A DNA stretch of 64,000 bases from positions 21,931-85,930 of the forward strand of contig PKYG01000095.1 of the NCBI GenBank assembly GCA_003132585.1, given 5' to 3'. Source of the stretch: Actinomycetota bacterium. GTDB taxonomy: Bacteria > Actinomycetota > Thermoleophilia > UBA2241. How positions within the stretch are numbered: position 1 is the stretch's first letter; the number at the start of each line of letters is the position of its first letter. The position numbers and the translations under genes are program-made. The notes under the pieces are model-generated. The model had not been told where the DNA came from. It saw only the letters and a list, made by a program, of their open reading frames with translations, and searched no databases. Below, piece by piece: positions 1-64,000 of the stretch.

Positions 1-231
1 CTGTCACTGCTGATCGCCGGCGACCTCATGCGCCTCGAAGACGGCGTGATCCGCGAATCGCCGCCGGGCTTTGCCGCCGACGTCGACCAGGCGCTGGCCT
101 CCGCCAAGGCGGTCGCGGCGCTGGGATTCGACCGCTTCGTCGGCTATCACGGCGGCTACGTCGTCTCGGGCGCCCGCGAGCTGCTGAGCGCGAGCCTTAC
201 TGAAGCGACGACGGAGAACGTGAAGGCATGA
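1..231 (+). CDS. Partial CDS: C-terminal 76 codons of a gene that starts upstream of the window. Product unknown, possibly a hydrolase C-terminus.
   Basis: Open in frame from nt 1. TGA at 229-231 overlaps the ATG of the next gene (ATGA), which suggests translational coupling. Confidence 0.4.
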   Translation: MSLLIAGDLMRLEDGVIRESPPGFAADVDQALASAKAVAALGFDRFVGYHGGYVVSGARELLSASLTEATTENVKA

Positions 232-2015
232 CAGAGCGTGGCCCACTGGCGCTGATTCCCGAACGGGGCACGGGCACGCACGGGCGCGTTCCCTACAAGT
301 GGATCGCTCTCTCCTGCACGACGCTCGGCGTGCTGATGGCGATGATCAACGCCTCGAGCCTCTTGATCGCGCTGCCGGCCATCTTCCGCGGCATCCACCT
401 GAGCCCGCTCGAGCCCGGCAACTTCACCTATCTGCTGTGGATCCTCATGGGCTACGGCCTGGTCTCGGCCGCGCTCGTTGTGACGGCCGGCCGCATCGGC
501 GACATGTTCGGTCGCGTCCTCATGTTCAAGATCGGCTTCATCATCTTCACGGCCGCCGCCGTGGGTCTCTCGCTGGTCTGGAGTTCAGGCTCGGCGGGGG
601 CGATCGAGATCATCGTCTTCCGCATGGTCCAGGCCGTCGGCGGCGCGATGATGATGGCCAACTCGGCAGCCATCCTCACCGATGCCTTCCCTCACGACCA
701 GCGCGGCATGGCGCTCGGCATCAATGGCGTCTCGCTGCTCGCCGGGTCCTTCCTCGGCCTGATCCTCGGCGGTGTGCTCGCCGCCGTCGACTGGCGCCTC
801 GTCTTCCTGATCAACGTGCCGATCGGCATCGTCGGCATCGTCTGGGCGTTCTGGCAGCTCCGTGAGGTCGGGGAGCGCCATCGGGCGCGCATCGACTGGC
901 TCGGCAACCTCACGTTCGCCGCCGGCCTCGCCGTGCTGCTCACCGGCATCACCTACGGCATCAAGCCCTACGGCGCATCCAACATGGGCTGGTCGAGCCC
1001 CTTCGTGATCGGCATGATCATCGGCGGCGTTGCCGTGCTCGTGGCCTTCGTCTTCATCGAGCGGCGCGTCCAGGAGCCGATGTTCGACCTCGGACTCTTC
1101 CGCATCCGCGCCTTCGCCGCCGGCAACCTCGCGGCGTTGCTCGCGTCCGTTGCCAACAGCGGCATGCAGTTCATGCTCATCATGTGGCTCCAGGGCATCT
1201 GGCTGCCGCTGCACGGCTACAGTTTCGAGCGGACGCCGCTGTGGGCAGGCATCTACATGCTGCCGCTGACGCTGGGCTTTCTCGTCGCGGGGCCTGTTTC
1301 GGGCGTGCTCTCCGACCGCCACGGAGCACGCCCATTCGCCACCGGCGGCATGGTGGTCGGCGCGGCCAGCTTCTTTCTGCTGATGGCCTTGCCGGCGGAC
1401 TTCGCCTACTGGACGTTCGCTCTCGTGCTCTTCCTCAACGGGGTCTCCTTCGGCATGTTCGCGGCGCCCAACACGGCGGCCGTGATGAACAGCGTGCCGG
1501 CGCGCAACCGCGGCGTCGCCTCGGGGATGCGCGCCACCGCGCAGACGCTCGGCATGCCGCTCTCCATCGGCATCTTCTTCTCGCTCATGGTGGTCGGCCT
1601 GACGGCCAACGTGCCGGCGGCCATGTCCGCCGGCCTGACCGCGCAGCACGTGCCGGTGAACGTCGCGACACAGCTCTCGCACATGCCGCCGACCGGCTAC
1701 CTGTTCGCCGCCTTCCTGGGCTCCAATCCCCTGAAGGCGCTGCTCGGGCCGCACGTGTTGGGAGCGCTGTCGGCGACCGACGTGAACACGCTGGTGAGCA
1801 AGGAGTTCTTCCCCTCGCTCATCGCCCGTCCGTTCAAGGACGGCATCGTCGATGTGCTCATCTTCGCCGCCGCCATGTGTCTGGTGGCGGCGCTCGCCTC
1901 GTGGCTGCGCGGTGGCAAGTTCGTGCACGAGGAGGCGCGGGCCGTCCACGGCGACGAACCCAAGCGGGCGCACGGCCGACTTGCGGAGCCGGCCAAAGGT
2001 GAAACGCCGGACTGA
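228..2015 (+). CDS. MFS transporter, DHA2 (EmrB/QacA-like) drug:H+ antiporter family
   Basis: 595 aa. About 14 predicted hydrophobic helices. Typical MFS N-terminal helix motifs (GRIGDMFGR, TDAFPHDQRGMALG). Confidence 0.85.
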   Translation: MTERGPLALIPERGTGTHGRVPYKWIALSCTTLGVLMAMINASSLLIALPAIFRGIHLSPLEPGNFTYLLWILMGYGLVSAALVVTAGRIGDMFGRVLMFKIGFIIFTAAAVGLSLVWSSGSAGAIEIIVFRMVQAVGGAMMMANSAAILTDAFPHDQRGMALGINGVSLLAGSFLGLILGGVLAAVDWRLVFLINVPIGIVGIVWAFWQLREVGERHRARIDWLGNLTFAAGLAVLLTGITYGIKPYGASNMGWSSPFVIGMIIGGVAVLVAFVFIERRVQEPMFDLGLFRIRAFAAGNLAALLASVANSGMQFMLIMWLQGIWLPLHGYSFERTPLWAGIYMLPLTLGFLVAGPVSGVLSDRHGARPFATGGMVVGAASFFLLMALPADFAYWTFALVLFLNGVSFGMFAAPNTAAVMNSVPARNRGVASGMRATAQTLGMPLSIGIFFSLMVVGLTANVPAAMSAGLTAQHVPVNVATQLSHMPPTGYLFAAFLGSNPLKALLGPHVLGALSATDVNTLVSKEFFPSLIARPFKDGIVDVLIFAAAMCLVAALASWLRGGKFVHEEARAVHGDEPKRAHGRLAEPAKGETPD

Positions 2016-2047
2016 CACAACCAGCACTCTCGAAGGGAAGGATCATC

Positions 2048-2380
2048 ATGCCGTTCACAGCCCTCTTCATCGCCCACGTTCCCGACGCCGACCCCACCAG
2101 GGACCGGTCGCTCGTGGAGACCAAGCTTTACAGGCTCTTCAGCGTCCTCGTGCAGAGCACAGACCAGGCGGTCGCCGTCTGTCAGGAGTTGGTCGCCGCA
2201 GAGGGCGTCCAGTCGGTCCTCCTCTGCCCCGGCAACACGCACCAGGACGTTGCGCAGATCGTTGCGGCGCTCGGCGACGGGGTCTCGGTCTCCGTGGCGA
2301 GAGGCGACAGCCGCAGCGGCCGCGTGGCGGCGCAGGCGATGGAGCAAGCGGGCTGGTTTTCAGAGCGGCCACCGGCGTGA
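2048..2380 (+). CDS. Hypothetical small protein (110 aa), possibly DUF6506-like
   Basis: GGAAGG Shine-Dalgarno 6 nt upstream of the ATG. Coding-like composition. No recognised catalytic motif. Confidence 0.5.
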   Translation: MPFTALFIAHVPDADPTRDRSLVETKLYRLFSVLVQSTDQAVAVCQELVAAEGVQSVLLCPGNTHQDVAQIVAALGDGVSVSVARGDSRSGRVAAQAMEQAGWFSERPPA

Positions 2381-2395
2381 GTCAGGAGCCAATAG

Positions 2396-2635
2396 GTGGA
2401 ATTGCGTAGCCGCCACCTGGGATGTCTCCTCGGGCTTGCCTGCGGCGATGCCGTCGGAACGACCGTCGAGTTCGAGGCCCGGGGCTCTTTTCCGCCTGTG
2501 ACAGACATGACCGGCGGAGGGCCGTTCGGGCTCGCGCCGGGGCAGTGGACCGACGACACGTCGATGGCGCTCTGTCTCGCGGAGAGCCTCTTGTCGTGCC
2601 ACGGAGTAGGGCGAACACCACCGCGAGCTCCTTGA
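2396..2635 (+). pseudogene. ADP-ribosylglycohydrolase family gene truncated after 79 codons (full-length members are about 300 aa)
   Basis: N-terminal ARH signature ([10 protein letters not shown]...EF...[14 protein letters not shown]). Genuine GTG start with an AGGAG SD. Premature TGA at 2633-2635 immediately before the higBA module. Confidence 0.5.
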
Positions 2636-2666
2636 CGCTTGTCACGTGACACGTTACAGTTGACAC
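2632..2666 (+). promoter_or_regulatory. Putative sigma70-like promoter TTGACG-17nt-TACAGT with overlapping CACGTG palindromes (GTCACGTGAC and two further CACGTG copies). Candidate HigA autoregulatory operator.
   Basis: Seen directly at 2632-2666, immediately 5' of the higB remnant start (GTG 2667). Confidence 0.35.
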
Positions 2667-2840
2667 GTGATCAAGACGTTCGCCGACCGGCAGACGCAGG
2701 AGCTGTACGTCACAGGCAAGTCGAAACGGATTCCGCCCGACATCGCGAGGCGCGCGATGCGCAAGCTGGAGTACGTCGATTTGGCGACGGCGACGCCTAC
2801 GACGTCGAGGTCACCGACTATCACTGAGAGCGAGGTGTGA
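2667..2840 (+). pseudogene. higB: higB-like (RelE/ParE superfamily) toxin remnant, frameshifted and internally deleted
   Basis: Frame 3 gives the HigB N-terminus (VIKTFADRQTQELYVTGKSKRIPPDIARRAMRKL). The conserved C-terminus GDAYDVEVTDYH is in another frame (ORF 2639-2827). Total length about 55 codons against about 92 for an intact HigB. Confidence 0.55.
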
Positions 2841-2841
2841 G

Positions 2842-3156
2842 ATGAGTATCCCGAACACAGGCGAGAGGGCCACGCGGCCGACCCATCCGGGCGAGATGCT
2901 GCGCGAGGACTTCCTGCCCGACTACGATCTCACGGTCTCCGGACTGGCCGAGGCGCTGGGCGTCTCGCGCCAGTCGGTCAACGAACTGCTGCGCGGTCGC
3001 AGGGCGGTCAGCCCGGCGATGGCGCTGCGTCTGTCGCGCCTGTTTGGCAACACGGCCGAGTTCTGGCTCAATGCGCAGCGGGCTGTGGATCTCTGGGACG
3101 CGGCTGAGGCGATCAAGACCGAGGTCGAGAGCATCAAGCCGCTGAGGGTCGCGTAG
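2842..3156 (+). CDS. higA: HigA family antitoxin (XRE-type HTH, addiction module antidote protein)
   Basis: 104 aa. Motif PTHPGEMLREDFL...LGVSRQSVNELLRGRRAVSPAMALRLSRLFGNTAEFWLNAQ is typical of HigA. ATG 1 nt after the higB-remnant stop. Confidence 0.8.
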   Translation: MSIPNTGERATRPTHPGEMLREDFLPDYDLTVSGLAEALGVSRQSVNELLRGRRAVSPAMALRLSRLFGNTAEFWLNAQRAVDLWDAAEAIKTEVESIKPLRVA

Positions 3157-3528
3157 CCGCAAGTTTGAAGTGCTACACCGCCGTGCCCGGGTCATCCGCT
3201 GGCGGCTCGGGCGACACGCTCTCGGGGGTCTGCTCCAGGGCGCACCTCTCCTGTTCTCTGCGCGCAAAGGGCCGCTCGGCGCGGCCCCTTGCCCAGGTTC
3301 GACGGCGTCGCTCCAGGCCTCCGTTCAGGCCGCCTTCGTCGCCGCGCCGGACACGTTGAAGCGCCGCGAAGCGGACTCGCCCTCGTCGAACCCGCGGCCT
3401 CCTCCTGCTTGCCCGGCATCACAACGGATCGTGTGCTGGCCGGCGTCTCCGGCCGACGCCACTTCGACAGCCGTCGAATCGTCAGCCCTAGCCCGGCCTC
3501 GTTCGTTCCAATAGGGTAGCGGGGTGAC

Positions 3529-4416
3529 ATGCCTCAGGCGATCGGAGTCAGAGTGAGCGCTCACCGCTTTGGACCGACCATCATCGAGGTGGACGGCCTC
3601 TCCAAGCACTACGGCGATGTGCGTGCAGTCGATGATGTCAGCTTCAGCGTGGCCGAGGGCGAGATCCTCGGCCTCCTCGGCCACAACGGCGCCGGCAAGA
3701 CGACGACGATCCGCATGCTCACGGGGCGGGCGCGGCCGACAAGCGGGCGCGCGCTCATCGCCGGGCATGACGTCGTGCACGAGCGCGAGCGCGTGAAGCC
3801 GCTCATCAATCTCGTCTTCGAGGAGCAGAATCTCTACGAGCGGCAAACGGGGCGCGAGAACCTGGAGCTGTTCGCCAAGCTCTACGGCGCGCCATCGGCG
3901 CGCGTCCCGGAGCTTCTCGAGCGCGTCGGCCTCACGGACGCGGCTTCCCGCAGGGTAAGGACCTACTCCAGCGGCATGAAGCAGCGGCTGCTCATCGCCC
4001 GGGGGCTGGTGAACGATCCCCGAGTCCTGTTTCTCGACGAACCCACCAAGGGACTCGACCCATCGTCGGCCCGTGACGTGCGCGGCATCATCCGCGACCA
4101 CGCCCGCGATGGCGCCACGGTCTTTCTCACTACGCACTACATGGAAGAGGCGGACGAACTGTGCGACCGCGTCGCCTTCCTGGCCGCCGGCAAGATCGTC
4201 GCGCTCGACACGCCGCGTGAGCTCAAGCTCCGCTACGGCGAGCGCACTGCCGACGTGCTGTTGCGCGACCGGACCGAGCACGAGGTCCGCCTCGACGAGG
4301 GCGCGGATGCCGCCCGCCTCGAGGCGTGGATGGCCGCCGGCGAGGTGCTCACCGTGCATTCCCGCGAGGGCACCCTCGAGGACGTCTTCGTGAACCTGGC
4401 CGGCAGGCCGCTGTGA
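3529..4416 (+). CDS. ABC transporter ATP-binding protein
   Basis: Walker A GHNGAGKTT, signature SSGMKQRL, Walker B VLFLDEPT. Confidence 0.9.
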   Translation: MPQAIGVRVSAHRFGPTIIEVDGLSKHYGDVRAVDDVSFSVAEGEILGLLGHNGAGKTTTIRMLTGRARPTSGRALIAGHDVVHERERVKPLINLVFEEQNLYERQTGRENLELFAKLYGAPSARVPELLERVGLTDAASRRVRTYSSGMKQRLLIARGLVNDPRVLFLDEPTKGLDPSSARDVRGIIRDHARDGATVFLTTHYMEEADELCDRVAFLAAGKIVALDTPRELKLRYGERTADVLLRDRTEHEVRLDEGADAARLEAWMAAGEVLTVHSREGTLEDVFVNLAGRPL

Positions 4417-5504
4417 ACCTCTCACGCATCACCGCAATCTACGGCAAAGACCTGCGCGACGCGCTGCGAGACTCGCGCCTCATCATCGCCGTCCTCATGC
4501 CGCTGCTCATCGGCCTTCTTTACAGCTTCATTTTCAAGGACGACACGAAGCCGACCGGCAAGCTCGGCGTGGTCGCGTCCGCGTCGACGCAGTTGCCGGC
4601 TGCTCTGCACGCGGCGACGAAGGCGGCCCTACAGTTGAAGGTGCAGTCCTTTGCCGATCAGGCGGCCTTGACCCTGCAGGTGCGGGACAAGAAAGTGGAC
4701 GTCGGCTTGGTGGTCCCGGCCGGCTTTGACAGCGCGCTGAAGAGCGGCGCCTCGCCGAAGCTCACGGTGATACTGCCTGCCTCGCCGAGCTTCGGCGGTG
4801 ACTACGTGGCGGCGGTTCTCGACCGGGTGACGCAGTCGCTCGCGGGGCAGGTGCCGGCGGCGACCATCGCGCTGGTGACGCTCCCCGCCACGGCCGGGAC
4901 CGCCGACTCGGCACTCGCCGCGCTCGGTGTGCGCAAGACGTTCGTGCTCGTGGCCGTCATCCTCATGCTCGCCATGATCGCCGTCTACGCGCTACCGGCA
5001 GTGCTCACTGAGGAGACCGAGAAACGGACCGTCGAGGCGCTCACCCTGATCGCTTCCGACGTCGAGGTGATCGTCGCCAAATCGCTGTTCGGCCTCACGT
5101 ATTGCGTGATCTCCGTGCCGCTGATGCTGGCGATCACCCGGGTGGTGCCCGAGAACCTGGCGCTCTTCGTCTCCGCCATCGTTCTGACCTCTGTGACCTT
5201 GGTCGGCCTTGGCCTGCTTCTGGGCGGGCTGATGCGCACTCAGACGCAGCTCAACACCTGGAGCACCGTCGCCCTTCTCCCCCTGATCGTCCCGGCCATC
5301 GTCGTTGGGCTGCCTGTGCCGGGCCGGGTCGAGGCGGTCGTGTCGGTCATCCCCACGGCGCAGACGATGCGGCTCGGAATGAATGCTCTCGCCGGCCGCC
5401 AGCTGTTCGGCGCGGAGTGGCTCTCGTTTGCGATCATCCTCGGCTGGGCGGTGGCCGCCTACGGCCTCGTCTGGTGGCGCCTGTCGCGGCAGGAGGCCGC
5501 CTAA
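4413..5504 (+). CDS. ABC-2 family transporter permease
   Basis: GTG start overlaps the ATPase stop (GTGA). Six predicted TM helices. The in-frame ORF extends upstream to 4326, but only the part from 4413 looks coding. Confidence 0.75.
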   Translation: MNLSRITAIYGKDLRDALRDSRLIIAVLMPLLIGLLYSFIFKDDTKPTGKLGVVASASTQLPAALHAATKAALQLKVQSFADQAALTLQVRDKKVDVGLVVPAGFDSALKSGASPKLTVILPASPSFGGDYVAAVLDRVTQSLAGQVPAATIALVTLPATAGTADSALAALGVRKTFVLVAVILMLAMIAVYALPAVLTEETEKRTVEALTLIASDVEVIVAKSLFGLTYCVISVPLMLAITRVVPENLALFVSAIVLTSVTLVGLGLLLGGLMRTQTQLNTWSTVALLPLIVPAIVVGLPVPGRVEAVVSVIPTAQTMRLGMNALAGRQLFGAEWLSFAIILGWAVAAYGLVWWRLSRQEAA

Positions 5505-5670
5505 ACGCCTTGCTTGGGCGTCAGTTGAGACCGGCGTCCCTGCGCCGCAATCCCCAAGTGCTTGCATTCATTGTCGCTTGGGGGTAGACCAATCACCATA
5601 CGAGACTCCTGACCTGAGCAACGCTCAATAATATCCGGGTCTTTCAACCGCCGATCCAGGCACGAAAAGC

Positions 5671-6105
5671 TTAGGCTTGAAGCAATGCCTGTAGCTTCTC
5701 GATATCGATGCCCTTGGCAAGCCTGAGCTTCCTCGGCAACCCGCCTTTTGGGTTCGCGACGAGCAACTCAGCGCCGCTTTGCCCTCTCCGACCGAGCGTG
5801 ACATCGACCAGTGGGACGGCGATGACTCCGCTTGGGTCTGGTTGGAACGGGCGTTTGATTCGACCGAAAAGGACACGCCCTGGCGTTATGCCAACGTACC
5901 ACTGCGTTTCGAGGAACAGTGCCAAAAGAGGACCGAACATCGGGAGCACAATCGACCATGAGAGTAAGAACCTCACCGCAGCCGGCGCCCTGAACTGGGT
6001 CACAGCGCTGAACCAGCGCAACTCCTCATCCGGCTCGAGGTTTGGCTTGAGGGCTTCGCGCATCAGTTCGACGTTCGCTTGAATCCGGTCTGCTAGCTTC
6101 CCCAC
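5671..6105 (-). CDS. Hypothetical protein (144 aa) with one hydrophobic segment. Lower GC than its surroundings.
   Basis: ORF with non-Arg-rich composition and a single predicted TM (FLLSWSIVLPMFGPLLALFL). A bacterial-PH-like fold is only a guess. Confidence 0.45.
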   Translation of the reverse strand: MGKLADRIQANVELMREALKPNLEPDEELRWFSAVTQFRAPAAVRFLLSWSIVLPMFGPLLALFLETQWYVGITPGRVLFGRIKRPFQPDPSGVIAVPLVDVTLGRRGQSGAELLVANPKGGLPRKLRLAKGIDIEKLQALLQA

Positions 6106-6493
6106 GGTGATACCCCTTTCAGATCTGTTGACTGACCTGCCCTCATCTAGTGGTCCACTTCCTATGATAGTCCGATGGCCATCTGCGGCCCAGGAGACGG
6201 TGGACCGTGATCGGCAAGCGAGAAGCCCGGCCGAGCGATCGGCGACGACCCGTTGGCACTTGTGGCCCAGGTCTTGGACTCGTGTGCGGCTACGAAGACC
6301 CCCAGAAGCCTCGCGAGGAGCCGACGCAAGCCGACGCCACCAGAGGCCGTATGGCGCTGCGGGTCGTGCGTGAGACGGCCAGTGGTTTCCGATCCGAGAA
6401 CCGTGACCTCGAGTGGACCGATCTCAGAGGGTCAGGTCAGTCTCTACTCTCGTGATCGGCGAGCGGGCGCCTGGCGCCCGCTCGCCAGGTTTC

Positions 6494-7180
6494 TCAGACG
6501 CTCTCCGTGCGCGCGCGTCCGCACACGCTGCAGAAGCGCTTCTCGTCGTCTGCATAAGCCGTGCCGCATCCAGGGCAGAATCGCACCGGTTCGGCCGGTG
6601 GTGCCACTGCAGTCGGCTCAGCCGGCGGCGAGACCGCCATCGGCGCGTCCGGAGACGAAACTGCCACCTCATCGATCGGTGGCGAGACCGCGATCGGCGG
6701 TGCCGGCTCGCGTGCGGATGTCTCGGTCACCGCTGGCGCCACGGCTGCGTCGCCCGCGCGCGCGACCGTGCTTCTGCCAATCAGCAAGACGCCGAGCAGC
6801 GCCACCTCGACAGCAGCGAGAACGATCACGATGATCAAAACTGCGCTCGGAATCGAAGGGGTATGCTTGGGTGGCGATCCTCCCCCGACCGCAATCTGTG
6901 TCCCCCCTGGGAGTGTCCACTGATCCCCGGAGACCACTATCTTCTGCCACTTGCCCGCGCCCCATATTTGAGTCTCGCCTGAGGACTTGTTCTTCCTGAT
7001 CTCTTGCTGCCCGAACATGCTCATGTTGATGGTGCTGTATTGGTACTTGGGTGACAGAAGAGACCAGACAACAAGGGTGCCGCCCTCTATCACCAGCAGT
7101 GCTATCAAGAGCACCACCAGCTTCTTTCGGTGAGGCGCGACTCGATGAACTAGTCCGCTAAGCAGAGGACTCGATTCCAT
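6494..7180 (-). CDS. Membrane protein with two TM helices, a Pro/Ala-rich linker and a C-terminal zinc ribbon (CPGCG...CSVCG)
   Basis: Strong SD (AAGGGAGGG) 8 nt upstream of ATG 7180. Zinc-ribbon CxxC-x13-CxxC at the C-terminus. The 5' third is AT-richer. Confidence 0.5.
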   Translation of the reverse strand: MESSPLLSGLVHRVAPHRKKLVVLLIALLVIEGGTLVVWSLLSPKYQYSTINMSMFGQQEIRKNKSSGETQIWGAGKWQKIVVSGDQWTLPGGTQIAVGGGSPPKHTPSIPSAVLIIVIVLAAVEVALLGVLLIGRSTVARAGDAAVAPAVTETSAREPAPPIAVSPPIDEVAVSSPDAPMAVSPPAEPTAVAPPAEPVRFCPGCGTAYADDEKRFCSVCGRARTESV

Positions 7181-7412
7181 AAGAACAACCCTCCCTTTGT
7201 TGAGAACGTGCTTGACCGGTTCTTGCTCGATCGTTGGCCGAGGGCAATCATACCAAGGTCCCGGAGCGTGTCACCGATTTTGGGACACCTGCCTTCTGAA
7301 TTCAGTGCAGCACCACATCGCTTCCCGAGAGCCCAGGCTTGCAGGCCTTGATCGGTCTCAGCCTGGCGCACCCACTTACGCAGGGTCTCCGCCGTCATGC
7401 TTCTATCGCGGT

Positions 7413-10166
7413 CTACTTGCCGCGCCGCGCCGCCGGCTTCACCGGGCTGCCGGCCTCGACGATCTTGTACCCGGCCAGCTCGGCGATGTCGGGGTAGTGG
7501 CGGACCGCGTTGCGGTCTTTCTCCTTGTCTTCCTCGCTCAGCGTCGCGTACTGCACGAGACAGGGGTGCTGCTTCGCCTCATCGTCCCTGACCAGGCTGT
7601 GCGACCAGCCGTCGCGGTACTTCTGCTCCATCCAGCCGTCGTGCTCGTACTCGGCCAGGAGCTCCATGTTGGCCTCGATCGCGTTGAGCACCTTGGTCCG
7701 AGACATCGTCGACGGGTGGTCCTTGCTCACCACGGCCAGTCCCACGAAGGCCAGCACGCGCGGGATGCGTGCTGCCGCGGCGATGTTGTCGGCCTTCACG
7801 CCGTCGGGCAGCTCTGCGAAGCCCACGTCGTAGGGGATCGACCAGCCCTCCTTGCGGCACAGCTTCCGGTAGAAGTCGTGCACCGCGGGAGCGAGATCAT
7901 CGCTGCTCATCCTGAACGGGCGGTCGCGATCGACCAGCTCCATGAACTCGTCGTAGTCGACTTGGAGCGAGAGCTGGTCCTCGGGTGGCAGAGCCGACCG
8001 CCTGAGGCCTGGCAGGCCGGCGCCGCCGGTGAGTCCCATGATCGTCTCCAGAGATCGCGCCCCGTGCTCGTACGTGCTGATCTCGAGGAAGGCGGTCAGC
8101 AGCCCGCCGTCGATGTCCATCTCATCGCCTTCGGCGGCCCCGACGAACCCGCCGGTGGCCCGCATCAGCAGGGCGCGACGCACGGGGAAGCAGAGATCGC
8201 GCGGATCGTCGTCGTCGACCCACTGTCGCCGATCGGCAGCGTACTTCTGGCGCCGGTTCGGGCCGGCGACATTCAGGTAGCCGTTCAGTCGGCTGGCGAA
8301 GTCGGGGCCCTTCACGAGCTTGAACTTCTCGAACTTCGTGAGGCCCGTCTGCGCCCCTCCAGCGACATCGTCGCCGGCCGCGCCGCTGGCCTTCGGACGT
8401 ATCTCTTCGCGGGGCGAGAAGTTGGCGAAGTCGTAGCTCGTGCCGCCGGCGAAGACGAACACGCACTTGCCGATCGGGTGCGTGACCTGGCCCTCCTGGA
8501 ACTTGCCGTCCTGCATCGGCGCCAGCAGGTACTGCAGCCACATGTACTCGCGCGAGTCGAACTCGTCCCAGAACACGACCGGTGTGGTGCCCCCGAGGAC
8601 CTTGTCGCGCACCTGGTGGAGGGCGCCGATGAGCTCCCCCGGATCGGAGAACTGCGAGAGGTTGAACTCGAGGATGGGCACCTCGTCGCCCAGTACCGTC
8701 TTGGCGATCTGCTTGACGCCGAACGACTTGCCCGAACCGGGGGCGCCGAACACGGCGATCGACAGGGGCTTGGAGGGACGCGGGTTCCTCTCGTAGCCCT
8801 TGATGAGACGCTCGAGACCGCGCAGGCTCTCGATCTCGACGCGATCGACCGCCAGCAGCTTGCTGAACCTGGCGTAGGGGACCTCGTTGACCAGCGCCTT
8901 GGACCCGAACAGGGCCACCCGCCGCGCCATTCCGTAAAGCGGGCGATCGTCGACGCCACTCTGCTCGCCGGAGACGATCGTCCAGTCTGGGGACTTGCCG
9001 ACCGAGACCACCGCCGCCGGGACCTCGGCGATCCGGTAGCGGCTCGACGGCTTGCACAGGTCGGCGACGACCGGAACGGGCGGGAACCCCTGCTTGGCCT
9101 TGTGATCGTCGTCGCCACCGCCCGCCGCACCGTGACCGACGCGCAGGAGCTGGCGCATGGCCGAGAGACCGCGCATGATGCCACCGCCGATGTCGGCCTC
9201 GCCCTCGTCGGCGCCACTGCAGGTGGCCCTGCTCGTGGCGGCGACATCTGACTTGGCCAGCTCGGCGACGATCGCCGCCACCAGGCACGACATGCCGCCC
9301 CACACTTGGCCCTTGACACCCTTGGCCCAGGCTCCTTCGAGGCCGCCGGGATCGAAGACGAGACGATACCGGGACGTGCCGTCGCTGCGCGTGCTGAGCC
9401 ACAGGGCGCCATCGGTGCCCAGGCCGATGATCAAGTGCCGGCACCGCGTGAGGTCAGAGATGCTCTTGTTGAGCGCCAGCTCCTGCAGCAGGTCCTGGGC
9501 GGTGTGCTCCCAGGAGAGTCCCTCGGTGATGCTCACCTCTTCCTGACGCAGATCGGACGCCGACACCACGACGACGAGCTTTTCGCAGAACTGCCGGCAG
9601 GCCCTTCGCCACAGGTCGCCCTGGGCCACAGGAGCGGACGTCTTGAGCACGACCCAGTCCACGGCCGCCGACTTGCCGTCGCGCATCTCCTCGGGCCAAG
9701 CGGATTCGTTTGTGCGGTGGCGAAAGCCGAGCGCGCCGTCGTCGAGCACCACGATCGAAGCGGGCGCGGTCGTGCGCGCCGGCGCGCCGGCATAGCGCGT
9801 GGTGCGCTCGACGCTGTCGCCGTAGCCAAGGTTGCCGGTGACGCGCCAGACGTCACCCTTCCGCTTCTCTCCGGCGGGACAAGGGGTCAGCAGCGAGTAG
9901 GACTGAACTGGTCTGCTCGCCGGCGTGGGGGCCATGCCAAACTCGACCGTGAAGGGCTCGGGTGTGGCGGCGCCAAGCGTCTCGAGGATCTTGAAGAGCA
10001 GCTTGGCGCCGCCGGCCTCCTGGTGGATCGCGGTGCCCTGCATCGCGTGTGCATAGGGTTTGTCGCGCGTGCCCTCGTAGATGTGGTGGTCGACGACGAC
10101 GTCACCGGCGACCACGACGGTCTTGGTGCGAGCCTTTTGCTCGGTGCGAGCTTGCTGCTTGGCCAC
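7413..10166 (-). CDS. Multidomain protein: N-terminal PfkB/ribokinase-like domain (GAGD catalytic motif apparently degenerate), AAA+ ATPase, then C-terminal tandem RyR domains
   Basis: PfkB-like N-terminus VVVAGDVVVD...GGAKLLFKILETLG...LIIGLGTDGALWL. Walker A FGAPGSGKSF, Walker B VVFWDEFD, sensor-1 FVFAGGTS. RyR repeats EHDGWMEQKYRDGW...QHPCLVQYATLSEEDKEKDRNAV. Start chosen at GTG 10164-10166 with a GGGGGAGAG SD. The ORF stays open to 10454, so the true start may be further upstream. Confidence 0.7.
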   Translation of the reverse strand: MAKQQARTEQKARTKTVVVAGDVVVDHHIYEGTRDKPYAHAMQGTAIHQEAGGAKLLFKILETLGAATPEPFTVEFGMAPTPASRPVQSYSLLTPCPAGEKRKGDVWRVTGNLGYGDSVERTTRYAGAPARTTAPASIVVLDDGALGFRHRTNESAWPEEMRDGKSAAVDWVVLKTSAPVAQGDLWRRACRQFCEKLVVVVSASDLRQEEVSITEGLSWEHTAQDLLQELALNKSISDLTRCRHLIIGLGTDGALWLSTRSDGTSRYRLVFDPGGLEGAWAKGVKGQVWGGMSCLVAAIVAELAKSDVAATSRATCSGADEGEADIGGGIMRGLSAMRQLLRVGHGAAGGGDDDHKAKQGFPPVPVVADLCKPSSRYRIAEVPAAVVSVGKSPDWTIVSGEQSGVDDRPLYGMARRVALFGSKALVNEVPYARFSKLLAVDRVEIESLRGLERLIKGYERNPRPSKPLSIAVFGAPGSGKSFGVKQIAKTVLGDEVPILEFNLSQFSDPGELIGALHQVRDKVLGGTTPVVFWDEFDSREYMWLQYLLAPMQDGKFQEGQVTHPIGKCVFVFAGGTSYDFANFSPREEIRPKASGAAGDDVAGGAQTGLTKFEKFKLVKGPDFASRLNGYLNVAGPNRRQKYAADRRQWVDDDDPRDLCFPVRRALLMRATGGFVGAAEGDEMDIDGGLLTAFLEISTYEHGARSLETIMGLTGGAGLPGLRRSALPPEDQLSLQVDYDEFMELVDRDRPFRMSSDDLAPAVHDFYRKLCRKEGWSIPYDVGFAELPDGVKADNIAAAARIPRVLAFVGLAVVSKDHPSTMSRTKVLNAIEANMELLAEYEHDGWMEQKYRDGWSHSLVRDDEAKQHPCLVQYATLSEEDKEKDRNAVRHYPDIAELAGYKIVEAGSPVKPAARRGK

Positions 10167-10420
10167 GACTCTCCCCCCGTCCCGCGATGCTCTCGGTCTA
10201 GCGGCTCGGCGCGTCGGGCGCACCAGCCGGATGAGCTTGCTGCAACGGCATTCTCTCGCACTCCAACGGGGCGCGGTAGTCCTTGTGACTGTTGGTGCCG
10301 GGGTCGGGCGGTCGACCTTGGCGTAAGAGGCGCCAATCGGGTTAGAATCCCCTCGGCCGGTCGTACCGTTCACATCCTGTGACCAGTCGCCGTCGAGCGA
10401 AGCGAGCGATGGAGGTTTGT

Positions 10421-12235
10421 ATGCCCGAGCAGGCACCGCGAACATCGCGGACACTGCCGCTGCGCCCCCGCCCGGTCTGGCGCCGGCGTCTGGCTCGATT
10501 CTGGTTGACCTACCAGTGGCCGATCATCATCGCCGTCTGGGTCTGCTCGATGGTCCTTGGCTACGTCGGGTTCTGGAAGTACTACCAGCAGTTCCCGACC
10601 GAGAAGCCGCACGCGTGGGGCGACCTGATCTACTACACCATGCAGCTCGTGCCCATGATCTCCGGCGCCCTGCCCCACGTGGTGCCTTTCGAACTCGAGG
10701 TGGCGCGCCACGTGCTGCCGATTGTCGAGGGCTACACCGGCATCGTCGCCCTGGTGATCGTCTTCTCCAGCGAGGTGAAGCGGCTGCGCCTGCGCACCCT
10801 GCGCGATCACTTGATCGTCTGCGGTCTGGGAAGCAAGGGCCGGTACCTCGCCCGCCAACTTCGGGAGATGGGGCTGCCGACCGTGGCCGTCGAACGCGAT
10901 CCCGGCAACCCGGCGATCGAGGAATCCCGTGACGAGGGTGTGATCGTGCTGACCGGCGACGCCTCCGACGAGCGGCTCCTGGCGCGTGCCGGTCTGGCGC
11001 GCGCCCGGATGCTCGTCGCAGTCTGCGACGACGACACCAACGCCCGGGTGGTCGCTGCGGTGCGTCATCTGGTCAGAGCCGGGCGCCGCAGCCCGCTGGC
11101 ATGCAGCGTGCACATCGTCGAGCCGCGGCTCTACGAGCTGCTGAGCCAACAGGAGCTGGAGCCCGAGCAGGCCGGTATCCTCCGTCTCGACATGTTCAAC
11201 GTGTTCGACCTTGGCGCACGAGCGATGTTGGCCCAGCATGGGCCCGCGGCGGGCGAAAGCGCCGGTCCCGCGCACATCCTGGTCGCGGGGCTCGGCGGTC
11301 TAGGACGCAGCGTCGTGGTGTGGGCCGCGCGCAACTGGCACCCACGGTTCCGTGCCACCGGCGAGCGCCTGCGCATCTCCGTCGTGGACAGCGACGCGCG
11401 CGTCTGGATCGACGCGCTCTGCGCGCACTACCCGCGCCTCGCGTCTGTGTGCGCGCTGGTCCCCCACGATGTGAGCGTGGACAGTGGCGAGTTCCAGCGA
11501 GGAGCGTTCCTCTTCGACGACGAGGGCCGTAGCGACGTGAGCGTCGCGTTTGTTTGCCATGACGATGACCAGACCAGCGTCGCCGCCGGTCTCTCGCTCG
11601 CGCACAGCCTGCGAGACCAGCAGACGCGCGTCGTCGTGCGCGTTCGCGACGGGGCGGGTCTGGCCGTGCTTCTGCCGGAGGCAGGCAGCGGCGACCCACG
11701 CCTGGCCGCGTTCCCGCTGTACGAGCGCACGTGCACGCCGGAGCTGGTGCTGGGCGGCATGCACGAGTCGCTGGCGCGGATGATCCACGACGAGTACGTG
11801 AGGCATCAGACGGCTCGCGGCGAGACGCCGGCGGTCAACCCGTCGCTGCGCCCGTGGGACGAGCTCCCGCTCGAGCTCCAGGAGGCCAGCCGGACGCAGG
11901 CCGACCACATCGGTGTGAAGCTCGCGGCCGCGGGCTGCGGGCTCGAGCCGATGACGGACTGGGACGCGGACCTCTTCGCGTTCACGCCCGAGGAACTGGA
12001 ACGTCTCTCTGTGATGGAGCACGAGCGCTGGGTCGACGACCACGCGCGCGCGGGCTGGACGCAGGCGACGGGCGCCAAGAACGTGACGAAGAAGACGCAC
12101 CCGTCGATGGTGCCGTGGGACGACCTCTCAGAGCCCGAGCGCGAGAAGGACCGCGAAGCCGTGCGCTCGTTGCCGGTCTTTCTCGCCCGGACGGGCTTTC
12201 AGGTCTACCGGCTGGCGGCTCCGAAGGCCGGATGA
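10421..12235 (+). CDS. Membrane protein with two TrkA-N/RCK (NAD-binding Rossmann) domains and C-terminal tandem RyR domains
   Basis: Two N-terminal TM helices. RCK motifs LIVCGLGSKGRYLARQL and ILVAGLGGLGRSVV. RyR repeats MEHERWVDDHARAGW...HPSMVPWDDLSEPEREKDREAV. GGAGG SD 5 nt before ATG 10421. Confidence 0.75.
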   Translation: MPEQAPRTSRTLPLRPRPVWRRRLARFWLTYQWPIIIAVWVCSMVLGYVGFWKYYQQFPTEKPHAWGDLIYYTMQLVPMISGALPHVVPFELEVARHVLPIVEGYTGIVALVIVFSSEVKRLRLRTLRDHLIVCGLGSKGRYLARQLREMGLPTVAVERDPGNPAIEESRDEGVIVLTGDASDERLLARAGLARARMLVAVCDDDTNARVVAAVRHLVRAGRRSPLACSVHIVEPRLYELLSQQELEPEQAGILRLDMFNVFDLGARAMLAQHGPAAGESAGPAHILVAGLGGLGRSVVVWAARNWHPRFRATGERLRISVVDSDARVWIDALCAHYPRLASVCALVPHDVSVDSGEFQRGAFLFDDEGRSDVSVAFVCHDDDQTSVAAGLSLAHSLRDQQTRVVVRVRDGAGLAVLLPEAGSGDPRLAAFPLYERTCTPELVLGGMHESLARMIHDEYVRHQTARGETPAVNPSLRPWDELPLELQEASRTQADHIGVKLAAAGCGLEPMTDWDADLFAFTPEELERLSVMEHERWVDDHARAGWTQATGAKNVTKKTHPSMVPWDDLSEPEREKDREAVRSLPVFLARTGFQVYRLAAPKAG

Positions 12236-12264
12236 GGCTGGCCGGGCGACGTGAGTCGTCCGAC

Positions 12265-13722
12265 TTACAGCACGCGGAAGTACCTCCAGACCGACGTCGT
12301 CTTGGCGTGGTCCGCGTCGGCGTGCACCGCCCGCATCCGCATGCGTCCGGGCGCGCCCAAGCGCCAGCTCGTCATGTACAAGGTGGCCGTAGTCGTGTTG
12401 CGGTATGCCTGGGCGTACTTCGCGTCAATCTGCTTCCACCTGCCGCCCGAATAGCGTTGCAGGAAGACTTCGGTGTGGCTGGTCTTGTTCTGCGCGGTCG
12501 AGTGCATGGGCTTGAGCGTGCCCCAATACGTCTGTGATTTCGTGTTTGGCATCCAGCGTCTCACCAGCGAGGGCACGACCGGCGGTGTGAGGGAGGCGCG
12601 CGACGTGACAGACTTGATGTCGTCGTCGTAAAACAGCGAATCCCAACCGTTTATGTTTGACCACAGGTATTCGCTGTCGCCCCGGAAGACCACCCCGAAC
12701 CAGGTCTTGCGCACGATGTTCACCGAGGTCGAGAATGCGCCTGTCGTACAATCGATGGTACCGCGCGACGAGAAGTTCTTGTTGTCCGTCGATGCGTAGA
12801 GGTCAACGGACCGATTGGTGAGCAAGTTTCCCCACGTGTCGGTCAGCGTGCCCGCGATGGTCACCGGCTTGTTGTAACCGACGACTGCCGGCCCGGCAGT
12901 CATGCTCACATACACAGGGCGCAGCCCAGATTGCACGCTGACCTCGTCCACGTAGGCGCCCTGGCCTGTGTTTGTCGCGTCGCTTACAAAGCGGAAGGCG
13001 ATCCACACCTGGCTTTGGCCACAGACGTTGCCTATCGCGGGGACGTTCGTGAGATCGAAGGCGTCCCTGATAAAGCCCTTTGGCCCCGAATACGACGTAT
13101 AACTGAAGTTGGTGCCGTCCACCGAGACAAGCACCTGGAGTGGGTCGTACTTCTCTTCCGTGTCCACGAACAGGCTGTACCAGAGCGTCGCGCTCGTGAC
13201 GGTCGAGAGATCGAACGGTCCTGCGATCATCCAGGCATTCATGTTGTTGATGTAGGGGCCAGGCGCATCTATCAAGCTCCCCGCGCAGTACGCCGAGTAC
13301 GAGCCGGCGAAGAACGTCCGGTAGTAGCTGGAGGAGAGGTCCCAGGTCGGAGTGCCAAGGCGTGTCCAGTTGCTCATGCCGTTCTCGAACCCGTCGTAGA
13401 AGATCGTGTTACTCCAACCAAACTGGTGCGCGACCGCCGAGGCGGTCGCGGCCGGGTTGAGCACACCCGGCTTCAGTTTCTGGACTCCGCCGCCGCCGCC
13501 CAGGGGCACCAGCTTGAGATGAACCGCAGGCTGTAGTGAGCCGCTCACCACCGGTCTCTTCGTCGGCGCTGGGCCTGCGTACGCGCTCGCTGCGAGCAGC
13601 GCCAGGACGACGAACGACAGTGCGGCAACGCCGCCGGCCCGGAAGAGTGAAACGGCCCGCCGCCGTCGGTGCGTACGATCGCCGGGTGCACGAATCGCGG
13701 GAAGTGTGCGGAATGGGTTCAT
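12265..13722 (-). CDS. Secreted hypothetical protein (486 aa) with an N-terminal signal peptide
   Basis: Signal peptide MNPFRTLPAIRAPGDRTHRRRRAVSLFRAGGVAALSFVVLALLAASAYA. Thr/Ser/Trp/Tyr-rich beta-like composition. The upstream in-frame extension to 14031 looks non-coding. Confidence 0.6.
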   Translation of the reverse strand: MNPFRTLPAIRAPGDRTHRRRRAVSLFRAGGVAALSFVVLALLAASAYAGPAPTKRPVVSGSLQPAVHLKLVPLGGGGGVQKLKPGVLNPAATASAVAHQFGWSNTIFYDGFENGMSNWTRLGTPTWDLSSSYYRTFFAGSYSAYCAGSLIDAPGPYINNMNAWMIAGPFDLSTVTSATLWYSLFVDTEEKYDPLQVLVSVDGTNFSYTSYSGPKGFIRDAFDLTNVPAIGNVCGQSQVWIAFRFVSDATNTGQGAYVDEVSVQSGLRPVYVSMTAGPAVVGYNKPVTIAGTLTDTWGNLLTNRSVDLYASTDNKNFSSRGTIDCTTGAFSTSVNIVRKTWFGVVFRGDSEYLWSNINGWDSLFYDDDIKSVTSRASLTPPVVPSLVRRWMPNTKSQTYWGTLKPMHSTAQNKTSHTEVFLQRYSGGRWKQIDAKYAQAYRNTTTATLYMTSWRLGAPGRMRMRAVHADADHAKTTSVWRYFRVL

Positions 13723-14046
13723 CGAACGTACCGCCTCTCCTGAAACGTCGCGTAGACCGGCGGATTGCGCGGCCCCCCGCTTTACAACCCCGTCTCGCCG
13801 AGAACCGGCGAGACCCGTCCCGCAGTCAACACGGCGGGACCACCCTGAGTGGAGATCCTGGTCTCGTCGGCCGGCTGCTGGTCCGACGTCCAGCGTGCGC
13901 CTTTTATACGCGCTTTGGTGACCAGACTCAAGTGCGGCGGACCGCGGGCTCGACCTTGACGCAAGGAATCGTGCGGCACAGGATGTGAGATGGTCGCACG
14001 CCCCGTGCCACAGGGTGTGGGTTGAGGACAAGGGGGTTTCCGGGCC

Positions 14047-14460
14047 GTGGCCACAACGGACACACTACCGGGTTCACCGCTGACGAGGAGAGCGTTTCTG
14101 CTGACCTCCCTCGGCGCTTTGCTCGCCCTGGTGGCCGGTCGCCGCTGGAGCGAGGCGAGCCACCGAGTCACGAACCGGGACGCGGCACGGCCGCGACGCG
14201 CCGACAACCTCAGGGAAGAAGCTTACGGCACGGGGCTCGCACTGCGACCGACGCCGGTCGATCCCCGAGGACCGGTCTTTCGGCTGAACGAACCGGCGGC
14301 GCTCATCTGGCGCAACATCGACGGGCGGCGCACGATCGACGACCTCGCCGCCCTCCTCGTTGGTCGATATGGCGTCGCGCAGGCGAGGGCGAGGGCCGAC
14401 ACACGGGCCTGCCTCCAGGCCTTCTCGGGGGCGGGTCTCGCGTTCGGTCTCGACGGGTAA
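14047..14460 (+). CDS. PqqD-family (RiPP recognition element-like) protein with an unusual 60-aa N-terminal extension carrying a Tat-like motif
   Basis: PqqD core PVFRLNEPAALIWRNIDGRRTIDDLAALLVGRYGV...ADTRACLQAFSGAGL. N-terminus SPLTRRAFLLTSLGALLALVAG resembles a twin-arginine signal or membrane anchor. Confidence 0.6.
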   Translation: MATTDTLPGSPLTRRAFLLTSLGALLALVAGRRWSEASHRVTNRDAARPRRADNLREEAYGTGLALRPTPVDPRGPVFRLNEPAALIWRNIDGRRTIDDLAALLVGRYGVAQARARADTRACLQAFSGAGLAFGLDG

Positions 14461-14485
14461 TGCGCGTGGTCGGGGAGTCGCGGAC

Positions 14486-15904
14486 GTGACCAGATACCAG
14501 CTCGCCACGGAGATCTTCTCGCTGCCGCGAGGGCGCGAGCACATCGTCTACGCGCCCCTGCAGCGCACCAGCCTGCTGGTCAACGACGCCGCCCTCAACC
14601 TGCTGGCCGACATCGCCGCCGAACGCAGCCTGCCACGCGACAGCCGCACGCGCGAGGTGCTCGACCTGCTGCTCGAGCTGGAGCTCATCGGGCCGAAGAG
14701 CGGCCGGCGGGGGGCCGGCCCGACAGGGCCGACCCGGCAGCCGGACGCTGCAACGCCGCATGAGCGCCCTGCAGCCGACGTCACACCGATCCCCCTTCGC
14801 CCTACGGCCTGCACGCTCTTTCTGACCACGGCCTGCAATCTGCGCTGCCTCTACTGCTATGCGTCCGGCGGCGACCGGCCACGTCATCTCGACGAGCGGG
14901 TCGCGCGCGACGCCATCGACTTCATCGTGAGCAACGCCGTCGAGAGCGAGGTCGGCGAGGTCACGGTCGCGTTCCACGGCGGCGGCGAACCGACGCTGGC
15001 CGGTGAGACGCTCGTGCACTGCGTCGAGCACGCTCGCCGGAGATGCCGGGAGCACGGCCTGGAGCTCTCCACCGGTGTCGCGACCAACGGTGTGATGGGC
15101 GACGGCATGCGCGACTATCTGGCGGACACCATGACCTCGGTCATGGTGTCGGTCGACGGGCCGGCGGCTGTGCAGGACCGCCTGCGGCCGCAGGCCAACG
15201 GCGGTCCTTCTTCGGCCGCCGTCGAGCGCACACTCGAGCGCCTTTCGGCGGGCGCCTGCTCCGTCGGCGCCCGCCTCACCTGCACGTCGGACACGATCGA
15301 GCACGTGCCGGCGGCCGTGCGCCACCTGGCCGCCGACTACAAGCTCGCGACGATCCACCTCGAGCCGCTGTTCGCCTGCGGCCGCTCGCTCCATCATGAC
15401 CTACAGCCGCCGAGCGCCGACCGCTTCGTCGAGACTTTTCGCCGCTGCCGGGCGCTCGCCGCCGAGCACGGCGTGACGGTGGTCTACTCGGGCGCCAGAC
15501 AGCCGTCGCTGGCGCACGCCTTCTGCCAGGCCAGTGCCCCAAGCTTCAATGTGACGAGCGACGGTGACATCACTGCCTGCTACGAGGTCACCGGCCGTGA
15601 CGATCCCCGGGCCGAGACGTTCATCTATGGCGCCTACGACCCTGCGCAACGCGCGTTCGCCTTCGACGACGCGCGCATCGCCGCGCTGCGGCGCCTGACC
15701 GTCGACGATGCCCCGCGCTGCGCGCTCTGTTTCTGCAAGTACCACTGCGCGGGCGACTGCGCGTCGAAACGCCTCTATCCGGGCGGAGAAGAGTCCGTCA
15801 TCGCACGCTGCCAGATCAACCGGCGCCTCACACGGGACCAGCTCGAGGACGCCCTCATGGGTACACCTGTGCCCGCCGGCGTGGAAGCTCTGACGAAAGG
15901 CTGA
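14486..15904 (+). CDS. Radical SAM / SPASM-domain peptide-modifying enzyme with its own N-terminal RRE-like region
   Basis: CNLRCLYCY (CxxxCxxC). C-terminal SPASM cysteines CALCFCKYHCAGDC. N-terminal YQLATEIFSLPRGREHIVYAPLQRTSLLVNDAALNLLADI is PqqD-like. Confidence 0.85.
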   Translation: MTRYQLATEIFSLPRGREHIVYAPLQRTSLLVNDAALNLLADIAAERSLPRDSRTREVLDLLLELELIGPKSGRRGAGPTGPTRQPDAATPHERPAADVTPIPLRPTACTLFLTTACNLRCLYCYASGGDRPRHLDERVARDAIDFIVSNAVESEVGEVTVAFHGGGEPTLAGETLVHCVEHARRRCREHGLELSTGVATNGVMGDGMRDYLADTMTSVMVSVDGPAAVQDRLRPQANGGPSSAAVERTLERLSAGACSVGARLTCTSDTIEHVPAAVRHLAADYKLATIHLEPLFACGRSLHHDLQPPSADRFVETFRRCRALAAEHGVTVVYSGARQPSLAHAFCQASAPSFNVTSDGDITACYEVTGRDDPRAETFIYGAYDPAQRAFAFDDARIAALRRLTVDDAPRCALCFCKYHCAGDCASKRLYPGGEESVIARCQINRRLTRDQLEDALMGTPVPAGVEALTKG

Positions 15905-15908
15905 TCGG

Positions 15909-16466
15909 GTGTCCGACCAAGACCAGATAGACCAGGTGGCGAACGCGGGCGGAGCGTACCAGCCTCCCGAACTCGCGATCGGCGAGAGCGCTTCTGTAGT
16001 CGCATGGGCCGGTGAACTCTTCGCCGATAGTTCGCCCAACGACACACCGACGAGCATACCGATGACAAGCGCGGCGCCCGAGGTATTGCGCTGGAGCGTC
16101 CCCCAACCCGAGTACGACTACCCCGACCCCGAGCTGTTCGTCGCGCCCCAGAATCCCAGCCGCAGGCTGTCCGGACCAAAGACGCCAGCGAAGCAGACGC
16201 ACAAGGCCGGCCACAAGACGGTCGCCCATGCGACCAAGACCAGGCTCACCGGCCACGATGCCTTCGGGGGCTCCCTGTGCACGTGCAACACCGTCTGCAC
16301 CTGCAATGTCGTGTGCACCTGCGAGTCCGTCGCCACCTGCAGTTGCGTCTCGCACACGCCGACCGGCGGCGGCGGGACCACGCCGCCCCCGCCCCCGCCC
16401 CCGCCGTCGTGCACCTGCAACCCGAACTGCTCTTGCCAGGGCTACACGCCCTGTCCTTCGGTGTAG
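15909..16466 (+). CDS. Cys-rich repeat protein (185 aa) with an acidic N-terminal region, CTCN/CTC repeats and a PPPPPPPP tract. Candidate substrate of the adjacent rSAM/SPASM enzyme.
   Basis: GTG 4 nt after the rSAM stop, with a GAAAGG SD. C-terminal sequence SLCTCNTVCTCNVVCTCESVATCSCVSH...PPPPPPPPSCTCNPNCSCQGYTPCPSV. Confidence 0.55.
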   Translation: MSDQDQIDQVANAGGAYQPPELAIGESASVVAWAGELFADSSPNDTPTSIPMTSAAPEVLRWSVPQPEYDYPDPELFVAPQNPSRRLSGPKTPAKQTHKAGHKTVAHATKTRLTGHDAFGGSLCTCNTVCTCNVVCTCESVATCSCVSHTPTGGGGTTPPPPPPPPSCTCNPNCSCQGYTPCPSV

Positions 16467-16472
16467 TAGCAG

Positions 16473-17714
16473 ATGGTCGGTACAACCATGTCGAAGACAC
16501 TCTCGCCGCGATCGATCATCATCGTTCTGGCGTGTGCCGGCATGCTCATGGCCGCGGCCGGGCCCGCCGTGGCGGCAACGGAACATCCATACAATCTCGG
16601 CTGCAAAGCGCTCGCCGCGGGAGACGTGGCGAAAGCGAAGGTCCTCTTCGCGGAGGCTATCAAGCTCGACCCGACCGACACGGACGCCCTCAACAACCTT
16701 GCCGTCTGCTACATGATGACGAACGACTACGGCAAGGCGCTGCCGCTCCTGCAGAAGGTCCTGCGTCTCAACAAGCGATACCGGGGGGCCGACCTCAACC
16801 TCGGGGCCGCCTACATGTTCCAGGCCAGCCCGTCCGATGCGGCGGCGGCGGCGGCGCGGGCGAGCGCCGCCGGTTCGAATGCGGTCGGCAAGCGCGTCAA
16901 GGCGGCCGCCTATCTCAACCTCGGGCTGGTCGCCGCCCAGCAAGGTCGCCTGGACGATGCGAAGACGGCCTTCCTGCAATCGGCGGCGACCGCGCCCAGT
17001 GCGCAGGCCGAGATCGCCCTCGCCTGCGCGTACTGTGCTCTCGGGGACTTCGGGCAAGGCTTCCCGATTTTCGAGAAGCTGGCACAGCCCGGGGCCAACG
17101 CCAAGATCGCCCAGTTGGCAAGCAGCGACCTGGCCGTCGCCTACTTCCAGCGCGGGATGGCGAGGCTGGAGAGACGGGACCTCGACGCCGCCAGGAGCGA
17201 CTTCGTCCAGTCGACCGAGATCGCGGCGAACGACTACGCCAAGTTGGGTCTGGCGCTGATCGACGCCGAGCGAGGGAACCTTCGCGCCGCCGCCACCGCG
17301 CTCGCCGAGATCAGGGACTCGGACGCCTCGCCGCAACTGCGGAGCGCGGCAGTCGAGAACCTCAAACGCTTGAAGGCGATGGCCGAGGGCGACAGCCGGT
17401 GGCTCAAATTACTGATCCTTGTCGGCGGCGGGGTCCTCTTCGCCTGGCAGTACTACTCACTCATGCACGCCGTCCGCGCGCGGCCCCATCGCGGAACGCT
17501 CGGCGCGTTGCAGGTCGTGCTCGGCAGCGTAGTCGGCATCGGGGTCGGCGTCTTCCTTGCCTTGGCCTACGTCGACCCGTTCCGCAGTCCGCTCTGGGTC
17601 TTGCCGGTGGCTGCCGTCGACGCCGTCGTGGTCGTGTTGATGTGGCTTGGCGCGACCGCGAGTTCCCGGGTCGGGCGCCGCGAGTCGCCGACCGAGGTCA
17701 GCGCAGCGAGGTAA
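16473..17714 (+). CDS. Tetratricopeptide-repeat protein with an N-terminal signal peptide and C-terminal TM helices
   Basis: TPR-like repeats (ALNNLAVCYMMTNDYGKALPLLQKVL, AAYLNLGLVAAQQGRLDDAKTAF). C-terminal hydrophobic helices. The start may be ATG 16488 (MSKTL). Confidence 0.65.
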   Translation: MVGTTMSKTLSPRSIIIVLACAGMLMAAAGPAVAATEHPYNLGCKALAAGDVAKAKVLFAEAIKLDPTDTDALNNLAVCYMMTNDYGKALPLLQKVLRLNKRYRGADLNLGAAYMFQASPSDAAAAAARASAAGSNAVGKRVKAAAYLNLGLVAAQQGRLDDAKTAFLQSAATAPSAQAEIALACAYCALGDFGQGFPIFEKLAQPGANAKIAQLASSDLAVAYFQRGMARLERRDLDAARSDFVQSTEIAANDYAKLGLALIDAERGNLRAAATALAEIRDSDASPQLRSAAVENLKRLKAMAEGDSRWLKLLILVGGGVLFAWQYYSLMHAVRARPHRGTLGALQVVLGSVVGIGVGVFLALAYVDPFRSPLWVLPVAAVDAVVVVLMWLGATASSRVGRRESPTEVSAAR

Positions 17715-17738
17715 CGCGCAGGCTCACGCCTGCGCAGG

Positions 17739-18554
17739 CTATCGGGTCACCAAGCCGACGACGATGAGGATGATGACCCACGCCGCCCCGACGCCGACCG
17801 CAACCGCGAACGTCTTGGGGTGGCGAGGAAGCCGCAGCAGCTTCGCGGATGTCGCCGGCGTGTACGCCGCCTCCCCCCCGATCTGGCCAGACGAGACTGC
17901 GACAGCCGCGGCGGGGGTGGCAGGCACGGCCATCTGCTGAGGCTTGGGCGCAGCGGGCTTGGGTGGTGGAGAAGGTTTGGGCGCAGGCGTGCGCGCCGGC
18001 GCCGGCGCAGCCGACTGCGTGTCGACGGGGGGCGCTGTCGGACTTGTGTGCGCGGGGGGCGGGGCCGGAGGTGTGTCCGCTGGCTCCGCCGGTCTCTGCG
18101 TCCGATCGTCTGTCCGCCCCTCCTCGGGCAGCGGCGGCGCCTCGGTCGTCGTCGGCTCGAGCAGGACCGCGATCGCCTCGCAGAGCCGAGCGAGATGGCG
18201 CTCGAGGGGCAGCGTCAGGGCATCGAGCCAGTGCTGGCCGGCGAGGTAGTACTCGAGCCAGTCACTGGGCACTACATCCTCGACACGCAGCGGCAGGATC
18301 GGCAGCGCGCACGAGACGGCCCGGTCGACCTCGCGCTGGACCTGGACGGAGGCGTTCGAGGCCGCCGAGAAGACAAGGACGAAGACGCGCGCCGAGTGGA
18401 TGGCTTCGATGATCATCTGCGCGAAGTTGTGGCCCGGCAGGACGTCGCGAGGAGCGATCCAGCAACGGATGTGCTGGCGTTCGAGCGCTGCGCAGACTGC
18501 GTCGCCGATCGCCTTGTTGTCCGACGCGTAGCTGATGAACACATCGTGCGCCAA
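17739..18554 (-). CDS. TIR-domain protein with a Pro-rich linker and a C-terminal TM anchor
   Basis: TIR_2-like N-terminus DVFISYASDNKAIGDAVCAALERQHIRCWIAPRDVLPGHNF...VFVLVFSAASNASVQVQREVDRAV. C-terminal FAVAVGVGAAWVIILIVVGLV. Confidence 0.7.
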   Translation of the reverse strand: MAHDVFISYASDNKAIGDAVCAALERQHIRCWIAPRDVLPGHNFAQMIIEAIHSARVFVLVFSAASNASVQVQREVDRAVSCALPILPLRVEDVVPSDWLEYYLAGQHWLDALTLPLERHLARLCEAIAVLLEPTTTEAPPLPEEGRTDDRTQRPAEPADTPPAPPPAHTSPTAPPVDTQSAAPAPARTPAPKPSPPPKPAAPKPQQMAVPATPAAAVAVSSGQIGGEAAYTPATSAKLLRLPRHPKTFAVAVGVGAAWVIILIVVGLVTR

Positions 18555-18635
18555 GCCATGCCCCCTCGAAGAACCGATGCACGCCTGCAGCCGGTGGGCT
18601 GAGAGCTTAACGCATCCTACACCCCGTGGCGGAGA

Positions 18636-18664
18636 GTGACCTGCACCCCTGAAATCGGTCCACC
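18636..18664. repeat. 29-bp motif GTGACCTGCACCCCTGAAATCGGTCCACC, also at 61402-61430 with a partial copy at 61378-61399
   Basis: Seen directly. Both sit in the 5' regions of minus-strand genes (TIR gene; GH2 gene). Confidence 0.5.
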
Positions 18665-18753
18665 TTCAATGTAAGGTTTCGCGACCGACCAAGGAAGGAA
18701 GGCTGGCCACAGCCACGCCGAGGTTGCTCGCCCTCCACCACCACCTGGCGCCG

Positions 18754-19974
18754 CTAGATCTGCCAGGCGTCCGCGATGAGAACCGGCACCTCGTCGCCAG
18801 CGGCGGTGACGCCGAACACGCTCACTTTGGGGCCGCCGAGCATCATGTCCTGATGGATCCGCGACGCGTTGACGCCGCGGGCGATGCGCGCCTCGTCGTC
18901 GTCGGGCAGGCCGTCGGGGAAGGGTTCGGCGTAGCCGTTGCCCCAGGCGACATGACAGGCGGCATTCTCATCGACAAGGAGGTCTTTGAACACCCGGCCG
19001 AGCTGCCCCACCCGCGAGGAGCCGTCGACGAGTGCGACCTCGCCGAGGAAACGGGCCTGAGCGTCCTGGTCAAGCTGCGCGATCACGGCGTCGAGGTTGC
19101 CGCTCGCCTGGACGTCGACAACGCGGCCGCCCTCGAATCGCAGCACGAGGTCGGTGACCATCGCGCCGTGGACCTCGGTCGGACGGGTCGCCACGGCGGT
19201 GCCCTCCACGCCGCGAAAATCCGGTGTCGTGAACAACTCCTCGGTCGGCAGGTTGACCAGGAAGTGGTGACCCCATGGCGTGACGAACTCCGCCGGCATC
19301 CAGACGGCGTCGGCGTGCAGCGGCACGTGCAGGTCGGTGCCGGCGCCGCGGAATGTGACGGCGCTGAAGCTCGCTTCGTTGAGGCGCGCCGCCTGCGCCG
19401 TCAGCTCATCGCGACGCGCCTGCCAGGCGACCACTGGGTCGGGATCGTCGAGGCGCAGCATGAAACGCAGGTCGGCCCACAGGCGCGCCTCGTCGGGCTC
19501 GCCGTAGACGCGCTGCGCCCAGCCCGCGCTGGGGCAGACGCAGATGTTCCAGGCGCGACGCGCGTTGGAGTGCCGTCGAAGCTCGGCCGAGATGGCGGTG
19601 CGCAGGGCGCTGACGCGGCCGGCCGGCGCGCCGGCGAAGGGGTCGTCTTCGGTGTCGCCGACCGTGTCGATGGACGCCCAGCGTTCCTCGATCGCCACGT
19701 CGACGGCGTGCGCCAGCCACGGTGCGACTTCGCAGGCGAGCTCGTCGCTGGGGGCGTGTGTCGCCTGCGCCCGTTCGACGCGGTCGTCGTGGTAGAGGGT
19801 GTGCACGACGGCTGCGCCATGCGAGTACGCCCGCTCGGCCAGGGCGGCGATCAGATCGCTGTGGTCGACGGAGCCCATGATTAGCAGCTTCTGCTCGGGC
19901 TCGAGGTTGACGCCGCAGCGTAGCACCACGTCGGCGTATGCGTTCAACTCGTCGCGATCGATCGTCGTGCTCAT
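18754..19974 (-). CDS. Aminopeptidase, M29 (AmpS/PepS) family
   Basis: 406 aa with M29-like conserved blocks. GGGGAGGGG SD 7 nt upstream of the ATG. Confidence 0.8.
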   Translation of the reverse strand: MSTTIDRDELNAYADVVLRCGVNLEPEQKLLIMGSVDHSDLIAALAERAYSHGAAVVHTLYHDDRVERAQATHAPSDELACEVAPWLAHAVDVAIEERWASIDTVGDTEDDPFAGAPAGRVSALRTAISAELRRHSNARRAWNICVCPSAGWAQRVYGEPDEARLWADLRFMLRLDDPDPVVAWQARRDELTAQAARLNEASFSAVTFRGAGTDLHVPLHADAVWMPAEFVTPWGHHFLVNLPTEELFTTPDFRGVEGTAVATRPTEVHGAMVTDLVLRFEGGRVVDVQASGNLDAVIAQLDQDAQARFLGEVALVDGSSRVGQLGRVFKDLLVDENAACHVAWGNGYAEPFPDGLPDDDEARIARGVNASRIHQDMMLGGPKVSVFGVTAAGDEVPVLIADAWQI

Positions 19975-20210
19975 TGTCTTGCCCCTCCCCGGATGGCCGC
20001 CGACACCATCCTATACGCGGTGAACGGACGGCGGGCGGGAATGCGGGCACTGACTGACCCGGAACGCTCTGGCCTTAGCCTGCCGGCTCGAGCAGACGGA
20101 CGGAGGCGTGGACCTCGGCTTTCACCGCGCTCACCGCCGGCGCCGGCTACACCGCCGCGCCGCGGTCCCCAAAGGCTTGACCTGCCTTCTACACGGAGAT
20201 ATAAGGTCGT

Positions 20211-20235
20211 CGTACGAGACTCCTGATAGGTGCAG
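20211..20235. repeat. 25-nt conserved motif CGTACGAGACTC[C/G]TGATAGGTGCAG about 40 nt upstream of both TolB-like paralogs (second copy 51304-51328; partial third copy 5598-5613)
   Basis: Seen directly. The TATAAG/TATGAT -10-like hexamers just upstream are also conserved. Confidence 0.5.
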
Positions 20236-20273
20236 CCTTCTCGGGAGCTACGGGGCGAAAAAGGGGGCCGATC

Positions 20274-21320
20274 ATGAAGCCACTGTGGGGATCCAGATCG
20301 CTTGCATCCGTCGGGCTCACGCTGGCGCTGCTTGTCGTCGGTGCGACCGCGATGGCCGCCGCCTGCGGCGGTACGAGCACCACGGCATCGAACACGCCGA
20401 GCGCGACGACCTCGACGTCGGCAGAGCCGTCTCAGAGCGCGACTCCTCTGCCGTCGCCGACCGTCGCCGGCGTGATCGCCTTTGAGAAAGTGGTGGAGAC
20501 GGGGGAGAACTTCGAGGGTGAGAACTCCGTCACCAAGAGCAACATCTGCGTCGTCAACGCCGATGGCACGAGTCTGAAGACGCTTGCCCAAGCTCCCACC
20601 CGCGAGAGCCAGCCCACCTGGTCCCCGGATGGGGGCAGGATCGTCTATGTTGTCTACGGCGTGGGAATGGACAATCTGAATTACGCGGCGCTGTGGGTCA
20701 TGAGCGGGGACGGCTCCGGCAAGCGACAGCTCACGAAGGGGTCGGTGAGAGGCATCGATCCTGCGTGGTCGCTTGACGGCAAGCAGATCGCCTTCAGCGG
20801 CACCGGGCTCCCGGGGGAGGGGAAGACGCACTTCTCGATCTACGTGATGAACGCGGACGGCAGCGGTCTCAGGAGTGTGAGGCGCCTGGCCGGTGGAAAG
20901 ACGCCACAGGAGTACCAGCCCGCCTGGGCGCCGGATGGCAGGATCCTCTTCTTGCGGCTCGGCGACGTGTGGTCCGTCAAGCTAGACGGGAGCGGCCTCG
21001 CCCAACTGACGAAAGCCGGGAACGTCGCCCGGTTTGCGCTCTCGCCGGACGGCAAGAGCATCGCTCTCCAAACCAGCGAGACCGTCGGGGTTGCCGCGAC
21101 CCGCGGGAGCGGCGCCCCAGTGACGCTCATCGAACCGGTCTCTGACTTCATGGTCGACCCCAACGCCGCTGCGGCGTGGACGTCGGACGGGAAGGCGCTG
21201 GCAATGGCGAGTGGCGGCCCTATGGGCTCCCGCCTCTACGTGGTCAACGCGGACGGCTCCAGACTCTCGGCGGTCCCTGGCGTCGACACTGCGGCGTACC
21301 CGGCTTGGCGGCCAAAGTAG
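20274..21320 (+). CDS. TolB-like beta-propeller lipoprotein (PD40/WD40-like repeats), paralog 1
   Basis: Lipoprotein signal LLVVGATAMAAAC. Repeated SPDG..I.F/...MNADGSG.. blocks. 55-60% identical to the 51371-52402 gene. Confidence 0.75.
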   Translation: MKPLWGSRSLASVGLTLALLVVGATAMAAACGGTSTTASNTPSATTSTSAEPSQSATPLPSPTVAGVIAFEKVVETGENFEGENSVTKSNICVVNADGTSLKTLAQAPTRESQPTWSPDGGRIVYVVYGVGMDNLNYAALWVMSGDGSGKRQLTKGSVRGIDPAWSLDGKQIAFSGTGLPGEGKTHFSIYVMNADGSGLRSVRRLAGGKTPQEYQPAWAPDGRILFLRLGDVWSVKLDGSGLAQLTKAGNVARFALSPDGKSIALQTSETVGVAATRGSGAPVTLIEPVSDFMVDPNAAAAWTSDGKALAMASGGPMGSRLYVVNADGSRLSAVPGVDTAAYPAWRPK

Positions 21321-21340
21321 AGCCTCAGCTCAGCTAGTCG

Positions 21341-21499
21341 GTCCCCAATTCGCCGTCCCACCCCGGTGGTACACTCCAATCATCACTTGTCGCCACACAT
21401 GGCGGCACGCGGGATTTGAAGAGCAGCTTGCAGCCGCGTCACCAACTGCTAAAGCGCCACGGGTTCGCCCGTGGCACCATTCTCTGAAAGGAGAGCGCC
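21341..21499 (+). repeat. Conserved about 155-bp leader element, copy 1 (about 96% identical to 25181-25337), containing the hairpin GCCACGGG-TTCG-CCCGTGGC and an SD
   Basis: Direct nucleotide comparison of the two copies. The hairpin differs by a compensatory C to U (G-U wobble) in copy 2. Confidence 0.6.
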
Positions 21500-21664
21500 A
21501 TGGGTAAGAAGCCACTCTTCCTGATCTCCACCGAGGGCATGACGTTGGAGGAAGCGCAGTCGGCGCTGCGGGCGGCGCTACGCAGCCTGCTGCCGCAGGA
21601 ACCCGCGGAGGGGTCGTCCCTGGAGGAGTCCCCTGCGGAGGAGCCGGACGAAGGCGAGGGATAG
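21500..21664 (+). CDS. Small acidic-tailed protein (54 aa), paralog A1 of 25510-25659. Below the ORF-track length cutoff.
   Basis: MGKKPLFLISTEGMTLEEAQSALRAALRSLLPQEPAEGSS... GAAAGGAGAG SD. The N-terminal 30 aa are conserved between the paralogs. Confidence 0.4.
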   Translation: MGKKPLFLISTEGMTLEEAQSALRAALRSLLPQEPAEGSSLEESPAEEPDEGEG

Positions 21665-21841
21665 TTCCCGGAGGGGCGTCGGCGGTCGGCAAGAAGCTCA
21701 AGATCGAGCTGGACTAGCAGCCGGCCCCTTGACTGTATGTCAAATGTGACATACGCTTCCACCCGTGGGGAGACCTCCCGACAAACCGCTCGTCTGACTG
21801 CGCGGCTACGATGCGCTCGCAAGCGAGAAGGAGTGACCAGC

Positions 21842-22159
21842 ATGGAGAAAGCCAAGAAGGATCGCCTCAAGTCGGCCGGCTGGCGCGTGGGTGACGCGAC
21901 CGAGTTCCTCGAGCTGAGCGCCGAGGAGGCCGCCTTCGTCGAACTGAAGCTGGCGCTCGCCGACTACCTGCGCGAGATCCGCGTACGCAACGAATGGACT
22001 CAGTCCCAGGTGGCTCGCCGACTGGGATCGAGCCAGTCACGAGTCGCGAAGATGGAGGCGGCAGACGCCTCGGTGTCGCTCGATCTCATGGTGAAGTCGC
22101 TGCTCATTCTGGGTGTGTCTCGCAGCGAGGTCGGACGCGTGATCGCCAAGGCGGCGTAG
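21842..22159 (+). CDS. XRE-family HTH transcriptional regulator (antitoxin-like, 105 aa)
   Basis: HTH NEWTQSQVARRLGSSQSRVAKME. AAGGAG SD. The ORF track extends to 21737, but ATG 21842 has the SD. Confidence 0.7.
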   Translation: MEKAKKDRLKSAGWRVGDATEFLELSAEEAAFVELKLALADYLREIRVRNEWTQSQVARRLGSSQSRVAKMEAADASVSLDLMVKSLLILGVSRSEVGRVIAKAA

Positions 22160-22175
22160 CCTCAAGACTGAAGTG

Positions 22176-23585
22176 CTACGCTGGTGCGCCCGGATCCGCG
22201 CTGTCCGTGTGCACCCACACCGTGTGCTTGGCCGCCATCGCGCTCGCCAGTCTGCGCAGGTCGTCAGGCCAGGCGTGGCCGCCGCTGTGGATGAAGTGCG
22301 GTTCGAGACCATGGCGCTTGGCCCATGTGCGCGTCGCGCACCGCTCGCGCGACCAGTACCCGCTCCACATCGACCAGACGAGATCGACCTTCTCCGGCCC
22401 GACCTTGTCGAACACCTTGGTCACGCCGAAGCTGCCGCGACAGCACATGAGATAGCGTCCGGGGTCGGCGGCGAGCTCGTCGCTGGATACCTTGCCCGCG
22501 TCACGCATCTCGATGACGAGGTCCATCTTGCCGGCCTGCTTGAGCAGCTCGACCTGATGAGGCGCGAACAGCACGCGGACCCCGTCCCACGTGAACTGAG
22601 GGATGTTCTTCGACAGAGGCGCCAGCTTCATGAGCACATATGCCTGGTAGGGGTCGATGACGAGCAGGCGATTGCTTCGCTTCGCCGCGCGATAACACGA
22701 GACGAGGCGGTCGACGTTCTGGCCCGACGCCACAACCGCGACGAGCTTCCCCTCCGCGGCGACGAGCTTCCCCTCCGCGGCGAGCTTCGCGCCCTCCGAT
22801 CGCGCCAGCTCGACCAGCTTCTCCTCGACGTCCGCCTCACGACCCAGCCCATGCGTCTCGCCGGATGAGCCCAGCGTCGTGCCCTCGATCAGGAGCCAGT
22901 CGACCCCGCGCAGGCGCTCGTCACTGAGCATGTTCGCGAAGCGGAACCCCGTGCGCCCGTGAGCGCGCAGGTCCCCCGTGTAGAGCAGGCGCTGCCCATC
23001 GGCTTCGATGAGCAGCGCGCGCGAATCCGGCGCCGCGTGGTCGACCGGGATCGCGGTCACCGAGAGGCCCCCGAACCGCAGCGTCTCATCCAACGGCAAC
23101 CGCCGCAGGTCTGCCGGCAGCGCGGAGGCGGGGAAGAACACGCGTCCCACCTCGAGCACCGCGATCGTCCCCTCGCTCCCGTACACCGGGATCGCCGGAT
23201 GCGCATGGTGGGCGAGGCCGTAGTGGTCGAGATGCGAGTGCGTGAGGATGATCGCCGCGACAGCGGGCGCAGTGGGGTCGTGTGGGAACACGCCGGGTAT
23301 GTCGCGCAGGACTCCCTCGGCGATCAGGTCTGCCGTCGGCCGTTGCGGGGTGTCCCACGGGAAGTCACCGCCGCCCGGCGCGGTGAGCGGCATGCCGAGA
23401 TCGAGGAGGATGCGTGTGCCGTCGTCGGCATCGACCTCGATGCACATGCCACCGATCTCATGCTGGCCGCGGTGAATGATGTAGTGCGTGGTGAGCGCCC
23501 CTTGGTGGTTGATGTCAGACCCCAGAAACAGAGTAGCACGGGGGTCTGACGGAGACGGGACGCCGCGGTGCCTGCCCCGGGGCAC
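22176..23585 (-). CDS. MBL-fold metallo-hydrolase, beta-CASP-like (RNA/DNA-processing type)
   Basis: HxHxDH motif THSHLDHYG. Further His/Asp motifs (VDHAAPDS, C-terminal HSGGHAWPDD). In-frame 21-nt tandem duplication (GKLVAAEGKLVA). Start codon uncertain. Confidence 0.7.
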   Translation of the reverse strand: MPRGRHRGVPSPSDPRATLFLGSDINHQGALTTHYIIHRGQHEIGGMCIEVDADDGTRILLDLGMPLTAPGGGDFPWDTPQRPTADLIAEGVLRDIPGVFPHDPTAPAVAAIILTHSHLDHYGLAHHAHPAIPVYGSEGTIAVLEVGRVFFPASALPADLRRLPLDETLRFGGLSVTAIPVDHAAPDSRALLIEADGQRLLYTGDLRAHGRTGFRFANMLSDERLRGVDWLLIEGTTLGSSGETHGLGREADVEEKLVELARSEGAKLAAEGKLVAAEGKLVAVVASGQNVDRLVSCYRAAKRSNRLLVIDPYQAYVLMKLAPLSKNIPQFTWDGVRVLFAPHQVELLKQAGKMDLVIEMRDAGKVSSDELAADPGRYLMCCRGSFGVTKVFDKVGPEKVDLVWSMWSGYWSRERCATRTWAKRHGLEPHFIHSGGHAWPDDLRRLASAMAAKHTVWVHTDSADPGAPA

Positions 23586-23588
23586 AAC

Positions 23589-24635
23589 TCAGGGTAGCTT
23601 CGCGATGAACTCGTCGAGCGGGATGACCTTGTCTGCAAACAGCGCGTAGCCGGCAAACGAGACCGTCGCGACGCTGTAGTCGGCATGTTCACGGAGAGGC
23701 AGCTCCCGCTTCGCGAGTTCCTCGAGTTCGTTCTTCAAGCGCTTCGAAGACGGCTGGTGGTTCGCGAGAACGAAGAGCACCTCCGGTCGCTCACTCACGT
23801 CGTCCTTGGTAATCGTCACGCGCTCCGTCATCCTCTTGGGCAGAGACGGGAGTTTCAGACGTTTCTTGGTCTCGAACATCGCCGCAAGCTCCTGGCGCAG
23901 GAGGTCGAACGGCTTCGAGATCTTCTCACCGGGTTCGGGCGTGAGGAAACGCTCGAAATCGAGCACATGCTTCACCAATCCCGGCGATAGGTCGTCGGGC
24001 TTCTCGCCTTTGCGGCTTGAGGTGATGGCGCCGTCTCCCGCCTTCATCTCCATGATGACCGGGGTCACCTTGCTGTTCGCCCTGCTTCCGCCTGCGACGG
24101 GCCAACGAAACCCGACCATGTCGAAGCGGTAGCCAGTCTCGGTTCTCTGCCCGGGAATGGCATATGCGGACTGAACGTATTCCACGTCGATGACAACGTA
24201 GTCGAAGAGTTCGCCGGTGGAATGGCGATTGTTGTCTCGGACGACTGCCTGCTGGTACTCCTTCTCGATCTTGGTGTTCTCGGAGAACCGGATGTCCATC
24301 GCCTGCTTGATGGCGGCAAAGGCATCGACCCACTCCTGAGCGTTCGCTTCACGCTCAATGGACCCTCTGGGTAGCGACGGCGGCTCGGGGCGGTATCCTT
24401 TAGCGCCGTCGAAGTAGTGCTTGTCGAACTCGGCTGAGAACTTCGTGGCTTCGGCGTTGGATTTGATGCCCAGGAGCCGGCCGCCGCGGTAGTAGAGGTC
24501 TACGTAGCCGTTACGGATTTCCAGGCTGAGCGTGTCGTCATGCCGCACTCGATCGAGGAACGGCAAAAGAACTCCCGACTTGAGCTGTTCCACGAAGACG
24601 TCTGAGATTTCACGCTTAGGACTCTTGTCGACCAT
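23589..24635 (-). CDS. Hypothetical protein (349 aa) with a putative PD-(D/E)xK nuclease-like core. First gene of a two-gene operon with the MBL hydrolase (4-nt gap).
   Basis: Candidate motif ...YRFDMVGFRW...VTPVIMEMKAG (D...ExK). GGGGGGA SD. GC about 58% against about 69% in flanking DNA. Confidence 0.55.
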   Translation of the reverse strand: MVDKSPKREISDVFVEQLKSGVLLPFLDRVRHDDTLSLEIRNGYVDLYYRGGRLLGIKSNAEATKFSAEFDKHYFDGAKGYRPEPPSLPRGSIEREANAQEWVDAFAAIKQAMDIRFSENTKIEKEYQQAVVRDNNRHSTGELFDYVVIDVEYVQSAYAIPGQRTETGYRFDMVGFRWPVAGGSRANSKVTPVIMEMKAGDGAITSSRKGEKPDDLSPGLVKHVLDFERFLTPEPGEKISKPFDLLRQELAAMFETKKRLKLPSLPKRMTERVTITKDDVSERPEVLFVLANHQPSSKRLKNELEELAKRELPLREHADYSVATVSFAGYALFADKVIPLDEFIAKLP

Positions 24636-24757
24636 GTCATCCCCCCATCTCGATATGGTTTGGAGTATATGCGGGTATGGCCTTGCGGGCTGAAGGAGCG
24701 CAGTTCGTGGTCGCGGGGTTCGCACAACTTCAACGCGTGAGACAAGGAGCGTAACGG

Positions 24758-25153
24758 GTGGAACACTTGGGGGATCCAGAGGTTCTCAGCAGCGCCGTCA
24801 ATGACGTGGTGCTTGGGTACCTGCGCGACCTCTCAGCCCACAGTGACGTAGCGGAAGCTCTCCTGGAAGCGGTCGCCCCCTTGGGGGACGTACAGAGCTA
24901 CTGTCCCGATCTATCTCAGTATCGCTACGTCGCAGTCGCCACTCGTGGCGTGGTCTTCGGCTTTGCCGTCGGCATGGCGACCGTTGGCTTTCGGCTGAGT
25001 CCCGAGTTCAAGCTGCGCGCCCTGGCGACCGGCGCCGAGGACCTCGTGCAGGCGGGACCCGAGTGGGTCGGGATCGAGCTCTTTCGCAACGACTGGCCCG
25101 ATCCCGACCTCAAGTTCTGGGCGCTGAGAGCATATGTGTACGCGCGTGAGTGA
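24758..25153 (+). CDS. Hypothetical protein (131 aa), divergent from the 23589-24635 operon
   Basis: GTG start with an AAGGAG SD. No recognised motif. Confidence 0.45.
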   Translation: MEHLGDPEVLSSAVNDVVLGYLRDLSAHSDVAEALLEAVAPLGDVQSYCPDLSQYRYVAVATRGVVFGFAVGMATVGFRLSPEFKLRALATGAEDLVQAGPEWVGIELFRNDWPDPDLKFWALRAYVYARE

Positions 25154-25180
25154 CCTCTAGTCTAGCCGCCAATCGCTTCC

Positions 25181-25337
25181 CCCCGATTCGCCGTCCCACC
25201 CCGGTGATACACTCCGATCATCACTTGTCGCCACACATGGCGGCACGCGGGATTTGAAGAGCAGCTTGCAGCCGCGTCACCAACTGCTAAAGCGCCATGG
25301 GTCCGCCCGTGGCACCATTCTCTGAAAGGAGAGCGCC
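25181..25337 (+). repeat. Conserved leader element, copy 2
   Basis: See 21341-21499. Here the leader is separated from its small ORF by about 170 bp of unrelated sequence. Confidence 0.6.
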
Positions 25338-25509
25338 ATGGGAAGAGCCGAGCAAGACACCCCGCGCGAGGACATCACCAAGCAACTGAGCGTTGGCGTC
25401 GTGCACCCCGATACAGGCTTCTTGGTCGCGGGTCGGCGGAGATCCCCGGCATCGCCATCCACATGGCGTTCAAGCACTGTCCCGATTTCTTCGAGAGGAG
25501 GAGTGAACC

Positions 25510-25659
25510 ATGAAGAAACCACTCTTCCTGATCTCCACCGAGGGCATGACGCTGGAGGAAGCGCAGTCGGCGTTGCGGGCGGCGTTCCGTAGCCTGCTGC
25601 CGTCAGAGCCCGCGGAGGAGTCGCCTCCGGAGGAGCCGGACCAGGACCCACAGCCGTGA
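25510..25659 (+). CDS. Small acidic-tailed protein (49 aa), paralog A2 of 21500-21664
   Basis: MKKPLFLISTEGMTLEEAQSALRAAFRSLLPSEPAEESPPEEPDQDPQP. GAGGAGGAG SD. Confidence 0.4.
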   Translation: MKKPLFLISTEGMTLEEAQSALRAAFRSLLPSEPAEESPPEEPDQDPQP

Positions 25660-25660
25660 C

Positions 25661-25966
25661 AGGCTGGTCCGACCGGACTTCTGCATAGGGACCGATCGCT
25701 TCCACACGGCGGCTGCCCTTGCCCGGCCGCTAGAGTCGGGTTTCAAGGCGGAGGGTCTCAAGGTGGAGCGCGATCGTCCGTTTGCGGGAACGCTCGTCCC
25801 GCACGAGTTTCTCGGAGTCGAGAGCGCCGTGCAGTCGGTCATGATCGAGGTGCGGCGCGGTCTGTACTGTGATGAGCCGACAGGTGAGCGCAGCGCCGGC
25901 TTCGCTGCCACGCGCGACGCGGTGAAGTGGGCCGTGAGGGCTGGGGTGGAATCCGTTCTGCCGTGA
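25661..25966 (+). pseudogene. C-terminal about 100-codon fragment of an N-formylglutamate amidohydrolase-like gene. The 5' part is missing.
   Basis: In-frame translation ...GTDRFHTAAALARPLESGFKAEGLKVERDRPFAGTLVPHEF...SVMIEVRRGLYCDE matches the FGase C-terminal region. No N-terminal half upstream; the upstream sequence is repeat copy 2. Confidence 0.45.
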
Positions 25967-26221
25967 GCGCGTTGTCGTGCTGCACACGTTGACGGAGCGG
26001 ATGGCGTCTGAGGCTGTTTCTTATGGCTGCCCAGCCACACCACCAGGCGCTTCTTCACGGTTCTTCCGTCGCCCCGCTCCGCTAGCATTGTCGAGAGCCG
26101 GCGCGCGACCCCGCAGAGGCCCGACACCGGGGGAGATTCGCCCCCCGTCCGTTCATTCAAAGAAGTAGGATGTGAACAGCCATGAACGCGGCGGGGCCGT
26201 TGCCGTCTTCGGCCCAGCAGC

Positions 26222-28072
26222 TTGAGTCTGGGGGGCCTGTTGGCAGCCACACTCTTCAAGGAAGTCAGCTACACACTCTCCAAGCTCATCGAAGACATCG
26301 ACATGGGCGAGATTGGCCTTCCCGAAATCCAACGGCCGTTCATCTGGAAGAACTCCAAGGTGCGCGATCTCTTCGATTCCATGTACCGAGGCTTCCCCGT
26401 GGGCTACCTTCTGTTCTGGCAGAGCATCGCGAACGGTTACAAGCAGATCGGCCAGGGCGAGAAGCAGAAGTACCCGCGCCTGCTCATCGTCGACGGGCAG
26501 CAGCGTCTCACTTCGTTGTTCGCCGTTCTCAAGTGTGCACCGGTTCTCCGCGATGACTACCGCGCCGAGCGTATCCGCATCGCCTTTCGGCCTAAGGATG
26601 TGACCTTCGAGGTCACCGATGCCGCTATCGAGAAGGACGCCGAGTTTCTGCCAGACATCAGCTCTCTCTGGTCTAAGGAGAGCGGCCGAAAAAAGACAGT
26701 GACCGCGTTCTTCACCCGACTCCGCGAACGTCGCGAGTTGTCGCCCGACGAAGAGGAGCAGCTCGAGGAAGCCATCGACCGCGTTTACGATTTGCAGCAC
26801 TATCCGTTCACAGCTTTGGAGCTCTCGGGCACCGTTGGCGAAGAGGAAGTCGCTGACGTCTTTGTGCGGATCAACAGCAAGGGAATGACGCTCAACCAGG
26901 CGGACTTCATCCTCACGCTGATGTCCGTCTTCTGGGATGAGGGCCGCAAGGAGCTGGAAACCTTCTGCCGCGCGGCTCGAACACCAACCAGTGGCGCGGC
27001 GTCTTCCTTCAACTACTTCATCCAACCGGATCCAGACCAACTCCTTCGTGTGAGCGTCGCACTGGGGTTCCGCAGAGCGCGGCTCCAGTACGTTTATTCG
27101 CTGCTCCGCGGAAAAGATCTGGAGACCGGCGAGTTCTCGGACGACCGACGGGACGAGCAGTTCAAGGTGCTGCAGCAGGCGCAGAGCTACGCACTCAAAT
27201 GTCAGAACTGGCACGAGTTCTTCAAGGCGATCATGACCGCCGGCTACAGGAGCGGCGGCATGGTCTCTTCCGAGATCGGCCTCCTGTACGCCTATGCGCT
27301 CTACCTCATCGGGCTGCGCGATTTCCACGTCGACCACTTCGAGCTGCGGCAGGTCATCGCTCGCTGGTACTTCATGACCGCGGTGACTGGACGTTACAGC
27401 TCAAGTCCAGAGACCACCATGGATCAGGACCTGGCGCGACTGCGCGAAGCACATGGCGCCAGAGGGTTCGTCGAGGCGTTGGACGCCATGATCGCCGAGC
27501 GTTTCACCGAGGATTTCTGGACCCTCAATCTGCCGCGCGACCTGGCCACGTCTGCCTCGCGCGGACCCACACTGTTTGGCTACTACGCCGCTCTGAACCT
27601 AGTTGGGGCCAAGGTCCTGTTCTCACAGATGACGGTGCACGAGCTTCTGGACCCCAGCACCGCAGCGAACAAGGCTGCGCTCGAGCGTCACCATCTCTTT
27701 CCCAAGGGCTATCTCCGCACCATGGGCATCACAGACACGCGCGAGACGAACCAGGTCGCCAACTTCGCCCTGGTCGAGTGGGCCGACAACATCGGTATCT
27801 CAGACACGGCCCCAGTCGACTATTTCTCCGGTTACGCCGGGCGATTCCCCAACGACGAGCTGCGCTCCATGATGTACTGGCATGCGCTCCCGGAGGACTG
27901 GGTCCACATGACATACGCTGACTTTCTGGCGGCCCGCCGTGAGGGCATCGCGCTCGTCATGCGCGACGGCTTCGCGCGCCTGAAAGGCGGTAAGGGCGTC
28001 AATGCCGATTCTGCGCCGACATCGTCCGCTGCACCCTCGGAGCAAGCGGAGACAGCGGCGTTCGAGATCTAA
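26222..28072 (+). CDS. GmrSD-family type IV (modification-dependent) restriction endonuclease-like protein, DUF262 + DUF1524
   Basis: DUF262 motifs EIQRPFIW and [15 protein letters not shown]-terminal DUF1524 His-Me finger region [12 protein letters not shown]...[13 protein letters not shown] start; see finding on the alternative ATG at 26182. Confidence 0.8.
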
Positions 28073-28074
28073 CG

Positions 28075-29721
28075 ATGGCCGCGAAGCAGAGGACGAACAA
28101 CGGCGCCAACGTCGGCTTCGAAGAGAAGCTCTGGGCCGCCGCCGACAAGATGCGGGGCCACCTCGACCCCGCCGAGTACAAGCACGTCGCGCTGGGGCTC
28201 ATCTTCCTCAAGTACATCTCCGACTCGTTTGAAGAGCTGCACAAGAGATTGATCGCCCAGGCGCAGAGCGAGTGGGAACAAGCCGCGCAAGAGGCCGCCG
28301 CGCACGGCCAGGACCCCGACAAGCTCCGCGAATCCTGGTCCGCCGCCACCGACCCGGAAGACCGCGACGAGTACACTGCCGAGAACGTCTTTTGGGTGCC
28401 GCAGCCGGCCCGCTGGAGCTACCTGCAAGACAACGCCAAGCAACCGACCGTCGGCAAGCTCATCGACGACGCCATGGACGCAATCGAGCACGAGAACCCG
28501 GGCCTGCGCGGCGTGCTGCCCAAGCGCTACGCGCGCGAAGACCTCGACAAGCGCCGCCTCGGTGAGCTCATCGATCTGATCGGCAATATCTCGATGGGCG
28601 ACACCGAGTCGAAGTCCAAGGACGTGCTCGGGCGTGTGTACGAGTACTTCCTCGGCCGCTTCGCCAGTGCCGAGGGCAAAGGCGGCGGCGAGTTCTACAC
28701 GGCTCGCTGCGTGGTCAAGCTGCTGGTCGAGATGATCGAGCCCCTGCACGGGCGCGTGTACGACCCCTGTTGCGGCTCGGGCGGCATGTTTGTGCAAAGC
28801 GAACGCTTCGTCGAGGCACACGGCGGCCACAAGGGCGACATCTCGCTCTACGGGCAAGAGAGCAACCCGACCACCTGGCGCCTTGCCAAGATGAACTTGG
28901 CCATCCGCGGGCTCGACGGCGATCTGGGGCCGCAGCCGGCCGACACCTTCCACAACGACGTGCACAACGACCTGAAGGCCGACTTCATCCTCGCCAACCC
29001 GCCCTTCAACGTGAGCGATTGGGGCGGCGGCGCCCTGCGCGACAACGTGCGCTGGAAGTTCGGCGCGCCGCCGGTAGGCAATGCCAACTTCGCCTGGGTT
29101 CAGCACTTCGTCCACCACCTGGCGCCGCAGGGCGTGACCGGCTTCGTGCTCGCCAACGGCTCGATGAGCTCGCAGCAGAGCGGGGAGGGAGAGATCCGCA
29201 AGCAGATCGTCGAGGCCGACCTGGTCGATTGCATGATCGCCCTGCCGGGACAGCTCTTCTACACGACTCAGATCCCCGTGTGCCTGTGGTTCCTGGCGCG
29301 CGACAAGAGCGATGGAGGAGGTGGGAGCGGCGGTCGCGGAAGCGACCGCCGCTCCCAGACCCTCTTCATCGACGCCCGCCAGATGGGCGCCATGGTCGAT
29401 CGCACTCACCGCGAGCTGACCGACGACGACATCGCTCGCATCGCTCGCGCCTACCACGCCTGGCGTGGCGAGGACGGCGCGGGCGACTACGAGGACATCC
29501 CCGGCTTCTGCAAGAGCACCACCACCGAGCAGATCACCGAGCACGGCTACGTGCTCACCCCCGGCCGCTACGTCGGCGCCGCCGACGCCGAAGGCGACGG
29601 CGAGCCCTTCGACGAGAAGATGAAGCGCCTGACGGCGGAGTTGCGCGAACAGTTCGCGGAGTCGGCGAGACTGGAGGAGGAGATCAGGGCGAACCTCGGG
29701 CGCTTGGGCTATGAGCTCTGA
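28075..29721 (+). CDS. hsdM: Type I restriction-modification system DNA methyltransferase subunit
   Basis: N6-adenine MTase motifs, including [14 protein letters not shown] and NPPFN. Confidence 0.9.
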
Positions 29722-30989
29722 GGACTGGCGAACCGCTTCGTTCCGCGACCTGATCGCCAACGGCGTTCTCCTAATCGGCGACGGCTATCGCGCCAAGAAC
29801 AGCGAGCTCGGCGGCGAGGGGCCCATCTTCCTTCGGGCAGGCCATGTCAGAAACACGCACATCGAGTTCGATGCTGCCGACCACTTCGTCGCCGAACTGA
29901 CACCCAAGCTCAAGGCAAAGATGTCGCGTGCCGGCGATGTCGTCGTGACGACGAAAGGCAACAGCACCGGGCGCGTGACCTTCGTCAGCGGCGAGATGCC
30001 GCCGTTCATCTACTCACCGCATCTCAGCTATTGGCGCTCGCTCGACCATCACGCATTGCACCCGGGCTTCCTACGCTACTGGTCTCGCAGTCGCGAGTTC
30101 CGCACTCAGCTAGCTGGCTTCGCCGCTCAGACCGACATGGCTCCCTTCATCAGTCTGCGCGACCAGCAACGCCTTCAGATCACGCTTCCGCCTCCGTCGG
30201 TTCAGCAATCCATCGCGGTGACACTCGGCGCTCTCGACGACAAGATCGAGCTAAATCGCCGCATGAACCGCACCCTCGAGTCGATAGCCCGCGCCATCTT
30301 CAAGTCGTGGTTCGTCGACTTTGATCCAGTGCGGCAGAAGATGGAGGGCGGCGAGCTTCTCAGAATCAAGGTTGGGACCCATCCCGACGGGCTGGGATGT
30401 GGCCGCAATTGGCGATGTCGTCGCAGTCATTGGCGGTTCGACACCAAGCACGAAGGAGCCGGCGTATTGGGGCGGCGAGATCGCCTTTGCGACGCCTCGG
30501 GACATGGCTCAGTTGACAGCTCCCGCTCTGAGGGCGACGGAGCGGCGAGTCACTCCTGAAGGTGCAGCCACCATCAGTTCCGGGCTGCTACCGCCAGGCG
30601 CCGTACTCATGTCATCCAGAGCACCGATAGGCTATCTGGCAATCACCGAGATTCCCGTGTGTGTCAACCAGGGCTTCATCGCGATGCTGGCGGAGTCGGC
30701 GCTACCTGCCCTCTACGTTCTGAACTGGGCGCGTGAGAACATGGAGACCATCGTCGCCAGCGCAAATGGCACTACCTTCCTCGAGATCAGCAAGCGCAGC
30801 TTCCGGCCACTGCTCATCGCGGTACCGCCAGATGAGGTTCTGAACACATTCGTTGACGTTGCGACTTCGCTGCATCGACGCGTCGTCAGCGGTCTCGACG
30901 AGAACGACCTTCTCTGCGCGACGAGAGATCGACTTCTGTCCGCGCTCCTCCGGGGGCATCGGGGGACGCAGGAGCTACCTCATGATTGA
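29711..30989 (+). pseudogene. hsdS: Type I RM specificity subunit, frameshifted around 30355-30375. TRD1 plus the central conserved region are in one frame and TRD2 in the +1 frame.
   Basis: Frame A carries TRD1 and the conserved ...LDDKIELNRRMNRTLESIARAIFKSWFVDFDP. Frame B (ORF 30321-30989) continues with LGPIPTGWDVAAIGDVV... (TRD2). Could be a sequencing error or a functional half-HsdS. Confidence 0.6.
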
Positions 30990-32727
30990 CCCGGTAACCG
31001 CATTGGCCGTCTCGATGAATGCCAGCCCAGGTGTGTATGCGCTGTTACTGGGGTCGGGGGTTTCAAAGGCAGCGGGAATCCCGACGGGTTGGGAAATCGT
31101 CCAGGACTTGACGGGACGCCTCGCTGTCGCCGAGGGCGAAGATGTGGGCGGCGATGCCATCGGGTGGTATGTGTCGCGCTATGAGCGGGAGCCGGACTAC
31201 GACGTTCTGCTCGAGGAACTCGCTCCGCTGCCGTCAGAACGGAATCGGTTGCTCCGCGCGTACTTCGAGCCCTCGGAGGAGGAGCGGGAGCAGGGGCTGA
31301 AGCAACCGACGGAGGCACATCGCGCAGTCGCCGAATTGGTGCGCCGGGGCTACGTCCGAATCGTAATCACCACAAACTTCGACCGTCTCCTTGAGCGCGC
31401 TCTCGATGAAGCTGGCGTGTCGGCCACAGTCGTTTCGTCTGGTGATGATGTCGACGGACTTCTGCCGCTCGACCATTCAAGCTGCACCATTGTCAAAGTC
31501 CACGGCGACTACCTCGACACCCGCATCAAGAACACCGAGCGGGAACTCAGGACCTACGACCCGCGTATCGACTCCCTTCTGGATCGCGTGTTTGACGACT
31601 ACGGTCTGATCGTATGCGGCTGGTCAGCGAAGTACGACAAGGCTTTGCGCGCCGCGATAGCGCGGTGTCCGTCGCGGCGGTTCTCAACGCACTGGGCAGC
31701 GCGTGGGAAGTTGGGAGTGTCTGCTGAGCGCCTTGCGACAGCGCGCGACGGGCACATTGTAGCCATCGAGAGCGCTGATAGCTTCTTCGCAGAGCTCCTG
31801 GAGCGAGTGACAGCCCTGGCCGACGCTGAGGAAGATCCGATGTCTGCCCGAGTCGCCGTAGCCCGGTTGAAGCGCTACCTGCCTGTGCCCGATGCCAGGA
31901 TTCGGCTGCACGACTTGGTCTCCCAGGGCACGGAGGACTTGCGGGGCCGTTTGACGTCGAAGGAGTTCCCTCTGAGTTCGCCCCCTCCGACTCCCGAGGC
32001 CGTTCTCCAACGCATGAAGGCCTTCGATGCCGCATCGGATATCGTGGCCCGTCTGGCCGCGGTCGGGGCATTCCATGGGCGCCCGGAGCAAGAGGAAGTC
32101 TGGGTGCGGATGCTTCAACGGGTGGCGGAGCTTGATGAGGTTGAAGGGCAACGTCTAGTGGTCTGGGACAGCCTCCGCTTGTATCCGGCTCTTGTCTTGA
32201 TGTACGCCGCCGGGATCGCCGCCGTTGCCTCCGGTCACTTCTCGGTGCTTGAGTCGCTGGCGCAGCGGGTGAGGATCGATGATGAAGCGCTAGTCAGGAA
32301 GCTGTACACGTGGTCGGTTCTGGACGATCGCTTGGCGAAGCAGATTCCGGGACTTGAGCGCCGCCACACGCCGGTCAGCGACCACCTGTATGCGGCGCTG
32401 CGCGATGCCATGCGCGACATTCTCCCGTCTGACCAGGAGTACGCTGCCGCATTCGACCGGTTTGAGTACTTGTGGGCGTTGATGCACGTTGATGCAACAC
32501 TCGGGACAGACCACTGGCATGATGGGTGGGGGCCAGTTGGCAGGTTTGGATGGCGCCGCCGCCCGAGTGGCGAGCGTGAGCCTGCAGTTGTTGGGCGCGA
32601 GCTGGAACGACAAGGAGAAGCATGGCCACCGCTCGCCGCGGGTCTGTTCGGCGGTTCGTTGGACAGGCTCAACGAGGTGAAAACCGCTTTCGACGCGTTC
32701 GTGTCGAAGCTCGGCATGGCGTTCTAG
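30982..32727 (+). CDS. SIR2-like (SIR2_2 / DHS-like NAD-binding) domain protein (581 aa) with an uncharacterised helical C-terminal half
   Basis: LLLGSGVSKAAGIPTGWEI...VRIVITTNFDRLLERA...IVKVHGDY...LIVCGWS. ATG overlaps the hsdS stop (ATGATTGA). Confidence 0.7.
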   Translation: MIDPVTALAVSMNASPGVYALLLGSGVSKAAGIPTGWEIVQDLTGRLAVAEGEDVGGDAIGWYVSRYEREPDYDVLLEELAPLPSERNRLLRAYFEPSEEEREQGLKQPTEAHRAVAELVRRGYVRIVITTNFDRLLERALDEAGVSATVVSSGDDVDGLLPLDHSSCTIVKVHGDYLDTRIKNTERELRTYDPRIDSLLDRVFDDYGLIVCGWSAKYDKALRAAIARCPSRRFSTHWAARGKLGVSAERLATARDGHIVAIESADSFFAELLERVTALADAEEDPMSARVAVARLKRYLPVPDARIRLHDLVSQGTEDLRGRLTSKEFPLSSPPPTPEAVLQRMKAFDAASDIVARLAAVGAFHGRPEQEEVWVRMLQRVAELDEVEGQRLVVWDSLRLYPALVLMYAAGIAAVASGHFSVLESLAQRVRIDDEALVRKLYTWSVLDDRLAKQIPGLERRHTPVSDHLYAALRDAMRDILPSDQEYAAAFDRFEYLWALMHVDATLGTDHWHDGWGPVGRFGWRRRPSGEREPAVVGRELERQGEAWPPLAAGLFGGSLDRLNEVKTAFDAFVSKLGMAF

Positions 32728-32740
32728 CGGGAGGCACTAC

Positions 32741-33016
32741 GTGAACGGCAAGACCATCCGCATCTTCCTCGCCGACGGCGAGCCGACCGGTATCCTCCTC
32801 GCCGAGGCCAGCAACTGGACCGGCGAGGTCATCGTCGCGCCGCGCTCGCAGCTCGATCAGCTCAGCAAACGCGAGGAGGTGCGCCGCACCGGCGTCTACC
32901 TGCTCGTCGGTCCCGACTCCGACGATTGCCCGCGGAAGCCGGTCACCATGGATGAGGGTGGGGGACTGCGCAAAAGGCGACTGGCCAATCGCGTCAGGGA
33001 AGGATGCCATGGCTGA
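32741..33016 (+). pseudogene. N-terminal fragment of a GIY-YIG/DUF4357-like gene whose GIY-YIG core is missing
   Basis: MNGKTIRIFLADGEPTGILLAEASNWTGEVIVAPRSQLDQLSKREEVRRTGVYLLVGPDSDD, then out-of-family sequence. A matching downstream fragment (VVIVSKDENLTKSH) lies about 1 kb away, near 33900-33945. Confidence 0.45.
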
Positions 33017-33734
33017 CTTCGACGCGCGCGCACTCGCGCTGAATGAGGAGCTCGAATGCGGCGTGCGGCTTGTGGAGTCGGGACTTCATGCCTGTCGCGA
33101 ACTGGTTCCACCGGGCGACGACTACTACACGCCCCTGTTCCTCCTTTCGAATGGATTCGAGCGGCTGCTCAAGGCGGCTGTCTGCTATGCGCTGTTGGAG
33201 GAGTTCGGTGACTACCCGACCGCAGGCGGTTGGAAGCGCAAGTGGTGGCAGACGCATTCGCTGCAGGCGCTCTTGGCGAATCTGCTTGAGTTGGCGGATA
33301 TGCCCGACGCTCACGGTCGCGCCGTCCTGTCGCGGGTCGATGATGAGGAGGCTGTGCTCTGTCGAATCTGGCGGGTCCTGGAGCAGCAGTCCGTGGCTGA
33401 CGCTGGTCGGTACCACACGCTCAACGTAGTGTTGTCCGCTCGGCGTTTGGTGCACAAGGGGCGGCTTGATCCTGCCTACGAGTGGCAACAGATCGAGACA
33501 GACTTGGCAGGGCGGGTGATTTTGGCGGGGCAGGTGACGCCGGACGAGGTGGGCATGGACCGAGCCTACTCGCTGGCCGCATCCCGCATCGCTGACGAAG
33601 TGGGCTGGTTCGCGTGGAGCATCGCCAGGATGTTCAAGAAGTGGTCTCTGGGCCAGGAAGCGTGGCTGTTCTCGGACGTGGTTCAACCTCTTTTGGCGCA
33701 TGAGCCGCCGAGGCGCCTTCCTTCGTCACAGTAA
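33009..33734 (+). CDS. Hypothetical protein (241 aa) sitting between the two halves of the disrupted DUF4357-like gene
   Basis: GGAAGGA SD before the ATG. Coding-like composition. No motif recognised. Confidence 0.4.
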   Translation: MADFDARALALNEELECGVRLVESGLHACRELVPPGDDYYTPLFLLSNGFERLLKAAVCYALLEEFGDYPTAGGWKRKWWQTHSLQALLANLLELADMPDAHGRAVLSRVDDEEAVLCRIWRVLEQQSVADAGRYHTLNVVLSARRLVHKGRLDPAYEWQQIETDLAGRVILAGQVTPDEVGMDRAYSLAASRIADEVGWFAWSIARMFKKWSLGQEAWLFSDVVQPLLAHEPPRRLPSSQ

Positions 33735-34308
33735 CTGGCGGCGCTGTGGGGCTGATAGTGACTGTAACCGGCGCTTGGATCGGCGGACGACGATACCGAC
33801 TCCGGCGACTCTTGGCGACAGGTGTCTCCATCGGCGAGACCGACACGTCCTCAAGCGCCTGCTCAACAACAACCGCACAGAGGCCAAGGACTTCTGCGAG
33901 CGCACGGTTGTAATCGTCAGCAAGGACGAAAACCTGACCAAGTCACATCCATTCACGGCACGACTGCTGAGCGCCGCGTGTTCGCGGATCTGCGCGATGC
34001 GCTCGTTCCGCGGCTGGTGCCTGGAGACACGGATGCGTTCGATGGAAGACCGGGGAGAATGCGGTCCGGGGAGACTGGCCCGTCTCGGCCCGAGACGGGC
34101 CGCGGGACGATGAGCTAGCTGGCCTCTCGCGGCTCAGGCTTAACGCGAATCGCCGGGACGGTGGTCACTACCGCGATGGTACAAGGCCTCTCGACCGTCA
34201 CCTCTGCCCGGCTCACGCTATGAGAAGGAGAATCGGCCGACCGCTCGATGAGGTGCGGCCCAGCCGGTTTGAAGCTGCTGTGCTCGGCATCTGTCCGGTA
34301 GTTGGGGC

Positions 34309-35475
34309 TCACGTCGCTTCCCCTTCTTGCTTGCCGTGGCTAGCTTTGACGTCCACGTCTTTGCATTGCCATCCTACACCCGTTCTAACCGCCACGACTT
34401 GCAGGTTCATGTCAGGGAGACGCACCGCGTTCAACTTGCCTGTCTGCCTGAACTCGCTGCGGCACCGCGGGCTCTCCACTGTGGCGAGGAAGAGGTCGTA
34501 GTCGATCGCCGTATGCGAGACGACTTGGATCTGCGCCAGGATCTGCTGATGAGCCTGCTGGGCCAAAGCAGGAGGCAGACCAGCGGGAAGGTTCACCTGA
34601 GGCACCGTCGTCAACTGTTGGCTCAGCTCAGAGTCTTTCATGACCTCGATAAGCGGGTCGAACGGCGTGTCCATTTCCATCTCGGCAGCGACGTCGGTCC
34701 ACACCGACCACAATGCGTCGTCTAGCTCCAGATCCTCAGCCTTGATCACGCGTAGCCCTGCCTCTGCCGCCTCGCGGCGACCGACCGGGTAGCCATGGTG
34801 ATAGAAGGCGCTGTTGAAGGACTCGGCGATGGCCTTGGCTTGGTTCTTGTCCTCCATGTGCATGCCAAGCAGTTTCTCGCCCATGGACAGAGCGAGATTG
34901 GTGCCGCGCTTGGCAGAGCCTACGGCGATTGCACCGACGTCGCGTATTGCCAACTCGAAAGCTCGTTCCAGTGGACCTTGGTCTGTGATGCCGACATCTG
35001 CGCGCAGAAACTCGAGGAAGTGGCGGACATCTTCTGAGCCGAACGTAACTTCCTCGATTTCGCCCGTGGGATGGCCGTCAGGCCCCGTGACTCTGCGTCG
35101 CTGGGTTAGTTGCATGTCGACAGGGCCGAGGTTGGCGAACGGATGCATCACGACTTCGTCGGCGCCGAGAGCAAGAAGCGTCGCGGCTGAGAACGCCGAG
35201 AACGGCAGCAGCACGCCGACGCTCGCAAACCGTTCGCGCAGAACACTGACGATGCGCCAGGCGACGGTGGGATCGCCACCGTTGCTCACGATGAGGAGGT
35301 CAATGGCTGAGTGTTCGGGCGCTACGCAACGAACCTGCTCTGCGATGTGCTGGATGACGTCTGACGCCATCTGCGCCTGGGCGTTGGGGCGACTGCTGGT
35401 CACGTAGGCGATGACCGGTCGGTTCCGTTTCGCCTCGATCATCTGGTAGAGGGCATTGCGCTCTGCGAATCCCAT
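34309..35475 (-). CDS. SDH-family ClpP/SppA-fold serine protease-like protein (388 aa)
   Basis: RPVIAYVTSSRPNAQAQMASDV...IDLLIVSNGGDPTVAWRIVSVLRE...VLLPFSAFSAATLLALGADEVVMHPFANLGPVD. The ORF track extends to 35880, but the extension is antisense to a repeat fragment. Confidence 0.65.
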   Translation of the reverse strand: MGFAERNALYQMIEAKRNRPVIAYVTSSRPNAQAQMASDVIQHIAEQVRCVAPEHSAIDLLIVSNGGDPTVAWRIVSVLRERFASVGVLLPFSAFSAATLLALGADEVVMHPFANLGPVDMQLTQRRRVTGPDGHPTGEIEEVTFGSEDVRHFLEFLRADVGITDQGPLERAFELAIRDVGAIAVGSAKRGTNLALSMGEKLLGMHMEDKNQAKAIAESFNSAFYHHGYPVGRREAAEAGLRVIKAEDLELDDALWSVWTDVAAEMEMDTPFDPLIEVMKDSELSQQLTTVPQVNLPAGLPPALAQQAHQQILAQIQVVSHTAIDYDLFLATVESPRCRSEFRQTGKLNAVRLPDMNLQVVAVRTGVGWQCKDVDVKASHGKQEGEAT

Positions 35476-35586
35476 GAGTTCCCCCGGATCGCGTTCGCTT
35501 GAACAAGGGTGCACGACGATAGTACTCGGAGGCGAGTGACGCAAGGGGGCGTCCGGCACAGCGAGGTGACATTCGCGGAGCCGTTG

Positions 35587-35751
35587 ATGAACGGCAAGAC
35601 CATCCGCATCTCCCTCGCCGACGGCGAACCGACCGGCATCCTCCTTGCCGAAATGCCGGCAACCGGACCGATGAGGTCGTCGTCGCGCCGCGCTTGCAGC
35701 TCGATCAAGCTCGCCAGGCGCGAGGAAGTGTGCGCTGAGCGCCAAGTGTAG
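35587..35751 (+). pseudogene. Second, degenerate and frameshifted copy of the DUF4357-like N-terminal segment (MNGKTIRISLADGEPTGILLAE...)
   Basis: Nucleotide similarity to 32741-32900 with indels. Confidence 0.4.
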
Positions 35752-35985
35752 GGAGGAGGAGACCCCGTTAACGGCTGAGGCCGCCCGCAAGCGAACGGCC
35801 TCGTTGCTCTTTCTACACAAGGTAGATGAGCCATGGGCAGTATCGACGGTGACGGGCTGAGAATCAAGTGATCGGCTCAAACGTGACCGACCTTTGGGCC
35901 GATGATCCGTCCACCCGTTCCTTCGTCACCCTCGCCTGATACGATGACGCCGCACCTACGCAGGCGTTCGGGGGGGTAAGGCGTC

Positions 35986-39078
<3,093 letters not shown>

Positions 39079-39149
39079 ACGGTGCCCGAGAAGTCAACGT
39101 CGCTCTTTCTCAGAGCCGACTCGTGAGGGACTTCGAGAAGTTCTTGTGG

Positions 39150-39187
39150 GGGACGGGGCGAGGGGCGACAGCCCCTCGCCCCGTCCC
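39150..39187. terminator. 17-bp GC-rich perfect hairpin (GGGACGGGGCGAGGGGC-GACA-GCCCCTCGCCCCGTCCC). Likely a bidirectional intrinsic terminator between hsdR and the convergent 39312-40343 gene.
   Basis: Seen directly. No U-tract, as is common in high-GC genomes. Confidence 0.5.
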
Positions 39188-39311
39188 ATTCCGCTGGGCG
39201 GTCCATGATGACCTCTGAGGCCTTCTTGCCCTCGCCCAGCAGGACCTCCGGCCTTGCGCGGCTTGGTTGATGATCTCCTCGGGGCGGTACCGCTTCTGTG
39301 AGGGGTGCAGG

Positions 39312-40343
39312 TCAGCGCCCCGTGTGCATGCTGCGCCGCCGTGCGATGCCGGCCATGCGGCCATCGCGGTCGTGGCGCGCTCCGTCGTCACCGTTCGCCT
39401 CGGCGAAGAAGGCGCCGTGCAGCGCGACGTCGTCGACGACCAGCGCCGAGCCGACCACACCGGGGCCGCGGTAACGCACGTCCCAGCCGCGGCCGGGCGA
39501 CTTGTGGGTGCGCCCCGTCAACTCGGCGACTGTACCCATGAAGGCGTTGGCGCGCGTCAGCGCCTCGTCGGCGCTCAGCTTGCGTTTCTTGCCGCCCGCC
39601 GGCGCCCCGGTCTCCGCCGCCGCCGCTTCGAGCGCGTAGCTCTGCAGCAGCTTGCGGTGCACCTGCGCGTACGCAGCCGTGCGCGAGATGAAGTCGACCC
39701 CGGCGACTTCACCGCCGAGCAGCACCAGCAGCCCGTGCTGGCCGTCGATGAGCGGGAAGGCGCCGAGGTACTCGTCGATCTCGTGCTGCCGCTCGACGAA
39801 GGCGTCGCGCATCGCGCCGGTGGGGGAATGGGTGCACTGGCGCATGTGCAACTGGTCGACCTCGTCCCACACGCGACCCTGGTCGCCGCTGTAGCCGGCG
39901 CCGTTGTCGAGACTCATCGCCACGCTCATGTGAAGCGCGCCGCGCACGCGGTGGTCGGCAACGTAGCCCGAGTCGGTAAACGCTGGGCTCACGTCGTGCC
40001 AGCGCCCCTGCTCAGTGCAGCTTACCGGCACGACCAGCTCGGAGTGAGCGCCGACGAGGATCGTCGCGTTGAGCACCCGGTTCTGCTTGGCCCCGGCCAG
40101 CTCTTCGCCGCCGAGGATCAGCGTCGCCAGCGAACCCGAGTTGACGACCATCAGATTGGGGACACTGCCACCCTTGTCGACCTCGGTGACGCGTACCTTG
40201 CCGCGGGCGATGCCCTCGGAGAGCGTGCGATAGTCGGGACCACGGTCACCGAGAAAGCTTAGCGGCACCACGGTCATCGCTTCGAACCTCTGCGGTTTCT
40301 TCGCCTCGAGATAGCGGGCGAAATCGGCTTTGATCTCGGTCAT
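39312..40343 (-). CDS. Hypothetical protein (343 aa)
   Basis: GAGGAGTGA SD 6 nt before the ATG. The ORF track extends to 40526 without SD support. Confidence 0.5.
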   Translation of the reverse strand: MTEIKADFARYLEAKKPQRFEAMTVVPLSFLGDRGPDYRTLSEGIARGKVRVTEVDKGGSVPNLMVVNSGSLATLILGGEELAGAKQNRVLNATILVGAHSELVVPVSCTEQGRWHDVSPAFTDSGYVADHRVRGALHMSVAMSLDNGAGYSGDQGRVWDEVDQLHMRQCTHSPTGAMRDAFVERQHEIDEYLGAFPLIDGQHGLLVLLGGEVAGVDFISRTAAYAQVHRKLLQSYALEAAAAETGAPAGGKKRKLSADEALTRANAFMGTVAELTGRTHKSPGRGWDVRYRGPGVVGSALVVDDVALHGAFFAEANGDDGARHDRDGRMAGIARRRSMHTGR

Positions 40344-40460
40344 GACGATCACTCCTCTCGCGACGGCCAATGCTCTTGCGGCATACTTACCGTCACCATT
40401 GATTAGAGCTGCTATGCCATGATAGCATACCCACGGACGGAAAACGATGCACAAGACTTG

Positions 40461-40528
40461 CCGTTGAGGCATGATGGCCATTGAGGACTCACGGCCCATG
40501 AGGGATAACGGCCGTTGAGGGATCACGG
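40461..40528. repeat. Four tandem 17-bp imperfect direct repeats (CCGTTGAGGCATGATGG / CCATTGAGGACTCACGG / CCCATGAGGGATAACGG / CCGTTGAGGGATCACGG) in the divergent promoter region
   Basis: Seen directly. 17-nt period. Iteron-like, candidate operator array. Confidence 0.5.
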
Positions 40529-40585
40529 CAGACGCGCGAAAGAGCAGGGATGAGCGGAGGAGGAGGCGTGAGCGGAGGAGCGGGC

Positions 40586-42085
40586 ATGTCCGACGACGAC
40601 GCTCACCAGATCGGCCTCGGCCGGCGGGTCGCGACGCTGCGCGAAGCGGCCGGCCTCACCCAGGCCGAGCTCGCTCGACGTTTGCACGTCACCCAGTCGG
40701 CCGTCAGTCGCATCGAGTCCGGCAGCCGGCGTCTGTCGGCCGCCCAGCTCGTGCGGCTGGCGGAGATCCTCGGCATCGAGCCCGGGGTGCTGCTCGCGCT
40801 CGACGAGGCGACTGCACCCGACGATGCGCTCGCAACCGACGACTCGCTCATGCCCGCGCAGTCGGCGCGTCGCCAGGCGTGGGCGTTTGGGCCACCGTCG
40901 GCGCCTCCCCCCAGCTACGCACTCAGGAGTGAGATCTCCCATTTGCCAGCCGAGCCACCGGAGTCATTGCGCCGTCTCGCGCGTGAGCGGCGGCCGCTTC
41001 AGCGCTCGCCGCAGCCCGAACGAGCGCTCGAGTCGCCGCCCCAACCATCGCTCGAGCCGCGGTTCCTGCCATCGCTCGAGCCGCCGCTGTTCGCCGAGGT
41101 CGTGCGCGACTGGTTCGCGGTCGCCGGGGCGGTCGCGGACGCCGGGGCGGTCGCGGACGCCGGGGCCGCTCCCGCGCTTCTGCCCGACCGACCCGGCGTG
41201 GTCGGGCTCGACCCGCATATCTCCGCCGGTGGCGCCGACCCGGTGCGCCTCGCCCGCTTCTGGCGCCACGAGTTCGGCGTCGGCGAGCGCGGTCCCCTGC
41301 CCGATCTCGTCGTGCTGCTCGAGGCGGCCGGCGTGCAGGTGATCGTCGCCCGCCTCGAGGGCGACAAGCCGCACGGCGCCTGCGCGGCGCTGCCGGCAGG
41401 CGCGGCCGGCCCGGCAGGCACCGCAGGTGCGGCAGACGCCGGCGCCCACCGCATCCCGTTCGTCTTCGTCAACAGCTTTGGCCGTCCCGTCGCCCTGCAG
41501 CGCTTCGCCCTGGCGCACGAGTTCGCCCACCTGGCGCTGGGGCACGGCGAAGCCTACGACGAGCTCATCGACTGGTCGGGTCGCAACCGCCGCGAGGTCG
41601 AGGCCAACATGTTCGCCGAGGAGTTCACGGCGCCGCTCGCCGCCGTGCGTCACTGGTTCGAGATGGAGGGTGGCAGCGGCCAGATCGACGACATCGAGTC
41701 GGTCGCGCGGCTGGCGAATCACTTCGGTGTGAGCTTCTGGGTGGCGCGCTATCGCGCCAAGGCGGCCGGCCTGCTCACCAGCCCCACGCGGCTGCGCGAC
41801 ATCGACCGCGAGCTGCGTCGCCGCGAGTTGCAGACATTGCCGCGCCAGCTCTTTCTCGGCGGCCTGCGCGACACGCTCTCCGTGCTCAGCTCCGAGATGC
41901 GCCCGGGTCAGGAGCAGAACCAGTTGCGCATCGCCCCGCAGGGCGTGCGCGTGCCCGGTCCGATGCGCGCCGCTGTGTTGCGCCTCCTCGAGGCCGGTGT
42001 TGCCACCCTCGAGGAGGCGCAAACCTGGCTGCGCATCGGCGCCGACGACCTCCGCTACCAGCTCGCCCAGTTCGGCGTCGAGTAG
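40586..42085 (+). CDS. Fused XRE-family HTH / ImmA-IrrE (M78, DUF955) zinc-metallopeptidase protein
   Basis: HTH LTQAELARRLHVTQSAVSRIE. HEXXH HEFAHLALGH. In-frame 18-nt tandem repeat (AVADAG x2). Alternative ATG at 40550. Confidence 0.75.
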   Translation: MSDDDAHQIGLGRRVATLREAAGLTQAELARRLHVTQSAVSRIESGSRRLSAAQLVRLAEILGIEPGVLLALDEATAPDDALATDDSLMPAQSARRQAWAFGPPSAPPPSYALRSEISHLPAEPPESLRRLARERRPLQRSPQPERALESPPQPSLEPRFLPSLEPPLFAEVVRDWFAVAGAVADAGAVADAGAAPALLPDRPGVVGLDPHISAGGADPVRLARFWRHEFGVGERGPLPDLVVLLEAAGVQVIVARLEGDKPHGACAALPAGAAGPAGTAGAADAGAHRIPFVFVNSFGRPVALQRFALAHEFAHLALGHGEAYDELIDWSGRNRREVEANMFAEEFTAPLAAVRHWFEMEGGSGQIDDIESVARLANHFGVSFWVARYRAKAAGLLTSPTRLRDIDRELRRRELQTLPRQLFLGGLRDTLSVLSSEMRPGQEQNQLRIAPQGVRVPGPMRAAVLRLLEAGVATLEEAQTWLRIGADDLRYQLAQFGVE

Positions 42086-42377
42086 CCGCGCCGGTCAGAC
42101 GACGGCGCCGATCACTTCGCGCACTTCTGTGAGTCAGCGTGCGCGGCCCGCATGGTCATCTTCAGCCTACCGAGCACCGCCGCGTCCCCCGCCCCTCTCA
42201 GGCGGCCGTGGCGAACGTCACCTCGCGCGGCCGATCGTCATCTATCGCCCGGAGAAGGCCGCCCGTAGCATGAGCGCATGATCGAGCTTGCCTCTGTGGT
42301 ATGGTAGCGGTAATCCTCCCCGTCGTCCGGGTTTCGGTCCGCACTGGCGGGGTTTTCTTCTCCCCGGCGGCCTGAGC

Positions 42378-42980
42378 GTGCTGCGGGTGGTCGTCTTCCT
42401 CGACTTCCAGAATGTGTACCATCGCGCCCGAGGCTGCTTCTGCCGCGGCGACGCTCCCCACTGGGAGGGCCAGGTGGACTGCCTCGCTCTGGGGCAGAGA
42501 CTCGTCGCACGCGGTTCCGATGCACGCGAGCTGAAGCAAGTGCGCGCCTATCGGGGCATGCCGTCATCGGCGAGAGACCCCAAGGCTTACGGCGCCAACC
42601 GTCGCCAGTCCGCGCGCCTGGTCAGGCGAGGGCAGGGGAGGGTACAGATCGTTGCCCGACCGCTGCGCTACCCGGCGGCCTACCCGCGCGAGAAGCCCGA
42701 AGAGAAAGGGATCGATGTGGTCCTCGCCGTCGACTTTGTGATGATGGCGGCGCGCGATGAGTATGACGTCGGCATCCTCATGTCCACCGACACCGACCTC
42801 GTTCCCGCACTCGAAGCGGTGTCCGAGTTGCGCGGGCCGAGGTGTGAAGTCGCCGCGTGGAAGAACCCGCGAGGCAGTTCGAGTCGACTTGCGGTGCGCG
42901 GCCATGACGTGCCGTGCCACTGGCTCGAAGCCGCCGACTATGCCGCTGTCTTCGACGACACCGACTACACGGTGCCGTGA
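42378..42980 (+). CDS. NYN-domain (LabA-like) putative ribonuclease
   Basis: RVVVFLDFQNVY...EKGIDVVLAVDFVMMA...YDVGILMSTDTDLVPALE. Start uncertain (the ORF is open from 42288). Confidence 0.65.
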   Translation: MLRVVVFLDFQNVYHRARGCFCRGDAPHWEGQVDCLALGQRLVARGSDARELKQVRAYRGMPSSARDPKAYGANRRQSARLVRRGQGRVQIVARPLRYPAAYPREKPEEKGIDVVLAVDFVMMAARDEYDVGILMSTDTDLVPALEAVSELRGPRCEVAAWKNPRGSSSRLAVRGHDVPCHWLEAADYAAVFDDTDYTVP

Positions 42981-43017
42981 CGGTCTGCCGCCCCGCTCAC
43001 GACCCGCGCCCCCTCAC

Positions 43018-43872
43018 TCAGAACGACCGCACTGCCCGCACTCCCCACAGGTTGGCCTTGTTGCTGCCGTACTGGCCGCCGCCGAGGGGGGCGAAGTCCT
43101 GGTTCCATGCCCCGTTGACGTCGTACTCGGACGAGCTCCAGTAGTAACCGTCCGGAGCACCCACAAAGCCACCGATCGTTGCCTGGTTGAGGAACAACAG
43201 GTTCAGTTCGTCCTTGCTGGGCAAGTACCAGTCGGTGTAGCTGCCGCCGTTGTAGGCTCGTGCCAGACCAGCGGCATAGTCGGTCGCGGTCGGGCCCAGC
43301 GCGGCGATGAGGTTGTTGGTGTTGGCCAACCCCGTGCCCAGCGCCGTTCCTGTGGTTCCGATGACTGCGTACGTACCGTTGTACCACTGGATTCCGGTGC
43401 TCTGGCTCTGGTCGGCTGTGGCCGCGATCAATCCGTGTGTTTGCCCGGCTACGTAACCAGGGTCTCCACTCTGCAGGATGTAGGCGATCTTGCCGCCCTG
43501 GTAGGCATCGCCGATTGCGAGGCGCCTCACCTTGAACGTGATCCGGTTGCTCCACACGCCGTTGCCGGCGGAGTTGTGGGCACGGACCTTCCAGAAGTAG
43601 GAGACGCCCCTGGGCAGCACCTTGGTGCTCTGCCACGACAACTTTGTGATTCCGGTCTTCCTGACCAGCAGCGTGGTACCTCTGTAGACACGGACCTCGT
43701 AGCTTGCGGCGCGCGCGGGTTGAGTCCACTTGAAGGTCGGCCTGACGGCGAGAATGGTGCCCGTGGGCGCCTTGGCCGTGGGTCTGCCCGGCGCCGTGAT
43801 CGCGCTCGCCGGCGCGACGGCGCCGAAGAGACAGCAGAGCGTGAGCAGCGCCAGTACGAGACTCTTCTTCAT
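43018..43872 (-). CDS. Secreted protein with a fibronectin-III-like domain and a DUF1566 (Lcl C-terminal) domain
   Basis: Signal peptide MKKSLVLALLTLCCLFGAVAPASA. DWYLPSKDELNLL...YWSSSE...NLWGVRAVR. Confidence 0.7.
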   Translation of the reverse strand: MKKSLVLALLTLCCLFGAVAPASAITAPGRPTAKAPTGTILAVRPTFKWTQPARAASYEVRVYRGTTLLVRKTGITKLSWQSTKVLPRGVSYFWKVRAHNSAGNGVWSNRITFKVRRLAIGDAYQGGKIAYILQSGDPGYVAGQTHGLIAATADQSQSTGIQWYNGTYAVIGTTGTALGTGLANTNNLIAALGPTATDYAAGLARAYNGGSYTDWYLPSKDELNLLFLNQATIGGFVGAPDGYYWSSSEYDVNGAWNQDFAPLGGGQYGSNKANLWGVRAVRSF

Positions 43873-44062
43873 TACTTCTTCCTCCATGCTAGCCGGCCGG
43901 GGTTTGGTCGAGTATTTCGCGGTTGACCCTGACGACGCAAGCCGCAGTGCGCAGCCCGCATAATCATTGTTAGCCCAACAAGTTCACCGGCATCTGGTCA
44001 GGATGTCCGTGGGCGGCGGTACAATAGAAATGACCGCTGCGTCCACAATGAGGTGTATGGCG

Positions 44063-44287
44063 ATGACCATCGACGAACTTAGACGTGAAGCACTGGGGCT
44101 CGACCCTTCCATCCGGGCAAGTCTGGCCCGCGAATTGCTCAGCAGCCTCGACGACCTATCAGAGGGCGAGATCGAGCAGCTCTGGTTGAAGGAGTCCGTT
44201 CGACGCCACGACGAAGTGGTCTCGGGCGCGGTCGAGACCGTGGCCATGGACGAGGCGCTCGCCAAAGCCCGAGCCGCTCGAGGATGA
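44063..44287 (+). CDS. Putative addiction-module antitoxin (TIGR02574-like small helical protein)
   Basis: MTIDELRREALGLDPSIRASLARELLSSLDD... Stop overlaps the ParE-like toxin start. Confidence 0.6.
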   Translation: MTIDELRREALGLDPSIRASLARELLSSLDDLSEGEIEQLWLKESVRRHDEVVSGAVETVAMDEALAKARAARG

Positions 44288-44580
44288 GTCACCGCGCACG
44301 GCTTCACCCCGCCGCGCAGCGCGAACTCGACGAGGCTGCAGAGTTCTACGACTTCGAAGGTCCGGGGCTTGGCACCGCGTTCCTCGACGAGATCGAGCGC
44401 GCCGTCAAACAGATCGGCGAGTTCCCCGAGTCCTCACCGGTCGTCCTCGCTCCCGTCCGCAAGAAGGTCATCTCGGCCTTCCCGTACTCCGTGATGTACT
44501 CGGTGATCGACGACGTCGTCATCGTGCTCGCGTTCGCCCACCATCGCCGCAGACCGTTCTATTGGCGTGGGCGTGAGTAG
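44284..44580 (+). CDS. Type II toxin, ParE/RelE family
   Basis: 98 aa, ...FPYSVMYSVIDDVVIVLAFAHHRRRP. 4-nt overlap with the upstream antitoxin. Confidence 0.7.
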   Translation: MSHRARLHPAAQRELDEAAEFYDFEGPGLGTAFLDEIERAVKQIGEFPESSPVVLAPVRKKVISAFPYSVMYSVIDDVVIVLAFAHHRRRPFYWRGRE

Positions 44581-44610
44581 GCGTGCAGTGTTGGACTAAC
44601 GACCGCGGCG

Positions 44611-44647
44611 TCGACTAGCGCTTGATCAGGATGACCTCGTCGCGCCG
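44611..44647 (-). pseudogene. Third, 3'-terminal remnant of the duplicated 92-aa gene (...DEVILIKR stop)
   Basis: GTCGACTAGCGCTTGATCAGGATGACCTCGTCGC matches the 3' ends of the 47590 and 49207 copies. Confidence 0.35.
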
Positions 44648-44712
44648 GATACGTATGGTTACGTATCTGGTAGAAGCGGCGTCCGTGGGCTCGCTGCAGA
44701 ATGGTTTGACAA

Positions 44713-44730
44713 TAACGTAAGCTTACGTTA
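44713..44730. promoter_or_regulatory. Perfect 18-bp palindrome TAACGTAAGCTTACGTTA 13 nt upstream of padR, plus two TACGTA sites at 44651-44666. Candidate PadR operator(s).
   Basis: Seen directly. Confidence 0.45.
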
Positions 44731-44742
44731 TGGTCTCTCATC

Positions 44743-45231
44743 ATGGGACGTATCTTCGGCAAGGGTGAGCTGCCAAAAGCCTTACTGGTCGTCATCGCCA
44801 CGTTGGGCGAGGGCCACGGGTACGCGATCATGCAAGCGCTCAAGGAGCGCGTCGGCGGCCGCTGGCAGCCGAGCCCCGGAGCGATCTACCCGGCGCTGCT
44901 GGCGCTCGAGGAGAGAGGTCTTATCGCTGCCGAAGAGCGCGAGGGTTCGCGTGTCTATCGGCTCACCGATGTCGGCGCCACCGCGCTGACCGAAGAGTCC
45001 GCGGGCGCGTCGTGGGCGTCGCTGAGCGCCCGCGCCGAGACCGCCCCCAAGCGCGTGACGCTCACGCAGCTCGTGCGCGACTTTCAGGCAGATCTGCCGG
45101 TCCACGCCACGGCGCTCAGCGCCGAGCAGGCCCTGCGCGTGCGCGACGCCCTCACCATGGCCGCCCGCCAGATCAGGGAGCTCCTCAGCCAACGAGATTC
45201 CGACCGCGATGAAGGAGAGAGCAATGGATGA
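44743..45231 (+). CDS. PadR family transcriptional regulator
   Basis: GHGYAIMQAL...GAIYPALLALEERGLI. Confidence 0.8.
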   Translation: MGRIFGKGELPKALLVVIATLGEGHGYAIMQALKERVGGRWQPSPGAIYPALLALEERGLIAAEEREGSRVYRLTDVGATALTEESAGASWASLSARAETAPKRVTLTQLVRDFQADLPVHATALSAEQALRVRDALTMAARQIRELLSQRDSDRDEGESNG

Positions 45232-45505
45232 CTTCGGCAAGCTGGCCTGGCAGGAGCTGGAGGCGCGGCGCGCCGCCAAGCGCCAGCTCTTCTGGCTGCA
45301 CTTCACGATTTGGGCGCTCGTTGGCGTGCTCCTCTTCGTCATCTGGTTGCTCGCCACTCCGCATGTCATGCCGTGGTTCCTGATCCCCATCTTCGCCTGG
45401 GCGATCTTCCTCGGCGGACACGCGGCCTACGTGTTCATCCTGCACAGCCCGCAGGAGATCCTGGTCGCGCGCCAACGCGACGCAGAGAAGGATCGCAAAT
45501 CGTGA
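45224..45505 (+). CDS. Small 2TM-domain membrane protein
   Basis: Two hydrophobic helices. Overlaps the padR stop and the next gene start, so operon-like. Confidence 0.6.
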   Translation: MDDFGKLAWQELEARRAAKRQLFWLHFTIWALVGVLLFVIWLLATPHVMPWFLIPIFAWAIFLGGHAAYVFILHSPQEILVARQRDAEKDRKS

Positions 45506-46341
45506 GTGCGGGCGCTGATTCGCCACCGTCGCGTGAGTCCATGCTCGGAGTCCTCTGGAGCGACAAGACCTACAGGGACTTGCTCTACATCCTCGTGGAG
45601 TTTCCCCTGGGCATCTTCTACTTCACGTTCGTGGTCACGGTGCTCTCCGTGGGGCTCAGCCTGGTGTGGACGTTCGTGGGCTTCGCGATCATCGTTTTCG
45701 CGCTGGTCGTCTGCCGGTCGCTGACGCTGTTCGAGTGCCGCATGGCGGAGCTGCTGACCGGCCACCAGATGCCCAGCGTGCCCGTCCTCGCCACATCGGA
45801 GCTGGGATTCTGGCCGCGGATCTGGGCGATCCTCAAGGACCGCGAGTCGTGGATGAGCATGCTCTACCTGTTCCTGCGCTTCCCGGCGAGCCTCATCGCC
45901 TTCTGCGTGATGGTGAGCCTGGTGAGCGGCAGCATCTGGGCCATCCTGCAGCCGCTCGTCATCGCCTTCGGTGTGCACTCGGATTGGGGCGCGTGGCACA
46001 TAGACACCGTCGGCGAGGGCTTTCTCTTCGTGCTGCCCGGCCTCGTCCTGCTGCCGCTCTCGCTGCATGTGAGCAGGGCCTTGGCGACGTGGCTCGCGGA
46101 CTCCACGCGCTGGATCGTCGGCCGCGTGAGCGCCGGCCAGATGCGCGAGCTGGTGCTGCGCGCCCTGGCCGATGGCCGCGGCCGCAGCGGCGAGACCCTC
46201 ATTCGCGAGCTGCAACTCTTTCACGGTTACAGCGTCGATCTCACGGCGACCAAGGTCTACGGCACGCTGCTCGGCCTGGAGTCGGCCGGGCTCGTGGCGC
46301 ACGCGGAGCGCGAGGGAGTGGAGATCTACACCCTTCGCTGA
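45502..46341 (+). CDS. Membrane protein with multiple TM helices (putative sensor-domain protein) and a C-terminal winged-helix-like region
   Basis: GTG overlaps the upstream stop. Six hydrophobic helices. C-terminal ...VYGTLLGLESAGLVAHAEREGVEIYTL is PadR-like. Confidence 0.6.
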   Translation: MSAGADSPPSRESMLGVLWSDKTYRDLLYILVEFPLGIFYFTFVVTVLSVGLSLVWTFVGFAIIVFALVVCRSLTLFECRMAELLTGHQMPSVPVLATSELGFWPRIWAILKDRESWMSMLYLFLRFPASLIAFCVMVSLVSGSIWAILQPLVIAFGVHSDWGAWHIDTVGEGFLFVLPGLVLLPLSLHVSRALATWLADSTRWIVGRVSAGQMRELVLRALADGRGRSGETLIRELQLFHGYSVDLTATKVYGTLLGLESAGLVAHAEREGVEIYTLR

Positions 46342-46441
46342 TCACCAGAACAGGACGACGCCGCCCACGGCCTCGGCCTGTGGCTTCTGCCCCCAACGCG
46401 CTGTAGTGTGATGCCACTAGTGTGTCGAGATGGGAGGGGCC

Positions 46442-47593
46442 ATGCTCGAGATCCTTCAGGTCGCTGTCGGCGTACTCATCCTCGTTGTCCTCGTGCTTCT
46501 GGTGATATGGCTGTTCAGGCCGAGTCGCAAGCGAGCGTTAGTGATTCTCGGCCCCGTTCTGGCCGTGCTCGTCGTCATTCTGTTGGCGGTCCTGGCGCTG
46601 CCCAACTACAAACTGAACCTGCCGAGTGGTAACCGCGTGGTCGCGACCGAGTCTACCGGCCTGAAGATCGGCATCCGCAACGCAGGGTTCGCTGCCGGCA
46701 ACTACTCCGCTGCTTACGCACTCGACAGTATCAAGCAATCCGACGTTGTGGTTCGCGTCGGTGGCCGCAGCACGGCTGAGGTCAGCGTGCCCCTGCCCAG
46801 TGATCTCGCGCCGGGTTCGCATACGGTGGCCATCGGCGACGCAAGCTTCAAGATCACCGCCCTCAAACCCGCCGCCTTCCAGGTCTCCCCGCTGGAGCCA
46901 AGCATCAAGATGGCGAAGACCGGCCAGCAGGTGACGGTCTCCGCCGACGTGATGAACACCGGGGAAGCGCCGGGGGAGTTCGACGGCGTTCTCTACGCCG
47001 ATGGCAGGAGCTACGACGCTCAGCCGACCACGCTTGCCCCCGGCACGCAGCAAACGCTGGCGTTCACGTTCACGAGCAACTCTCAGGGCAAGCACAGCCT
47101 GCGCCTCGGCAACGCTACTCGCAGCCTCGTCGTCGTCAAGCCCATCCACTTCCCGAACGGCCACTACTTGCGGCGGACCGTGTCAGGGGGGCGGGGGACC
47201 CTGACGATCACGAACGGCAACTCGAACGATGGTGTCGTGGTCGTCACACGCACGTCGGCGCGCAATGTGCCGGTCATCGCCTGCTGGGTCGAAGCCCGTC
47301 ACAAGTGGACCGTGACCGGCATCCCGGACGGCAGCTACTGGGTCTTCTACACCGTGGGTCGTGACTGGAACACCTATACCGACGGCTTCCTCACGACCAC
47401 CAGGCGTGTCCGCTTCCACACCCCGATGCGCTTCAGTACCTCCACGTGGACGACGTCCTGGTCGACCTCTGCGTATCTCTACACTCAGGGTCACGTGCAG
47501 TGGTCGGTCTGGCGGATCACGCTGAATCCGGTCTACGGCGGCACTGCGCGCACCGACGACGTGGGAGAGGGCGGGTTCCCGCGCGTGCCCTAG
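46442..47593 (+). CDS. Membrane-anchored hypothetical protein with beta-rich (Ig/CARDB-like) extracytoplasmic region
   Basis: N-terminal TM helices. Ser/Thr/Val-rich beta-like composition. Confidence 0.55.
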   Translation: MLEILQVAVGVLILVVLVLLVIWLFRPSRKRALVILGPVLAVLVVILLAVLALPNYKLNLPSGNRVVATESTGLKIGIRNAGFAAGNYSAAYALDSIKQSDVVVRVGGRSTAEVSVPLPSDLAPGSHTVAIGDASFKITALKPAAFQVSPLEPSIKMAKTGQQVTVSADVMNTGEAPGEFDGVLYADGRSYDAQPTTLAPGTQQTLAFTFTSNSQGKHSLRLGNATRSLVVVKPIHFPNGHYLRRTVSGGRGTLTITNGNSNDGVVVVTRTSARNVPVIACWVEARHKWTVTGIPDGSYWVFYTVGRDWNTYTDGFLTTTRRVRFHTPMRFSTSTWTTSWSTSAYLYTQGHVQWSVWRITLNPVYGGTARTDDVGEGGFPRVP

Positions 47594-47868
47594 CGCTTGA
47601 TCAGAATGACCTCGTCGCCGACCATCGAGACCCGTACCTTGCCTTGCACGCCGAGCGTGCGGATCGCCTTGGCCAGCGCCGAGCGCACGGTGTCGGGCTT
47701 GCGCCCGATCCTCTTCACGTCGACGTCCATGGCTGCCTCGCCGGCGGCGAGGAACGCCTGCACGAGGTCGGCGTAGAAGGTCGAAGCCTGGCGGCCGCGG
47801 CGCTGGGGGAGCGTCGCGGGGTCTCTGGGCTTGAGGAACTCGGCCGGATTCAGCTTGCTGGCTGCCAT
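47590..47868 (-). CDS. Hypothetical small protein (92 aa), copy 1 of a duplicated gene, immediately downstream of fic
   Basis: ...QASTFYADLVQAFLAAGEAAMDVDVKRIGRKPDTVRSALAKAIRTLGVQGKVRVSMVGDEVILIKR. Confidence 0.5.
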   Translation of the reverse strand: MAASKLNPAEFLKPRDPATLPQRRGRQASTFYADLVQAFLAAGEAAMDVDVKRIGRKPDTVRSALAKAIRTLGVQGKVRVSMVGDEVILIKR

Positions 47869-47931
47869 CTCTGCCTCCGCTCTGCCTGGTCGTGGCTCAC
47901 AACCTCGCCAGCATATCGCGCCGGCGCGGGA

Positions 47932-49092
47932 TCAAAGGTTCTCCAGCGGGCTCTCGATCGCCCGCAGGATCTCGGGCGCGACGTAGACGCGCCGCCACGC
48001 ACGGTCGCCCACGTGCTCGAGGACTCCCGCATCCAGCAGTTTGTCGATCGCCCGTTTCGCCGTCGGCGTGCTGACGCCCAAGGCGCGGGCCGCACTCGCC
48101 GTGGTCACGTAAGGGCTGCGGAAGAGTTCGTCGACCAGAGCGACGGCCCGCGGAGCGCGCCGGAGCCGCTGGTGGAAGCGCTCGCGGATGTCCATGAGCT
48201 CGGCAGCCTGTCGCGCCGCACGCTCCGCCGTCTCCGTCACTCCGGCCAGGAAGAAGAGCAGCCAGCCTCGCCAATCGCCCTCCGTACGTACGCGCAGCAA
48301 CGAGTCGTAGTACTCGTTGCGGTGCGCCTCGATGAATGCCGAGAGGTAGAGCAGCGGCTGCGACAGACGCCCGCGCTCTACCAGCATGAGCGTGATCAAC
48401 AGGCGCCCGACGCGGCCGTTGCCGTCGAGGAACGGATGGATCGCCTCGAAGTGCTCGTGCATGAGCGCGCACTGCACGAGCGCCGGCATGCCGCCACGGT
48501 CGTTGAGAAACCGCTCCCATAGCCCGAGCGCCGCGGTCATCTCGGCAACGGGAGGAGGAACGTAAGTGGCCGAAGCCAAGGTACAAGCCGGCGGTCCGAT
48601 CCAGTTCTGGACGCAGCGAAACTCGCCCGGCGCTCTGCTATTGCCGCGCACTCCCCGCATGAGCTGCTCATGCACTTCGCGTACGAGGCGCAGAGACAGG
48701 GGCAGATCGGCGAGCCGCGCCAGTCCGTATTCGAGCGCGGTCACGTAGTTGCGCACCTCGCGCAGGTCGTCGCGCTCACGTGCGGACGTGGCGCCGCCCG
48801 CCTGGTCGATGAGCAGTTCCGAGAGCGTCGTCACCGTTCCCTCGATGCGCGACGACAGCACTGCCTCCTGGCGAAGATACGGAGCGATCAGGAGATGCGG
48901 GTCCGGAAGCTGACGGCCCAGCCCCGACAGCTCGCTCAGCGCGCCGTCAGCTTTGGAGAGCGCGAGCACGAGCTCCGCATCGTAGTCGATGCGCGGCGGC
49001 AGTGGGGCGGGAACGAAGGCGAGAGCGCCTTCGATCGTCGTCACCAGTCTGCCGACCTCGGGAGCATGGAAGTCCTCGGCTCTCAAGCGCAC
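47932..49092 (-). CDS. Fic/DOC family protein with a C-terminal winged helix
   Basis: Fic motif HPFLDGNGRVGR. Confidence 0.85.
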   Translation of the reverse strand: MRLRAEDFHAPEVGRLVTTIEGALAFVPAPLPPRIDYDAELVLALSKADGALSELSGLGRQLPDPHLLIAPYLRQEAVLSSRIEGTVTTLSELLIDQAGGATSARERDDLREVRNYVTALEYGLARLADLPLSLRLVREVHEQLMRGVRGNSRAPGEFRCVQNWIGPPACTLASATYVPPPVAEMTAALGLWERFLNDRGGMPALVQCALMHEHFEAIHPFLDGNGRVGRLLITLMLVERGRLSQPLLYLSAFIEAHRNEYYDSLLRVRTEGDWRGWLLFFLAGVTETAERAARQAAELMDIRERFHQRLRRAPRAVALVDELFRSPYVTTASAARALGVSTPTAKRAIDKLLDAGVLEHVGDRAWRRVYVAPEILRAIESPLENL

Positions 49093-49206
49093 CTCTCTCG
49101 ACGAACGGCGCTTTGAACGGTTTCGTTCAAAGCTGGTTGACCTTTGAACGCTTCTCGGCGAATTCTTTCAGAGCTCGCTCGCTATCGCAAGGTACTCAAT
49201 CGTCGA

Positions 49207-49479
49207 CTAGCGCTTGATCAGAATGACCTCGTCGCCGACCATCGAGACCCGTGCCTTGCCTTGCACGCCGAGCGTGCGAATCGTCTTGGCCGGCGCCGAG
49301 CGCACCGTGTCGGGCTTGCGCCCGATCCTCTTCACGTCGACGTCCATGGCTGCCTCGCCGGCGGCGAGGAACGCCTGGACGAGGTCGACGTAGAAGGTCG
49401 AAGCCTGGCGGCCGCGGCTCACAACCCTGCCAGCATATCGCGTTGGGCGGCGGATCCACGAGCTGTTCGTGAACGTCAC
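49207..49479 (-). pseudogene. Copy 2 of the 92-aa gene. The last about 75 codons are 95% identical; the N-terminus has diverged.
   Basis: Nucleotide repeat 49204-49440 versus 47587-47825. Confidence 0.4.
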
Positions 49480-49625
49480 CCCGCCGGACTGATTGTCATC
49501 TTTCTCCGGCCGCAGCCGGCTTCTAGCACCGACTCATGTATCCGCGGAGGGGTGGGAGACATGTGGAATGTTGCATAACGTCGGCCAATATTGACAAAGA
49601 CCGACGTTATGTAACAATTAGCTCC

Positions 49626-50228
49626 ATGAGTCGTTCATCTCACAGCGAAGTACTCGAACTGGTCCGTAGCCGCGGGGTGGTCCGACCGCGCGATCTCGAG
49701 GCTGCCGGCTTCTCGCGCATGTGGCTTACGCGACTGACCCGTCAGGGGCTCGTCCGGCGGGTCGGTCGCGGCCTCTACGAGGCCACCGATGCCGACTGGA
49801 CCTCCCACCACGCGTACGCCGAGATTACCAAGCGCGTGCCCAATGGCATCATGTGTCTGCTGTCGGCCCTGGTGTTCCACGAGCTCACCACGCAACTTCC
49901 GTTCGAGGTCTGGCTCGCGATCGACAAGAAAGCGCGTGCGCCTCGTGGGCTGACCGTGTCGACGCGTCTCATGCGGTTCTCGGGGCCGGCGCTGACCGAG
50001 GGTGTCGAGGAGCACGTCATCGACGGTGTCACCGTGCGCATCACCTCGCCGGCTCGGACCGTGGTCGACTGCTTCCGCTATCGCAACAAGGTTGGGCTCG
50101 ATGTGGCGATCGAAGCGCTTCGCGACTGCTATCGCCTCAAACTCGCGACCATCGACGACCTCTGGAACTGCGCTGTTCGTCTGCGGGCGACCAACGTCAT
50201 GCGCCCATACCTCGAGTCCCTTCTGTGA
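49626..50228 (+). CDS. AbiEi-family antitoxin / transcriptional regulator (type IV TA system)
   Basis: SEVLELVRSRGVVRPRDLEAAGFSR...SLL. AbiEi N-terminal wHTH plus C-terminal domain. Confidence 0.75.
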   Translation: MSRSSHSEVLELVRSRGVVRPRDLEAAGFSRMWLTRLTRQGLVRRVGRGLYEATDADWTSHHAYAEITKRVPNGIMCLLSALVFHELTTQLPFEVWLAIDKKARAPRGLTVSTRLMRFSGPALTEGVEEHVIDGVTVRITSPARTVVDCFRYRNKVGLDVAIEALRDCYRLKLATIDDLWNCAVRLRATNVMRPYLESLL

Positions 50229-50536
50229 CGACGCGGCGGCTGGTCAACGTCGCCGCGTCGGTCTTCGACCGGCTCAAGCAGCGCACGCGCCTCAGCGGAG
50301 AAGACTTCAACGTGATCCTTCTGCGCTATGCGGGTGAACGGCTGCTCTATCGCCTGGCGCAGTCCTCCCACTCCGACTCGTTCACTCTCAAGGGGGGCAG
50401 GGCGACACAGGGAGCACGGGCTACTCCTGAGAGGCCTCGAGAAGTTCCTGTCAAGGACGGGGCCTCTGAGACTTTGTTGTCCTCGCCCTCCTGCAGTCTT
50501 TGGTGCCCGCCCCCGCTCACAACCAGAACAGGATGA
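50225..50536 (+). pseudogene. AbiEii (DUF1814 nucleotidyltransferase) toxin truncated after about 56 codons at a junction with a copy of the hsdR 3' flank
   Basis: VTTRRLVNVAASVFDRLKQRTRLSGEDFNVILLRYAGERLLYRLAQSSHSDSFTLKGG matches the AbiEii N-terminus. From about 50393 the sequence matches 39053-39140. Confidence 0.6.
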
Positions 50537-50868
50537 CGCCGGCGAACGTCGACGCGCCGTTCATCGCGAGCGAGACGAGGAGGAGGCGCCGGCGGTGGTC
50601 TCCGAGGGCCCACGCAAGCAGGCCCATTCGACGACGACGACGACGGCCTCGGCTCCCACCAGGAGCAGGGTGGCGGTGACGACCGAGGTCCGCCAGTCCC
50701 ATAGCCGCGTGCCGGCGTAGCTCAGCAGGTTCAGGACGGGATTGGTGACGAGGTTCACGCAGACCACTGCGAGCACGGCGAGGCGCGTGCGCAAGCCTAG
50801 CGCGAACGCGACCGGAACTTCGACGGCCAACGTCAGCGCCAGGGCGACGAGCAGCCCGACCGGGAGGC

Positions 50869-51135
50869 TCAGGAGACGTCTCCGGGTCCGGTGCCCTCGT
50901 CGTTCCCTTCGAGTGGGCGCTCCCGCCGCTTCTTGACTCGCCAGAGCGTGACGGCGGCGACGATGGCGATGGCGGCGACGATCAAGAAGACGTCCAGCAC
51001 GGTCTGCACGCCGGCGGGGTCCGTCGGATCCTTCTCGGGTGCGCACGAATCGGCGAGCGCCGCTGCGGCCGTGACCAGGAACCACATGACGACCAGCGCC
51101 GGCGGCAGCAGGGGACGGAAAAATCGCATCATCAT
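50869..51135 (-). CDS. Small membrane protein (88 aa, 2 TM). The adjacent 50561-50885 TM-rich frame may be a frameshifted continuation.
   Basis: MMMRFFRPLLPPALVVMWFLVTAAAALA...IVAAIAIVAAVTLW. Low confidence. Confidence 0.35.
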   Translation of the reverse strand: MMMRFFRPLLPPALVVMWFLVTAAAALADSCAPEKDPTDPAGVQTVLDVFLIVAAIAIVAAVTLWRVKKRRERPLEGNDEGTGPGDVS

Positions 51136-51370
51136 GTGCTCCCTTGGGTTGCGGCGGCGCCGGCGTGCATCCTTTCCACGTGAGACGGGCCCCGGCCGCC
51201 GGAGGTTCCCTCACGTGTTCGATGACGAGCGGATCCGCTGTGACCGGCAGCGCTGCGGTCCCCATGCGCTTGACCTCCTCACTGCACGGCCATGTATGAT
51301 CGCCGTACGAGACTCGTGATAGGTGCAGGTCTGCACATGGGAACCAGGGGGCCAGGGGGAAGGGGCGGTC

Positions 51371-52402
51371 ATGACCAAGCCGTTGAGATTCCGAGCGTGC
51401 GCATCGATCACACTTGTGCTCTCGTCGCTCATCGTGATCGGCGCGCTCGCGCTCGCGTCGTGCGGCGGCACGAGCACCACGGCATCGACCTCGCCGTCGG
51501 TGGCGCCCAGTGAGGTGGCGGCCTCGCCCTCGGCGGAGCCGACCCAGAGCACGACTCCTCTACCGAAAGCGAGCGTCGCCGGCACCATCGCCTTCACGCG
51601 AGTAGTAAGAGCAGGCGAGGGCGGGAACGGCGACATCTACATCATCAACACCGACGGGACGGGCCTCAGACGATTGACCGAAACGCCCGACTCGGAGGGC
51701 CACCCCTCTTGGTCTCCGGACGGGAGCAGGATCGTCTACGATGTCTACCTCGCAGATGGTGAGCGCGCAAACGCGACGGTGTGGGTCATGAACGCGGACG
51801 GCTCCGGGAAAGGGAAGCTGACGAAGGGTGCGGTCGCAGGCGGAACGCCGACGTGGTCGCCCGACGGCAAGCGGATCGTGTTCATGAGATGTGTGCTCCC
51901 GTCACAACGCTGGGCCATCTTCGTGATGAACCCCGACGGCAGTGGCCTTAAGCCCGTCGTGAAGGGATCCACGGACGACTACTTCCCCACCTGGGCGCCG
52001 AACGGCAAGATCCTCTTCCTGCGGCTCAGCGACGTGTTCGCGGTGAACCCCGACGGGAGCGGACTCGTGCGGCTGACGAAGGGCGGGAACGTGCTCAACT
52101 ACGCGCTCTCGCCGGACGGCAAAGACCTCGCCATTCAGAACGCGATGAGTCACCGCATCGAGGTCATCCCGGCCCATGGCGGCGGGTCTCGGGTGACGCT
52201 CCTCGACCCCGTCTCGGACTTCATCGCAGACCCCTGGGCCGCCCTTGCCTGGACGCCGGACGGGAAGGCTCTGATCCTTGCGACCAGCGAGTTCTATGGC
52301 GAGCATGGCTCCCGCCTCTACATCGTCAACGCCGACGGCACCGGGCTCTCGGCGGTCCCGGGCATCGACAACGCGGACGACCCCGCCTGGCGGCCGCGGT
52401 AG
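51371..52402 (+). CDS. TolB-like beta-propeller lipoprotein, paralog 2
   Basis: Lipobox IGALALASCGG. Same repeat architecture as 20274-21320. The same 25-nt motif sits about 40 nt upstream. Confidence 0.75.
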   Translation: MTKPLRFRACASITLVLSSLIVIGALALASCGGTSTTASTSPSVAPSEVAASPSAEPTQSTTPLPKASVAGTIAFTRVVRAGEGGNGDIYIINTDGTGLRRLTETPDSEGHPSWSPDGSRIVYDVYLADGERANATVWVMNADGSGKGKLTKGAVAGGTPTWSPDGKRIVFMRCVLPSQRWAIFVMNPDGSGLKPVVKGSTDDYFPTWAPNGKILFLRLSDVFAVNPDGSGLVRLTKGGNVLNYALSPDGKDLAIQNAMSHRIEVIPAHGGGSRVTLLDPVSDFIADPWAALAWTPDGKALILATSEFYGEHGSRLYIVNADGTGLSAVPGIDNADDPAWRPR

Positions 52403-52496
52403 GGCTTCCGCCCAGCGCGGCGGTCTGGAACGCCTCGCTGTACGTTCGGTCTTCCAGCTCTAGCTCCCCGTCTGGGCCGTCCTCGTCCCGCTAGCC

Positions 52497-52573
52497 TCGA
52501 GGAGGCGCAAGCCTGGCTGCGCATCGGTCCCGACGACCTGCGCTACCAGCTCGCGCAGTTCGGCGTCGAGTAG
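52497..52573 (+). repeat. About 77-bp remnant about 90% identical to the 3' end of the XRE/M78 gene (encodes LEEAQAWLRIGPDDLRYQLAQFGVE stop)
   Basis: Compare with 42006-42085. Confidence 0.5.
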
Positions 52574-52595
52574 CCGCCAGCGGTCGCCAGAGCGC

Positions 52596-54635
52596 CTAGT
52601 ACAGACCGGCCATCATCCGCGCAAAAGCCAGCGGACTGGGCGCCGTGAGATCGATGGCCGGCTCGGTGTTGGGGTAGTTCTGTACGGCGTCTCGCCAGAT
52701 CGCACCCTGGCCGTTGAACTGCTTGAAGAGATCGCGGCGCGGACCTAGCCGCATCTCCTCCATCGTGCCGTTGTCCGTTTCGCTGTTCGGACCCTCTACA
52801 CTGGCGCCGGCGAGCACTGGGGGCTTCCCGTTGAGCGTGCCCACGAGGTTGGCGACCTGGTGCTGGAGGCAGTAGGGGAAGGTCGTGCCGTTGCCGACGA
52901 TGAAGGACGAGCCCCAGGCGTTGGCGCCAAGGATGTTGGCCAGCCAACGACCGCTCCAGTCCGCGTAGGCCTTCGTGCCGGTGAGCTGGTCGTACTCGCT
53001 GGCCATCACCGCCAGACCGGCGCCGTGCGCGGTCGTGTCCCACTGCGCCCAGGCGAAGCCGAACTGGAACGGGTCCTTGGCGGACTGCGCAAGCGCCCGG
53101 TCGAGTTGCTTCTTCAGATCGGCGAGTACGGCCTCCTTGGAGGTCTCGAGGCCGGCCGGATCGCCCGCCTGCTCGATCGCCCGGTACAGCTCGAAGTGCG
53201 CCAGACCGGAGACGTCGTAAAGGTTCAGGGTGTCCATGGCGTCGTTGGGCCCGGAGATGTACGCGTTCGCCCAGTGCGCCGCTCTTTGCAGGTAGTAGAC
53301 GGCGTTGGTGTGCGGCAGGCCCGAAGGCAGGTTGCCGCCGGCAACGGCGAAGTAGAGCTCGGTGGCGCCGAGCTCCAGGTCGTCGCGCCACTCGGTCTCC
53401 GGGTAGTACTCGTAGGGGATCGCGGTCATCAGGCGTCCCGGCTTGGTGTTCGCGAGGTCGAAGATGTGCTGCGCGGCGAGCAGGCATTTGTCGGCGAACG
53501 CCGGATCGTTCGCCTTGAACACCTGGTAAGCCAGGGCCAGGGCGACGGCCTCGCGTCCGGAGAGGTTGGGGCTGATGAGCGATCCGGGCGGCCCGGCACG
53601 GAACACCGGCCGCTGCCGGATGTAGCGGTAGAGGGGATCGTTCCCTTTGTACTTGTCATCGACCTGCGGCAGGCGCCAGATGTCGTGGTCACCGGCCGTC
53701 GTGTCGTTCCCCGAACCGATACCGACCTGGTAGTAGAGCGTCCTCGTCTTGTCGTCCCACATGCGCAGCAGCCAGTCGGCGCCGAACCTCACTTCGGCGG
53801 TGAAGTCCGACGTCTTGGAGTCCGCGCCCATCTGGGCGGGGAAATCGCGCACGCCGGTCAGGAGCAAGGCCTCGGTGTAGCTCGAGGCGTGCACGAACTT
53901 GAGGTAGTCGCCGGCGTCCCACCAGCCACCGGAGGCGTCGATCCGTTTGCCGAGCGGCGAGAGGCTGCCGGCGAAGACCCCATCGGCGTCGACCTTCGGC
54001 GTGGAGTAGGTCATGGCGTTTGCGTCGTTGCGGTGTGCCGCCGCGGTGCGCAACGCCGACGTGATGACGTTGGGTCCGTCGCGCTGGACCTGGTAGAAGC
54101 TGAGCGAGTTCGCGAGCGCTTGCGCGTACACGTTGGTACCGCTGTCGATCCTGAAGCTCGGCGACATCGCGGCGGCCGGCCCGCTCACGACGATCGTGTA
54201 GCTGCCGGCCGCCGCTACCGATGAGAAATCGAGCGGGTACACGTGGGGGAACCGTCTGCTCCACGCGCCGAGGCCGGCGCCCGCGGTACCGGAGTACACG
54301 GTGGCGCCGCTCGCGTTCTTCACGGTGAAAGCAGCGCCGGCTGCGGCGGTCCTGGTCATGAGGTAGGCGCGCTTCGCCGCTCCAGACGGGTAGCCGACCT
54401 GGTTCACGCGCACGAACGCGGCGGCAGTGGGCGCGCCCGGCTGCGAAGACTGCGGGGTCGGCGCCGACGAGGCAGCGGAGGGCGTGGGTGCGGGACTCTG
54501 GCCGCAGGCCGTGAGTGTGGCCACGGACACGACCGCCGCGCCGAAGCCCAGCGTGAGCAGCGCGCGCACGGTGGTGCCGGCCAGGTAGGCGACACGCCGC
54601 CGGCACTTGAACTCGGAGCCCCCCTGCGCTTTCAT
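52596..54635 (-). CDS. Glycoside hydrolase family 9 endoglucanase-like protein with an N-terminal Ig-like (CelD_N) domain; secreted or lipoprotein
   Basis: GH9 signature DASGGWWDAGDYLKF. Signal sequence with LTACG. Confidence 0.8.
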   Translation of the reverse strand: MKAQGGSEFKCRRRVAYLAGTTVRALLTLGFGAAVVSVATLTACGQSPAPTPSAASSAPTPQSSQPGAPTAAAFVRVNQVGYPSGAAKRAYLMTRTAAAGAAFTVKNASGATVYSGTAGAGLGAWSRRFPHVYPLDFSSVAAAGSYTIVVSGPAAAMSPSFRIDSGTNVYAQALANSLSFYQVQRDGPNVITSALRTAAAHRNDANAMTYSTPKVDADGVFAGSLSPLGKRIDASGGWWDAGDYLKFVHASSYTEALLLTGVRDFPAQMGADSKTSDFTAEVRFGADWLLRMWDDKTRTLYYQVGIGSGNDTTAGDHDIWRLPQVDDKYKGNDPLYRYIRQRPVFRAGPPGSLISPNLSGREAVALALAYQVFKANDPAFADKCLLAAQHIFDLANTKPGRLMTAIPYEYYPETEWRDDLELGATELYFAVAGGNLPSGLPHTNAVYYLQRAAHWANAYISGPNDAMDTLNLYDVSGLAHFELYRAIEQAGDPAGLETSKEAVLADLKKQLDRALAQSAKDPFQFGFAWAQWDTTAHGAGLAVMASEYDQLTGTKAYADWSGRWLANILGANAWGSSFIVGNGTTFPYCLQHQVANLVGTLNGKPPVLAGASVEGPNSETDNGTMEEMRLGPRRDLFKQFNGQGAIWRDAVQNYPNTEPAIDLTAPSPLAFARMMAGLY

Positions 54636-54869
54636 CGTCACGAACCCCCTTGCTTCACGACTTGGAGACTCTATCACCTGCCCTGATGGGTTCACAGATT
54701 GCGAGCATGCTTCGCGACGACGTGCGCCATGACAGCGCCGAGCGACCGCGCCCGCCGCCATGTGTTGTCATTTGACCGATTTGGCCCTAATCTGTGCAGA
54801 AGTGAGCAGACACCGCAGTGTCGGCACGTCGCTCGCCGGGTGGACATCAGTCGAGCCAGGGGGGCTGCC

Positions 54870-57800
54870 ATGCGTCGCAATTCTCGTCTCTTGCTGATCG
54901 CGCTTGCCGTGGGAGGGGCCGCGCTGCTCGCCGTCGGTGTGACGGGCCTTGGGGCGGCCGCGCCGAGCGGCGCGGCCGCCCCAAGGCCCGCGCCCTCGTA
55001 CACGCCGTCACCGCTCATCGAAGGCTTCGCTGCGCCCAATGCTTTGCTTAGCGTCACCAACGACAACGACCGCTTCGTCAACGGTCGGCCCGACGTGGCC
55101 GTCAATCGCGTCCGCTTCGTACCGGGCCAGCTTGGTGGCTGTATGCGCGTCGATTTCTTCATGCGCGGCGGCCTCTGGAAGAACGTCATGGTCGAGGTCA
55201 ACAAGGGCGTGCCGCTCAACCTCACCGGTCAGGACACGCTCAAGCTCACGATGAAGGGCGACTGGGCCGACAAGGGCGGCGCGCAGTCTGTGACGGTCGC
55301 CCTGACGATGCTCAACGGCGCTCTCTACTACCAGTCGCTGACGGTCACCAAGTCGTGGCAGACCTACGACATGGCGCTCGACCCCTCCGGCTCGGCCTGG
55401 GGCACTGACGGACCCAACTGGGGCGCCCGCGACGTCTTCACCATCGACAAGATCGCCACCATCACCTTCTTCGTCAGCCCGCCCAAGACCGGCGACTACA
55501 GGCTCTTCTTCGACGACCTGGCGGTCACCGGCGGCCCGGTGCAGCCCTACGTCAATGAGGATGCGCCGGTGCCCGAAGAGTTCGTCTCGATCCCCTACGC
55601 CATCGGGCAGGCGGTCGACGACATGGGCTGGCGCGACTGGGACAACCGCCGCAAGGGCGTGCGCAACTACCAGGTGCTGCTCAAAGAGAAGGCGTCCCTC
55701 GCCGACTACCAGACGGTGGTCGACATCGGCAAGGCGGCCGGCACGCGCCTGACGACGGTGTGGATCATGCAGGACCTCGACAAGCGCAACACGTGCGCCA
55801 AGGCCAGATACAACACGCCCGTCGCCAAATACGACATGACCAGCGACGGCACCAACTGGACCAATGCGATCACGCCCGACCAGTACGGCATCATCGGCCT
55901 CGTCAAGCGCAACGCCTCGTTCATGGAGTTCGGCATGCACGGCGTCTCGCACGAGCACTTCCGCAACGGGGTCGAGCAGCGCGCCGAATATGCCCACATC
56001 AACGAGAGCAAGCCGGGTCGCGCCACGACCTGGGGCTGGGCCGACATGAACCTCAAGGCGCAGTGCTACCGCGAGCTGCTGCGCCAGTACTTCAGCCGGC
56101 AGCAGCTGGACATGCCGGTGGCAGAGGTGCCGCCGGCACATGCCTACTACTACAGCACGACCGACGCGCACACGACGGGCGCGCTGCTGCACAAGTACGG
56201 CGTCAAGTACATCAACGGCGGCATCAACGTCTCGACCAACGTGCGCGACGGCTACTTCATCGACCACGGCGTGATCTTCATCAACCGCGCCTACGGCACC
56301 AACTGGGACTGGGTCGGCGCGACGCCCTGGGAGGGCTACTGGAACGACTTCGACGCGCCTTACTACCCGTCGGACAAGTACGGCTGGGTCGAGGCGCACT
56401 TCCCCAACCTGTGGGGCGCCAAGCAGAAGTGGGTGAACTACCTGCTGGGCATCAACGACAGCCAGAACCGCTTCCTGCCCAAGAACTCGGCCCAGTGTTC
56501 GTGGCAGTATCTCTACCACAAGTTCGGTACGATCACCGAGTCCGGCGGCACGTACACCATCGACCTCACCAAGGTCGATCCCGCCGCCTACACCTACAAC
56601 CTGCTCGGCAGCATGGTGCTCAAGACCTGGGTCGGCGACAAGGAGATCTCCTCGGTCGCCCTCACGAACGGCGCCAGCGTGCTCGGCTACTGGAAGGACA
56701 CCTTCGGCTACGCCTACATAGTGCTCGGCAAGAACGGCAACCCGCAGGGGCGTCTCGACCCCGCCGTCTATCAGATGACGGTGACCTTCGGCGACCAGAC
56801 GATGCCGTCCTTCGTCGACTTGAACGGCGTGACCTACAACGTCTTCTCCTTTACGTCGGATGCGCACCAGGCCTCGCTGAGGCTGCAGATGTACGGTCGC
56901 CAGACGGTCAAGGTGAAGCTCCCCTTCGCGCCCGCGTCGGTTGAGTGCGACAACCCGCGGCTCATGGTCGGCAAGTGGAGCTACGCCGACGGCTTCCTGA
57001 CCATGCGCCTGCGCGGCACCCGGCTCACCGGCCAGACCGGCACGATCACGATCCGCGACACGCCCTCGGTGCAGCCCGACTGGGCGGCGGTGGACGACTT
57101 CCTCTACCAGCTGCAGAACCTGAGCCTGCTCGAGGCGGGCGCCAGCCGCTTCGACCTGATCATCACCGACTACTCGCGGAACGGCCACGAGGCGACGCGC
57201 TTCACGCCCGAGCAGATCGCGACCCTGCAGCACAGCCCGGGCGGCGCCAAGCGCGTGCTCGCCTACATGAGCATCGGCGAGGCCGAGACCTATCGCTGGT
57301 ACTGGAAGGACTCGTGGGACGCCAACCTCGACGGCATCCCCGACCCGGGCGCGCCGTCGTGGCTGGGCCGGTCCAACCCCGACTGGCTCGACAACTACAA
57401 GGTCCGATTCTGGTATCCGGGCTGGCAGAAGCTCATCTACGGCACGCCGAACAGCTACCTCGACAAGATCATCGCCGACGGCTACGACGGCGTGTACCTC
57501 GACATCATCGACGCCTACGAGTACTGGGGCCCCGGCGGCGAGGGCAAGCCGGTGCGCAAGACGGCGGCGCAGGACATGGTCGACTTCGTGACCCGTCTGG
57601 CGAACTACGCTCATGTGGTCAAGGGCAAGCCCGACTTCGCCATCTTCCCGCAGAACGGCGCCGACCTGGGCAGGCACCCCGAGTACATGGCCGTCGTCAC
57701 CGGCATCGGCCAGGAAGACACCTGGTACAACGGCGACGCGATCTCACCCTGGACGGCCGAGACCGTGCCGGCGCTCGAGCGCTTCAAAGGCGCCGGCAAG

Positions 57801-57944
57801 CTGGTGCTGTGCACCGACTACTGCCGGCGCCCGGAGCACATCGACCGCTTCTATAGCAAGGCTCAAGCGCTGGGCTTCGTGCCCTATGCGGCGGTGCGCG
57901 ACCTCGACCGGATGATCGTCAATCCGGGGCACGCACCGGACTGA
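54870..57944 (+). CDS. Large secreted protein with a C-terminal GH114-like (endo-alpha-1,4-polygalactosaminidase-type TIM barrel) domain
   Basis: Signal peptide MRRNSRLLLIALAVGGAALLAVG. C-terminal DLIITDYSRNG...LAYMSIGEAETYRWYW...GYDGVYLDIIDAYEYW. Confidence 0.7.
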   Translation: MRRNSRLLLIALAVGGAALLAVGVTGLGAAAPSGAAAPRPAPSYTPSPLIEGFAAPNALLSVTNDNDRFVNGRPDVAVNRVRFVPGQLGGCMRVDFFMRGGLWKNVMVEVNKGVPLNLTGQDTLKLTMKGDWADKGGAQSVTVALTMLNGALYYQSLTVTKSWQTYDMALDPSGSAWGTDGPNWGARDVFTIDKIATITFFVSPPKTGDYRLFFDDLAVTGGPVQPYVNEDAPVPEEFVSIPYAIGQAVDDMGWRDWDNRRKGVRNYQVLLKEKASLADYQTVVDIGKAAGTRLTTVWIMQDLDKRNTCAKARYNTPVAKYDMTSDGTNWTNAITPDQYGIIGLVKRNASFMEFGMHGVSHEHFRNGVEQRAEYAHINESKPGRATTWGWADMNLKAQCYRELLRQYFSRQQLDMPVAEVPPAHAYYYSTTDAHTTGALLHKYGVKYINGGINVSTNVRDGYFIDHGVIFINRAYGTNWDWVGATPWEGYWNDFDAPYYPSDKYGWVEAHFPNLWGAKQKWVNYLLGINDSQNRFLPKNSAQCSWQYLYHKFGTITESGGTYTIDLTKVDPAAYTYNLLGSMVLKTWVGDKEISSVALTNGASVLGYWKDTFGYAYIVLGKNGNPQGRLDPAVYQMTVTFGDQTMPSFVDLNGVTYNVFSFTSDAHQASLRLQMYGRQTVKVKLPFAPASVECDNPRLMVGKWSYADGFLTMRLRGTRLTGQTGTITIRDTPSVQPDWAAVDDFLYQLQNLSLLEAGASRFDLIITDYSRNGHEATRFTPEQIATLQHSPGGAKRVLAYMSIGEAETYRWYWKDSWDANLDGIPDPGAPSWLGRSNPDWLDNYKVRFWYPGWQKLIYGTPNSYLDKIIADGYDGVYLDIIDAYEYWGPGGEGKPVRKTAAQDMVDFVTRLANYAHVVKGKPDFAIFPQNGADLGRHPEYMAVVTGIGQEDTWYNGDAISPWTAETVPALERFKGAGKLVLCTDYCRRPEHIDRFYSKAQALGFVPYAAVRDLDRMIVNPGHAPD

Positions 57945-58118
57945 GGCGGGGCGGGGCGCGCCGTCAAGCCCGAGGTGCACGCTTCCGCCCGTCTGCTCGA
58001 CCGGCGCGATGGGGCCCAGCGTGACCTTGCCTTCGAGCAGACCGGTCGGACCGCGCACCCCTCACGGCCGAGCACGAGCGCGACGACGCGTCGCAGGCGA
58101 AAGGGGCCGACCAGCGTC

Positions 58119-61100
58119 CTAGCGGTTGTTCCAGGCGTCTACCGCCACGACCGGGCTTGTTCCACCCAGATTTGCGATCGCGTAGTTCGCCTTTACCTCT
58201 CGGCTTTCGCCGGGCAGGAGGGTCAGGTAGTTGTCCTGCCAGAGAATGGGCAGGAGTTCCTCGCCTTCCGGCCCCTTGAGGATTCTGAGCCGCACAAAGA
58301 ACGCGATCGAGCTGCTCTCATTCGTCACGGTCACCGTTTCATCGCGCCGATCACCCTGGTCGACCGTGGTCTGCGTGGAGGTGATCTTGACTGGCGGCAA
58401 CCTGTTCACACCCGTAAGGTCGGCGTACTTCAGTTGTGGCGTGTGCCACCAGTCGGCCCGTTTCCAGTCGAGCGTGTCGGGCTTGGTCGAAAGCCAGTAG
58501 GTGTTCAGGCTGACGACTCTGCCGGCGCTGTCCTTCATGGTCAGGCGCAGGAAGTAGGTGCGGGTCAGGCCGGCAAGCGAGGGAAGCGTGAAGACCCGGA
58601 TCGCCGAATCGGGGCCGACGGAACGCACCGTCCTCGCGTTGCCGTACCGCTCGGTCGCATCCAGGTTGTACACCTGAGCGCGGACCGTCAGATCGGAATA
58701 CGTGTCCAGCGTGGAATTCAGTACGGCAATGCTGTGACTGGCGTAGGAATACATCACGTGCAGGGGTTCCAACGCCAGCTTGGTGCCGTAGTAGCCTCCA
58801 CTGGGTCGGAGGTAGTAGTCGAAGAGACCGTCGTAAACGAAGCTGGGCCAGCCGTCGGTCCCCATCCACTGGATCACGCCGCTGGCGCCGTACTTGTTGA
58901 GCCCATACGCCTCCAGCATCGCACGGTTCGCCTCATAGGCGAGCATCTGCGACTTGGTGGCGAACTCGGCAAGCGATCGTGACGGGCCGTACCGCTTGTC
59001 CGTCTCAGTGGTAGGGATCGCGTAGTTGTTGTCGTGGTAGGCCGACACGCTGTTCTGGGGCCACAAGTCACCCTTGGGGATGAACCTGACGATGCTCTCG
59101 TAAGGCGGGACCCCGGAACTGGTACTCCCGATCTCGGTGGAGAAGTTCCAGGCGCCGCCGTTCTTGTCGTCGGTCTCCCAGTAGATCGGCGGCTCCCAGT
59201 TGTAGGGTCCCTCCATCTTCACACCCGAACGACCGCTTACCTTCGAGGGGAAACTGGACGCGCTGGACAGAATGGGATTGGGCCAGTGGAGGCTCTTCTC
59301 GATGCCCAGGTACTTCCGCTCCACCGTGGGATCGCCGACGAACGGCTCGTAGGCTCCCACCGACGGGGGCATGTCGCTCCCGTTCAGCCAAACGAGGAGG
59401 CTTGGGTGGATGCGGAGATTGCGCATCTGCGTCTTCAGCGATTCGGTGGCTACGGTCCGCTTCTCAGAAGACCAGGTGCCCGGATCCTGCCAAACGTCGC
59501 AGCACATCCAGCCGGCGATGACCATGATCCCGTATCGATCCGCGAGCTTGAAGAAGTTGTCGTCCTCGAACTTCCCTTCGAGGCGGATCGTGTTCACGTT
59601 GGCGTCACGGTAGTAGCGGAACTCCGTCTCTTGCCGGGTCGGGTCGCGCCGCTGGAGCATGTCGGGGGCGAAAGCTGAGCCACGTACCTGGAAGCGTTTG
59701 CCGTTGATGAAGAAGACCGCGGTCTTCGCCATGTTGCCGGCCGTGTTGTCGAGGGGATAGGCGACCGAAGAGGCCCAGGCGGGATGATTGAGCGCCAGGT
59801 TCTGGCCACCGCCGGGGGCATAGACTCCGAGTTCCTTGAGCGAGTAGTACTTGCCGCGCGCGGCCGTCGCCGCCACCTGCACATAGCGAGCACGTGTGGC
59901 AGGAAAGGTGCGGAGTGCGGTCCTGCCGTGACCGCTCTTTTCGACTGCGACCGTCGTCCAGGAGGCTGCATCGCTGGACACCCGGATCTCGTAGGCGCTG
60001 GCGTAGGCGCCGGCCCAACTCAACACCACCTTGCCGATGGTTCTTGACTCGCCCAGGTCCACAGACAGCCATTCGGCGCCGGGTCCGCGGCTGGCCCAGC
60101 GTGTGTCGAGGTTGCCGTCGACGGCCTTGATCGCCGCATAGGGCGAGGACGGCGCCAGCTTGGCTGTGATTTCGCGGATACCGAACTGGGTGGTCAAGCG
60201 ATCGCTGGTTTGCCCGTCTGCAGTGAAGCTCAAGGCCAGCGTGTACAGGTTCGGCGTCCCATAGTTCCACGGCCACCAGAGGCGCGGGTTGGAGATGTTC
60301 AGTTGAGGATACTCGCTGAAGGGGAAGGTCACTTTCCTGGTCTGGCCAGCCGGAACGGCGACGTCTTGCGAGAACGTCACGTCACCGATCGTCCCGTCCA
60401 GCGTGCCCGACACCGGACTCGCCGATCCGTTGGTGACATCGGCCACCACGGTGAGGTGAGCCGCATCCAGCGACGGTTGGTCCACCTTGGAGATCACGAG
60501 CGGATGACGTACGACCACCGGACCGCTCGTAGAGACCACCACATCGTTGAGAATGCCCATGTTGTTGTCGGGTGGCTCGGGGTTCCAGTCCGTATAGGTG
60601 ATGGTCAGATCCCCCTGGCTGATGTCGGCGTTCTGCATCTCGTCCGTGACGACCACGGGGCGGGTCACCTCAATCGCCAGAGCATTTGGAGCGTCGTAGC
60701 GGATGTGGTCGGTGATGTCTAGCTCGAATCTGCGGAAAGGACCGACAACCGTCTTGTCAGTGGCGATGCGTACACCGTTCAGCCACACGTTGGCCCGGTA
60801 GTTGATCCCCTCGAGTCTCAGCCAGACGTGTTTGCCGCTCTCGCCGGCAGGCAGGCCGAACTCCGTTCGATACCACCAGGGAACAGCAAAATCGTCTGCA
60901 TGGACTTTCCTGAGATTGTCCCCCATGAACAGCCAGTCCTCAGCGTACACGCCGCTTTGAACCAGCCCGGCCAGGACGCTGGCCGGTACTGAGATGGGGT
61001 GCCAGTTATCGCTCGAGTAGCCCGGGGTCGAGATGGCCGCTCCGCCATCTGAGACCGTGGCGGAGGATTGAAGCCGCCAGCCCTCTCTCAACGTCGCCGC

Positions 61101-61235
61101 GAAACCCGCTGTCGGGGATGCGGACTCACGCGGCACAGCGCGAGTCGGGCCAGCGCAACCGGCAATCGCGATCAGGACGAGCATCAGACCCACCATGGAT
61201 GCCCACTGTTCGATCGGGGGGAGTCGTTTCTTCAT
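58119..61235 (-). CDS. Glycoside hydrolase family 2 lipoprotein (exo-beta-D-glucosaminidase/beta-mannosidase-like) with an inserted F5/8 type C (discoidin) domain
   Basis: Lipoprotein signal MKKRLPPIEQWASMVGLMLVLIAIAGC. GH2 blocks. Discoidin-like AIKAVDGNLDTRWAS...WLSVDLG. Confidence 0.8.
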   Translation of the reverse strand: MKKRLPPIEQWASMVGLMLVLIAIAGCAGPTRAVPRESASPTAGFAATLREGWRLQSSATVSDGGAAISTPGYSSDNWHPISVPASVLAGLVQSGVYAEDWLFMGDNLRKVHADDFAVPWWYRTEFGLPAGESGKHVWLRLEGINYRANVWLNGVRIATDKTVVGPFRRFELDITDHIRYDAPNALAIEVTRPVVVTDEMQNADISQGDLTITYTDWNPEPPDNNMGILNDVVVSTSGPVVVRHPLVISKVDQPSLDAAHLTVVADVTNGSASPVSGTLDGTIGDVTFSQDVAVPAGQTRKVTFPFSEYPQLNISNPRLWWPWNYGTPNLYTLALSFTADGQTSDRLTTQFGIREITAKLAPSSPYAAIKAVDGNLDTRWASRGPGAEWLSVDLGESRTIGKVVLSWAGAYASAYEIRVSSDAASWTTVAVEKSGHGRTALRTFPATRARYVQVAATAARGKYYSLKELGVYAPGGGQNLALNHPAWASSVAYPLDNTAGNMAKTAVFFINGKRFQVRGSAFAPDMLQRRDPTRQETEFRYYRDANVNTIRLEGKFEDDNFFKLADRYGIMVIAGWMCCDVWQDPGTWSSEKRTVATESLKTQMRNLRIHPSLLVWLNGSDMPPSVGAYEPFVGDPTVERKYLGIEKSLHWPNPILSSASSFPSKVSGRSGVKMEGPYNWEPPIYWETDDKNGGAWNFSTEIGSTSSGVPPYESIVRFIPKGDLWPQNSVSAYHDNNYAIPTTETDKRYGPSRSLAEFATKSQMLAYEANRAMLEAYGLNKYGASGVIQWMGTDGWPSFVYDGLFDYYLRPSGGYYGTKLALEPLHVMYSYASHSIAVLNSTLDTYSDLTVRAQVYNLDATERYGNARTVRSVGPDSAIRVFTLPSLAGLTRTYFLRLTMKDSAGRVVSLNTYWLSTKPDTLDWKRADWWHTPQLKYADLTGVNRLPPVKITSTQTTVDQGDRRDETVTVTNESSSIAFFVRLRILKGPEGEELLPILWQDNYLTLLPGESREVKANYAIANLGGTSPVVAVDAWNNR

Positions 61236-61691
61236 TGGCGGAATCTCCCGGATGGAATGGTGACCCTGTCGCCTCACGCGCGATGATACCCCCAGACCAC
61301 CCTTGTCACCATCGCAGAAAGGCGCTCGACAGTGGACGCCGCGTCGCGTGATCGACGACCACCACCGGATGACCCGACCCCCTGAAATCGGTCCACCTTG
61401 AGTGACCTGCACCCCTGAAGTTGGTCCCGGTTGACGTTATGGTTTTCGGGCCGAAGATCGCCGACCAGCTCACACAGGCTCTGTAGCCTTTCTGACGGCT
61501 GGACACGTCTCGAAGACCTCCAGCAAGCCGCTCTGGCCTCCGCCCCGGAATGACGCGTCGGCATCGTGACGGCAGATGGGGAAATGGGGCTGCGCAAAGC
61601 CCGCTATCGCCGGTGAGAGAAGGTCGCGTGTGATGTGATCCACTGTCCGGGCGTCGATCTACTGCGTCACGCTTGGTGCGCGTCGTCCGGC

Positions 61692-63986
61692 CTAGCGGCC
61701 CCGCCGCGAAAGCCACGTTTGGTCTCGCACGAGGCCGTCGGAGAAGGCGAGGACTCGATTGCGCCCAGCGCGCTTGACCGCATACATCGCCCAGTCTGCC
61801 TTGTCGAGGAGCTCGTCCCGGGCGCTGGCATCGTCGGGGGAGGTGGCGATGCCGATGCTGACCGTCAGCGGGTGGCCGCCACGAGCGCTGGAGGCTTCAA
61901 TCTCGGCGCGCAGATGCTCGGCGACGGTGCGGGCCCCCGCCGCGTCCGTGTCGACGAGCACGAGCACGAACTCCTCGCCGCCGTAGCGGGCGGCCAGATC
62001 CACTCGCCGGCTGCCGGCCTCGATGATCCGTGCGATGCGCGCCAGGGCGGCATCGCCGGCCTTGTGTCCATAGTCATCGTTGTAGATCTTGAACTGGTCG
62101 CAGTCGCAGAAGAGCAGCGAGAGCTTGCTCTCGCGGCGCCGGGCGCGCTCGAGCTCCTCCTCCAGGCGCTCGTGCAGATAGCGGTGGTTGTAGAGGCCAG
62201 TGAGCCCGTCGGTGATCGCCTCGACCTCGGCGCGACTGAAGCGGATCGCCGCCGCCTGCAGCATCGCCGCCAGCGCGTGTGAGCGGTCGCCCTGTATCGA
62301 CCCGCCGAGCGACTCCACGGCGGGTGTGTCCACGGTGACCGCGGCGACGACCGTACCCTCGGCGTCACGGATCGGGGCGATGCCCGACACCCAGACGCCG
62401 AAATCGTCGGCGCCGAGGACGTTCGCCAGCAGGGCCTCACCGGCGAGCACGCGAGCGAGTTCGTCCTCTGGCAGCCAAGGGTCGCCGCAACGGGAGACGT
62501 CGTTCTCGGTCTCGCCGCTGTCGAGGACGGTGATGCACTGGTCGCCGTGGAGCGCGAAGCTCGTGATGAAGCGCACCGACGGGTTGCGATCGCGCAGTTG
62601 GCGGAGGGCGCTCACCATTTGCGCATACTCGGGGCGCGCCTCGTCGGCGCGCGTGCGCAGCAGGGCGTGGGTGGCCGGATCGATCAGCTGCGCGGCCTGC
62701 GTAGCCAGCTTCGCGACGCGCGCCCGCCGCCGCCGCAGGCGCTGCAAGGCGCGCCGGAAGGCCTCGACCATCACCGGGTCGAACTGCGTGCCGCTGCAGC
62801 GCTTCAGCTCGGCCAGGCACTGCCGGTAGCTCAAGGCATGTCGGTAGGGCCGCTCACAGGACATGGCGTCGTAGCAGTCGACGACGCACATGGCGCGGGC
62901 GAGAAGCGGGACCGCCTCGCCAGCGAGGCCATCGGGGTAGCCTTTGCCGTCGAAGCGCTCGTGATGGTGGCGCACGCCGGCGACGAGCTCCTCGTCGAAC
63001 AACGGGCGCACGATCTCGGCGCTGATGCCGGGGTGCTGGCGGACGAGCTCCCACTCCTCCGAGGTCAGCGGTCCGGCCTTGAGCAGGACGCGCTCGGAGA
63101 CGCCGATCTTGCCGATGTCGTGCAGGAAGGCGACGTTCTCCACCTTGTCGAGACGCTCCTCGGGCCAGCCCAGCTCGCCGCCCAGCATGGTCATGTAGGC
63201 GGCCACCCGGCCAGCGTGGCCGAGCGTGTAGTAGTCCTTGGCGCTGAGGGCCGAACTGAGGGCACGCAGGTTGCCCAGGTGGAGGTGCTTGACCTCCGCG
63301 TAGAGCTGGGCGTGCTCGAGCGCCAGGGCCACAAGTTTGGCAACGCCTTCGGCGACGGCGATCTCCTCCTCGGTGAACTCACGCTCGACGTGGTCGAGCA
63401 GCTCGACGGTGCCGATCACCTTGTCCTTGGCCAGCAACGGCAGGGCGATGAGGCTGCGCTGGCCCGAGGCCAGCAGATTGTCTCGTTCGAGCTTGGTGAG
63501 GCGGGGATCGGCGACGCTGTCAAAGGCCACGGCCCGGCGCGTCTCGATGGCGTAGCGGTTCGAGGTCCACTCGTCGAGCACGAACTCGCGCCCGGCCCAG
63601 GACTCATCGAGCACGCCGTCGGCGCTGGAGGCGACGCAGACCATGCGTTCATCTCCCTCGAGCCGGTAGATGTCGCAGTCGGGGATCTGAAGGACAGAGC
63701 TCAGGCGTCGCGCCGCCGACTGCAGGACCTCATCGAGGTCGAGGGTGGAGGCCAGCTCGAGGCTCGTGTCGAGCAGGAGCTGGTAGCGCTGCTCGGCGCG
63801 CTCGCCTGCCGAGAGGCGATCACGAGCCACTGGGGTCCCCTCGCGCAGGACCCGCTCGAGGTCGCTAGCGAGAAAACGGCGCTGGCCGCTCGGGGTGCGC
63901 TGGCAGGCTATCCTGCCGGCGGCCGCCCAGCGGCGCACCGTGCTGGCGCTGACTCCGAGGAGCTCGGCTGCCTGTTGCACGCGCAC
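61692..63986 (-). CDS. Hybrid c-di-GMP signalling protein: MerR-type HTH + GAF + HD-GYP + second sensory region + GGDEF
   Basis: HTH MRVQQAAELLGVSASTVRRWAAAGRI. HD...HHERFDGKGYP. GGEEF in RYGGEEF. GTG start near the window end. Confidence 0.8.
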   Translation of the reverse strand: MRVQQAAELLGVSASTVRRWAAAGRIACQRTPSGQRRFLASDLERVLREGTPVARDRLSAGERAEQRYQLLLDTSLELASTLDLDEVLQSAARRLSSVLQIPDCDIYRLEGDERMVCVASSADGVLDESWAGREFVLDEWTSNRYAIETRRAVAFDSVADPRLTKLERDNLLASGQRSLIALPLLAKDKVIGTVELLDHVEREFTEEEIAVAEGVAKLVALALEHAQLYAEVKHLHLGNLRALSSALSAKDYYTLGHAGRVAAYMTMLGGELGWPEERLDKVENVAFLHDIGKIGVSERVLLKAGPLTSEEWELVRQHPGISAEIVRPLFDEELVAGVRHHHERFDGKGYPDGLAGEAVPLLARAMCVVDCYDAMSCERPYRHALSYRQCLAELKRCSGTQFDPVMVEAFRRALQRLRRRRARVAKLATQAAQLIDPATHALLRTRADEARPEYAQMVSALRQLRDRNPSVRFITSFALHGDQCITVLDSGETENDVSRCGDPWLPEDELARVLAGEALLANVLGADDFGVWVSGIAPIRDAEGTVVAAVTVDTPAVESLGGSIQGDRSHALAAMLQAAAIRFSRAEVEAITDGLTGLYNHRYLHERLEEELERARRRESKLSLLFCDCDQFKIYNDDYGHKAGDAALARIARIIEAGSRRVDLAARYGGEEFVLVLVDTDAAGARTVAEHLRAEIEASSARGGHPLTVSIGIATSPDDASARDELLDKADWAMYAVKRAGRNRVLAFSDGLVRDQTWLSRRGR

Positions 63987-64000
63987 CCAGCGCGGCGCTG

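Follow-up and report, generated by a model that had tools for sequence, protein, structure and literature searches.

Candidate receptor-effectors of a TIR-linked nucleotide-signaling system: a divergent gene pair ending in tandem RyR domains

Introduction

The locus considered here, part of a 64,000-nucleotide stretch of Actinomycetota DNA (the window), raises a simple question: why should two divergently transcribed genes, one for a membrane channel protein (gene B) and one for a fusion of a PfkB-like domain with an AAA+ ATPase (gene A), both end in a tandem RyR domain? A preliminary description of the locus answered that the shared modules bring the two proteins together as sensor-ATPase and effector channel; they may also recognize a common ligand. 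RyR-type domains bind ADP-ribose-derived TIR signals (PMC13232231; 10.64898/2026.06.04.730250), and the phage protein RyR Tad binds 3'cADPR, 2'cADPR and cADPR (10.64898/2026.06.04.730250). Crystal structures of Repeat12 of RyR3 hold ATP, AMP-PCP and ADP (PDB 6uhh, 9l9b), so the ligand of A and B could also be an ordinary adenine nucleotide.

Results

Gene starts and the divergent control region

Both long divergent reading frames are present as originally claimed (Table 1). The GTG at 10166 is most likely the start of gene A, in preference to 10454, as judged from GC3 (0.89 in the gene body vs. 0.68 in the 10167-10454 extension), from the N-termini of homologues, which line up with the 10166 start, and from a ribosome-binding site, GGGGGGAGAG, directly upstream of this GTG. 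Gene B most likely starts at ATG 10421, which is preceded by GGAGG. Given these starts, the divergent control region is real, as had been proposed, while the promoter suggested within it (TTGGCG, a 19-nt spacer and TAGAAT) is unsupported. A promoter consensus scan missed it, giving no intergenic site at threshold and one site in 5.7 kb, which is no more than expected by chance. TAGAAT at 10343-10348 is possibly a −10 element, and a candidate only. Short repeats in the intergenic region look like chance and were set aside.

Table 1. Positions of the genes and features discussed, in coordinates of the window.
Feature	Position	Strand	Description
Gene A	7413..10166	-	917 aa; PfkB-like domain, AAA+ ATPase, tandem RyR (Repeat12-like) domain
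A, RyR repeat 2, complete predicted ligand site	7449..7685	-	residues 828-906; Pfam RyR 818-902
A, RyR repeat 1, degenerate ligand site	7719..7913	-	residues 752-816; hhalign
A, AAA+ ATPase module	7962..8849	-	residues about 440-735
A, divergent ribokinase/PfkB-fold domain	9132..10124	-	residues about 15-345
Divergent intergenic region A/B	10167..10420		254 bp
Gene B	10421..12235	+	604 aa; pore-loop channel, two RCK domains, tandem RyR domain
B, TM1, pore helix, degenerate filter loop, TM2	10475..10798	+	residues 19-126; model helices 19-57, 66-75, 90-126
B, RCK1 (TrkA_N Rossmann)	10805..11239	+	residues 129-273; Pfam TrkA_N 1.4e-19
B, second Rossmann (RCK2-like)	11267..11755	+	residues 283-445; model secondary structure
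B, RyR repeat 1, degenerate site	11756..11956	+	residues 446-512; hhalign
B, RyR repeat 2, complete predicted site	11978..12217	+	residues 520-599; Pfam RyR
TIR-domain protein, candidate signal generator, presumed member	17739..18554	-	271 aa; Pfam TIR_2 6.8e-21

Tandem RyR domains

The tandem RyR domains at both C-termini are borne out by Pfam, by hhalign and by alignment to RyR3 Repeat12. Pfam RyR (PF02026, cutoff 27.4) scores 58.1 bits (1.1e-15) in A and 47.6 bits (2e-12) in B, matching a single stretch in each protein, and alignment of repeat 1 with repeat 2 by hhalign gives a probability of 97% (E 8.5e-11) for A and 98.8% (E 1e-16) for B. A PDB profile search returned RyR repeats only. 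The models of A and B both align across the whole tandem Repeat12 of human RyR3 (848-1055; 170-190 columns), with a target-normalized TM-score of about 0.44-0.60 over about 181-189 columns in the case of B.

The second repeat carries the residues that matter for the phage protein RyDEP: H842, W845, H867 and D884 of A, and H534, W537, H560 and D577 of B, align with RyDEP H75, W78, H100 and D117. The spacing of the four is that of RyDEP in A, the loop being one residue longer in B, and in the A family (70 homologues) as well as in the B family each of the four is either invariant or conserved to at least 90%. Repeat 1 of A keeps His763, has Tyr in place of Trp and Asn794 in place of Asp and is missing the His-Pro loop; repeat 1 of B has His456 and Tyr459, and is without the His-Pro loop and without Asp at the position of RyDEP D117. 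Since each protein contains a complete tandem unit, and since RyR domains bind TIR signals, the module common to A and B would more likely sense a shared ADP-ribose-type signal than provide a contact surface between the two. The pairing of RyR modules across the two proteins, by which they had been thought to interact, is thus unnecessary.

Gene A: a PfkB-fold domain joined to an AAA+ module

The domain assignments for gene A in the preliminary description stand for AAA+ and RyR, and in the case of PfkB they hold by fold and fail by sequence family. The ribokinase fold of the N-terminal domain was recovered from the AlphaFold model (pLDDT 83) by fold search, which alone succeeded: there is no Pfam PfkB match at E up to 0.1, and a profile of 14 gene A N-domains run against the PDB returned no PfkB chain at E up to 10. 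Residues 52-54 (GGA) are invariant or nearly so. The DTxGAGD motif is not visible in this domain, and the corresponding region conserves D272-P-x-x-x-E277-G-x-W280 (DPxxxEGxW), followed by G286 and G290. On these motifs it is plausible that the domain serves as a sensor and not as a kinase.

In the AAA+ module, Walker A GAPGSGKS (GxPGxGKS; G474, P476, G477, G479, K480, S481), Walker B WDEFD (W533-D534-E535-F536-D537) and the arginines R626, R663, R664 and R704, which are candidate arginine fingers, are invariant across 70 homologues. Its family matches are all weak (Pfam AAA, marginal at 22.3 bits vs. a cutoff of 21.2, Torsin and bpMoxR), as are those to PDB chains (the second nucleotide-binding domains of ClpC and Hsp104, and torsin; E 0.003-0.01); NCBIfam holds no match for A. 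Compared with what we take to be the pore-loop region of ClpC D2, the segment from the NLSQF strand to the VRD helix is short by about 15 residues, and on that basis the module appears to be without a substrate-threading pore loop.

More than 479 protein clusters, from at least 519 species, keep the full-length architecture of A, and the gene is found widely among free-living bacteria of soil and sediment. Plasmids as its main home were rejected, as only 4 of 72,556 carry a homologue.

Gene B: a GsuK-like channel with a degenerate filter

Two transmembrane helices, two RCK/TrkA-N Rossmann domains and the RyR unit had been read from the sequence of gene B, and Pfam and the model agree. The model (pLDDT 88.5) contains TM1, a short pore helix, TM2 and two Rossmann domains, and its best structural match in the PDB by Foldseek is the GsuK channel (E 3e-12), followed by TrkA and MthK. 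RCK1 itself gives GsuK and TrkA fold matches and holds the glycine motif G135-x-G137-x-x-G140, in which the first glycine is invariant and the other two are conserved to at least 90%, and the alignment to GsuK and TrkA, both with tandem RCK domains, covers about 400-520 columns. The pore has no Pfam Ion_trans_2 match, and the K+ filter T-[VI]-G-[YF]-G is absent. In the family alignment, QLVPMISGALP of B stands opposite the canonical TTIGYGD filter of two members (P0180 and P0181) that do carry Ion_trans_2; the filter is missing in 26 of the 28 members aligned. The structure modeled for B is that of a ligand-gated channel of the GsuK kind, with two helices, a pore loop and a degenerate K+ filter.

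Co-occurrence of A and B

Of 63 A-centered loci, 6 have a full-length homologue of B no more than 10 kb from A; of 33 B-centered loci, 9 have A nearby, usually in one operon of the order A, small SLOG, B. Co-occurrence is non-random and far above chance, yet it concerns a minority of loci. The divergent layout is retained in a relative whose A is 83% identical, while Intrasporangium and Humibacillus, the closest named relatives, have A and lack B. The linked pair of the preliminary description is thus real as a tendency and not as an obligation. A is a widespread component whose partners vary; they change even among relatives of 75-83% identity, a turnover that looks like that of a defense island, and none is recognizable in 15 of the 63 A loci.

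TIR, STAND and SLOG neighborhood

Across phyla, TIR and DUF4062-STAND proteins occur in about half of the A/B loci, mostly directly adjoining. TIR-superfamily reading frames were found, as raw counts, in 32 of 63 A-centered and 17 of 33 B-centered loci; the distance to the anchor gene is at most 1 kb for 40 of 76 such frames, and 55 of the 76 share its strand. Among eight sampled candidates, seven are TIR_2 by Pfam, and the eighth has WD40 families only among the top 25 of 64 matches listed. The arrangements recur as operons, for example TIR-A-SLOG in Intrasporangium and A-SLOG-B-TIR-TIR/WD40 in loci L159 and L141. Further recurrent partners are a small SLOG protein, SLOG proteins with transmembrane helices (weak SLATT_1), RelA/SpoT-LSDAT SLOG-RyR proteins and DUF4062-NACHT/nSTAND-WD40/TPR proteins. 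Partners of these kinds are typical of nucleotide-signaling conflict systems.

The window itself contains a type I restriction-modification system. PADLOC models gave no meaningful match for A or B (mad8, at E 0.005, spans the P-loop only), cluster HMMs and tblastn found no small SLOG gene beside A in the window, and the reading frames 6494-7180 and 7150-7398 have no family match.

The TIR protein of the window and the genes in between

The TIR protein of the window consists of a TIR domain, a Pro-rich linker and a C-terminal transmembrane helix; both this protein and the TIR/DUF4062-STAND/SLOG neighborhood had been overlooked in the preliminary description. With TIR domains in or directly beside A/B loci of other genomes, its own shares 44-66% identity in tblastn and as much as 70% in BLASTP, and by this similarity it belongs to the subfamily of TIRs that adjoin A and B elsewhere. 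Most of the subfamily conserves the glutamate that we take as the candidate catalytic residue.

B and the TIR gene are separated by 5.5 kb, a stretch that includes a RiPP-type cluster. The order of B, cluster and TIR gene is also kept in two related contigs, so the proximity could be plain synteny. The intervening region includes a radical SAM gene with radical SAM/SPASM peptide-maturase matches below the model cutoffs, a MAM-like gene with a weak InhA-like_MAM match and a TPR protein (16473-17714), and PqqD is annotated in two relatives. The order of the genes in 12265-17714 recurs in relatives regardless of the orientation of the A-B cassette. For this reason, and from their family matches, these genes were rejected as parts of the system and are treated as neighbors.

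Discussion

On balance we favor, by a modest preference, the explanation that A and B are receptor-effectors of a TIR-linked, Thoeris-like nucleotide-signaling system. The domain architectures, the conserved ligand residues and the linkage in genomes are shown; from them we infer the ligand, the gating, the activity of A and the role in defense. Upon infection or stress, a TIR-domain enzyme would turn NAD+ into an ADP-ribose-derived signal; the maker may here be the candidate membrane-anchored protein at 17739-18554, and elsewhere an adjoining TIR or DUF4062-STAND protein. The signal would be bound in the intact repeat 2 pocket of the tandem RyR (Repeat12-like) unit of both A and B. In B, both RCK domains would relay binding to a tetrameric pore that resembles the one in GsuK and is no longer selective for K+; its opening would lead to ion leak, membrane depolarization and cell arrest or death. 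Binding to A would control an AAA+ assembly of the Clp/Hsp100-D2 or torsin type coupled to the ribokinase-fold domain, which may bind or phosphorylate a ribose-containing molecule, making A a cytoplasmic effector or a processor of the signal.

It is important to weigh this against other roles of the shared module. Unlikely, in our estimate, is a housekeeping function in which B is a nucleotide-regulated cation channel whose RCK and RyR domains sense ATP, ADP or NAD(H), and A is a metabolic ATPase or kinase answering the same energy-state signal. GsuK, the best structural match of B, binds NAD and ADP, RyR3 Repeat12 crystallizes with adenine nucleotides, A is common in free-living bacteria of soil and sediment, and 15 of 63 A loci show no conflict-type neighbor; however, loss of the K+ filter in most of the B family would be unusual for a homeostatic K+ channel, and the tight linkage to TIR, DUF4062-STAND, SLOG and SLATT-like genes and the rapid exchange of partners among close relatives speak for a different role. 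The physical complex first suggested, with RyR modules that pair and a PfkB-like domain that senses a sugar or nucleoside, we regard as improbable. It would fit the divergent genes of the window and of the 83%-identical relative, the common operon in other phyla and the dimerization of the single-repeat RyDEP and RyR Tad, but a complete tandem pseudo-dimer leaves no free half-site in either protein, B accompanies A in only about 10% of A loci and the closest named relatives carry A alone.

The RyR domains might instead be enzymes, that is, RyDEP-like glycosidases that cleave cADPR isomers, with A and B ending or recycling the TIR signal and so setting a threshold, and the ribokinase-fold domain of A processing ADP-ribose. 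A and B both retain the His-Asp dyad of RyDEP, and in phage DyoEdafos the RyDEP gene lies between ribose-phosphate pyrophosphokinase and nicotinamide phosphoribosyltransferase, a gene order indicating that RyR domains can be paired with ribose and nucleotide salvage chemistry. We nevertheless hold this to be very improbable: of eight phage homologues highly conserved with RyDEP, six bound signals and none cleaved them, and fusion to a channel and to an AAA+ ATPase suits a sensor better than a hydrolase.

A more specific form of the receptor-effector model, which we put forward tentatively and as possible rather than probable, is that B is a cation channel gated directly, via Repeat12, by a TIR-made cyclic ADP-ribose isomer, that A represents a new class of signal-activated ribokinase-fold AAA+ effectors, and that together with TIR and DUF4062-STAND partners they constitute a widespread, undescribed Thoeris-like family. 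As claimed at the outset, no published description of an A/B system was found in the literature searched, which took in a 2025 survey of TIR systems and two Aravind-group papers. The survey and its supplements (10.64898/2025.12.03.692087) list no RyR or TrkA partners and name ryanodine receptors only as animal cADPR targets, and neither there nor in the Aravind-group papers are bacterial RyR-domain proteins or PfkB-fold proteins treated.

In every case shown so far, RyR-type domains serve phages as countermeasures, sequestering or destroying TIR signals. If the model is true, cellular RyR domains are the receiving end of TIR signaling and the phage sponges mimic a host receptor. There would then be two new classes of TIR effector, an RCK-gated leak channel and a PfkB-fold AAA+ ATPase, and SLOG, SLATT-like, RelA/SpoT and STAND proteins would be tied into one modular network across many phyla. 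Direct action of cyclic ADP-ribose on ryanodine receptors via Repeat12 has long been argued, and B would be a bacterial counterpart, and possibly the evolutionary source, of this disputed animal link. As a channel of 604 residues with a terminal Repeat12 unit, it offers a simple model in which ligand binding and gating are directly measurable.

Among known systems, Thoeris is alike in that a TIR-family enzyme is genomically linked to effectors with a small-molecule-binding domain, that SLOG and SLATT-like partners occur in the same neighborhoods and that effectors often disrupt membranes; one reported type (X) is a channel (10.64898/2025.12.03.692087). In contrast to Thoeris, the presumed sensor of A and B is a tandem RyR/Repeat12 unit, which is not among the effectors of that survey, the predicted effectors are a GsuK-like RCK channel and a PfkB-fold-AAA+ protein, many A/B loci use DUF4062-STAND proteins instead of simple ThsB-type TIRs, and the TIR gene of the window stands apart from A and B. 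The phage proteins RyDEP and RyR Tad share PF02026, the four ligand or catalytic residues and the RyR3 Repeat12 fold, but each is a small homodimer with a single repeat and counters immunity by destroying or sequestering the signal, whereas A and B are cellular, multi-domain and tandem, with one intact and one degenerate site. Their fusion to output domains argues for the opposite role, that of signal receiver.

A is unlike PfkB kinases and Clp/Hsp100-torsin AAA+ proteins in having no detectable PfkB sequence signature, and its fusion of PfkB-fold, AAA+ and RyR domains is undescribed in the literature searched. B resembles GsuK, MthK and TrkA in its two transmembrane helices with pore helix, tandem RCK domains and RCK1 GxGxxG, and differs from them in a QLVPMISGALP filter instead of the TVGYG type and in the extra C-terminal RyR tandem. 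With the eukaryotic ryanodine receptors B shares a tandem repeat unit joined to a cation channel, Repeat12 there binding adenine nucleotides; those receptors are 6TM giants in which Repeat12 is peripheral, one domain among many, whereas B is a 2TM protein in which the repeat unit is terminal.

Gene boundaries and domain architecture

ORF calling in the window, which has a GC content of about 66%, gives two long, divergently oriented genes that we refer to as A (minus strand) and B (plus strand). The longest possible ORF for A begins at 10454 and ends at 7413, with a GC3 of 0.89 in the gene body vs. 0.68 across the 10167–10454 stretch. Because of this drop, and because homologue N-termini align at GTG 10166, which is preceded by the ribosome-binding site GGGGGGAGAG, we assign A to 7413–10166, encoding 917 aa. 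Gene B most plausibly starts at ATG 10421 after a GGAGG and ends at 12235 (604 aa). The control region that the preliminary description proposed the two genes to share is thus present, since A most likely does not start at 10454, which would abolish it, and 254 bp separate the two start codons. The promoter suggested within it has a 19-nt spacer and stays below the threshold of a consensus scan, so we treat it as unsupported.

The tandem RyR domain described at the C-terminus of A is confirmed by a Pfam RyR match at residues 818–902 (1.1e-15) and by the match of repeat 1 to repeat 2 (97% probability, E 8.5e-11), and an AlphaFold model of the protein (pLDDT 83, pTM 0.85, from a 70-sequence alignment) aligns with the human RyR3 Repeat12 tandem over 170–190 columns. 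The reading of the rest of A as PfkB-like plus AAA+ holds for the AAA+ module, which has a marginal Pfam match, Walker A and Walker B motifs that are invariant in the 70-sequence alignment, and weak matches to torsin and to the second nucleotide-binding domains of ClpC and Hsp104. It does not hold for PfkB as a sequence family, as Pfam gives no PfkB match in A. In this ribokinase-fold N-domain the GGA at residues 52–54 is invariant or nearly so, the DTxGAGD motif is absent, and the conserved motif in the region expected for it is D272-P-x-x-x-E277-G-x-W280, where E277 is a candidate substitute for the catalytic Asp. The architecture is conserved over all ~900 residues in more than 479 protein clusters, and a genome scan confirmed at least 519 relatives of A, among them members of Actinomycetota, Planctomycetota, Chloroflexota, Acidobacteriota, Bacteroidota and Pseudomonadota as well as one archaeon.

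The account of B as a protein with two TM helices, two RCK/TrkA-N domains and a tandem RyR stands, with Pfam (TrkA_N 1.4e-19, RyR 2e-12), model topology and structural matches in agreement. The model (pLDDT 88.5) places TM1 at 19–57, a short pore helix at 66–75 and TM2 at 90–126, followed by two Rossmann domains and the tandem RyR, whose repeats match each other with 98.8% probability (E 1e-16). Its best PDB structural match is the multi-ligand-gated K+ channel GsuK (E 3e-12, at most 526 aligned columns), followed by the TrkA gating ring, MthK and RyR3 Repeat12. At the exact position of QLVPMISGALP in B, the family alignment shows a canonical TTIGYGD filter in the B homologues P0180 and P0181 (Pfam Ion_trans_2), and the K+ filter is missing from 26 of the 28 aligned members. 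Going by the GsuK match and the replaced filter, B descends from an RCK-gated K+ channel and no longer has the selectivity signature. The two homologues with TTIGYGD and the 26 others form a natural series for selectivity loss in an RCK channel.

Conservation of the RyR ligand site

The function of RyR domains is described in two 2026 preprints (PMC13232231; 10.64898/2026.06.04.730250). In RyDEP, the anti-Thoeris protein gp78 of phage DyoEdafos, the adenine of the ligand stacks against Trp78 and its phosphates make contact with His100 (PMC13232231), and a second phage protein, RyR Tad, binds 3'cADPR, 2'cADPR and cADPR through equivalent residues (10.64898/2026.06.04.730250). Alignment of the DyoEdafos gp78 sequence with the RyR repeats of the window places RyDEP H75, W78, H100 and D117 at H842, W845, H867 and D884 of A and at H534, W537, H560 and D577 of B. 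In both families each of these four positions is either invariant or conserved to at least 90%. Repeat 1 of each protein keeps only the first His, with Tyr in place of Trp and neither the His-Pro loop nor the Asp. Since the residues are complete in repeat 2 and degraded in repeat 1, A and B each have an intact nucleotide pocket alongside a degenerate one.

In phage DyoEdafos (L168, 1–1386) the RyDEP gene lies between ribose-phosphate pyrophosphokinase and nicotinamide phosphoribosyltransferase genes, a pairing of RyR with ribose and NAD salvage enzymes that recalls the ribokinase-fold domain fused in A.

Genomic neighborhoods in other genomes

We called and clustered ORFs, and built cluster HMMs, for 80 A-centered genome loci and 80 B-centered metagenome loci; counts use 33 B loci and the 63 A loci that have 6 kb or more of flanking sequence. 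B lies near A in 6/63 A loci and A near B in 9/33 B loci, mostly co-directionally and in many cases with A followed by a small SLOG-like protein and then B (L051, L080, L125, L129, L141, L158, L159). As the two families are rare, the pairing far exceeds what chance would give; the linkage is non-random yet a minority arrangement. TIR-superfamily proteins occur in 32/63 A loci and 17/33 B loci, with 40 of 76 such ORFs less than 1 kb from the anchor gene and 55 of 76 on its strand. The A loci also contain DUF4062-NACHT/nSTAND-WD40/TPR proteins (25/63), SLOG proteins that end in membrane helices and match SLATT_1 weakly (14/63), small SLOG-like proteins (10/63) and RelA/SpoT-TPR-LSDAT SLOG-RyR proteins (5/63), and at least one such partner is found in 76% of loci in the A and B sets alike.

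Pfam confirmed TIR_2 in 7 of 8 sampled TIR candidates, whose fusion partners are WD40-like propellers, TPR, LVIVD and a PnrA-like nucleoside-binding domain; the eighth gave only WD40 families among the best 25 of 64 matches. One TIR fused to a PnrA/Bmp-like nucleoside-binding domain (L159, 8383–10137) lies directly 3' of B in an A-SLOG-B-TIR operon. The recurrent RelA/SpoT protein (cluster c8, 850 aa), which combines a nucleotidyltransferase, TPR, LSDAT-type SLOG and RyR and adjoins A or B, is possibly an alternative signal generator or relay.

Partners change rapidly among close relatives of A. The arrangement is TIR-A-SLOG in Intrasporangium oryzae, and in an 83%-identity relative A is transcribed away from a 135-aa gene, SLOG and B. 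A DUF4062-STAND protein follows A in relatives of 83% and 75% identity, and the one of 75% also encodes a TIR on its own at a distance of 5.7 kb. In an 80%-identity relative (L161, 2696–7780) the partner set is of a different conflict type, with A divergent from an operon that has Pfam ThiF (E1-like), E2-CBASS and HEAT_2 matches and includes a 1193-aa STAND/WD40-type protein. The A homologue on plasmid pA of Methylobacterium sp. FF17 (L166, 269–10646) adjoins a 2082-aa SIR2-family protein, a transposase and an HTH gene, SIR2 being another NAD+-related neighbor.

The TIR gene and other neighbors in the window

The window also encodes a TIR protein, outside the coordinates of the preliminary description. 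Its TIR domain is 44–66% identical in tblastn, and as much as 70% in BLASTP, to TIR domains that other genomes encode within A and B loci or beside them, and shares with its subfamily the signature HDVFISYS...IRCWIAPRD...HWLDA. A candidate glutamate that we take to be catalytic is kept in most members. This subfamily directly adjoins RyR-domain genes in other genomes, so that the window TIR would be tied to A and B by subfamily identity rather than adjacency, a link that is only moderately secure.

The genes between B and the TIR gene look like a RiPP-type cluster. Their order recurs in related contigs, where these genes again border the A-B cassette (L081, L084, L163, L165), yet one relative has a cluster of this kind on the side of A, and we therefore regard it as a neighbor and A-B as a cassette. 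Farther away, at 28–39 kb, is a type I restriction-modification system, and the interval of ~30–36 kb between hsdM and hsdR has a lower GC (0.62–0.63); hsdS and other cargo may lie there. Directly downstream of A, GC3 is lower at 5500–7400. The regulator and transporter genes on the far side of this stretch, and the genes for an MFS transporter and a DUF6506 protein upstream of them, seem to be ordinary and unconnected with A-B.

Features accompanying genes A and B (window coordinates unless a locus is named)
Feature	Position	Strand	Basis or description
HTH_3 regulator (small), then ABC transporter ATPase and ABC-2 permease	2842–5504	+	
228-aa protein	6494–7180	−	Membrane helices, proline-rich tail, C-terminal CxxC...CxxC zinc-ribbon-like motif; no family match found
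A-B divergent intergenic region	10167–10420		254 bp, from start-codon assignments of A and B
Secreted protein, weak InhA-like MAM match	in 12265–17714	−	Family search
Likely PqqD-type ORF	~14047–14460	+	Annotated PqqD in relatives only
Radical SAM/SPASM-type gene	to 15904	+	Peptide-maturase models matched below cutoffs
185-aa ORF, then TPR protein	to 17714	+	
TIR protein	17739–18554	−	Pfam TIR_2 6.8e-21, then proline-rich linker and C-terminal membrane helix
hsdM	28075–29721	+	
hsdR	35986–39078	+	
c8 protein	L079 7889–10450 and five other loci		RelA/SpoT-TPR-SLOG-RyR

Proposed mechanism and alternatives

Building on the architectures, residue conservation and genomic linkage, which are direct observations, we infer with slightly better than even confidence that A and B are receivers of a TIR signal, including the identity of the ligand, the gating, the output of A and a role in immunity. 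A TIR enzyme would produce an ADP-ribose-derived signal, to which the intact RyR pockets of A and B would bind. In B, binding would act through the RCK ring to open a non-selective pore; in A, it would change the state of the AAA+ module and engage the ribokinase-fold domain.

The preliminary description saw in the shared RyR modules an interaction surface that makes A and B a sensor-ATPase/effector-channel pair. Each protein has a complete tandem unit of its own and A is mostly found without B, so a common ligand is a likelier reason for the shared module than contact between the two, and direct pairing seems improbable. A housekeeping role, in which A and B sense adenine nucleotides, would be in keeping with the binding of NAD and ADP by GsuK and of ATP and ADP by RyR3 Repeat12, and we consider it unlikely. 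That the RyR domains are enzymes that terminate the signal is slightly more doubtful than direct pairing; further phage homologues of RyDEP bind the signal tightly and do not cleave it (PMC13232231).

Comparison with known systems

PADLOC has no model for A or B, neither the 2025 TIR-system survey nor its supplements mention RyR domains in bacterial proteins or TrkA, and RyR is also absent from two Aravind-group papers. A full-text literature search returned only the two phage RyR papers, and an earlier passing mention elsewhere is possible. If reception of TIR signals by A and B is correct, cellular RyR domains would be receivers of such signals, and B would offer a small channel for a direct test of Repeat12-dependent gating by cyclic ADP-ribose isomers. 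The proposed scheme of A, B and TIR follows the same logic as Thoeris and related TIR-signaling systems; its parts differ, with RyR/Repeat12 as the receptor domain, a GsuK-like channel that is degenerate, and an AAA+ protein with a PfkB fold.

Follow-up and report, generated by a model that had tools for sequence, protein, structure and literature searches.

A tail-anchored TIR protein beside conserved peptide-modifying genes and near RyR-domain proteins suggests a bacterial signalling pathway via NAD-derived molecules

Analysis of the window, i.e., the whole 64-kb stretch of DNA studied here, showed a gene for a TIR protein with a long linker and a C-terminal membrane anchor, convergent with a cluster of PqqD-like, radical SAM (rSAM)/SPASM, Cys-rich and TPR genes; a MAM-domain protein and two RyR-domain proteins are encoded on the far side of this cluster (Table 1). 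The TIR gene has GAGGGGG 8 nt 5' of its TTG start codon. Eight public contigs encode an identical protein, no TIR paralogue was found elsewhere in the window, and a scan of positions 17600-18800 for sigma-70 promoters and terminators found none.

Table 1. Coordinates of the TIR gene, its parts and its neighbours in the 64-kb window.
Feature	Position	Strand	Basis or remarks
Large AAA+ ATPase-like protein, C-terminal RyR domain (AAA-RyR)	7413..10166	-	Pfam RyR E=1e-15; weak AAA match
2TM channel-like protein, tandem RCK (TrkA_N), C-terminal RyR (TrkA_N-RyR)	10421..12235	+	Pfam TrkA_N and RyR
MAM-domain protein, secreted or membrane-anchored	12265..13722	-	Weak InhA-like_MAM match; N-terminal hydrophobic segment
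PqqD-like RiPP recognition element (RRE) protein	14047..14460	+	Pfam PqqD E=6e-13
Radical SAM/SPASM peptide-maturase-like enzyme	14486..15904	+	Pfam Radical_SAM and Fer4_12
Cys-rich protein, 185 aa	15909..16466	+	CTC[DN]xVCTCNxVCTCExVAxCxC; probable rSAM substrate
Exported TPR protein, N-terminal signal peptide, C-terminal 3-TM anchor	16488..17714	+	Pfam TPR families
TIR-linker-tail-anchor protein	17739..18554	-	271 aa; TTG start; SD
C-terminal tail-anchor TM helix (residues 246-270) and terminal Arg271	17742..17819	-	Hydropathy, AF2
Disordered Pro/Ala/Thr-rich linker, residues 136-245	17820..18149	-	Composition, AF2
TIR domain, residues 1-135	18150..18554	-	AF2 pLDDT >90, Foldseek, invariant residues
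BB loop A34-P35-R36-D37..P40-G41	inside 18150..18554	-	TLR-like RDxxPG
E75 codon	18330-18332	-	Catalytic-position Glu
Species-specific repeated motif	18634..18688	+	Upstream of the TIR gene; second site 61367-61454

The TIR domain proposed by the first-pass annotation was confirmed by three concurring lines of evidence. Residues 5-113 matched Pfam TIR_2 (PF13676; E=6.8e-21, above the cut-off of 28 bits), the AF2 model had a pLDDT >90 across residues 1-130, and Foldseek searches with this model returned TIR structures, with a TM-score of ~0.8 to both the Hydra TRR-2 TIR and AbTir. The domain belongs to a subfamily marked by the motifs RCW-IAPRD-x-PG, an invariant Glu and HWLDA, which comprises at least 3,645 clusters at 50% identity and is very common among environmental bacteria. 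The caveat that the protein might turn out to be a common family in related genomes applies in part, since its syntenic position is shared and the subfamily is so widespread. This subfamily is probably "group 14" of Toshchakov and Neuwald (2020).

E75, C21, C31, A34-D37, H108, W109 and D111 were invariant in an alignment of 120 relatives. In sequence alignments, E75 falls on the canonical Glu of both PdTIR (QKELD) and TIR-STING, the conserved Glu of helix alpha-C. The absence of the catalytic Glu had been set beforehand as grounds for rejecting the assignment; the residue is present in 120/120 aligned relatives, and the BB-loop region is in place as well. In catalytic TIRs, an aromatic residue, usually Trp, stands four residues ahead of the catalytic Glu (SxWxxxE). 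Here the Trp position is occupied by Gln71, the subfamily consensus, and W109 of the invariant HWLDA motif could substitute for the absent active-site Trp. Many TIRs with a conserved Glu, e.g., those of TLRs, are scaffolds and not enzymes. Judged from its fold and the invariant Glu75, catalysis by the TIR protein, as a putative NADase or cyclase, is likely.

The linker has the Pro/Ala-rich composition described earlier (26% Pro, 20% Ala and 12% Thr over residues 133-245) but is longer than supposed, with about 110 instead of ~80 aa. AF2 modelled it with low confidence and without secondary structure, and its length differs among orthologues, in which 119 to 460 residues follow the TIR domain up to the C-terminus. 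The predicted single C-terminal TM helix was borne out by a hydrophobic segment at residues ~248-270 (Kyte-Doolittle 2.83) and an AF2 helix at 256-270, followed by Arg271 alone. Positive charges are confined to the N-terminal side (RLPRHPK before the helix, a lone R after it), and there is no signal peptide. With its only TM within about 30 residues of the C-terminus, the protein has the topology of a tail-anchored protein, as have all 23 orthologues. The TM sequence is much better conserved than the linker: the tail ...ALIAAAVVGxxWxxVLxAVELLxR* was kept in 23/23 complete orthologues, including forms with an N-terminal kinase.

The TPR protein, which has conserved orthologues, contains hydrophobic segments at residues 15-33, ~311-330, 348-366 and 374-392, and its TPR domain is predicted to be extracytoplasmic. 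Of the genes upstream, the types sought for a ranthipeptide/sactipeptide-type RiPP cluster, namely an rSAM/SPASM enzyme, a PqqD-type RRE and a Cys-rich candidate precursor, are all present and in order. The maturase, however, scored below every curated cut-off, its best NCBIfam matches being PapB-type and nif11-type maturases (PapB 124 vs. 340), and the "precursor" is 185 aa long. The Cys-rich protein ends in ...CPSV, lacks a signal peptide and matched neither Pfam nor NCBIfam; only 24 clusters of it occur in the protein collection, with identical gene order in all. No exporter, leader peptidase or protease for it was found in the cluster. The MAM gene, divergent from the PqqD gene, was found in all related loci that reach far enough upstream of PqqD.

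The TIR and TPR stop codons are separated by 24 bp, as first noted (17714 vs. 17739), and overlap by 4 nt in three annotated loci (L005, L007 and L008). Among the 24 informative loci, i.e., those with at least 0.7 kb of sequence beyond the TPR gene, 23 had a TIR-linker-TM gene convergent with the TPR gene of the PqqD/rSAM-SPASM/Cys-rich cluster. The sole exception was L132, a distant relative in which a response regulator and a histidine kinase occupy the position of the TIR. In eight of the 23 loci, the protein is a kinase-TIR-linker-TM fusion with the shared tail, carrying an apparently intact Hanks-type Ser/Thr kinase (HRDxKPxN motif) at its N-terminus. Adjacency and convergent overlap were kept through this kinase gain and down to about 47-53% identity (L125), whereas the flank on the 5' side of the TIR gene varied by locus (M29 peptidase, LysM/LexA, HerA, DUF3592). 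The neighbourhood of the TIR gene is conserved and the gene has a fixed place in it; the earlier description of it as stand-alone, with no adjacent partner, does not hold.

A motif repeated elsewhere in the window lies in the intergenic region between the TIR and M29-peptidase genes, 80-134 nt upstream of the TIR start codon. The recurrence of a 29-bp motif reported by the first-pass annotation was reproduced; the motif is not inside the ORF. An exact 19-mer of the motif is present twice, with 0.01 matches expected by chance (repeat family D7), and the second site holds two tandem partial copies, likewise upstream of a minus-strand gene. Among all loci compared, the motif was confined to same-species contigs (L001-L004) and was not found in orthologous loci, which rules it out as a regulatory element conserved across the TIR family. 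Rfam returned no match to it, either at gathering thresholds over the whole window or in E-value mode over 18540-18770, and a tRNA scan gave nothing at its position.

The two RyR genes are divergent from each other; the rSAM cluster separates them from the TIR gene, which is 5.5-11 kb away. The AF2 model of the TrkA_N-RyR protein (pLDDT 91, pTM 0.86) had its best PDB matches to the GsuK channel (NAD/ADP-bound entries) and to human RyR3 Repeat12 (ATP/ADP entries). Its K+ selectivity filter is missing, with TMQLVPMISGA in place of TVGYG. The RyR domain of the window carries an HExW...HP...DR motif. No SLOG or Macro gene was found in the window. A PDB sequence search with the N-terminal 390 aa of the AAA-RyR protein and with a SLOG-like protein encoded at related loci gave nothing useful, and the "SLOG-like" label therefore comes from weak DprA/ShosA matches and motifs alone.

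Homologues of the TrkA_N-RyR protein adjoin TIR genes in other phyla, and those of the AAA-RyR protein do so in L014, L018, L043, L045, L088 and L118. Eighty loci of the TIR subfamily from other phyla were compared: 27 had a TrkA_N-RyR, AAA-RyR or ~210-aa SLOG-like gene within 10 kb, and the remaining 53 showed no RyR or SLOG-like gene within this distance; tight TIR/SLOG-like/RyR operons were observed in L088 and L045. In the reverse test, a related TIR gene occurred within 3 kb in two of four loci of the TrkA_N-RyR family, which is rare (107 clusters found). As for the cluster loci with upstream sequence, the TrkA_N-RyR gene was present in 8/8 of those with a TIR-only protein, and the full gene was absent in 4/5 of those with a kinase-TIR, one retaining a 51-aa remnant. 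The two RyR proteins of the window, together with the co-occurrence in other phyla, point to candidate signal-reading partners of the TIR protein. Nanomolar affinity for 2'/3'cADPR has been shown for RyR-domain proteins of phages, one of which cleaves these molecules (PMC13232231). We consider the TrkA_N-RyR protein a candidate for reading a signal made by the TIR, or for acting as its effector; RyR domains could also degrade or sequester such a signal instead of sensing it.

The check with defence-system finders that had been proposed for the TIR protein did not point to a system: PADLOC gave weak, domain-level matches of 21 bits (SAVED_TIR and PDC-S66). For the RyR proteins of the window, nothing significant was obtained (weakest listed mad8, E=0.006), and PADLOC and NCBIfam yielded no system-level match for the TIR, RyR and SLOG-like proteins. 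These results give no direct support to the putative antiphage, Thoeris-like role of the TIR protein.

The position of the TIR gene beside conserved peptide-modifying genes, and near RyR channel-like proteins, suggests a bacterial signalling pathway via NAD-derived molecules. In the model that we tentatively favour, with a likelihood that we judge to fall a little short of even, a membrane-localised TIR makes a signal that is read by RyR-domain proteins, and the TPR/rSAM module serves as a lineage-specific input. The model was built on domain identities, predicted topology, conserved synteny and the co-occurrence across phyla of TIR with RyR and SLOG-like genes. From these genomic data we infer NADase or cyclase activity, contact between TM segments, TIR-to-RyR signalling and a biological role, candidates for which are phage defence, kin or cell-envelope sensing, and physiology. 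In the Thermoleophilia-like lineage, the membrane-associated module would comprise AAA-RyR or SLOG-like, GsuK-like 2TM-RCK-RyR, MAM, PqqD, rSAM/SPASM, Cys-rich, TPR-3TM and TIR-TM proteins. The TIR would be a cytoplasm-facing enzyme, held at the membrane by its tail anchor on a long, flexible Pro/Ala tether. Its conserved TM helix may contact the TM bundle of the TPR protein, which would position the TIR and probably activate it by clustering, the pair resembling a split receptor with a sensing domain outside and a TIR inside. The active TIR would cleave NAD+ at Glu75 to give an ADP-ribose-derived signal. The channel-like and AAA proteins would read this signal through their RyR domains, with a change in ion flux or some other output. 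Lineage-specific input or accessory roles would fall to the MAM protein and the rSAM-modified Cys-rich protein. A more far-reaching version takes the system for a split Toll-like receptor, consisting of a TPR sensor and a tail-anchored TIR or kinase-TIR, whose NAD+ product gates RyR channels and the AAA+ protein. It would be a prokaryotic counterpart of the cADPR-ryanodine receptor pair, with RyR domains as a new class of TIR-signal receptors in many phyla, and it is doubtful in this full form.

Alternatively, the TIR could be a non-catalytic scaffold, i.e., a TLR/MyD88-like assembly module that works with the TPR protein and passes its output via the fused Ser/Thr kinase or recruited partners, without any nucleotide signal. 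Toll-related receptor and MyD88 TIRs are among its best PDB sequence and fold matches, the RDxxPG BB loop is TLR-like, and Gln replaces the canonical active-site Trp; moreover, an apparently intact kinase is fused onto TIR-linker-TM in 8/23 loci, a two-component pair takes the place of the TIR in L132, and the RyR channel-like gene is missing from most kinase-TIR loci. We nevertheless regard this explanation as unlikely, because a pure scaffold would hardly account for the invariance of Glu75 in all 120 relatives, members of the subfamily recurrently adjoin nucleotide-binding RyR and SLOG-like genes, and the structure resembles those of the NADases AbTir, SARM1 and SPARTA just as closely. Less likely still is a RiPP module for self/non-self recognition or quorum sensing, in which the modified Cys-rich peptide is released and sensed outside by the TPR protein, the TIR depletes NAD+ to kill or arrest the cell, and the RyR proteins are unrelated. 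The strict co-occurrence of PqqD, rSAM, Cys-rich, TPR-3TM and TIR-TM proteins, the extracytoplasmic prediction for the TPR domain and the precedent of FxSxx-COOH systems, in which rSAM/SPASM peptide genes are coupled to TIR proteins (PMC7159879), all agree with it. Its difficulties are the size of the Cys-rich protein, which at 185 aa has no signal peptide and, in the cluster, no protease or exporter, and the persistence of the TIR-RyR/SLOG-like association in phyla without the rSAM cluster, which makes it unlikely that the RyR neighbours are irrelevant.

The possibility of a stand-alone, membrane-anchored effector that depletes NAD+ in abortive infection, or of a Thoeris-like ThsB, independent of the rSAM cluster in either case, appears distinctly improbable. 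No defence-system model matched past the TIR domain, the position is fixed relative to the TPR/rSAM cluster in 23/24 loci whereas the genes on the side of the defence island vary, and conservation across orthologues of 50-85% identity looks vertical and syntenic rather than patchy and island-like. These observations outweigh the presence of a TIR domain with a catalytic Glu, its weak PADLOC/NCBIfam matches to TIR domains of defence proteins, the GmrSD/type I RM island that begins about 7.7 kb off, and the occurrence of some relatives among STAND/NACHT genes (e.g., L144). Synteny without function, in which the TIR gene merely happens to be inherited beside the cluster in one lineage, is very improbable: all cluster loci do come from one fairly narrow clade (24 clusters of the Cys-rich protein), but adjacency and convergent overlap outlasted divergence to about 47-53% identity and kinase gain while the opposite flank was reshuffled, and the TM tail is under strong sequence constraint.

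These results provide a genomic context and a testable set of partners for what is probably the largest, as yet unstudied group of bacterial TIRs. If the favoured model of a TIR-made signal read by RyR domains is correct, RyR-domain ion channels and AAA+ proteins would be cellular receptors of TIR-made nucleotides, which would build on the demonstration in 2026 that cADPR isomers are bound by RyR domains of viruses (PMC13232231) and bear on the long-debated link between cADPR and the ryanodine receptor. The tail-anchored TIR, the exported TPR-TM protein and the rSAM-modified Cys-rich protein would, in that case, constitute a new signal input route to a TIR. A scaffold or an ordinary abortive-infection NADase would represent a modest new architecture.

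Literature searches (TIR with rSAM/PqqD; tail-anchored or proline-rich bacterial TIR; PF13676 with RiPP; RyR with SLOG) did not find the arrangement described. In Thoeris-type TIR signalling, a ThsB TIR is paired with an effector that has a signal-binding domain, e.g., SLOG or Macro, and a recent survey lists 29 putative types (Yirmiya et al., 2025, bioRxiv 10.64898/2025.12.03.692087). As in Thoeris, a TIR with a catalytic Glu is genetically tied here to nucleotide-binding, sensor-type domains (RyR, SLOG-like and RCK), some of them in membrane channels. In contrast to Thoeris, the window TIR is a tail-anchored, N-terminal TIR_2 domain with RCWIAPRD/HWLDA motifs and not ThsB/DUF1863-like, the candidate effectors carry RyR domains, the genes do not form a two-gene operon in the window, and PADLOC finds no system. 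RyR domains are not mentioned in the text and the part of the supplements of the survey that we consulted. Type X Thoeris ("ion channel") was considered as the same system and rejected, as its TIRs are DUF1863-like and RyR/TrkA are not mentioned in the same material.

The RyDEP proteins (Lopez Rivera et al., 2026, PMC13232231) are small RyR proteins of viruses that counter defence by sequestering or cleaving 2'/3'cADPR. They have PF02026 in common with the RyR domains of the window, which keep HxxW...H...D with a spacing that matches H75/W78/H100/D117 of RyDEP, a correspondence taken from spacing. The window RyR domains are instead C-terminal modules of channel-like and AAA+ proteins of the cell, and we therefore propose that they may act as sensors. 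The FxSxx-COOH/VMAP-associated peptide-processing systems of actinobacteria, as treated in section 24 of Kaur, Burroughs, Iyer and Aravind (2020; PMC7159879), likewise couple an rSAM/SPASM enzyme and a small or variable substrate to a TIR protein and TPR repeats in Actinomycetota. The window differs from them in that its rSAM enzyme is not FxsB (TIGR04269 65 bits vs. a cut-off of 370), that the FxSxx peptide, zincin peptidase, AP-ATPase/STAND module and vWA-MoxR are absent, and that its TIR protein is tail-anchored and lacks an NTPase domain, while the TPR protein is exported and membrane-anchored. The TrkA_N-RyR protein shares two TM helices, a pore-helix-like segment and tandem RCK domains with RCK-gated K+ channels such as GsuK, its best PDB match, and MthK, but adds a C-terminal RyR domain and has no TVGYG filter. 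In outline, the system resembles animal Toll-like receptors in having extracytoplasmic repeats, a TM segment and, in the cytoplasm, a TIR whose BB loop is of the RDxxPG type; however, sensor and TIR reside on two polypeptides, the repeats are TPR and not LRR, and homology is implied for the TIR and RyR domains only. It likewise recalls the cADPR-ryanodine receptor axis, in that a TIR-family enzyme is encoded near a channel with an RyR Repeat12-like domain to which it may be functionally linked.

The reading frame of the TIR gene is a real gene, and its product was assigned a TIR_2 domain at residues 5–113 (Pfam, E = 6.8e-21; score 75 bits, cut-off 28). AlphaFold2 modelling with 120 relatives gave a pLDDT >90 for residues 1–130, a disordered stretch at residues ~135–245 and a C-terminal helix at residues 256–270. 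The top PDB matches of this model, as found with Foldseek, were all TIR domains (Hydra TRR-2, AbTir, SARM1, MyD88, and SPARTA TIR-APAZ); the top structures scored ~0.8 (TM-score normalised to the target). The hydrophobic maximum was located at residues 251–269 (Kyte–Doolittle 2.83). The tail helix has RLPRHPK before it and only Arg271 after it, from which the positive-inside rule predicts a tail-anchored, N-in protein whose TIR domain faces the cytoplasm. Domain search, model, structural matches, and hydropathy thus agreed with the TIR domain and single C-terminal TM helix proposed in the first-pass annotation. Its 24-bp spacing between the TIR and TPR stops was confirmed, the TPR gene ending at 17714; the Pro/Ala-rich linker was also recovered (26% Pro, 20% Ala, and 12% Thr over residues 133–245), but its length of ~80 aa was an underestimate (113 aa in the measured stretch).

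Coordinates of features in the window and in related loci
Feature	Position	Strand	Remarks
AAA-RyR gene	7413-10166	-	with TrkA_N-RyR, beyond MAM gene
TrkA_N-RyR gene	10421-12235	+	directly beyond MAM gene
Cys-rich protein gene	15909-16466	+	185 aa
TIR gene	17739-18554	-	271 aa; TTG start; GAGGGGG Shine-Dalgarno-like run 8 nt upstream
Repeated motif GAGTGACCTGCACCCCTGAAATCGGTCCACC	18634-18664	+	intergenic, TIR gene/M29 peptidase gene
Two tandem partial motif copies	61367-61454		these too precede a minus-strand gene
PD40 beta-propeller lipoprotein-like paralogues	20274-21320; 51323-52402		76-79% nucleotide identity, several blocks (repeat families D3, D5, D6)
Direct repeats of ~290 nt	21343-21628; 25181-25635		89-97% identity
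XRE-type HTH gene	21737-22159	+	3.8-kb segment
MBL-fold gene	22176-23585	-	3.8-kb segment
378-aa unknown	23589-24725	-	3.8-kb segment
GmrSD-like gene	26222-28072	+	defence island
Type I RM HsdM gene	28075-29721	+	defence island
Long direct repeats	47590-47801; 49207-49418		97% identity (families D1 and D8, with next row)
Long direct repeats	42002-42089; 52490-52577		92% identity
SLOG-like gene, L088	7496-8122		Anaerolineae
SLOG-like gene, L045	7596-8243		Bacteroidales
SLOG-like gene, L007, L008, L118			cluster clade
LuxR-type response regulator + PAS histidine kinase, L132	9705-12029		in the usual position of the TIR gene
K+ channel-RyR locus, L144	6676-12943		TTVGYGD filter

Residue E75 (codon 18330–18332) was invariant in two alignments, one with 21 and one with 120 relatives, as were C21, C31, A34-P35-R36-D37, H108, W109, and D111, and the canonical glutamate of both PdTIR (QKELD) and the oyster TIR-STING aligned with it. 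The BB loop consists of A34-P35-R36-D37 followed by P40-G41. Absence of the glutamate or of this loop had been named beforehand as evidence against the assignment; both are present. The single departure from the usual pattern, a Gln replacing the Trp four residues before the Glu, extends across the whole subfamily. The protein is a tail-anchored TIR with an invariant glutamate at the catalytic position.

Close orthologues were 50–85% identical overall and 70–78% in the TIR domain, with a linker varying greatly in length and sequence and a strongly conserved tail ending in KPGRRPALIAAAVVGASWLVVLIAVELLVR before the stop. On four independent contigs, the TIR gene was convergent with an exported TPR gene closing the order PqqD, rSAM/SPASM, ~190-aa Cys-rich protein, TPR; the two stops overlapped by 4 nt in three annotated contigs (L005, L007, and L008), and the neighbours on the 5′ side of the TIR gene varied (M29 peptidase, LysM/LexA, HerA, and DUF3592). 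Further loci were gathered through the Cys-rich protein, from its encoding contigs and a metagenome scan, and those in which the contig continued for at least 0.7 kb past the TPR gene were counted (n = 24). A convergent TIR gene was found in 23, and the same TM tail ended every complete TIR ORF; in 8/23 a Hanks-type Ser/Thr kinase was fused N-terminally to the TIR-linker-TM unit. The TIR, described as stand-alone in the first-pass annotation, is therefore part of an obligate synteny with the exported TPR-3TM protein and the rSAM/PqqD/Cys-rich module, and the whole looks vertically inherited. The lone locus without it, L132 (42% identity), is a distant cluster and the most remote rSAM/Cys-rich/TPR relative, where two-component genes take its place. 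A secreted MAM-domain gene, divergent from PqqD, was present in every locus reaching far enough upstream.

The rSAM enzyme was nearest to PapB-type and nif11-type SPASM maturases, scoring under all curated cut-offs. The Cys-rich protein gene, always placed after the rSAM/SPASM gene, was represented by only 24 clusters in a collection of 5.8 billion proteins. With its conserved N-terminal ~120 aa and C-terminal core/repeat (CTC[DN]xVCTCNxVCTCExVAxCxC), its product is either a RiPP-like substrate of unusual length or a metal binder resembling metallothioneins. The N-terminus of the TPR protein resembles a signal peptide (…AGPAVA/ATEHPY), and its C-terminus contains three hydrophobic helices; the loops predicted to face inwards are basic, which suggests an extracellular TPR domain.

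At 50% identity, the TIR subfamily comprised 3,645 representative clusters (E ≤ 1e-30) or 12,859 (E ≤ 1e-10), occurred in many phyla with at least 595 matches in GTDB species representatives, and carried very diverse C-terminal modules (Sel1, ankyrin, TPR, kinase, FHA, and beta-propellers). It probably corresponds to "group 14," the largest bacterial TIR group and an unstudied one (Toshchakov and Neuwald, PMC7075850). The rSAM and Cys-rich genes were absent from all 80 control loci of the subfamily, taken from other phyla. It was a surprise that 27 of these had, within 10 kb, one or more of three genes: one for a TrkA_N-RyR membrane protein, one for a large AAA-RyR protein, and one for a ~210-aa protein with the motifs GVTGHR...AEGADR...GKGGTGD. 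The last is labelled SLOG-like with low certainty because its DprA and ShosA matches were weak; it occurred in 18/80 loci, often between the two RyR genes, and no copy was found in the window. Tight operons were seen in L088 (AAA-RyR, SLOG-like, TrkA_N-RyR, TIR-ConA-like) and L045 (TIR-TPR, OMP, AAA-RyR, SLOG-like, TrkA_N-RyR). Within the cluster clade, TrkA_N-RyR accompanied 8/8 TIR-only and 1/5 kinase-TIR loci with upstream sequence, and three loci additionally carried the SLOG-like gene. Conversely, four genes of the TrkA_N-RyR family on long contigs were inspected, and two had a related TIR gene within 3 kb. Because this family is rare (107 clusters recovered), chance co-location at the observed rate seems implausible. 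The TIR subfamily is associated across phyla with RyR-domain and SLOG-like proteins.

In one of the two reverse-test loci with a TIR gene (L144), a true K+ channel carrying a fused RyR domain adjoins TrkA_N-RyR and TIR-STAND (AAA_16) genes, among DUF4062/NACHT genes. In the window, the longest ORFs of the divergent AAA-RyR (7413–10454) and TrkA_N-RyR (10379–12235) genes overlap in their 5′ parts; with the publicly annotated starts, at 10166 and 10421, a 254-nt divergent promoter region is left.

In the model of the window TrkA_N-RyR protein (pLDDT 91, pTM 0.86), two long TM helices lie on either side of a short helix resembling a pore helix; the model further shows tandem Rossmann (RCK) domains and, at the C-terminus, a RyR module made of helices. 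In the PDB it was most similar to the GsuK channel (entries containing NAD and ADP), to TrkA gating rings and to MthK; for its C-terminus the best match was human RyR3 Repeat12, in crystals with ATP, ADP, or AMP-PCP. As the filter region reads TMQLVPMISGA and not TVGYG, ion selectivity, or conduction at all, is uncertain. [quoted passage not shown] The window RyR domain has the motif HERW...HP...DR, the H/W/H/D spacing of which appears to fit the phage pattern.

From the tail-anchored TIR with its glutamate, the TPR/rSAM synteny and the RyR/SLOG-like association, we infer that the TIR would make an ADPR-derived signal read by the RyR domains, that the TPR-3TM protein would position or activate it through TM–TM contacts, and that the rSAM product and MAM protein would act on the input side. 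This scheme as a whole is tentative, slightly more likely to need revision than to hold. The system may serve an antiphage role, kin or cell-envelope sensing, or a physiological one. Some relatives are located among STAND/NACHT genes. In the window, the TIR start is ~7.7 kb away from a defence island, a flank that orthologous TIR loci do not share.

The repeated motif had been placed in the 5′ region of the TIR gene; its recurrence is real, but it lies 80–134 nt upstream of the start, in the intergenic region common to the TIR and M29 peptidase genes. An exact 19-mer was found twice (chance expectation 0.01 matches), and each copy, in our own reading, has the form TGACC-N14/15-GGTCC. It was not found in orthologous loci of other species, had no Rfam match, and no sigma-70-like promoter was detected nearby. 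We take it to be an intergenic repeat specific to the species, which may be an operator, and not part of the TIR system. Other repeats were observed in the window, including the ~290-nt pair flanking a 3.8-kb segment, without tRNA or Rfam match, that could be an inserted element or the result of duplication in place.

The finding has a sizeable but still hypothetical upside. The TIR system matched no known defence model. Its signalling logic is similar to that of Thoeris, but its TIR subfamily, tail anchor and RyR-type candidate effectors are not among the Thoeris types in the accessible part of the survey of Yirmiya et al. (2025; bioRxiv 10.64898/2025.12.03.692087). For linking peptides modified by rSAM enzymes to TIR proteins, the nearest precedent is the actinobacterial FxSxx-COOH/VMAP system (PMC7159879), although its defining parts are absent from the window cluster.

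Follow-up and report, generated by a model that had tools for sequence, protein, structure and literature searches.

Nucleases of the RNase J, SNM1/Artemis and CPSF73 class depend on metal and act both as endonucleases and as 5'-to-3' exonucleases that require a 5'-phosphate, and a histidine at β-CASP motif C is of the RNase J/CPSF73 type. Among anti-phage systems, the metallo-β-lactamase (MBL) fold is found in Avs/Hachiman modules (HamMAB), where MBL-fold DNase effectors are activated by proteolysis; these MBL proteins are zymogens encoded beside genes for trypsin-, caspase- or subtilisin-like proteases (PMC12642450, PMC12799240, PMC13069673). PD-(D/E)xK effectors are represented by HamA (Hachiman), SduA (Shedu) and Upx, and the type IV enzymes GmrSD, Mrr and McrBC are nucleases that act without a cognate methyltransferase. 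Here we analyse a locus within a 64,000-nucleotide stretch of DNA (the window) in which these two nuclease folds are combined. The functional unit is a two-gene operon, consisting of gene 1 and gene 2 alone; an XRE-family gene, the orf131 gene and the flanking repeats are local neighbours.

23589..24635, minus strand: gene 1, a 348-aa PD-(D/E)xK-fold protein, core component of the conserved pair
22176..23585, minus strand: gene 2, a β-CASP metallo-β-lactamase-fold nuclease (469-aa ORF), second core component

Comparison with described systems

The likeness to HamMAB-type modules lies in an anti-phage effector with an MBL-fold nuclease, but the partner of gene 2 is itself a nuclease, gene 2 is a canonical β-CASP protein and no protease is linked to the pair in any of the loci compared, only gene 1 and the MBL gene recurring. 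A protease-MBL defence module was therefore rejected. Gene 1 has no sequence relationship to HamA, SduA or Upx detectable with PADLOC or Pfam, possesses N-terminal and C-terminal domains of its own and, unlike these effectors, has a β-CASP nuclease partner; Hachiman was discarded because a HamB-type helicase is not conserved beside gene 1 and the HamA HMM was unmatched. The type IV nucleases resemble the pair in lacking a cognate methyltransferase and in their defence-island setting, with GmrSD directly adjoining here, yet GmrSD, Mrr and McrBC are not homologous to either gene. Classical restriction-modification was also rejected, since no methyltransferase cluster co-occurs with the pair.

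With RNase J, TTHA0252, CPSF73, SNM1A/Artemis and EF2904, gene 2 shares the MBL motifs, all three β-CASP motifs (A, B, C) and a fold of two domains. It lacks the C-terminal domain of RNase J and differs from the known β-CASP nucleases in that it shares an operon with a gene for a PD-(D/E)xK protein and lies in accessory regions of the genome. A Firmicute member of the family was no closer to 2az4 (EF2904, uncharacterised) than to RNase J. Similarity to Cas14 of type VII CRISPR-Cas was weak (NCBIfam, E 0.0018) and confined to the MBL core, and, in contrast to Cas14 systems, the locus contains neither cas genes nor a CRISPR array. At E <= 0.01, PADLOC-DB v2.0.0 returned no family for gene 1 or gene 2 among described or candidate systems, which counts against a defence reading, and we found no description of the pair in the searchable literature.

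Gene 1 is a predicted PD-(D/E)xK nuclease

The gene 1 product begins with an N-terminal α/β domain (residues ~1-95), continues with a nuclease core (~96-205) and ends in a C-terminal extension. The core has the α-β-β-β-α-β arrangement that the PD-(D/E)xK superfamily requires, with the D ... (D/E)-x-K signature on strands 2 and 3 and a glutamate in helix 1. Across 78 homologues of 26-80% identity, residues E124, E126, D150, E152, D172, E196 and K198 are at least 97% conserved; the catalytic positions are retained almost without exception (D172, K198 and E124 in 77/78 each, E196 in 76/78). Gene 1 is thus a predicted PD-(D/E)xK nuclease with a complete active site of the DNA-endonuclease type. 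It matched no Pfam, NCBIfam, PADLOC or PHROG model and belongs to no curated PDDEXK sequence family, while one relative (P0254) gave a sub-threshold match to PDDEXK_9 (19.8 bits, cut-off 25.5). The N-terminal domain resembles YjbR, the MotA C-terminal domain and frataxin-like proteins. These are small nucleic-acid or ligand-binding folds.

Gene 2 is a predicted β-CASP nuclease, and RNA is a candidate substrate

The GTG start of gene 2 lies 3 nt past the gene 1 stop. The stretch shared with homologues begins near 23489, so that the protein may be ~435-469 aa long. Profile searches matched Pfam Lactamase_B_2 (E 9e-18), PDB 2az4 (E 6.6e-25) and RNase J, with no match to Pfam Beta-Casp or RMMBL. 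In full-length Foldseek comparisons the AF2 model (pLDDT 82) gave TM-scores of 0.55-0.71 to 2az4, RNase J, TTHA0252, CPSF3 and Ysh1, with 0.6-0.71 for the first four; the alignments span 455-512 columns among the 50 matches listed and show a β-CASP domain inserted in the MBL fold. Across 50 homologues, conservation of MBL motifs 1-4 (D62, H116xH118xD120H121, H183 and D205) ranges from 94 to 100%, and in the same set β-CASP motifs A (E234), B (H433/H437, HSGGHA) and C (H459, VHTD) are 100% conserved, the C-terminal motifs aligning to 2az4. Judged by its motifs and modelled fold, gene 2 is predicted to be a true β-CASP MBL nuclease. Both enzyme assignments in the initial annotation, a candidate PD-(D/E)xK core in gene 1 and a β-CASP MBL nuclease in gene 2, are therefore borne out by motif and by fold. 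The label of RNase J given to gene 2 in the JGI annotation was rejected as a statement of orthology (TIGR00649, 33 bits against 400; RNase_J1, 16.9 against 820).

An RNA substrate is no less compatible than DNA with the histidine at motif C, a point that counts against the anti-foreign-DNA reading given below. It is possible, although in our estimate unlikely, that the pair is an RNA-targeting abortive-infection module in which the β-CASP RNase would attack phage or host transcripts and gene 1 would sense infection or license the RNase. RNase J, TTHA0252 and CPSF3, the neighbours of gene 2 in sequence and fold, all act on RNA, motif C has His without exception, the weak NCBIfam matches are to RNase J and Cas14, and the Cas14 RNase is the sole β-CASP nuclease that we found in the searchable defence literature. 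Against this, gene 1 keeps its complete DNA-endonuclease-type active site, where it has another partner this is a nuclease of DNA type (REase-ARP, HD) or a DEDD exonuclease, and β-CASP enzymes with DNA substrates exist, as the SNM1A matches of gene 2 illustrate. Such a module would still be defensive, with another substrate and another logic.

The gene pair is the conserved unit

An MBL homologue adjoins gene 1 in the same orientation in 52-54 of 79 loci from many phyla, including Actinomycetota, Proteobacteria, Firmicutes, Chloroflexi, Planctomycetota, Myxococcota and CPR. Where both genes are full length they are always co-oriented (49/49), typically with a gap of ~10 nt. Across the loci compared only these two genes recur and no third gene is kept with them. 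The MBL partner is missing from about a quarter to a third of gene 1 loci, which counts against the reading favoured here. REase-ARP/PDDEXK_13 replaces it in 6-7 loci, HD or Nmad3 proteins are further partners, and in P0329 gene 1 is fused to an RNase_T exonuclease. In addition, the phylogeny of the MBL protein disagrees with that of gene 1: three loci (L025, L049 and L066) have MBL proteins of 65-67% identity but gene 1 proteins of only 31-33%. These partner swaps and discordant phylogenies indicate a modularity typical of defence systems. The family is rare and horizontally scattered. It had 93 matches in 185,579 species genomes, 1.84 billion representatives yielded ~1,500 clusters (50% identity), and there was no match in 50,697 phage records or 72,556 plasmid records.

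The surroundings of the pair are mostly defensive or mobile. In the window it lies near GmrSD, HsdM/HsdS (type I R-M), SIR2 and TIR genes, as expected from the defence island proposed initially, and there is a PADLOC match to HEC-05 in the GmrSD/HsdM neighbourhood (26222-29721).

26222..28072, plus strand: GmrSD (Pfam GmrSD_N, E 1e-31), context outside the pair
28075..29721, plus strand: HsdM (HsdM_N and N6_Mtase in L001), context outside the pair

Elsewhere the pair usually sits beside R-M, CBASS, BREX, Abi, PARIS or MADS genes and integrases, for example CBASS, BREX and an integrase (L085), AbiE, HNH, NACHT and an integrase (L083), an integrase and Mrr (L084), or type I R-M with Dnd-associated genes (L086). 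Among 130 immediate neighbours in 40 loci, mostly MAG contigs, raw counts without a formal background statistic were four for MADS and three each for AriA/PARIS, AbiL and OLD-type ATPase-Toprim; type I REase, HerA, RmrA and WYL/WCX regulators were also present. Some gene 1 loci are not obviously defensive: in Anaerocolumna xylanovorans (L016), an unpaired gene 1 has FBPase and a two-component system as neighbours.

Overall, gene 1 and gene 2 form a plausible new two-nuclease phage-defence family. The most likely reading, to which we give about an even chance of being right, is an innate anti-phage, anti-foreign-DNA nuclease system. Gene 1, a PD-(D/E)xK endonuclease with an extra N-terminal α/β domain, would recognise and cut invading nucleic acid, and its β-CASP partner would next degrade the nucleic acid so cut, giving an endonuclease-then-exonuclease order in which DNA, or possibly RNA, would be the substrate and self would be spared. 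Across loci the pair keeps no component, cognate methyltransferase or other, that would protect the host and account for the discrimination of self from non-self, R-M neighbours being occasional; we count this against the defence reading.

The lack of a conserved methyltransferase is also what would be expected of modification-dependent (type IV-like) restriction, in which the gene 1 N-terminus would read a modified base, the core would cut and the β-CASP protein would serve as an accessory processing nuclease. GmrSD adjoins the pair both here and in L044, gene 1 lies beside the nucleotide-modification-associated Nmad3 in L045 and beside REase-ARP in several loci, and the YjbR-, MotA- and frataxin-like character of the N-terminal domain would suit such a role. 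We nevertheless consider this version of events distinctly unlikely.

Neighbouring genes, repeats and the insertion model

The initial annotation had treated the whole segment between the repeats as an acquired low-GC islet, with the repeats as its boundaries and XRE as regulator of the nuclease operon.

21343..21664, plus strand: repeat copy 1, with a -10-like box (TACACT), a structured leader (21386-21508) and a 54-aa acidic ORF-B (21500-21664)
21735..21754, unstranded: perfect palindrome GTATGTCA-N4-TGACATAC upstream of XRE
21842..22159, plus strand: XRE-family HTH gene, 105 aa (Pfam HTH_31, HTH_3, HTH_37), convergent with gene 2
24636..24757, unstranded: intergenic region from which gene 1 and orf131 diverge, as the sequence itself shows
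24758..25153, plus strand: orf131, a lineage-specific ORF divergent from gene 1
25181..25659, plus strand: repeat copy 2, with the same leader (25224-25346), a 170-nt small-gene remnant (25338-25509) and a 49-aa ORF-B (25510-25659)
25700..25966, plus strand: 3' fragment of an N-formylglutamate amidohydrolase (FGase) pseudogene, profile positions 166-218 of 219 (Pfam, E 3.9e-7)

The gene order, with XRE facing the minus-strand operon, orf131 diverging from it, a small ORF in each repeat and a C-terminal FGase fragment past the right-hand copy, was confirmed. The regulatory role was not. XRE is convergent with the operon rather than divergent from it, and the palindrome, its likely auto-operator, matches nowhere else in the 64 kb even when 3 mismatches are allowed. 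No copy occurs in region 24636-24757, which presumably holds the putative promoter of the nuclease operon; with the palindrome unique to XRE's own promoter, nothing shows that XRE regulates the nucleases. Homologues of XRE turned up in L106 and L033 alone; the one in L033 has 69% identity and lies 2 kb from the MBL gene. The orf131 product is unrelated to gene 1 and had no family match in profile searches; beyond the same organism, its sole counterpart was in L108, where it occupies the same position and has 83% aa identity. Essentially all other loci lack XRE, orf131 and the repeats, each of which is lineage-specific. The antiphage module proposed at the outset is thus supported in part: the pair, which matched nothing in PADLOC-DB or the searchable literature, forms an operon across phyla and lies mostly in defence or mobile contexts, but XRE, orf131 and the repeats do not belong to it.

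The repeats were described as ~320-bp direct repeats. They are indeed direct repeats, matching at 97% over 162 nt (21343-21504 against 25181-25342) and at 89% over 123 nt (21506-21628 against 25513-25635), but their lengths are ~308 and ~478 nt, with ~170 extra nt in copy 2 separating the leader ATG from the small ORF. A 32-nt leader probe occurred exactly twice in 64 kb against zero expected. The same cassette of promoter, structured 5'-UTR and small gene is found elsewhere in relatives ahead of other genes, and also behind a PhdYefM-ParE pair. The two repeats are paralogues, each a copy of a lineage-specific cassette that joins a regulatory leader RNA to a small gene. They do not mark the ends of an insertion in the manner of att sites or target duplications.

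Low GC content holds for gene 1 (59.2%) and orf131 (63.6%) but not for the MBL gene (68.4%), with XRE at 64.8%, and the segment as a whole (21341-25659) has 63.9% against 65.9% in the window, 68.5% in the left flank and 63.2% in the right flank. We hold it to be rather improbable that the 21.3-25.7 kb segment arrived as one discrete insertion, mobile or recombinational, bounded by the repeats, regulated by XRE and truncating the FGase gene on arrival. Such an insertion would explain the flanking direct repeats and the truncated FGase gene abutting the right copy, and it is possible that the FGase gene was destroyed by an insertion. The segment could be lost or transferred if the repeats recombined with each other, and 7/7 related ORF-B contigs break within 165 nt after ORF-B, which suggests strain-variable DNA downstream. 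However, the segment contains no recombinase ORF, whether integrase or transposase, and no att-like short repeat; the repeats are 300-480-nt functional cassettes that also precede other genes; GC content does not change abruptly at the right-hand repeat; and the XRE operator is missing from the operon promoter. In L108 (84% nucleotide identity), gene 1, orf131 and leader are already present in the same order. The expected empty site was not found either, all contigs with the identical upstream PD40 gene, in a thin sample, also bearing the islet.

Repair and toxin-antitoxin readings

SNM1/Artemis-like end or crosslink processing together with a structure-specific nuclease such as NucS could also constitute an accessory DNA-repair or recombination module of flexible regions, with no role in defence. 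This seems very unlikely to us: the family is extremely sparse and patchy, it recurs beside R-M, Abi, CBASS, BREX and integrase genes, and neither ligase, Ku nor helicase is conserved with the pair across loci. The TA-like alternative raised initially is highly improbable, whether XRE or the other protein of the pair were the antitoxin to a nuclease toxin, because both proteins are large enzymes (348 and ~435-469 aa) with intact catalytic sites and XRE, which is not conserved with the pair, has no small cognate toxin beside it, even though XRE resembles HipB/HigA-type antitoxins at low score and TA pairs lie nearby in relatives. XRE was rejected as a type II antitoxin, its upstream neighbour being the 54-aa ORF-B, which has no toxin-family match, and its downstream neighbour the convergent MBL gene.

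The leader RNA

The leader RNA weakly resembles SAM-II aptamers. Its core, CGCGG-GAUUUGA...GCUUGCAGCC-GCG...GCUAAAG, aligns end to end with RF00521 and RF01726 and contains the most conserved SAM-II nucleotides (GAUUUGA, GCUUGCAGCC and GCUAAAG) as well as the P1 helix. Its scores lie below the Rfam gathering thresholds (RF00521, 20.0-20.7 bits against 36; RF01726, 19.5-20.4 against 44). The second pseudoknot helix is not evident, the leader has extra 5' and 3' hairpins, and the genes downstream encode small unknown proteins, whereas SAM-II aptamers precede Met/SAM genes; the host lineage, apparently Actinomycetota, is a further difference. All 13 sequences compared keep the P1 pairs (24-28/50-54), which are invariant and so give no covariation. 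A candidate 5-bp loop-tail pairing is likewise invariant but broken in one variant. In this lineage the cassette is placed at junctions with variable cargo.

Organization of the segment

Four genes sit between the two copies of the repeat in the 21341–25659 segment, encoding an XRE HTH regulator, a β-CASP metallo-β-lactamase (MBL)-fold nuclease (gene 2), a PD-(D/E)xK-fold protein (gene 1) and a 131-aa protein (orf131). Each repeat copy comprises a leader RNA and a small ORF (ORF-B).

21386–21508, structured leader RNA, repeat copy 1
21500–21664, small ORF of repeat copy 1, 54 aa
21842–22159, plus strand, XRE HTH gene, 64.8% GC
22176–23585, minus strand, MBL-fold gene (gene 2), 68.4% GC
23589–24635, minus strand, gene 1, 59.2% GC, stop codon 3 nt ahead of the GTG of the MBL ORF
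24758–25153, plus strand, orf131, 63.6% GC
25224–25346, structured leader RNA, repeat copy 2
25510–25659, small ORF of repeat copy 2, 49 aa
After repeat copy 2, the last 75–85 codons of an N-formylglutamate amidohydrolase (FGase) gene, matching positions 166–218 of the 219 in the Pfam FGase profile

The FGase fragment is followed by GmrSD and HsdM genes. The initial annotation had treated the whole segment as a low-GC islet, a description that holds for 23.4–25.0 kb only, the segment as a whole having a GC content of 63.9% compared with 65.9% for the window. Comparison with the left (68.5%) and right (63.2%) flanks revealed no compositional boundary at the right-hand repeat. Simple scans for σ70 promoters and terminators were uninformative in such high-GC DNA.

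Gene 1 encodes a predicted PD-(D/E)xK nuclease

We aligned 78 members of the gene 1 family from many phyla (26–80% identity). Each of the residues E124, E126, D150, E152, D172, E196 and K198 is found in 76 or more of these sequences, and D172...E196-x-K198 is placed on strands 2 and 3, matching the canonical motif. Since the motif residues are both conserved and canonically placed, the initial assignment of FDMVGF...IMEMKAG as the PD-(D/E)xK core holds, and the gene product is, as predicted from its sequence, in all likelihood an active nuclease. No match was found in Pfam, NCBIfam, PADLOC or PHROG, and a profile sequence search of the PDB returned only noise. A word-indexed search gave 116 homologues, none of them named, and a profile run against 1.84 billion representatives retrieved 1,515 clusters at E ≤ 1e-3, including 446 at E ≤ 1e-30. 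Among the relatives P0254, P0321, P0342 and P0349, some carry N-terminal extensions of about 200 residues without a Pfam match, and others have C-terminal extensions of about 150–200 residues; the only extension in the family that could be identified is that of P0329, an RNase_T exonuclease.

Gene 2 encodes a β-CASP nuclease

The product of gene 2 matches Pfam Lactamase_B_2 (E 9e-18), and its NCBIfam matches, to RNase J, the ligase-associated exonuclease and Cas14, are weak and far under the cut-offs. A profile of the gene 2 family retrieved PDB entry 2az4 (EF2904, function unknown; E 6.6e-25), the match covering the C-terminal HSGGHA...VHTD segment, followed by RNase J, TTHA0252 and SNM1A. 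The structural model (pLDDT 82) aligned over its full length with 2az4 (TM 0.69–0.71) and also with archaeal and bacterial RNase J, TTHA0252, CPSF3 and Ysh1. In 50 homologues with 27–75% identity, MBL motifs 1–4 and β-CASP motifs A (E234), B (H433/H437) and C (H459) are conserved at 94–100%. Gene 2 thus encodes a genuine β-CASP nuclease, and the two-nuclease reading of the initial annotation is right in this respect too. The protein is not an RNase J orthologue, given that its NCBIfam RNase J score is far under the cut-off, and the data do not support EF2904 as a solved member of the family.

Homologues of gene 2 begin with M-(R/H)-Y-x-I-H-R-G. The window has T-T-H-Y there, with no canonical start codon and an ACG at the position of the homologues' ATG, and translation probably begins upstream, from the GTG at 23585, as it does in P0118, the closest relative. 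An 8-bp-stem hairpin, CAGACCCC...GGGGTCTG, lies at 23515–23547 (minus strand), in the stretch separating the stop codon of gene 1 from the conserved MBL start. At 22738–22779 the MBL gene contains an exact 21-bp tandem duplication encoding AEGKLVA twice, in a linker of the β-CASP region; the insertion is common only to P0118.

The nuclease genes are linked in many phyla and gene 1 exchanges partners

A scan of 185,579 species, with one genome for each, gave 93 confirmed gene 1 relatives, which span Actinomycetota, several proteobacterial classes, Firmicutes, Chloroflexi, Planctomycetota and Myxococcota as well as Acidobacteriota, Omnitrophota, Peribacteria and others. Cultured strains with the family include Desulfobulbus alkaliphilus DSM 24258 and Ca. 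Nitrotoga fabula; tblastn searches for gene 1 in phage and plasmid collections gave no match in either. An MBL homologue adjoins gene 1 in 52–54 of 79 loci. All 49 full-length pairs are co-oriented, with gene 1 leading in 36 and the MBL gene in 13, and the spacer is typically about 10 nt.

Clustering of all ORFs within 5 kb revealed no third conserved gene beside the pair. Outside the window the XRE gene was found only in locus L033 and orf131 only in L108, and the small ORF was restricted to the window's own lineage, which removes orf131 from the proposed module. A relationship between orf131 and the N-terminal domain of gene 1 was also rejected (hhalign probability 0.2%), and neither orf131 nor the small ORFs matched Pfam, NCBIfam, PADLOC or PHROG. 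Control of the nucleases by the XRE protein, as had been suggested, found no support either. The XRE gene and the operon are convergent, and the perfect palindrome belonging to XRE, GTATGTCA-N4-TGACATAC at 21735–21754, is unique in the window, so that on present evidence we reject the XRE protein as the operon regulator.

In loci without an MBL gene, the partner of gene 1 is a REase-ARP/PDDEXK_13 nuclease in L026, L042, L051, L054, L071 and L019, L019 also having an HD protein as partner; Nmad3 takes this place in L045, and HsdR or GmrSD neighbours gene 1 in L014 and L044. In P0329 the gene 1 relative is itself fused to the RNase_T exonuclease. The MBL proteins of L025, L049 and L066 are 65–67% identical to that of the window, whereas the adjacent gene 1 proteins are only 31–33% identical; together with the 9-point difference in GC content between the two genes in the window, this sequence evidence indicates that the two halves of the pair have been reshuffled by recombination across phyla. 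The interchangeable partners of gene 1 constitute a natural experiment on effector swapping by defence modules.

Genomic context and possible function of the pair

In the window, the neighbours of the pair are GmrSD, type I restriction-modification (R-M), SIR2 and TIR genes, and metagenome contigs of up to 691 kb carry the same locus with HsdS, SIR2 and TIR genes nearby. Coordinates mapped from the gene calls of contig L001 place a TIR-domain protein gene at 17739–18554 (minus strand) and a SIR2_2 protein gene at 31178–32923 (plus strand); as these flank the locus, together with GmrSD and type I R-M, the region 17–33 kb can be regarded as a defence island. Elsewhere the pair lies beside Patatin-SMODS CBASS, BREX and an integrase (L085); AbiEi, HNH, a NACHT STAND protein, Fic, HipA and an integrase (L083); an integrase with DnaB-like and Mrr/M78 genes (L084); or HsdR, a helicase and Dnd-associated genes (L086). 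A qualitative census with PADLOC and Pfam of the 130 nearest neighbours in 40 genome loci, made without a matched background, included MADS components (4), AriA (3), AbiL (3), OLD-type ATPase-Toprim (3), type I REase (2), HerA (2), RmrA (2) and WYL/WCX regulators. Counter-examples include Anaerocolumna xylanovorans, where a lone gene 1 is found beside FBPase and a two-component system. The HsdS gene next to the pair (29711–31185 in the window; 3450–4925 in L001, L002 and L003) encodes 229 aa, 126+282 aa or 439 aa in otherwise identical contigs of the same organism, which may reflect specificity-subunit shuffling or assembly variation.

As judged from their sequences, each of the two genes encodes an intact predicted nuclease active site; they are closely linked in an operon, and their distribution is accessory and associated with defence. 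The best reading is that the pair represents a new family of two-nuclease defence systems, and we consider a role in defence probable. RNase J and SNM1A are 5′-phosphate-dependent 5′-to-3′ exonucleases, and, with regard to the substrate, the histidine of β-CASP motif C is an RNA-type residue. Gene 1 might be pictured as an endonuclease that recognizes or cuts, with the β-CASP enzyme as a degrading exo- or endonuclease; this logic of an endonuclease plus a second nuclease fits the alternative partners of gene 1 and the DEDD fusion, but we regard this specific mechanism as speculative and rather doubtful. Self nucleic acid might be spared, as one option, if the system depended on modification in the manner of type IV enzymes.

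Neither protein is covered by a model in PADLOC-DB v2. Our searches of the openly searchable literature for MBL or β-CASP proteins in defence returned MBL-fold DNases only as protease-activated effectors, in HamMAB and Avs modules (PMC12642450, PMC12799240, PMC13069673), and Cas14 of type VII CRISPR as the sole β-CASP nuclease. On these grounds the pair is an undescribed candidate system. The sequence features first reported were largely right. Of their interpretation, the two nucleases and their novelty stand; what was proposed for the limits of the islet, its regulator and the additional ORF proved wrong or unsupported. If the pair protects against phages, it would provide a new defence family, a new effector class (β-CASP) and a clear endonuclease-plus-exonuclease architecture, and with about 1,500 clusters and members in cultured strains it is directly testable.

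The repeats as putative regulatory cassettes

The repeat finder resolved two blocks, one of 162 nt (21343–21504 and 25181–25342, 97% identity) and one of 123 nt (21506–21628 and 25513–25635, 89%), and a 32-nt leader probe occurs exactly twice in the 64 kb, where no occurrence was expected. Pairwise alignment showed that copy 2 has about 170 nt, absent from copy 1, between the leader ATG and the small ORF; because copy 1 lacks this stretch, its leader ATG runs straight into codon 2 of the small ORF in the same reading frame. The extra segment (25338–25509) is not an intact gene (GC3 0.65, two frames). It matches two separated pieces, in two frames, of a 110–137-aa protein that is intact in contigs L103 and L110 (motifs EDITKQLSFG and FMGFRHCPGFYER), and by this sequence comparison it is a degenerate remnant of such a gene. 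The small acidic protein itself gave only six clusters, all close relatives, and is not a widespread family.

The repeats had been taken as the boundaries of a discrete mobile insertion, for which they are not evidence. When contigs with an identical flank at PD40, the gene upstream of the segment, were looked up, all carried the segment, and no empty site was found. L108 (84% nucleotide identity) preserves the order gene 1–orf131–leader. In related contigs the leader and ORF-B follow a PhdYefM–ParE pair, and those with both elements (L092, L093, L098–L100, L104, L105 and L107) all end within about 165 nt after ORF-B, which suggests either that DNA varying between strains adjoins the cassette or that the element exists in several copies and so disrupts assembly. 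We regard the repeats as paralogous, putatively regulatory cassettes that belong to the window's lineage and lie at junctions with variable cargo; through homologous recombination between them the segment could be gained or lost.

A candidate cis-regulatory RNA in the leader

The leader, which is also present in L094–L110, comprises a −10-like TACACT box, hairpin H1, a core (CGCGG-GAUUUGAAGAGCAGCUUGCAG-CCGCG...CUGCUAAAG), hairpin H3 and an anti-SD/SD stem. In 13 distinct variants the proposed pairs form at 97%, compared with 25–61% for slid partners, and compensatory changes occur in three pairs, in H1 and H3. In all 13 variants the 3′ strand of H3 can instead pair with the GCCAUGG start-codon region, an alternative that, from its sequence, looks like a translational switch. 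At gathering thresholds Rfam gave no match in the window; the core aligned over the full length of both SAM-II models (RF00521 and RF01726) but below threshold, at about 20 bits (E 0.017–0.026 for the searched region). With R1, a covariance model of the leader, neither the rest of the window nor 17 other actinobacterial gene 1 loci yielded another copy, and a link between the leader and the nuclease pair elsewhere was rejected on this basis.

A 25-nt leader core retrieved 17 metagenome contigs. In related metagenome contigs the leader precedes at least six unrelated small genes, encoding ORF-B, the 110–137-aa protein (EDITKQLSFG...FMGFRHCPGFYER), zinc-ribbon proteins, a HEAT-repeat protein and others, none with a known function. 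In L102 the ORF after the leader encodes a 190-aa multi-CxxC zinc-ribbon protein, whose match to the Lar restriction-alleviation protein is borderline (28.3 bits against a cut-off of 28.6), a hint that genes under the leader's control may be related to genetic conflict. We propose the leader as a candidate new riboswitch-like element, a well-defined cis-regulatory RNA candidate with a SAM-II-like core, yet with unrelated small genes downstream in a defence island. If its ligand were SAM, or a metabolite related to SAM, cofactor levels would be tied to conflict genes. The leader merits follow-up of its own, separate from the pair.

Taken jointly, the nucleases and the leader could be read as follows, although we place this combined reading slightly short of an even chance. 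The pair would belong to a new, phylum-spanning innate anti-phage family in which gene 1 is a PD-(D/E)xK 'hub' with interchangeable second nucleases (mostly β-CASP, with REase-ARP, HD or a fused DEDD exonuclease in its place at other loci), and for the first time outside type VII CRISPR a β-CASP enzyme would be seen to serve immunity on its own; in addition, the flanking repeat would contain a new SAM-II-like riboswitch class in Actinomycetota that switches translation of variable small conflict genes via an anti-start-codon helix.

Follow-up and report, generated by a model that had tools for sequence, protein, structure and literature searches.

DSR2 and DSR1 are single polypeptides in which an N-terminal SIR2 NADase is followed by a helical C-terminal region, and in DSR2 this region senses the phage tail tube. 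The SIR2-APAZ protein of SPARSA (PDB 8jkz, 8in8, 8y80) follows a similar NADase effector logic, and ThsA of the Thoeris system carries a SLOG/STALD domain and has a ThsB/TIR partner gene. The gene for the effector PrrC lies inside the EcoprrI Type I RM operon, and the PDC systems are predictions that were defined by their embedding in Type I RM loci (Payne et al., bioRxiv 10.1101/2024.01.29.577857).

In the window, by which we mean the whole 64-kb stretch of DNA that was analysed, hsdM and hsdS are separated from hsdR by 5 kb. This gap holds everything that the initial annotation had placed in it, i.e. a gene for a 581-aa SIR2 protein, remnants of a DUF4357 gene and, on the opposite strand, an SDH/ClpP-fold serine protease (Table 1). 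Of the two interpretations offered there, passengers that sit independently in a known hotspot within RM loci and a new SIR2-protease module, only the former stood: the SIR2 protein belongs to the catalogued family PDC-S65, and the SDH gene, a 241-aa gene and DUF4357 recur separately, each turning up in further RM gaps where the other two are missing. The gap contains several unrelated candidate anti-phage genes, and a single new SIR2 plus protease system is refuted at the sampling depth used. Taken together, the hsdS-hsdR gap is likely a cassette hotspot occupied by independent passengers, namely the SIR2 gene, the SDH gene pair and the 241-aa gene, alongside the DUF4357 scars. The locus represents a case of "guilt by embedding", in which three or more candidate defence cassettes without mutual relationship have gathered in one RM gap, next to scars of the recombination that moved them.

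The Type I RM genes and the contents of the gap

Table 1. Features of the Type I RM locus and its hsdS-hsdR gap, in window positions.
Feature	Position	Strand	Evidence or remark
GmrSD_N/DUF262-type gene (616-aa ORF)	26222..28072	+	Pfam GmrSD_N 1e-31; PADLOC HEC-05 2e-34
hsdM, Type I methyltransferase	28075..29721	+	Pfam N6_Mtase 3e-102, HsdM_N
hsdS, disrupted	29711..30989	+	two ORFs in two frames, each matching Methylase_S
Stand-alone SIR2 protein, 581 aa, PADLOC PDC-S65 family	30982..32727	+	
DUF4357/PDC-S14 fragment A1, ~aa 1-72 of ~304-aa gene	32741..32958	+	PADLOC PDC-S14 1e-26
241-aa orphan gene (ORF241)	33009..33734	+	~20 homologues, invariant LLSNGFERLLK
DUF4357/PDC-S14 fragment A2, ~aa 58-109	33796..33948	+	82-86% nt identity to loci L085, L191
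Small 65-aa gene	34115..34312	-	start overlaps SDH stop by 4 nt; N-terminal motif ...KPAGPHLIERSADS
SDH-type ClpP-fold serine protease, 388 aa	34309..35475	-	Pfam PF01972 1.4e-16; family alignment; AF2; Foldseek
Divergent intergenic region, SDH gene to fragment B	35476..35587	.	conserved with L085
DUF4357/PDC-S14 fragment B, aa 1-48	35588..35733	+	PADLOC PDC-S14 1e-5; alignment
hsdR, Type I restriction subunit, 1030 aa	35986..39078	+	Pfam HSDR_N, SWI2_SNF2, T1RH-like_C; PADLOC REase_I

The earlier gene list had missed the 241-aa gene, the 65-aa gene and a frameshift in hsdS. While hsdM and hsdR are intact, the frameshift leaves the window without an intact Type I RM set. The disruption is a 41-nt frameshifting deletion between GGCGAG repeats near 30349-30355 that puts TRD1 and TRD2 into separate reading frames. 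Three sister assemblies (L081, L083, L084) carry an intact 439-aa hsdS, and the deletion is shared with a fourth (L082). At the nucleotide level, hsdM is 90% identical to hsdM of locus L191. The GmrSD_N/DUF262-type gene, a flanking gene of defence type, ends 2 nt before hsdM. Among non-coding features, no Rfam family was matched, no promoter-like sites were detected, and terminator-like sites did not exceed chance.

A stand-alone SIR2 protein of the PDC-S65 family

As initially annotated, the SIR2 gene starts at an ATG within ATGATTGA that overlaps the hsdS stop codon. Residues 1-290 of its product adopt a defence-type SIR2 NADase fold, i.e. a Rossmann fold in which the Asn/Asp and His of the NAD+ site are conserved, and residues 290-581 constitute a portable alpha-helical module. 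LLGSGVS, TTNFDRL and HGDYLD do not vary within the family, and the N-terminal half is a defence-type SIR2 with its Asn/Asp/His motifs intact. PADLOC typing yielded a full-length match to PDC-S65 (PDLC05061; E 7.9e-209), in which residues 1-576 align with positions 12-588 of the 592 in the profile. The protein belongs to this family without any distinguishing feature and, like the PDC set, is encoded by one gene lying inside a Type I RM locus. With more than 4000 homologues of ~585 aa in bacteria and archaea, this predicted family is among the larger candidate families. A published test of PDC-S65 was not found in the literature, and the supplements of Payne et al. were likewise without result.

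The genomic context was sampled at 80 genome loci carrying family members. Type I RM genes adjoin ~19% of these loci, and at ~81% no RM gene was detected up to 10 kb away. Within 5 kb, only hsdS (13 loci), hsdR (9) and hsdM (9) recurred as neighbours. Clustering of all ORFs within 5 kb at the 80 loci revealed no hidden partner gene, indicating that the protein has no obligatory partner, as a single-gene PDC-S65 system should. The gene order hsdS, SIR2, DUF4357 is kept in close relatives of the SIR2 protein. We propose that the gene encodes a stand-alone, single-polypeptide candidate defence protein and is translationally coupled to hsdS; since hsdS is frameshifted in the window allele, the SIR2 gene coupled to it may be expressed differently.

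The position inside the operon could also suggest a PrrC-like guard, with HsdMSR keeping SIR2 inactive and phage anti-restriction proteins setting it free. An effector embedded in an RM system has a precedent in PrrC, the SIR2 start codon overlaps the hsdS stop both here and in relatives of 79% identity, and at least seven unrelated taxa carry SIR2 between hsdM/S and hsdR. However, the large proportion of the 80 homologous loci that lack a detectable RM gene, the large C-terminal module that SIR2 itself possesses and that is also used by other heads, and the broken hsdS of the window allele make a guard unlikely. PrrC itself differs from the SIR2 protein in fold and target.

The best structural and sequence relatives of the stand-alone SIR2 protein are the defence NADases ThsA, KomC, SPARSA Sir2, DSR2 and Avs5. 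This argues against a housekeeping NAD-dependent deacylase that resides beside RM genes by chance, as do the repeated embedding of SIR2 in RM operons and a C-terminal module common to TIR and SEFIR heads. The weak NCBIfam CobB-type matches that would point to a deacylase extend over ~35 residues and score far under the cutoff (25 bits vs 320), and we regard this function as very improbable.

Typing as a variant of DSR or ThsA did not occur; the protein is neither, yet it belongs to an already catalogued candidate family. The reported absence of the usual SIR2 partners (SLOG, HerA, pAgo) was confirmed by Pfam, ORF and neighbour checks. Among solved structures, SPARSA SIR2-APAZ comes closest to the SIR2 domain (residues 21-292 at a profile E of 1e-17; Foldseek 5e-9), with TTNFDRL and HGDYLD corresponding in an alignment that stops at residue 292. 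The total length of ~580 aa is similar, but the window protein lacks APAZ, and the Aga_SIR2-PNTD1-PNTD2 models cover residues 84-241 only. A pAgo gene is absent from the window, and no conserved neighbour gene was found in the 80 related SIR2 loci. Judged by analogy, DSR2/DSR1 is the closest counterpart for the probable mode of action, although the window protein is half as long (the Dsr criterion being ~1000 aa) and only the SIR2 domain aligns structurally. NCBIfam Dsr1 scored 14.6 bits against a cutoff of 1400, and thus the protein does not classify as Dsr1; DSR2 chains gave TM-scores of 0.20-0.23 (target-normalised) and a profile match only at residues 128-215. In contrast to Thoeris ThsA, the protein has neither a SLOG/STALD domain nor a ThsB/TIR partner gene: PADLOC ThsA models match only residues 107-177 (~70 residues, ~1e-5), neither SLOG in the Pfam search nor a TIR gene in the examined window region was found, and no partner recurred at the 80 loci. 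With respect to SIR2-HerA (Nezha), the window contains no HerA ORF between 26 and 41 kb, and related loci have no recurrent partner.

The helical C-terminal half, initially described as unrecognised, is a portable module for which structure comparisons returned no match. Elsewhere, TIR, SEFIR, TIR-like, PilZ or Ser/Thr-kinase heads are attached to this ~290-aa half. It is shared by 2379 cluster representatives, and 23 of the top 150 carry heads other than SIR2. The PilZ heads are not classical effectors. Because it is joined to such varied heads, the half can be read as a putative sensor, a role suggested by domain swapping alone. It would sense a phage cue and then release the head, and the released SIR2 head would hydrolyse NAD+, aborting infection. 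One sensor module would in this manner drive swappable SIR2, TIR, SEFIR, TIR-like, Ser/Thr-kinase and PilZ heads, and the half may represent a very widespread, previously undescribed family of single-protein immune sensors. The literature search, directed at PDC-S65 and SDH proteases, brought up no account of the modular half. We also considered whether the half is common to the validated bSEFIR system and rejected this, as in SEFIR-headed relatives the PADLOC bSEFIR model reaches no further than the N-terminal SEFIR part. The reuse of the half with TIR, SEFIR and kinase heads provides a handle for finding the trigger of the SIR2 family.

The SDH protease and its small downstream ORF

The end coordinate initially given for the SDH gene, 35880, reflects the maximal ORF; homologues place the gene within the shorter limits of Table 1, with the start MGFAERN. 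The AF2 model (pLDDT 79.5) matched ClpP, SppA and 1510-N in Foldseek, confirming a ClpP/SppA fold. Ser96 and His111 are invariant, and the protein has an extra C-terminal beta domain. Pfam SDH_protease (PF01972) scored 60.8 against a gathering threshold of 31.3, aligning only profile positions 84-161, and NCBIfam NF047768 (Clp_like_SDH) reached 65 bits against a cutoff of 250. We concluded that the protein belongs to a divergent subfamily of SDH/ClpP-fold proteases of 370-390 aa.

Across SDH loci, an ORF on the same strand recurs at the position of the 65-aa gene. GP[FYH] occurs within the first 60 aa of 55 of 74 unique small ORFs compared to 3.8% of control ORFs, dN/dS values are 0.14-0.44, and the ORF is annotated as a gene in Chlorohelix. 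The pairing of the SDH protease with the small downstream ORF is conserved, and the two form a separate two-gene unit. Neighbours of the SDH family include MazF, Fic, RM, toxin-antitoxin and GmrSD genes, with RM genes adjoining at L095, L098, L111, L112, L115, L117, L123, L126 and L149.

It is quite improbable that the SDH protease is a leftover prophage or capsid-maturation protease instead of a defence gene. PHROG and NCBIfam do give weak matches (1e-5 to 1e-7) to head maturation proteases related to ClpP, some homologues reside on IMG/VR contigs, and an E. coli homologue is found in lambdoid prophages. This E. coli copy, however, is a moron that sits outside the head module, flanked by the genes for the Q antiterminator and holin. 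In the window, no capsid or portal genes are adjacent to the SDH gene, the PHROG family that it matches best has no assigned function, and 50,697 GenBank phage records contained no SDH match. The retained small partner ORF and the RM, toxin-antitoxin, Fic and GmrSD neighbours argue against a phage leftover as well.

At six distinct SDH loci, which have five different peptide sequences among them, the peptide takes the place of the antitoxin upstream of MazF. GP[FYH] would be a recognition or cleavage site of the SDH protease, and protease and peptide would act as a protease-gated, toxin-antitoxin-like switch: the ClpP-fold protease would cleave its cognate peptide, in some lineages the MazF antitoxin, and thereby trigger abortive infection. 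As the small peptide of the window has no adjacent toxin, the toxin-antitoxin-like model may not apply here. The SDH protease and the GP[FYH]-motif peptide may represent a new protease-gated switch; this reading, like that of the C-terminal half of SIR2 as an undescribed immune-sensor family, appears possible but rather doubtful.

The protease-peptide pair is not contained in PADLOC v2. DefenseFinder lists a model under the name FS_HP_SDH_sah, which reportedly goes back to Fillol-Salom et al., Cell 2022. Compared by description only, it is likewise a two-gene unit, joining an SDH/PF01972 protease to an uncharacterised small protein in mobile or defence surroundings. The window protease differs in belonging to the 370-390-aa subfamily, in its extra C-terminal beta domain and in scoring far below the NCBIfam SDH cutoff. 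A literature search on SDH_sah and on an anti-phage role of the SDH family returned essentially nothing. The Tai system (PMC11364771) was dismissed as an SDH system, since the paper makes no mention of a protease.

Independent passengers and recombination scars

In the window, as in its four sister assemblies, SIR2 and SDH share one RM gap at a distance of 1.6 kb, an arrangement compatible with one two-component module in which, for example, the protease would activate or process the SIR2 NADase. However, tblastn detected no homologues of SDH, of ORF241 or of the DUF4357 N-terminus in the 80 SIR2 loci, and none of SIR2 in 102 SDH-family loci (~90 distinct). The two genes are on opposite strands, with another gene and dead DUF4357 pieces in between. 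Furthermore, the closest SDH relatives lack SIR2 (L085, L095, L098), and the closest SIR2 relatives lack SDH (L194-L197). The proposed new module is refuted at the sampling depth used, and we consider it extremely improbable that the two proteins act as one.

The 241-aa gene is a third passenger. It resides in an ~840-nt segment (32959-33795) bordered by a short duplication of DUF4357 sequence. It is also present in another RM gap, between hsdS and DUF4357 (L191), and behind GmrSD in a Gabija/GmrSD/AbiE island (L189). No match was obtained in Pfam, PADLOC, PHROGs or PDB, and NCBIfam gave only a far sub-threshold chance match.

The DUF4357/PDC-S14 remnants noted initially comprise three pieces, and these mark recombination junctions. 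An intact ~300-aa PDC-S14 gene (DUF4357/GIY-YIG type) was not found in the 64-kb window, which contains the fragments and no other copy. Fragment A1 covers only profile positions 21-87 of 320, continues as a 91-aa chimeric ORF to 33016 and is 89-91% identical in nucleotide sequence to the 5' ends of the intact genes in L085 and L191. The gene is cut off after fragment A2. Fragment B is a direct repeat of A1 (repeat families D1 and D2 at 89-94% identity, 2846 nt apart). The pieces would be scars of cassette exchange through recombination at the conserved 5' end of the gene.

A divergent functional pair of SDH and DUF4357 was considered and rejected, as the two are adjacent only at SDH identities of at least 77% (L085, L096, L098, L099), more distant SDH loci lack DUF4357, and DUF4357 occurs without SDH in L191 and L194. 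L085, L096, L098 and L099 share with the window the divergent SDH-DUF4357 geometry of 112-116 nt, and positions 34213-35733 of the window are 75% identical to L085 at the nucleotide level.

Gene content of the gap between hsdS and hsdR

The gene layout was derived from an ORF map combined with Pfam and PADLOC scans. The ATG of the SIR2 gene lies within ATGATTGA and overlaps the hsdS stop. Together with the map and scans, this overlap therefore bears out the gap contents described in the initial annotation: hsdM-hsdS set apart from hsdR, a SIR2 gene overlapping hsdS, remnants of a DUF4357 gene, and an SDH-type ClpP-fold serine protease on the opposite strand. For the protease, presence and strand were right; its end at 35880, however, is that of the maximal ORF. 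As all homologues begin with MGFAERN-type N-termini, the protein has 388 aa.

Features of the RM locus and its flanks (window coordinates unless a comparison locus is named)
Feature	Coordinates	Strand	Remark
GmrSD-like gene	26222-28072	+	stops 2 nt short of hsdM
hsdM	28075-29721	+	
hsdS	29711-30989	+	two frames, split
SIR2_2 protein	30982-32727	+	581 aa
DUF4357/PDC-S14 N-terminal fragment	32741-32958	+	
ORF241	33009-33734	+	orphan gene, 241 aa
DUF4357 piece	33796-33948	+	
Small gene	34115-34312	-	65 aa
SDH-type protease	34309-35475	-	
DUF4357 piece	35588-35733	+	
hsdR	35986-39078	+	
ARPP-1 protein	39312-40526	-	part of wider defence-type island
HTH + Peptidase_M78 regulator	40550-42085		resembles PADLOC RmrA/CapH-CapP
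NYN nuclease	42288-42980		HEC-09-like match
AbiEi gene	49536-50228		
DUF4357/PDC-S14 5' fragments, locus L189	3873-4178, 8563-8734, 12172-12744		at defence-cassette boundaries
DUF4357/PDC-S14 5' fragments, locus L099			at defence-cassette boundaries

In the window and one sister assembly (L082), 41 nt are missing from hsdS between GGCGAG direct repeats of its conserved central part (30349-30355), which shifts the frame and splits the gene; three further assemblies of the same organism (L081, L083, L084) carry an intact hsdS of 439 aa. The deletion appears to be a polymorphism within the population, one that leaves the specificity subunit either inactive or halved. A wider defence-type island surrounds the RM locus (39312-42980 and 49536-50228).

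ORF241 is one of a small group of homologues in which the motif LLSNGFERLLK is invariant. Its segment is inserted in the first DUF4357 copy, flanked by a short duplicated stretch; this copy ends after codon ~109, and 48 codons of a second copy are left beside the SDH promoter region. The RM operon most closely related to that of the window, in L191 (nucleotide identity of 90% in hsdM and 83% in hsdR), has the order hsdS, ORF250, DUF4357, AbiEi, AbiEii, hsdR, and another locus (L098) has SDH on the opposite strand followed by DUF4357 and hsdR. Extra 5' copies of DUF4357 are likewise seen in L189 and L099, where cassettes meet. No integrase adjoins the fragments in the window. The recurrence of these 5' fragments fits recombination at conserved sequence as a mechanism of cassette exchange, and the pieces are probably scars of repeated exchange through the conserved 5' end of the gene.

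SIR2 and SDH are not one system

The initial annotation had offered two readings, a new two-component module of SIR2 and protease or independent passengers in a known RM-embedded hotspot. We sampled 80 genome loci with relatives of the SIR2 protein, covering many bacterial phyla and several archaea. Using all window proteins as tblastn queries, no match to SDH, ORF241 or the DUF4357 N-terminal part was obtained in these loci, and, conversely, no SIR2 homologue occurred in any of 102 SDH loci (~90 distinct). At this sampling depth the two-component module is refuted; with the genes unlinked in both directions, the gap is a known hotspot carrying independent passengers. Of the 80 SIR2 loci, 15 contained Type I RM genes. 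Clustering of all ORFs up to 5 kb from the SIR2 gene gave hsdS (13 loci), hsdR (9) and hsdM (9) as the sole recurrent neighbours, the next-largest cluster comprising four loci.

A catalogued SIR2 family with a portable C-terminal half

Along its whole length, the SIR2 protein matches the PADLOC candidate family PDC-S65 (E 7.9e-209) and is a member of this already catalogued family; PDC systems are predicted candidates (bioRxiv 10.1101/2024.01.29.577857). The family comprises >4000 matches, typically of ~585 aa and 46-50% identity, and is conserved throughout, with invariant TTNFDRL, HGDYLD and C-terminal FDRFEY motifs. In the AlphaFold model (pLDDT 84.7), the ~290 N-terminal residues can be superposed on defence sirtuins, with Foldseek matches to SPARSA Sir2-APAZ, ThsA, KomC and DSR2. 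SPARSA Sir2 is the closest solved relative by sequence profile, matching residues 21-292 (E 1e-17); the two also align in their catalytic motifs. The protein lacks the SLOG domain of ThsA, the partner gene of SIR2-HerA, and both the APAZ domain and the partner gene of SPARSA, as the initial annotation had noted of the usual partners, and scores 14.6 bits against 1400 with the NCBIfam Dsr1 model. Membership in ThsA, DSR1/DSR2, SIR2-HerA or SPARSA was ruled out on these grounds. Relatives of 79% identity lie directly 3' of hsdS with overlapping codons, followed by DUF4357. At L198 (1678-4897), a Transposase_mut IS element interrupts the SIR2 gene that a 72-79%-identical relative carries 3' of hsdS; beyond it, the locus retains a remnant of the small ORF but has no SDH gene.

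Beyond the catalogued family, two things are new, and both are testable: the modular C-terminal domain of the SIR2 protein, and the pairing of the SDH protease with a peptide. The C-terminal half had been called unrecognised, and its fold has no specific PDB match. When residues 290-581 were searched against 1.84 billion cluster representatives (E up to 1e-3), 2379 proteins matched, always at their C-terminus. Among the top 150 matches, 23 carry non-SIR2 N-termini: TIR_2, SEFIR (the PADLOC bSEFIR model matching in the N-terminal part only), CAP12/Pycsar-type TIR-like domains, PilZ, a PD-T4-6-type Ser/Thr kinase and a nucleoside-deoxyribosyltransferase-like domain. Most of these heads match PADLOC models for known defence effectors (ThsB-type TIR, bSEFIR, PD-T4-6 kinase). 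A single module joined to interchangeable heads of this kind is what typically marks a domain as sensory or regulatory, which suggests such a role for the C-terminal half. Within this half, residues ~401-429 (32182-32270) form a highly conserved, very hydrophobic helical hairpin (YPALLLLYAAGIAAxAAGxY), which the model places with high confidence inside the helical bundle.

The SDH protease and its small companion gene

The N-terminal ~250 residues of SDH adopt the ClpP/SppA/1510-N fold, with Ser96 and His111 invariant in the family. The protein belongs to a divergent subfamily of 370-390 aa that scores above the Pfam cutoff (PF01972) and far under the NCBIfam equivalog cutoff. Type I RM genes adjoin SDH homologues in nine loci, and one homologue resides within an integrase/terminase/Fic/GmrSD island. 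PADLOC v2 has no model for the protease. DefenseFinder lists a system under the name FS_HP_SDH_sah, reportedly from Fillol-Salom et al. 2022.

At nearly all SDH loci, a small ORF on the same strand starts within a few bases of the stop codon of the protease gene, in many cases overlapping it by 4 nt. GP[FYH] within a conserved N-terminal motif was present in 55 of 74 unique small ORFs, compared to 3.8% of control ORFs. The small ORF of the window has a dN/dS of 0.14-0.44 against close relatives, and its counterpart on a Chlorohelix plasmid is annotated as a gene in RefSeq. At six distinct loci (L128, L130, L131, L146, L175, L177), the small protein is longer (99-120 aa), ends in ...MLASEAVLxxDWxxPEDDxAWADL and is encoded ~30 nt upstream of a PemK/MazF toxin gene, the usual position of an antitoxin; the peptides of L130 and L131 are identical. 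A Fic/DOC gene follows in eleven SDH loci.

An 84%-identical SDH at L095 (1244-2855) lies on the opposite strand ~1.6 kb downstream of hsdM-hsdS, with no SIR2 gene. The "SDH family Clp fold serine proteinase" of E. coli (L188, 3998-5165; L199, 6001-7168) is a distant homologue with 28% identity. Of 5426 complete E. coli genomes, 47 carry it in lambdoid prophages, as a moron flanked by the genes for the Q antiterminator and holin; its stop codon is overlapped by a 59-aa ORF that lacks annotation.
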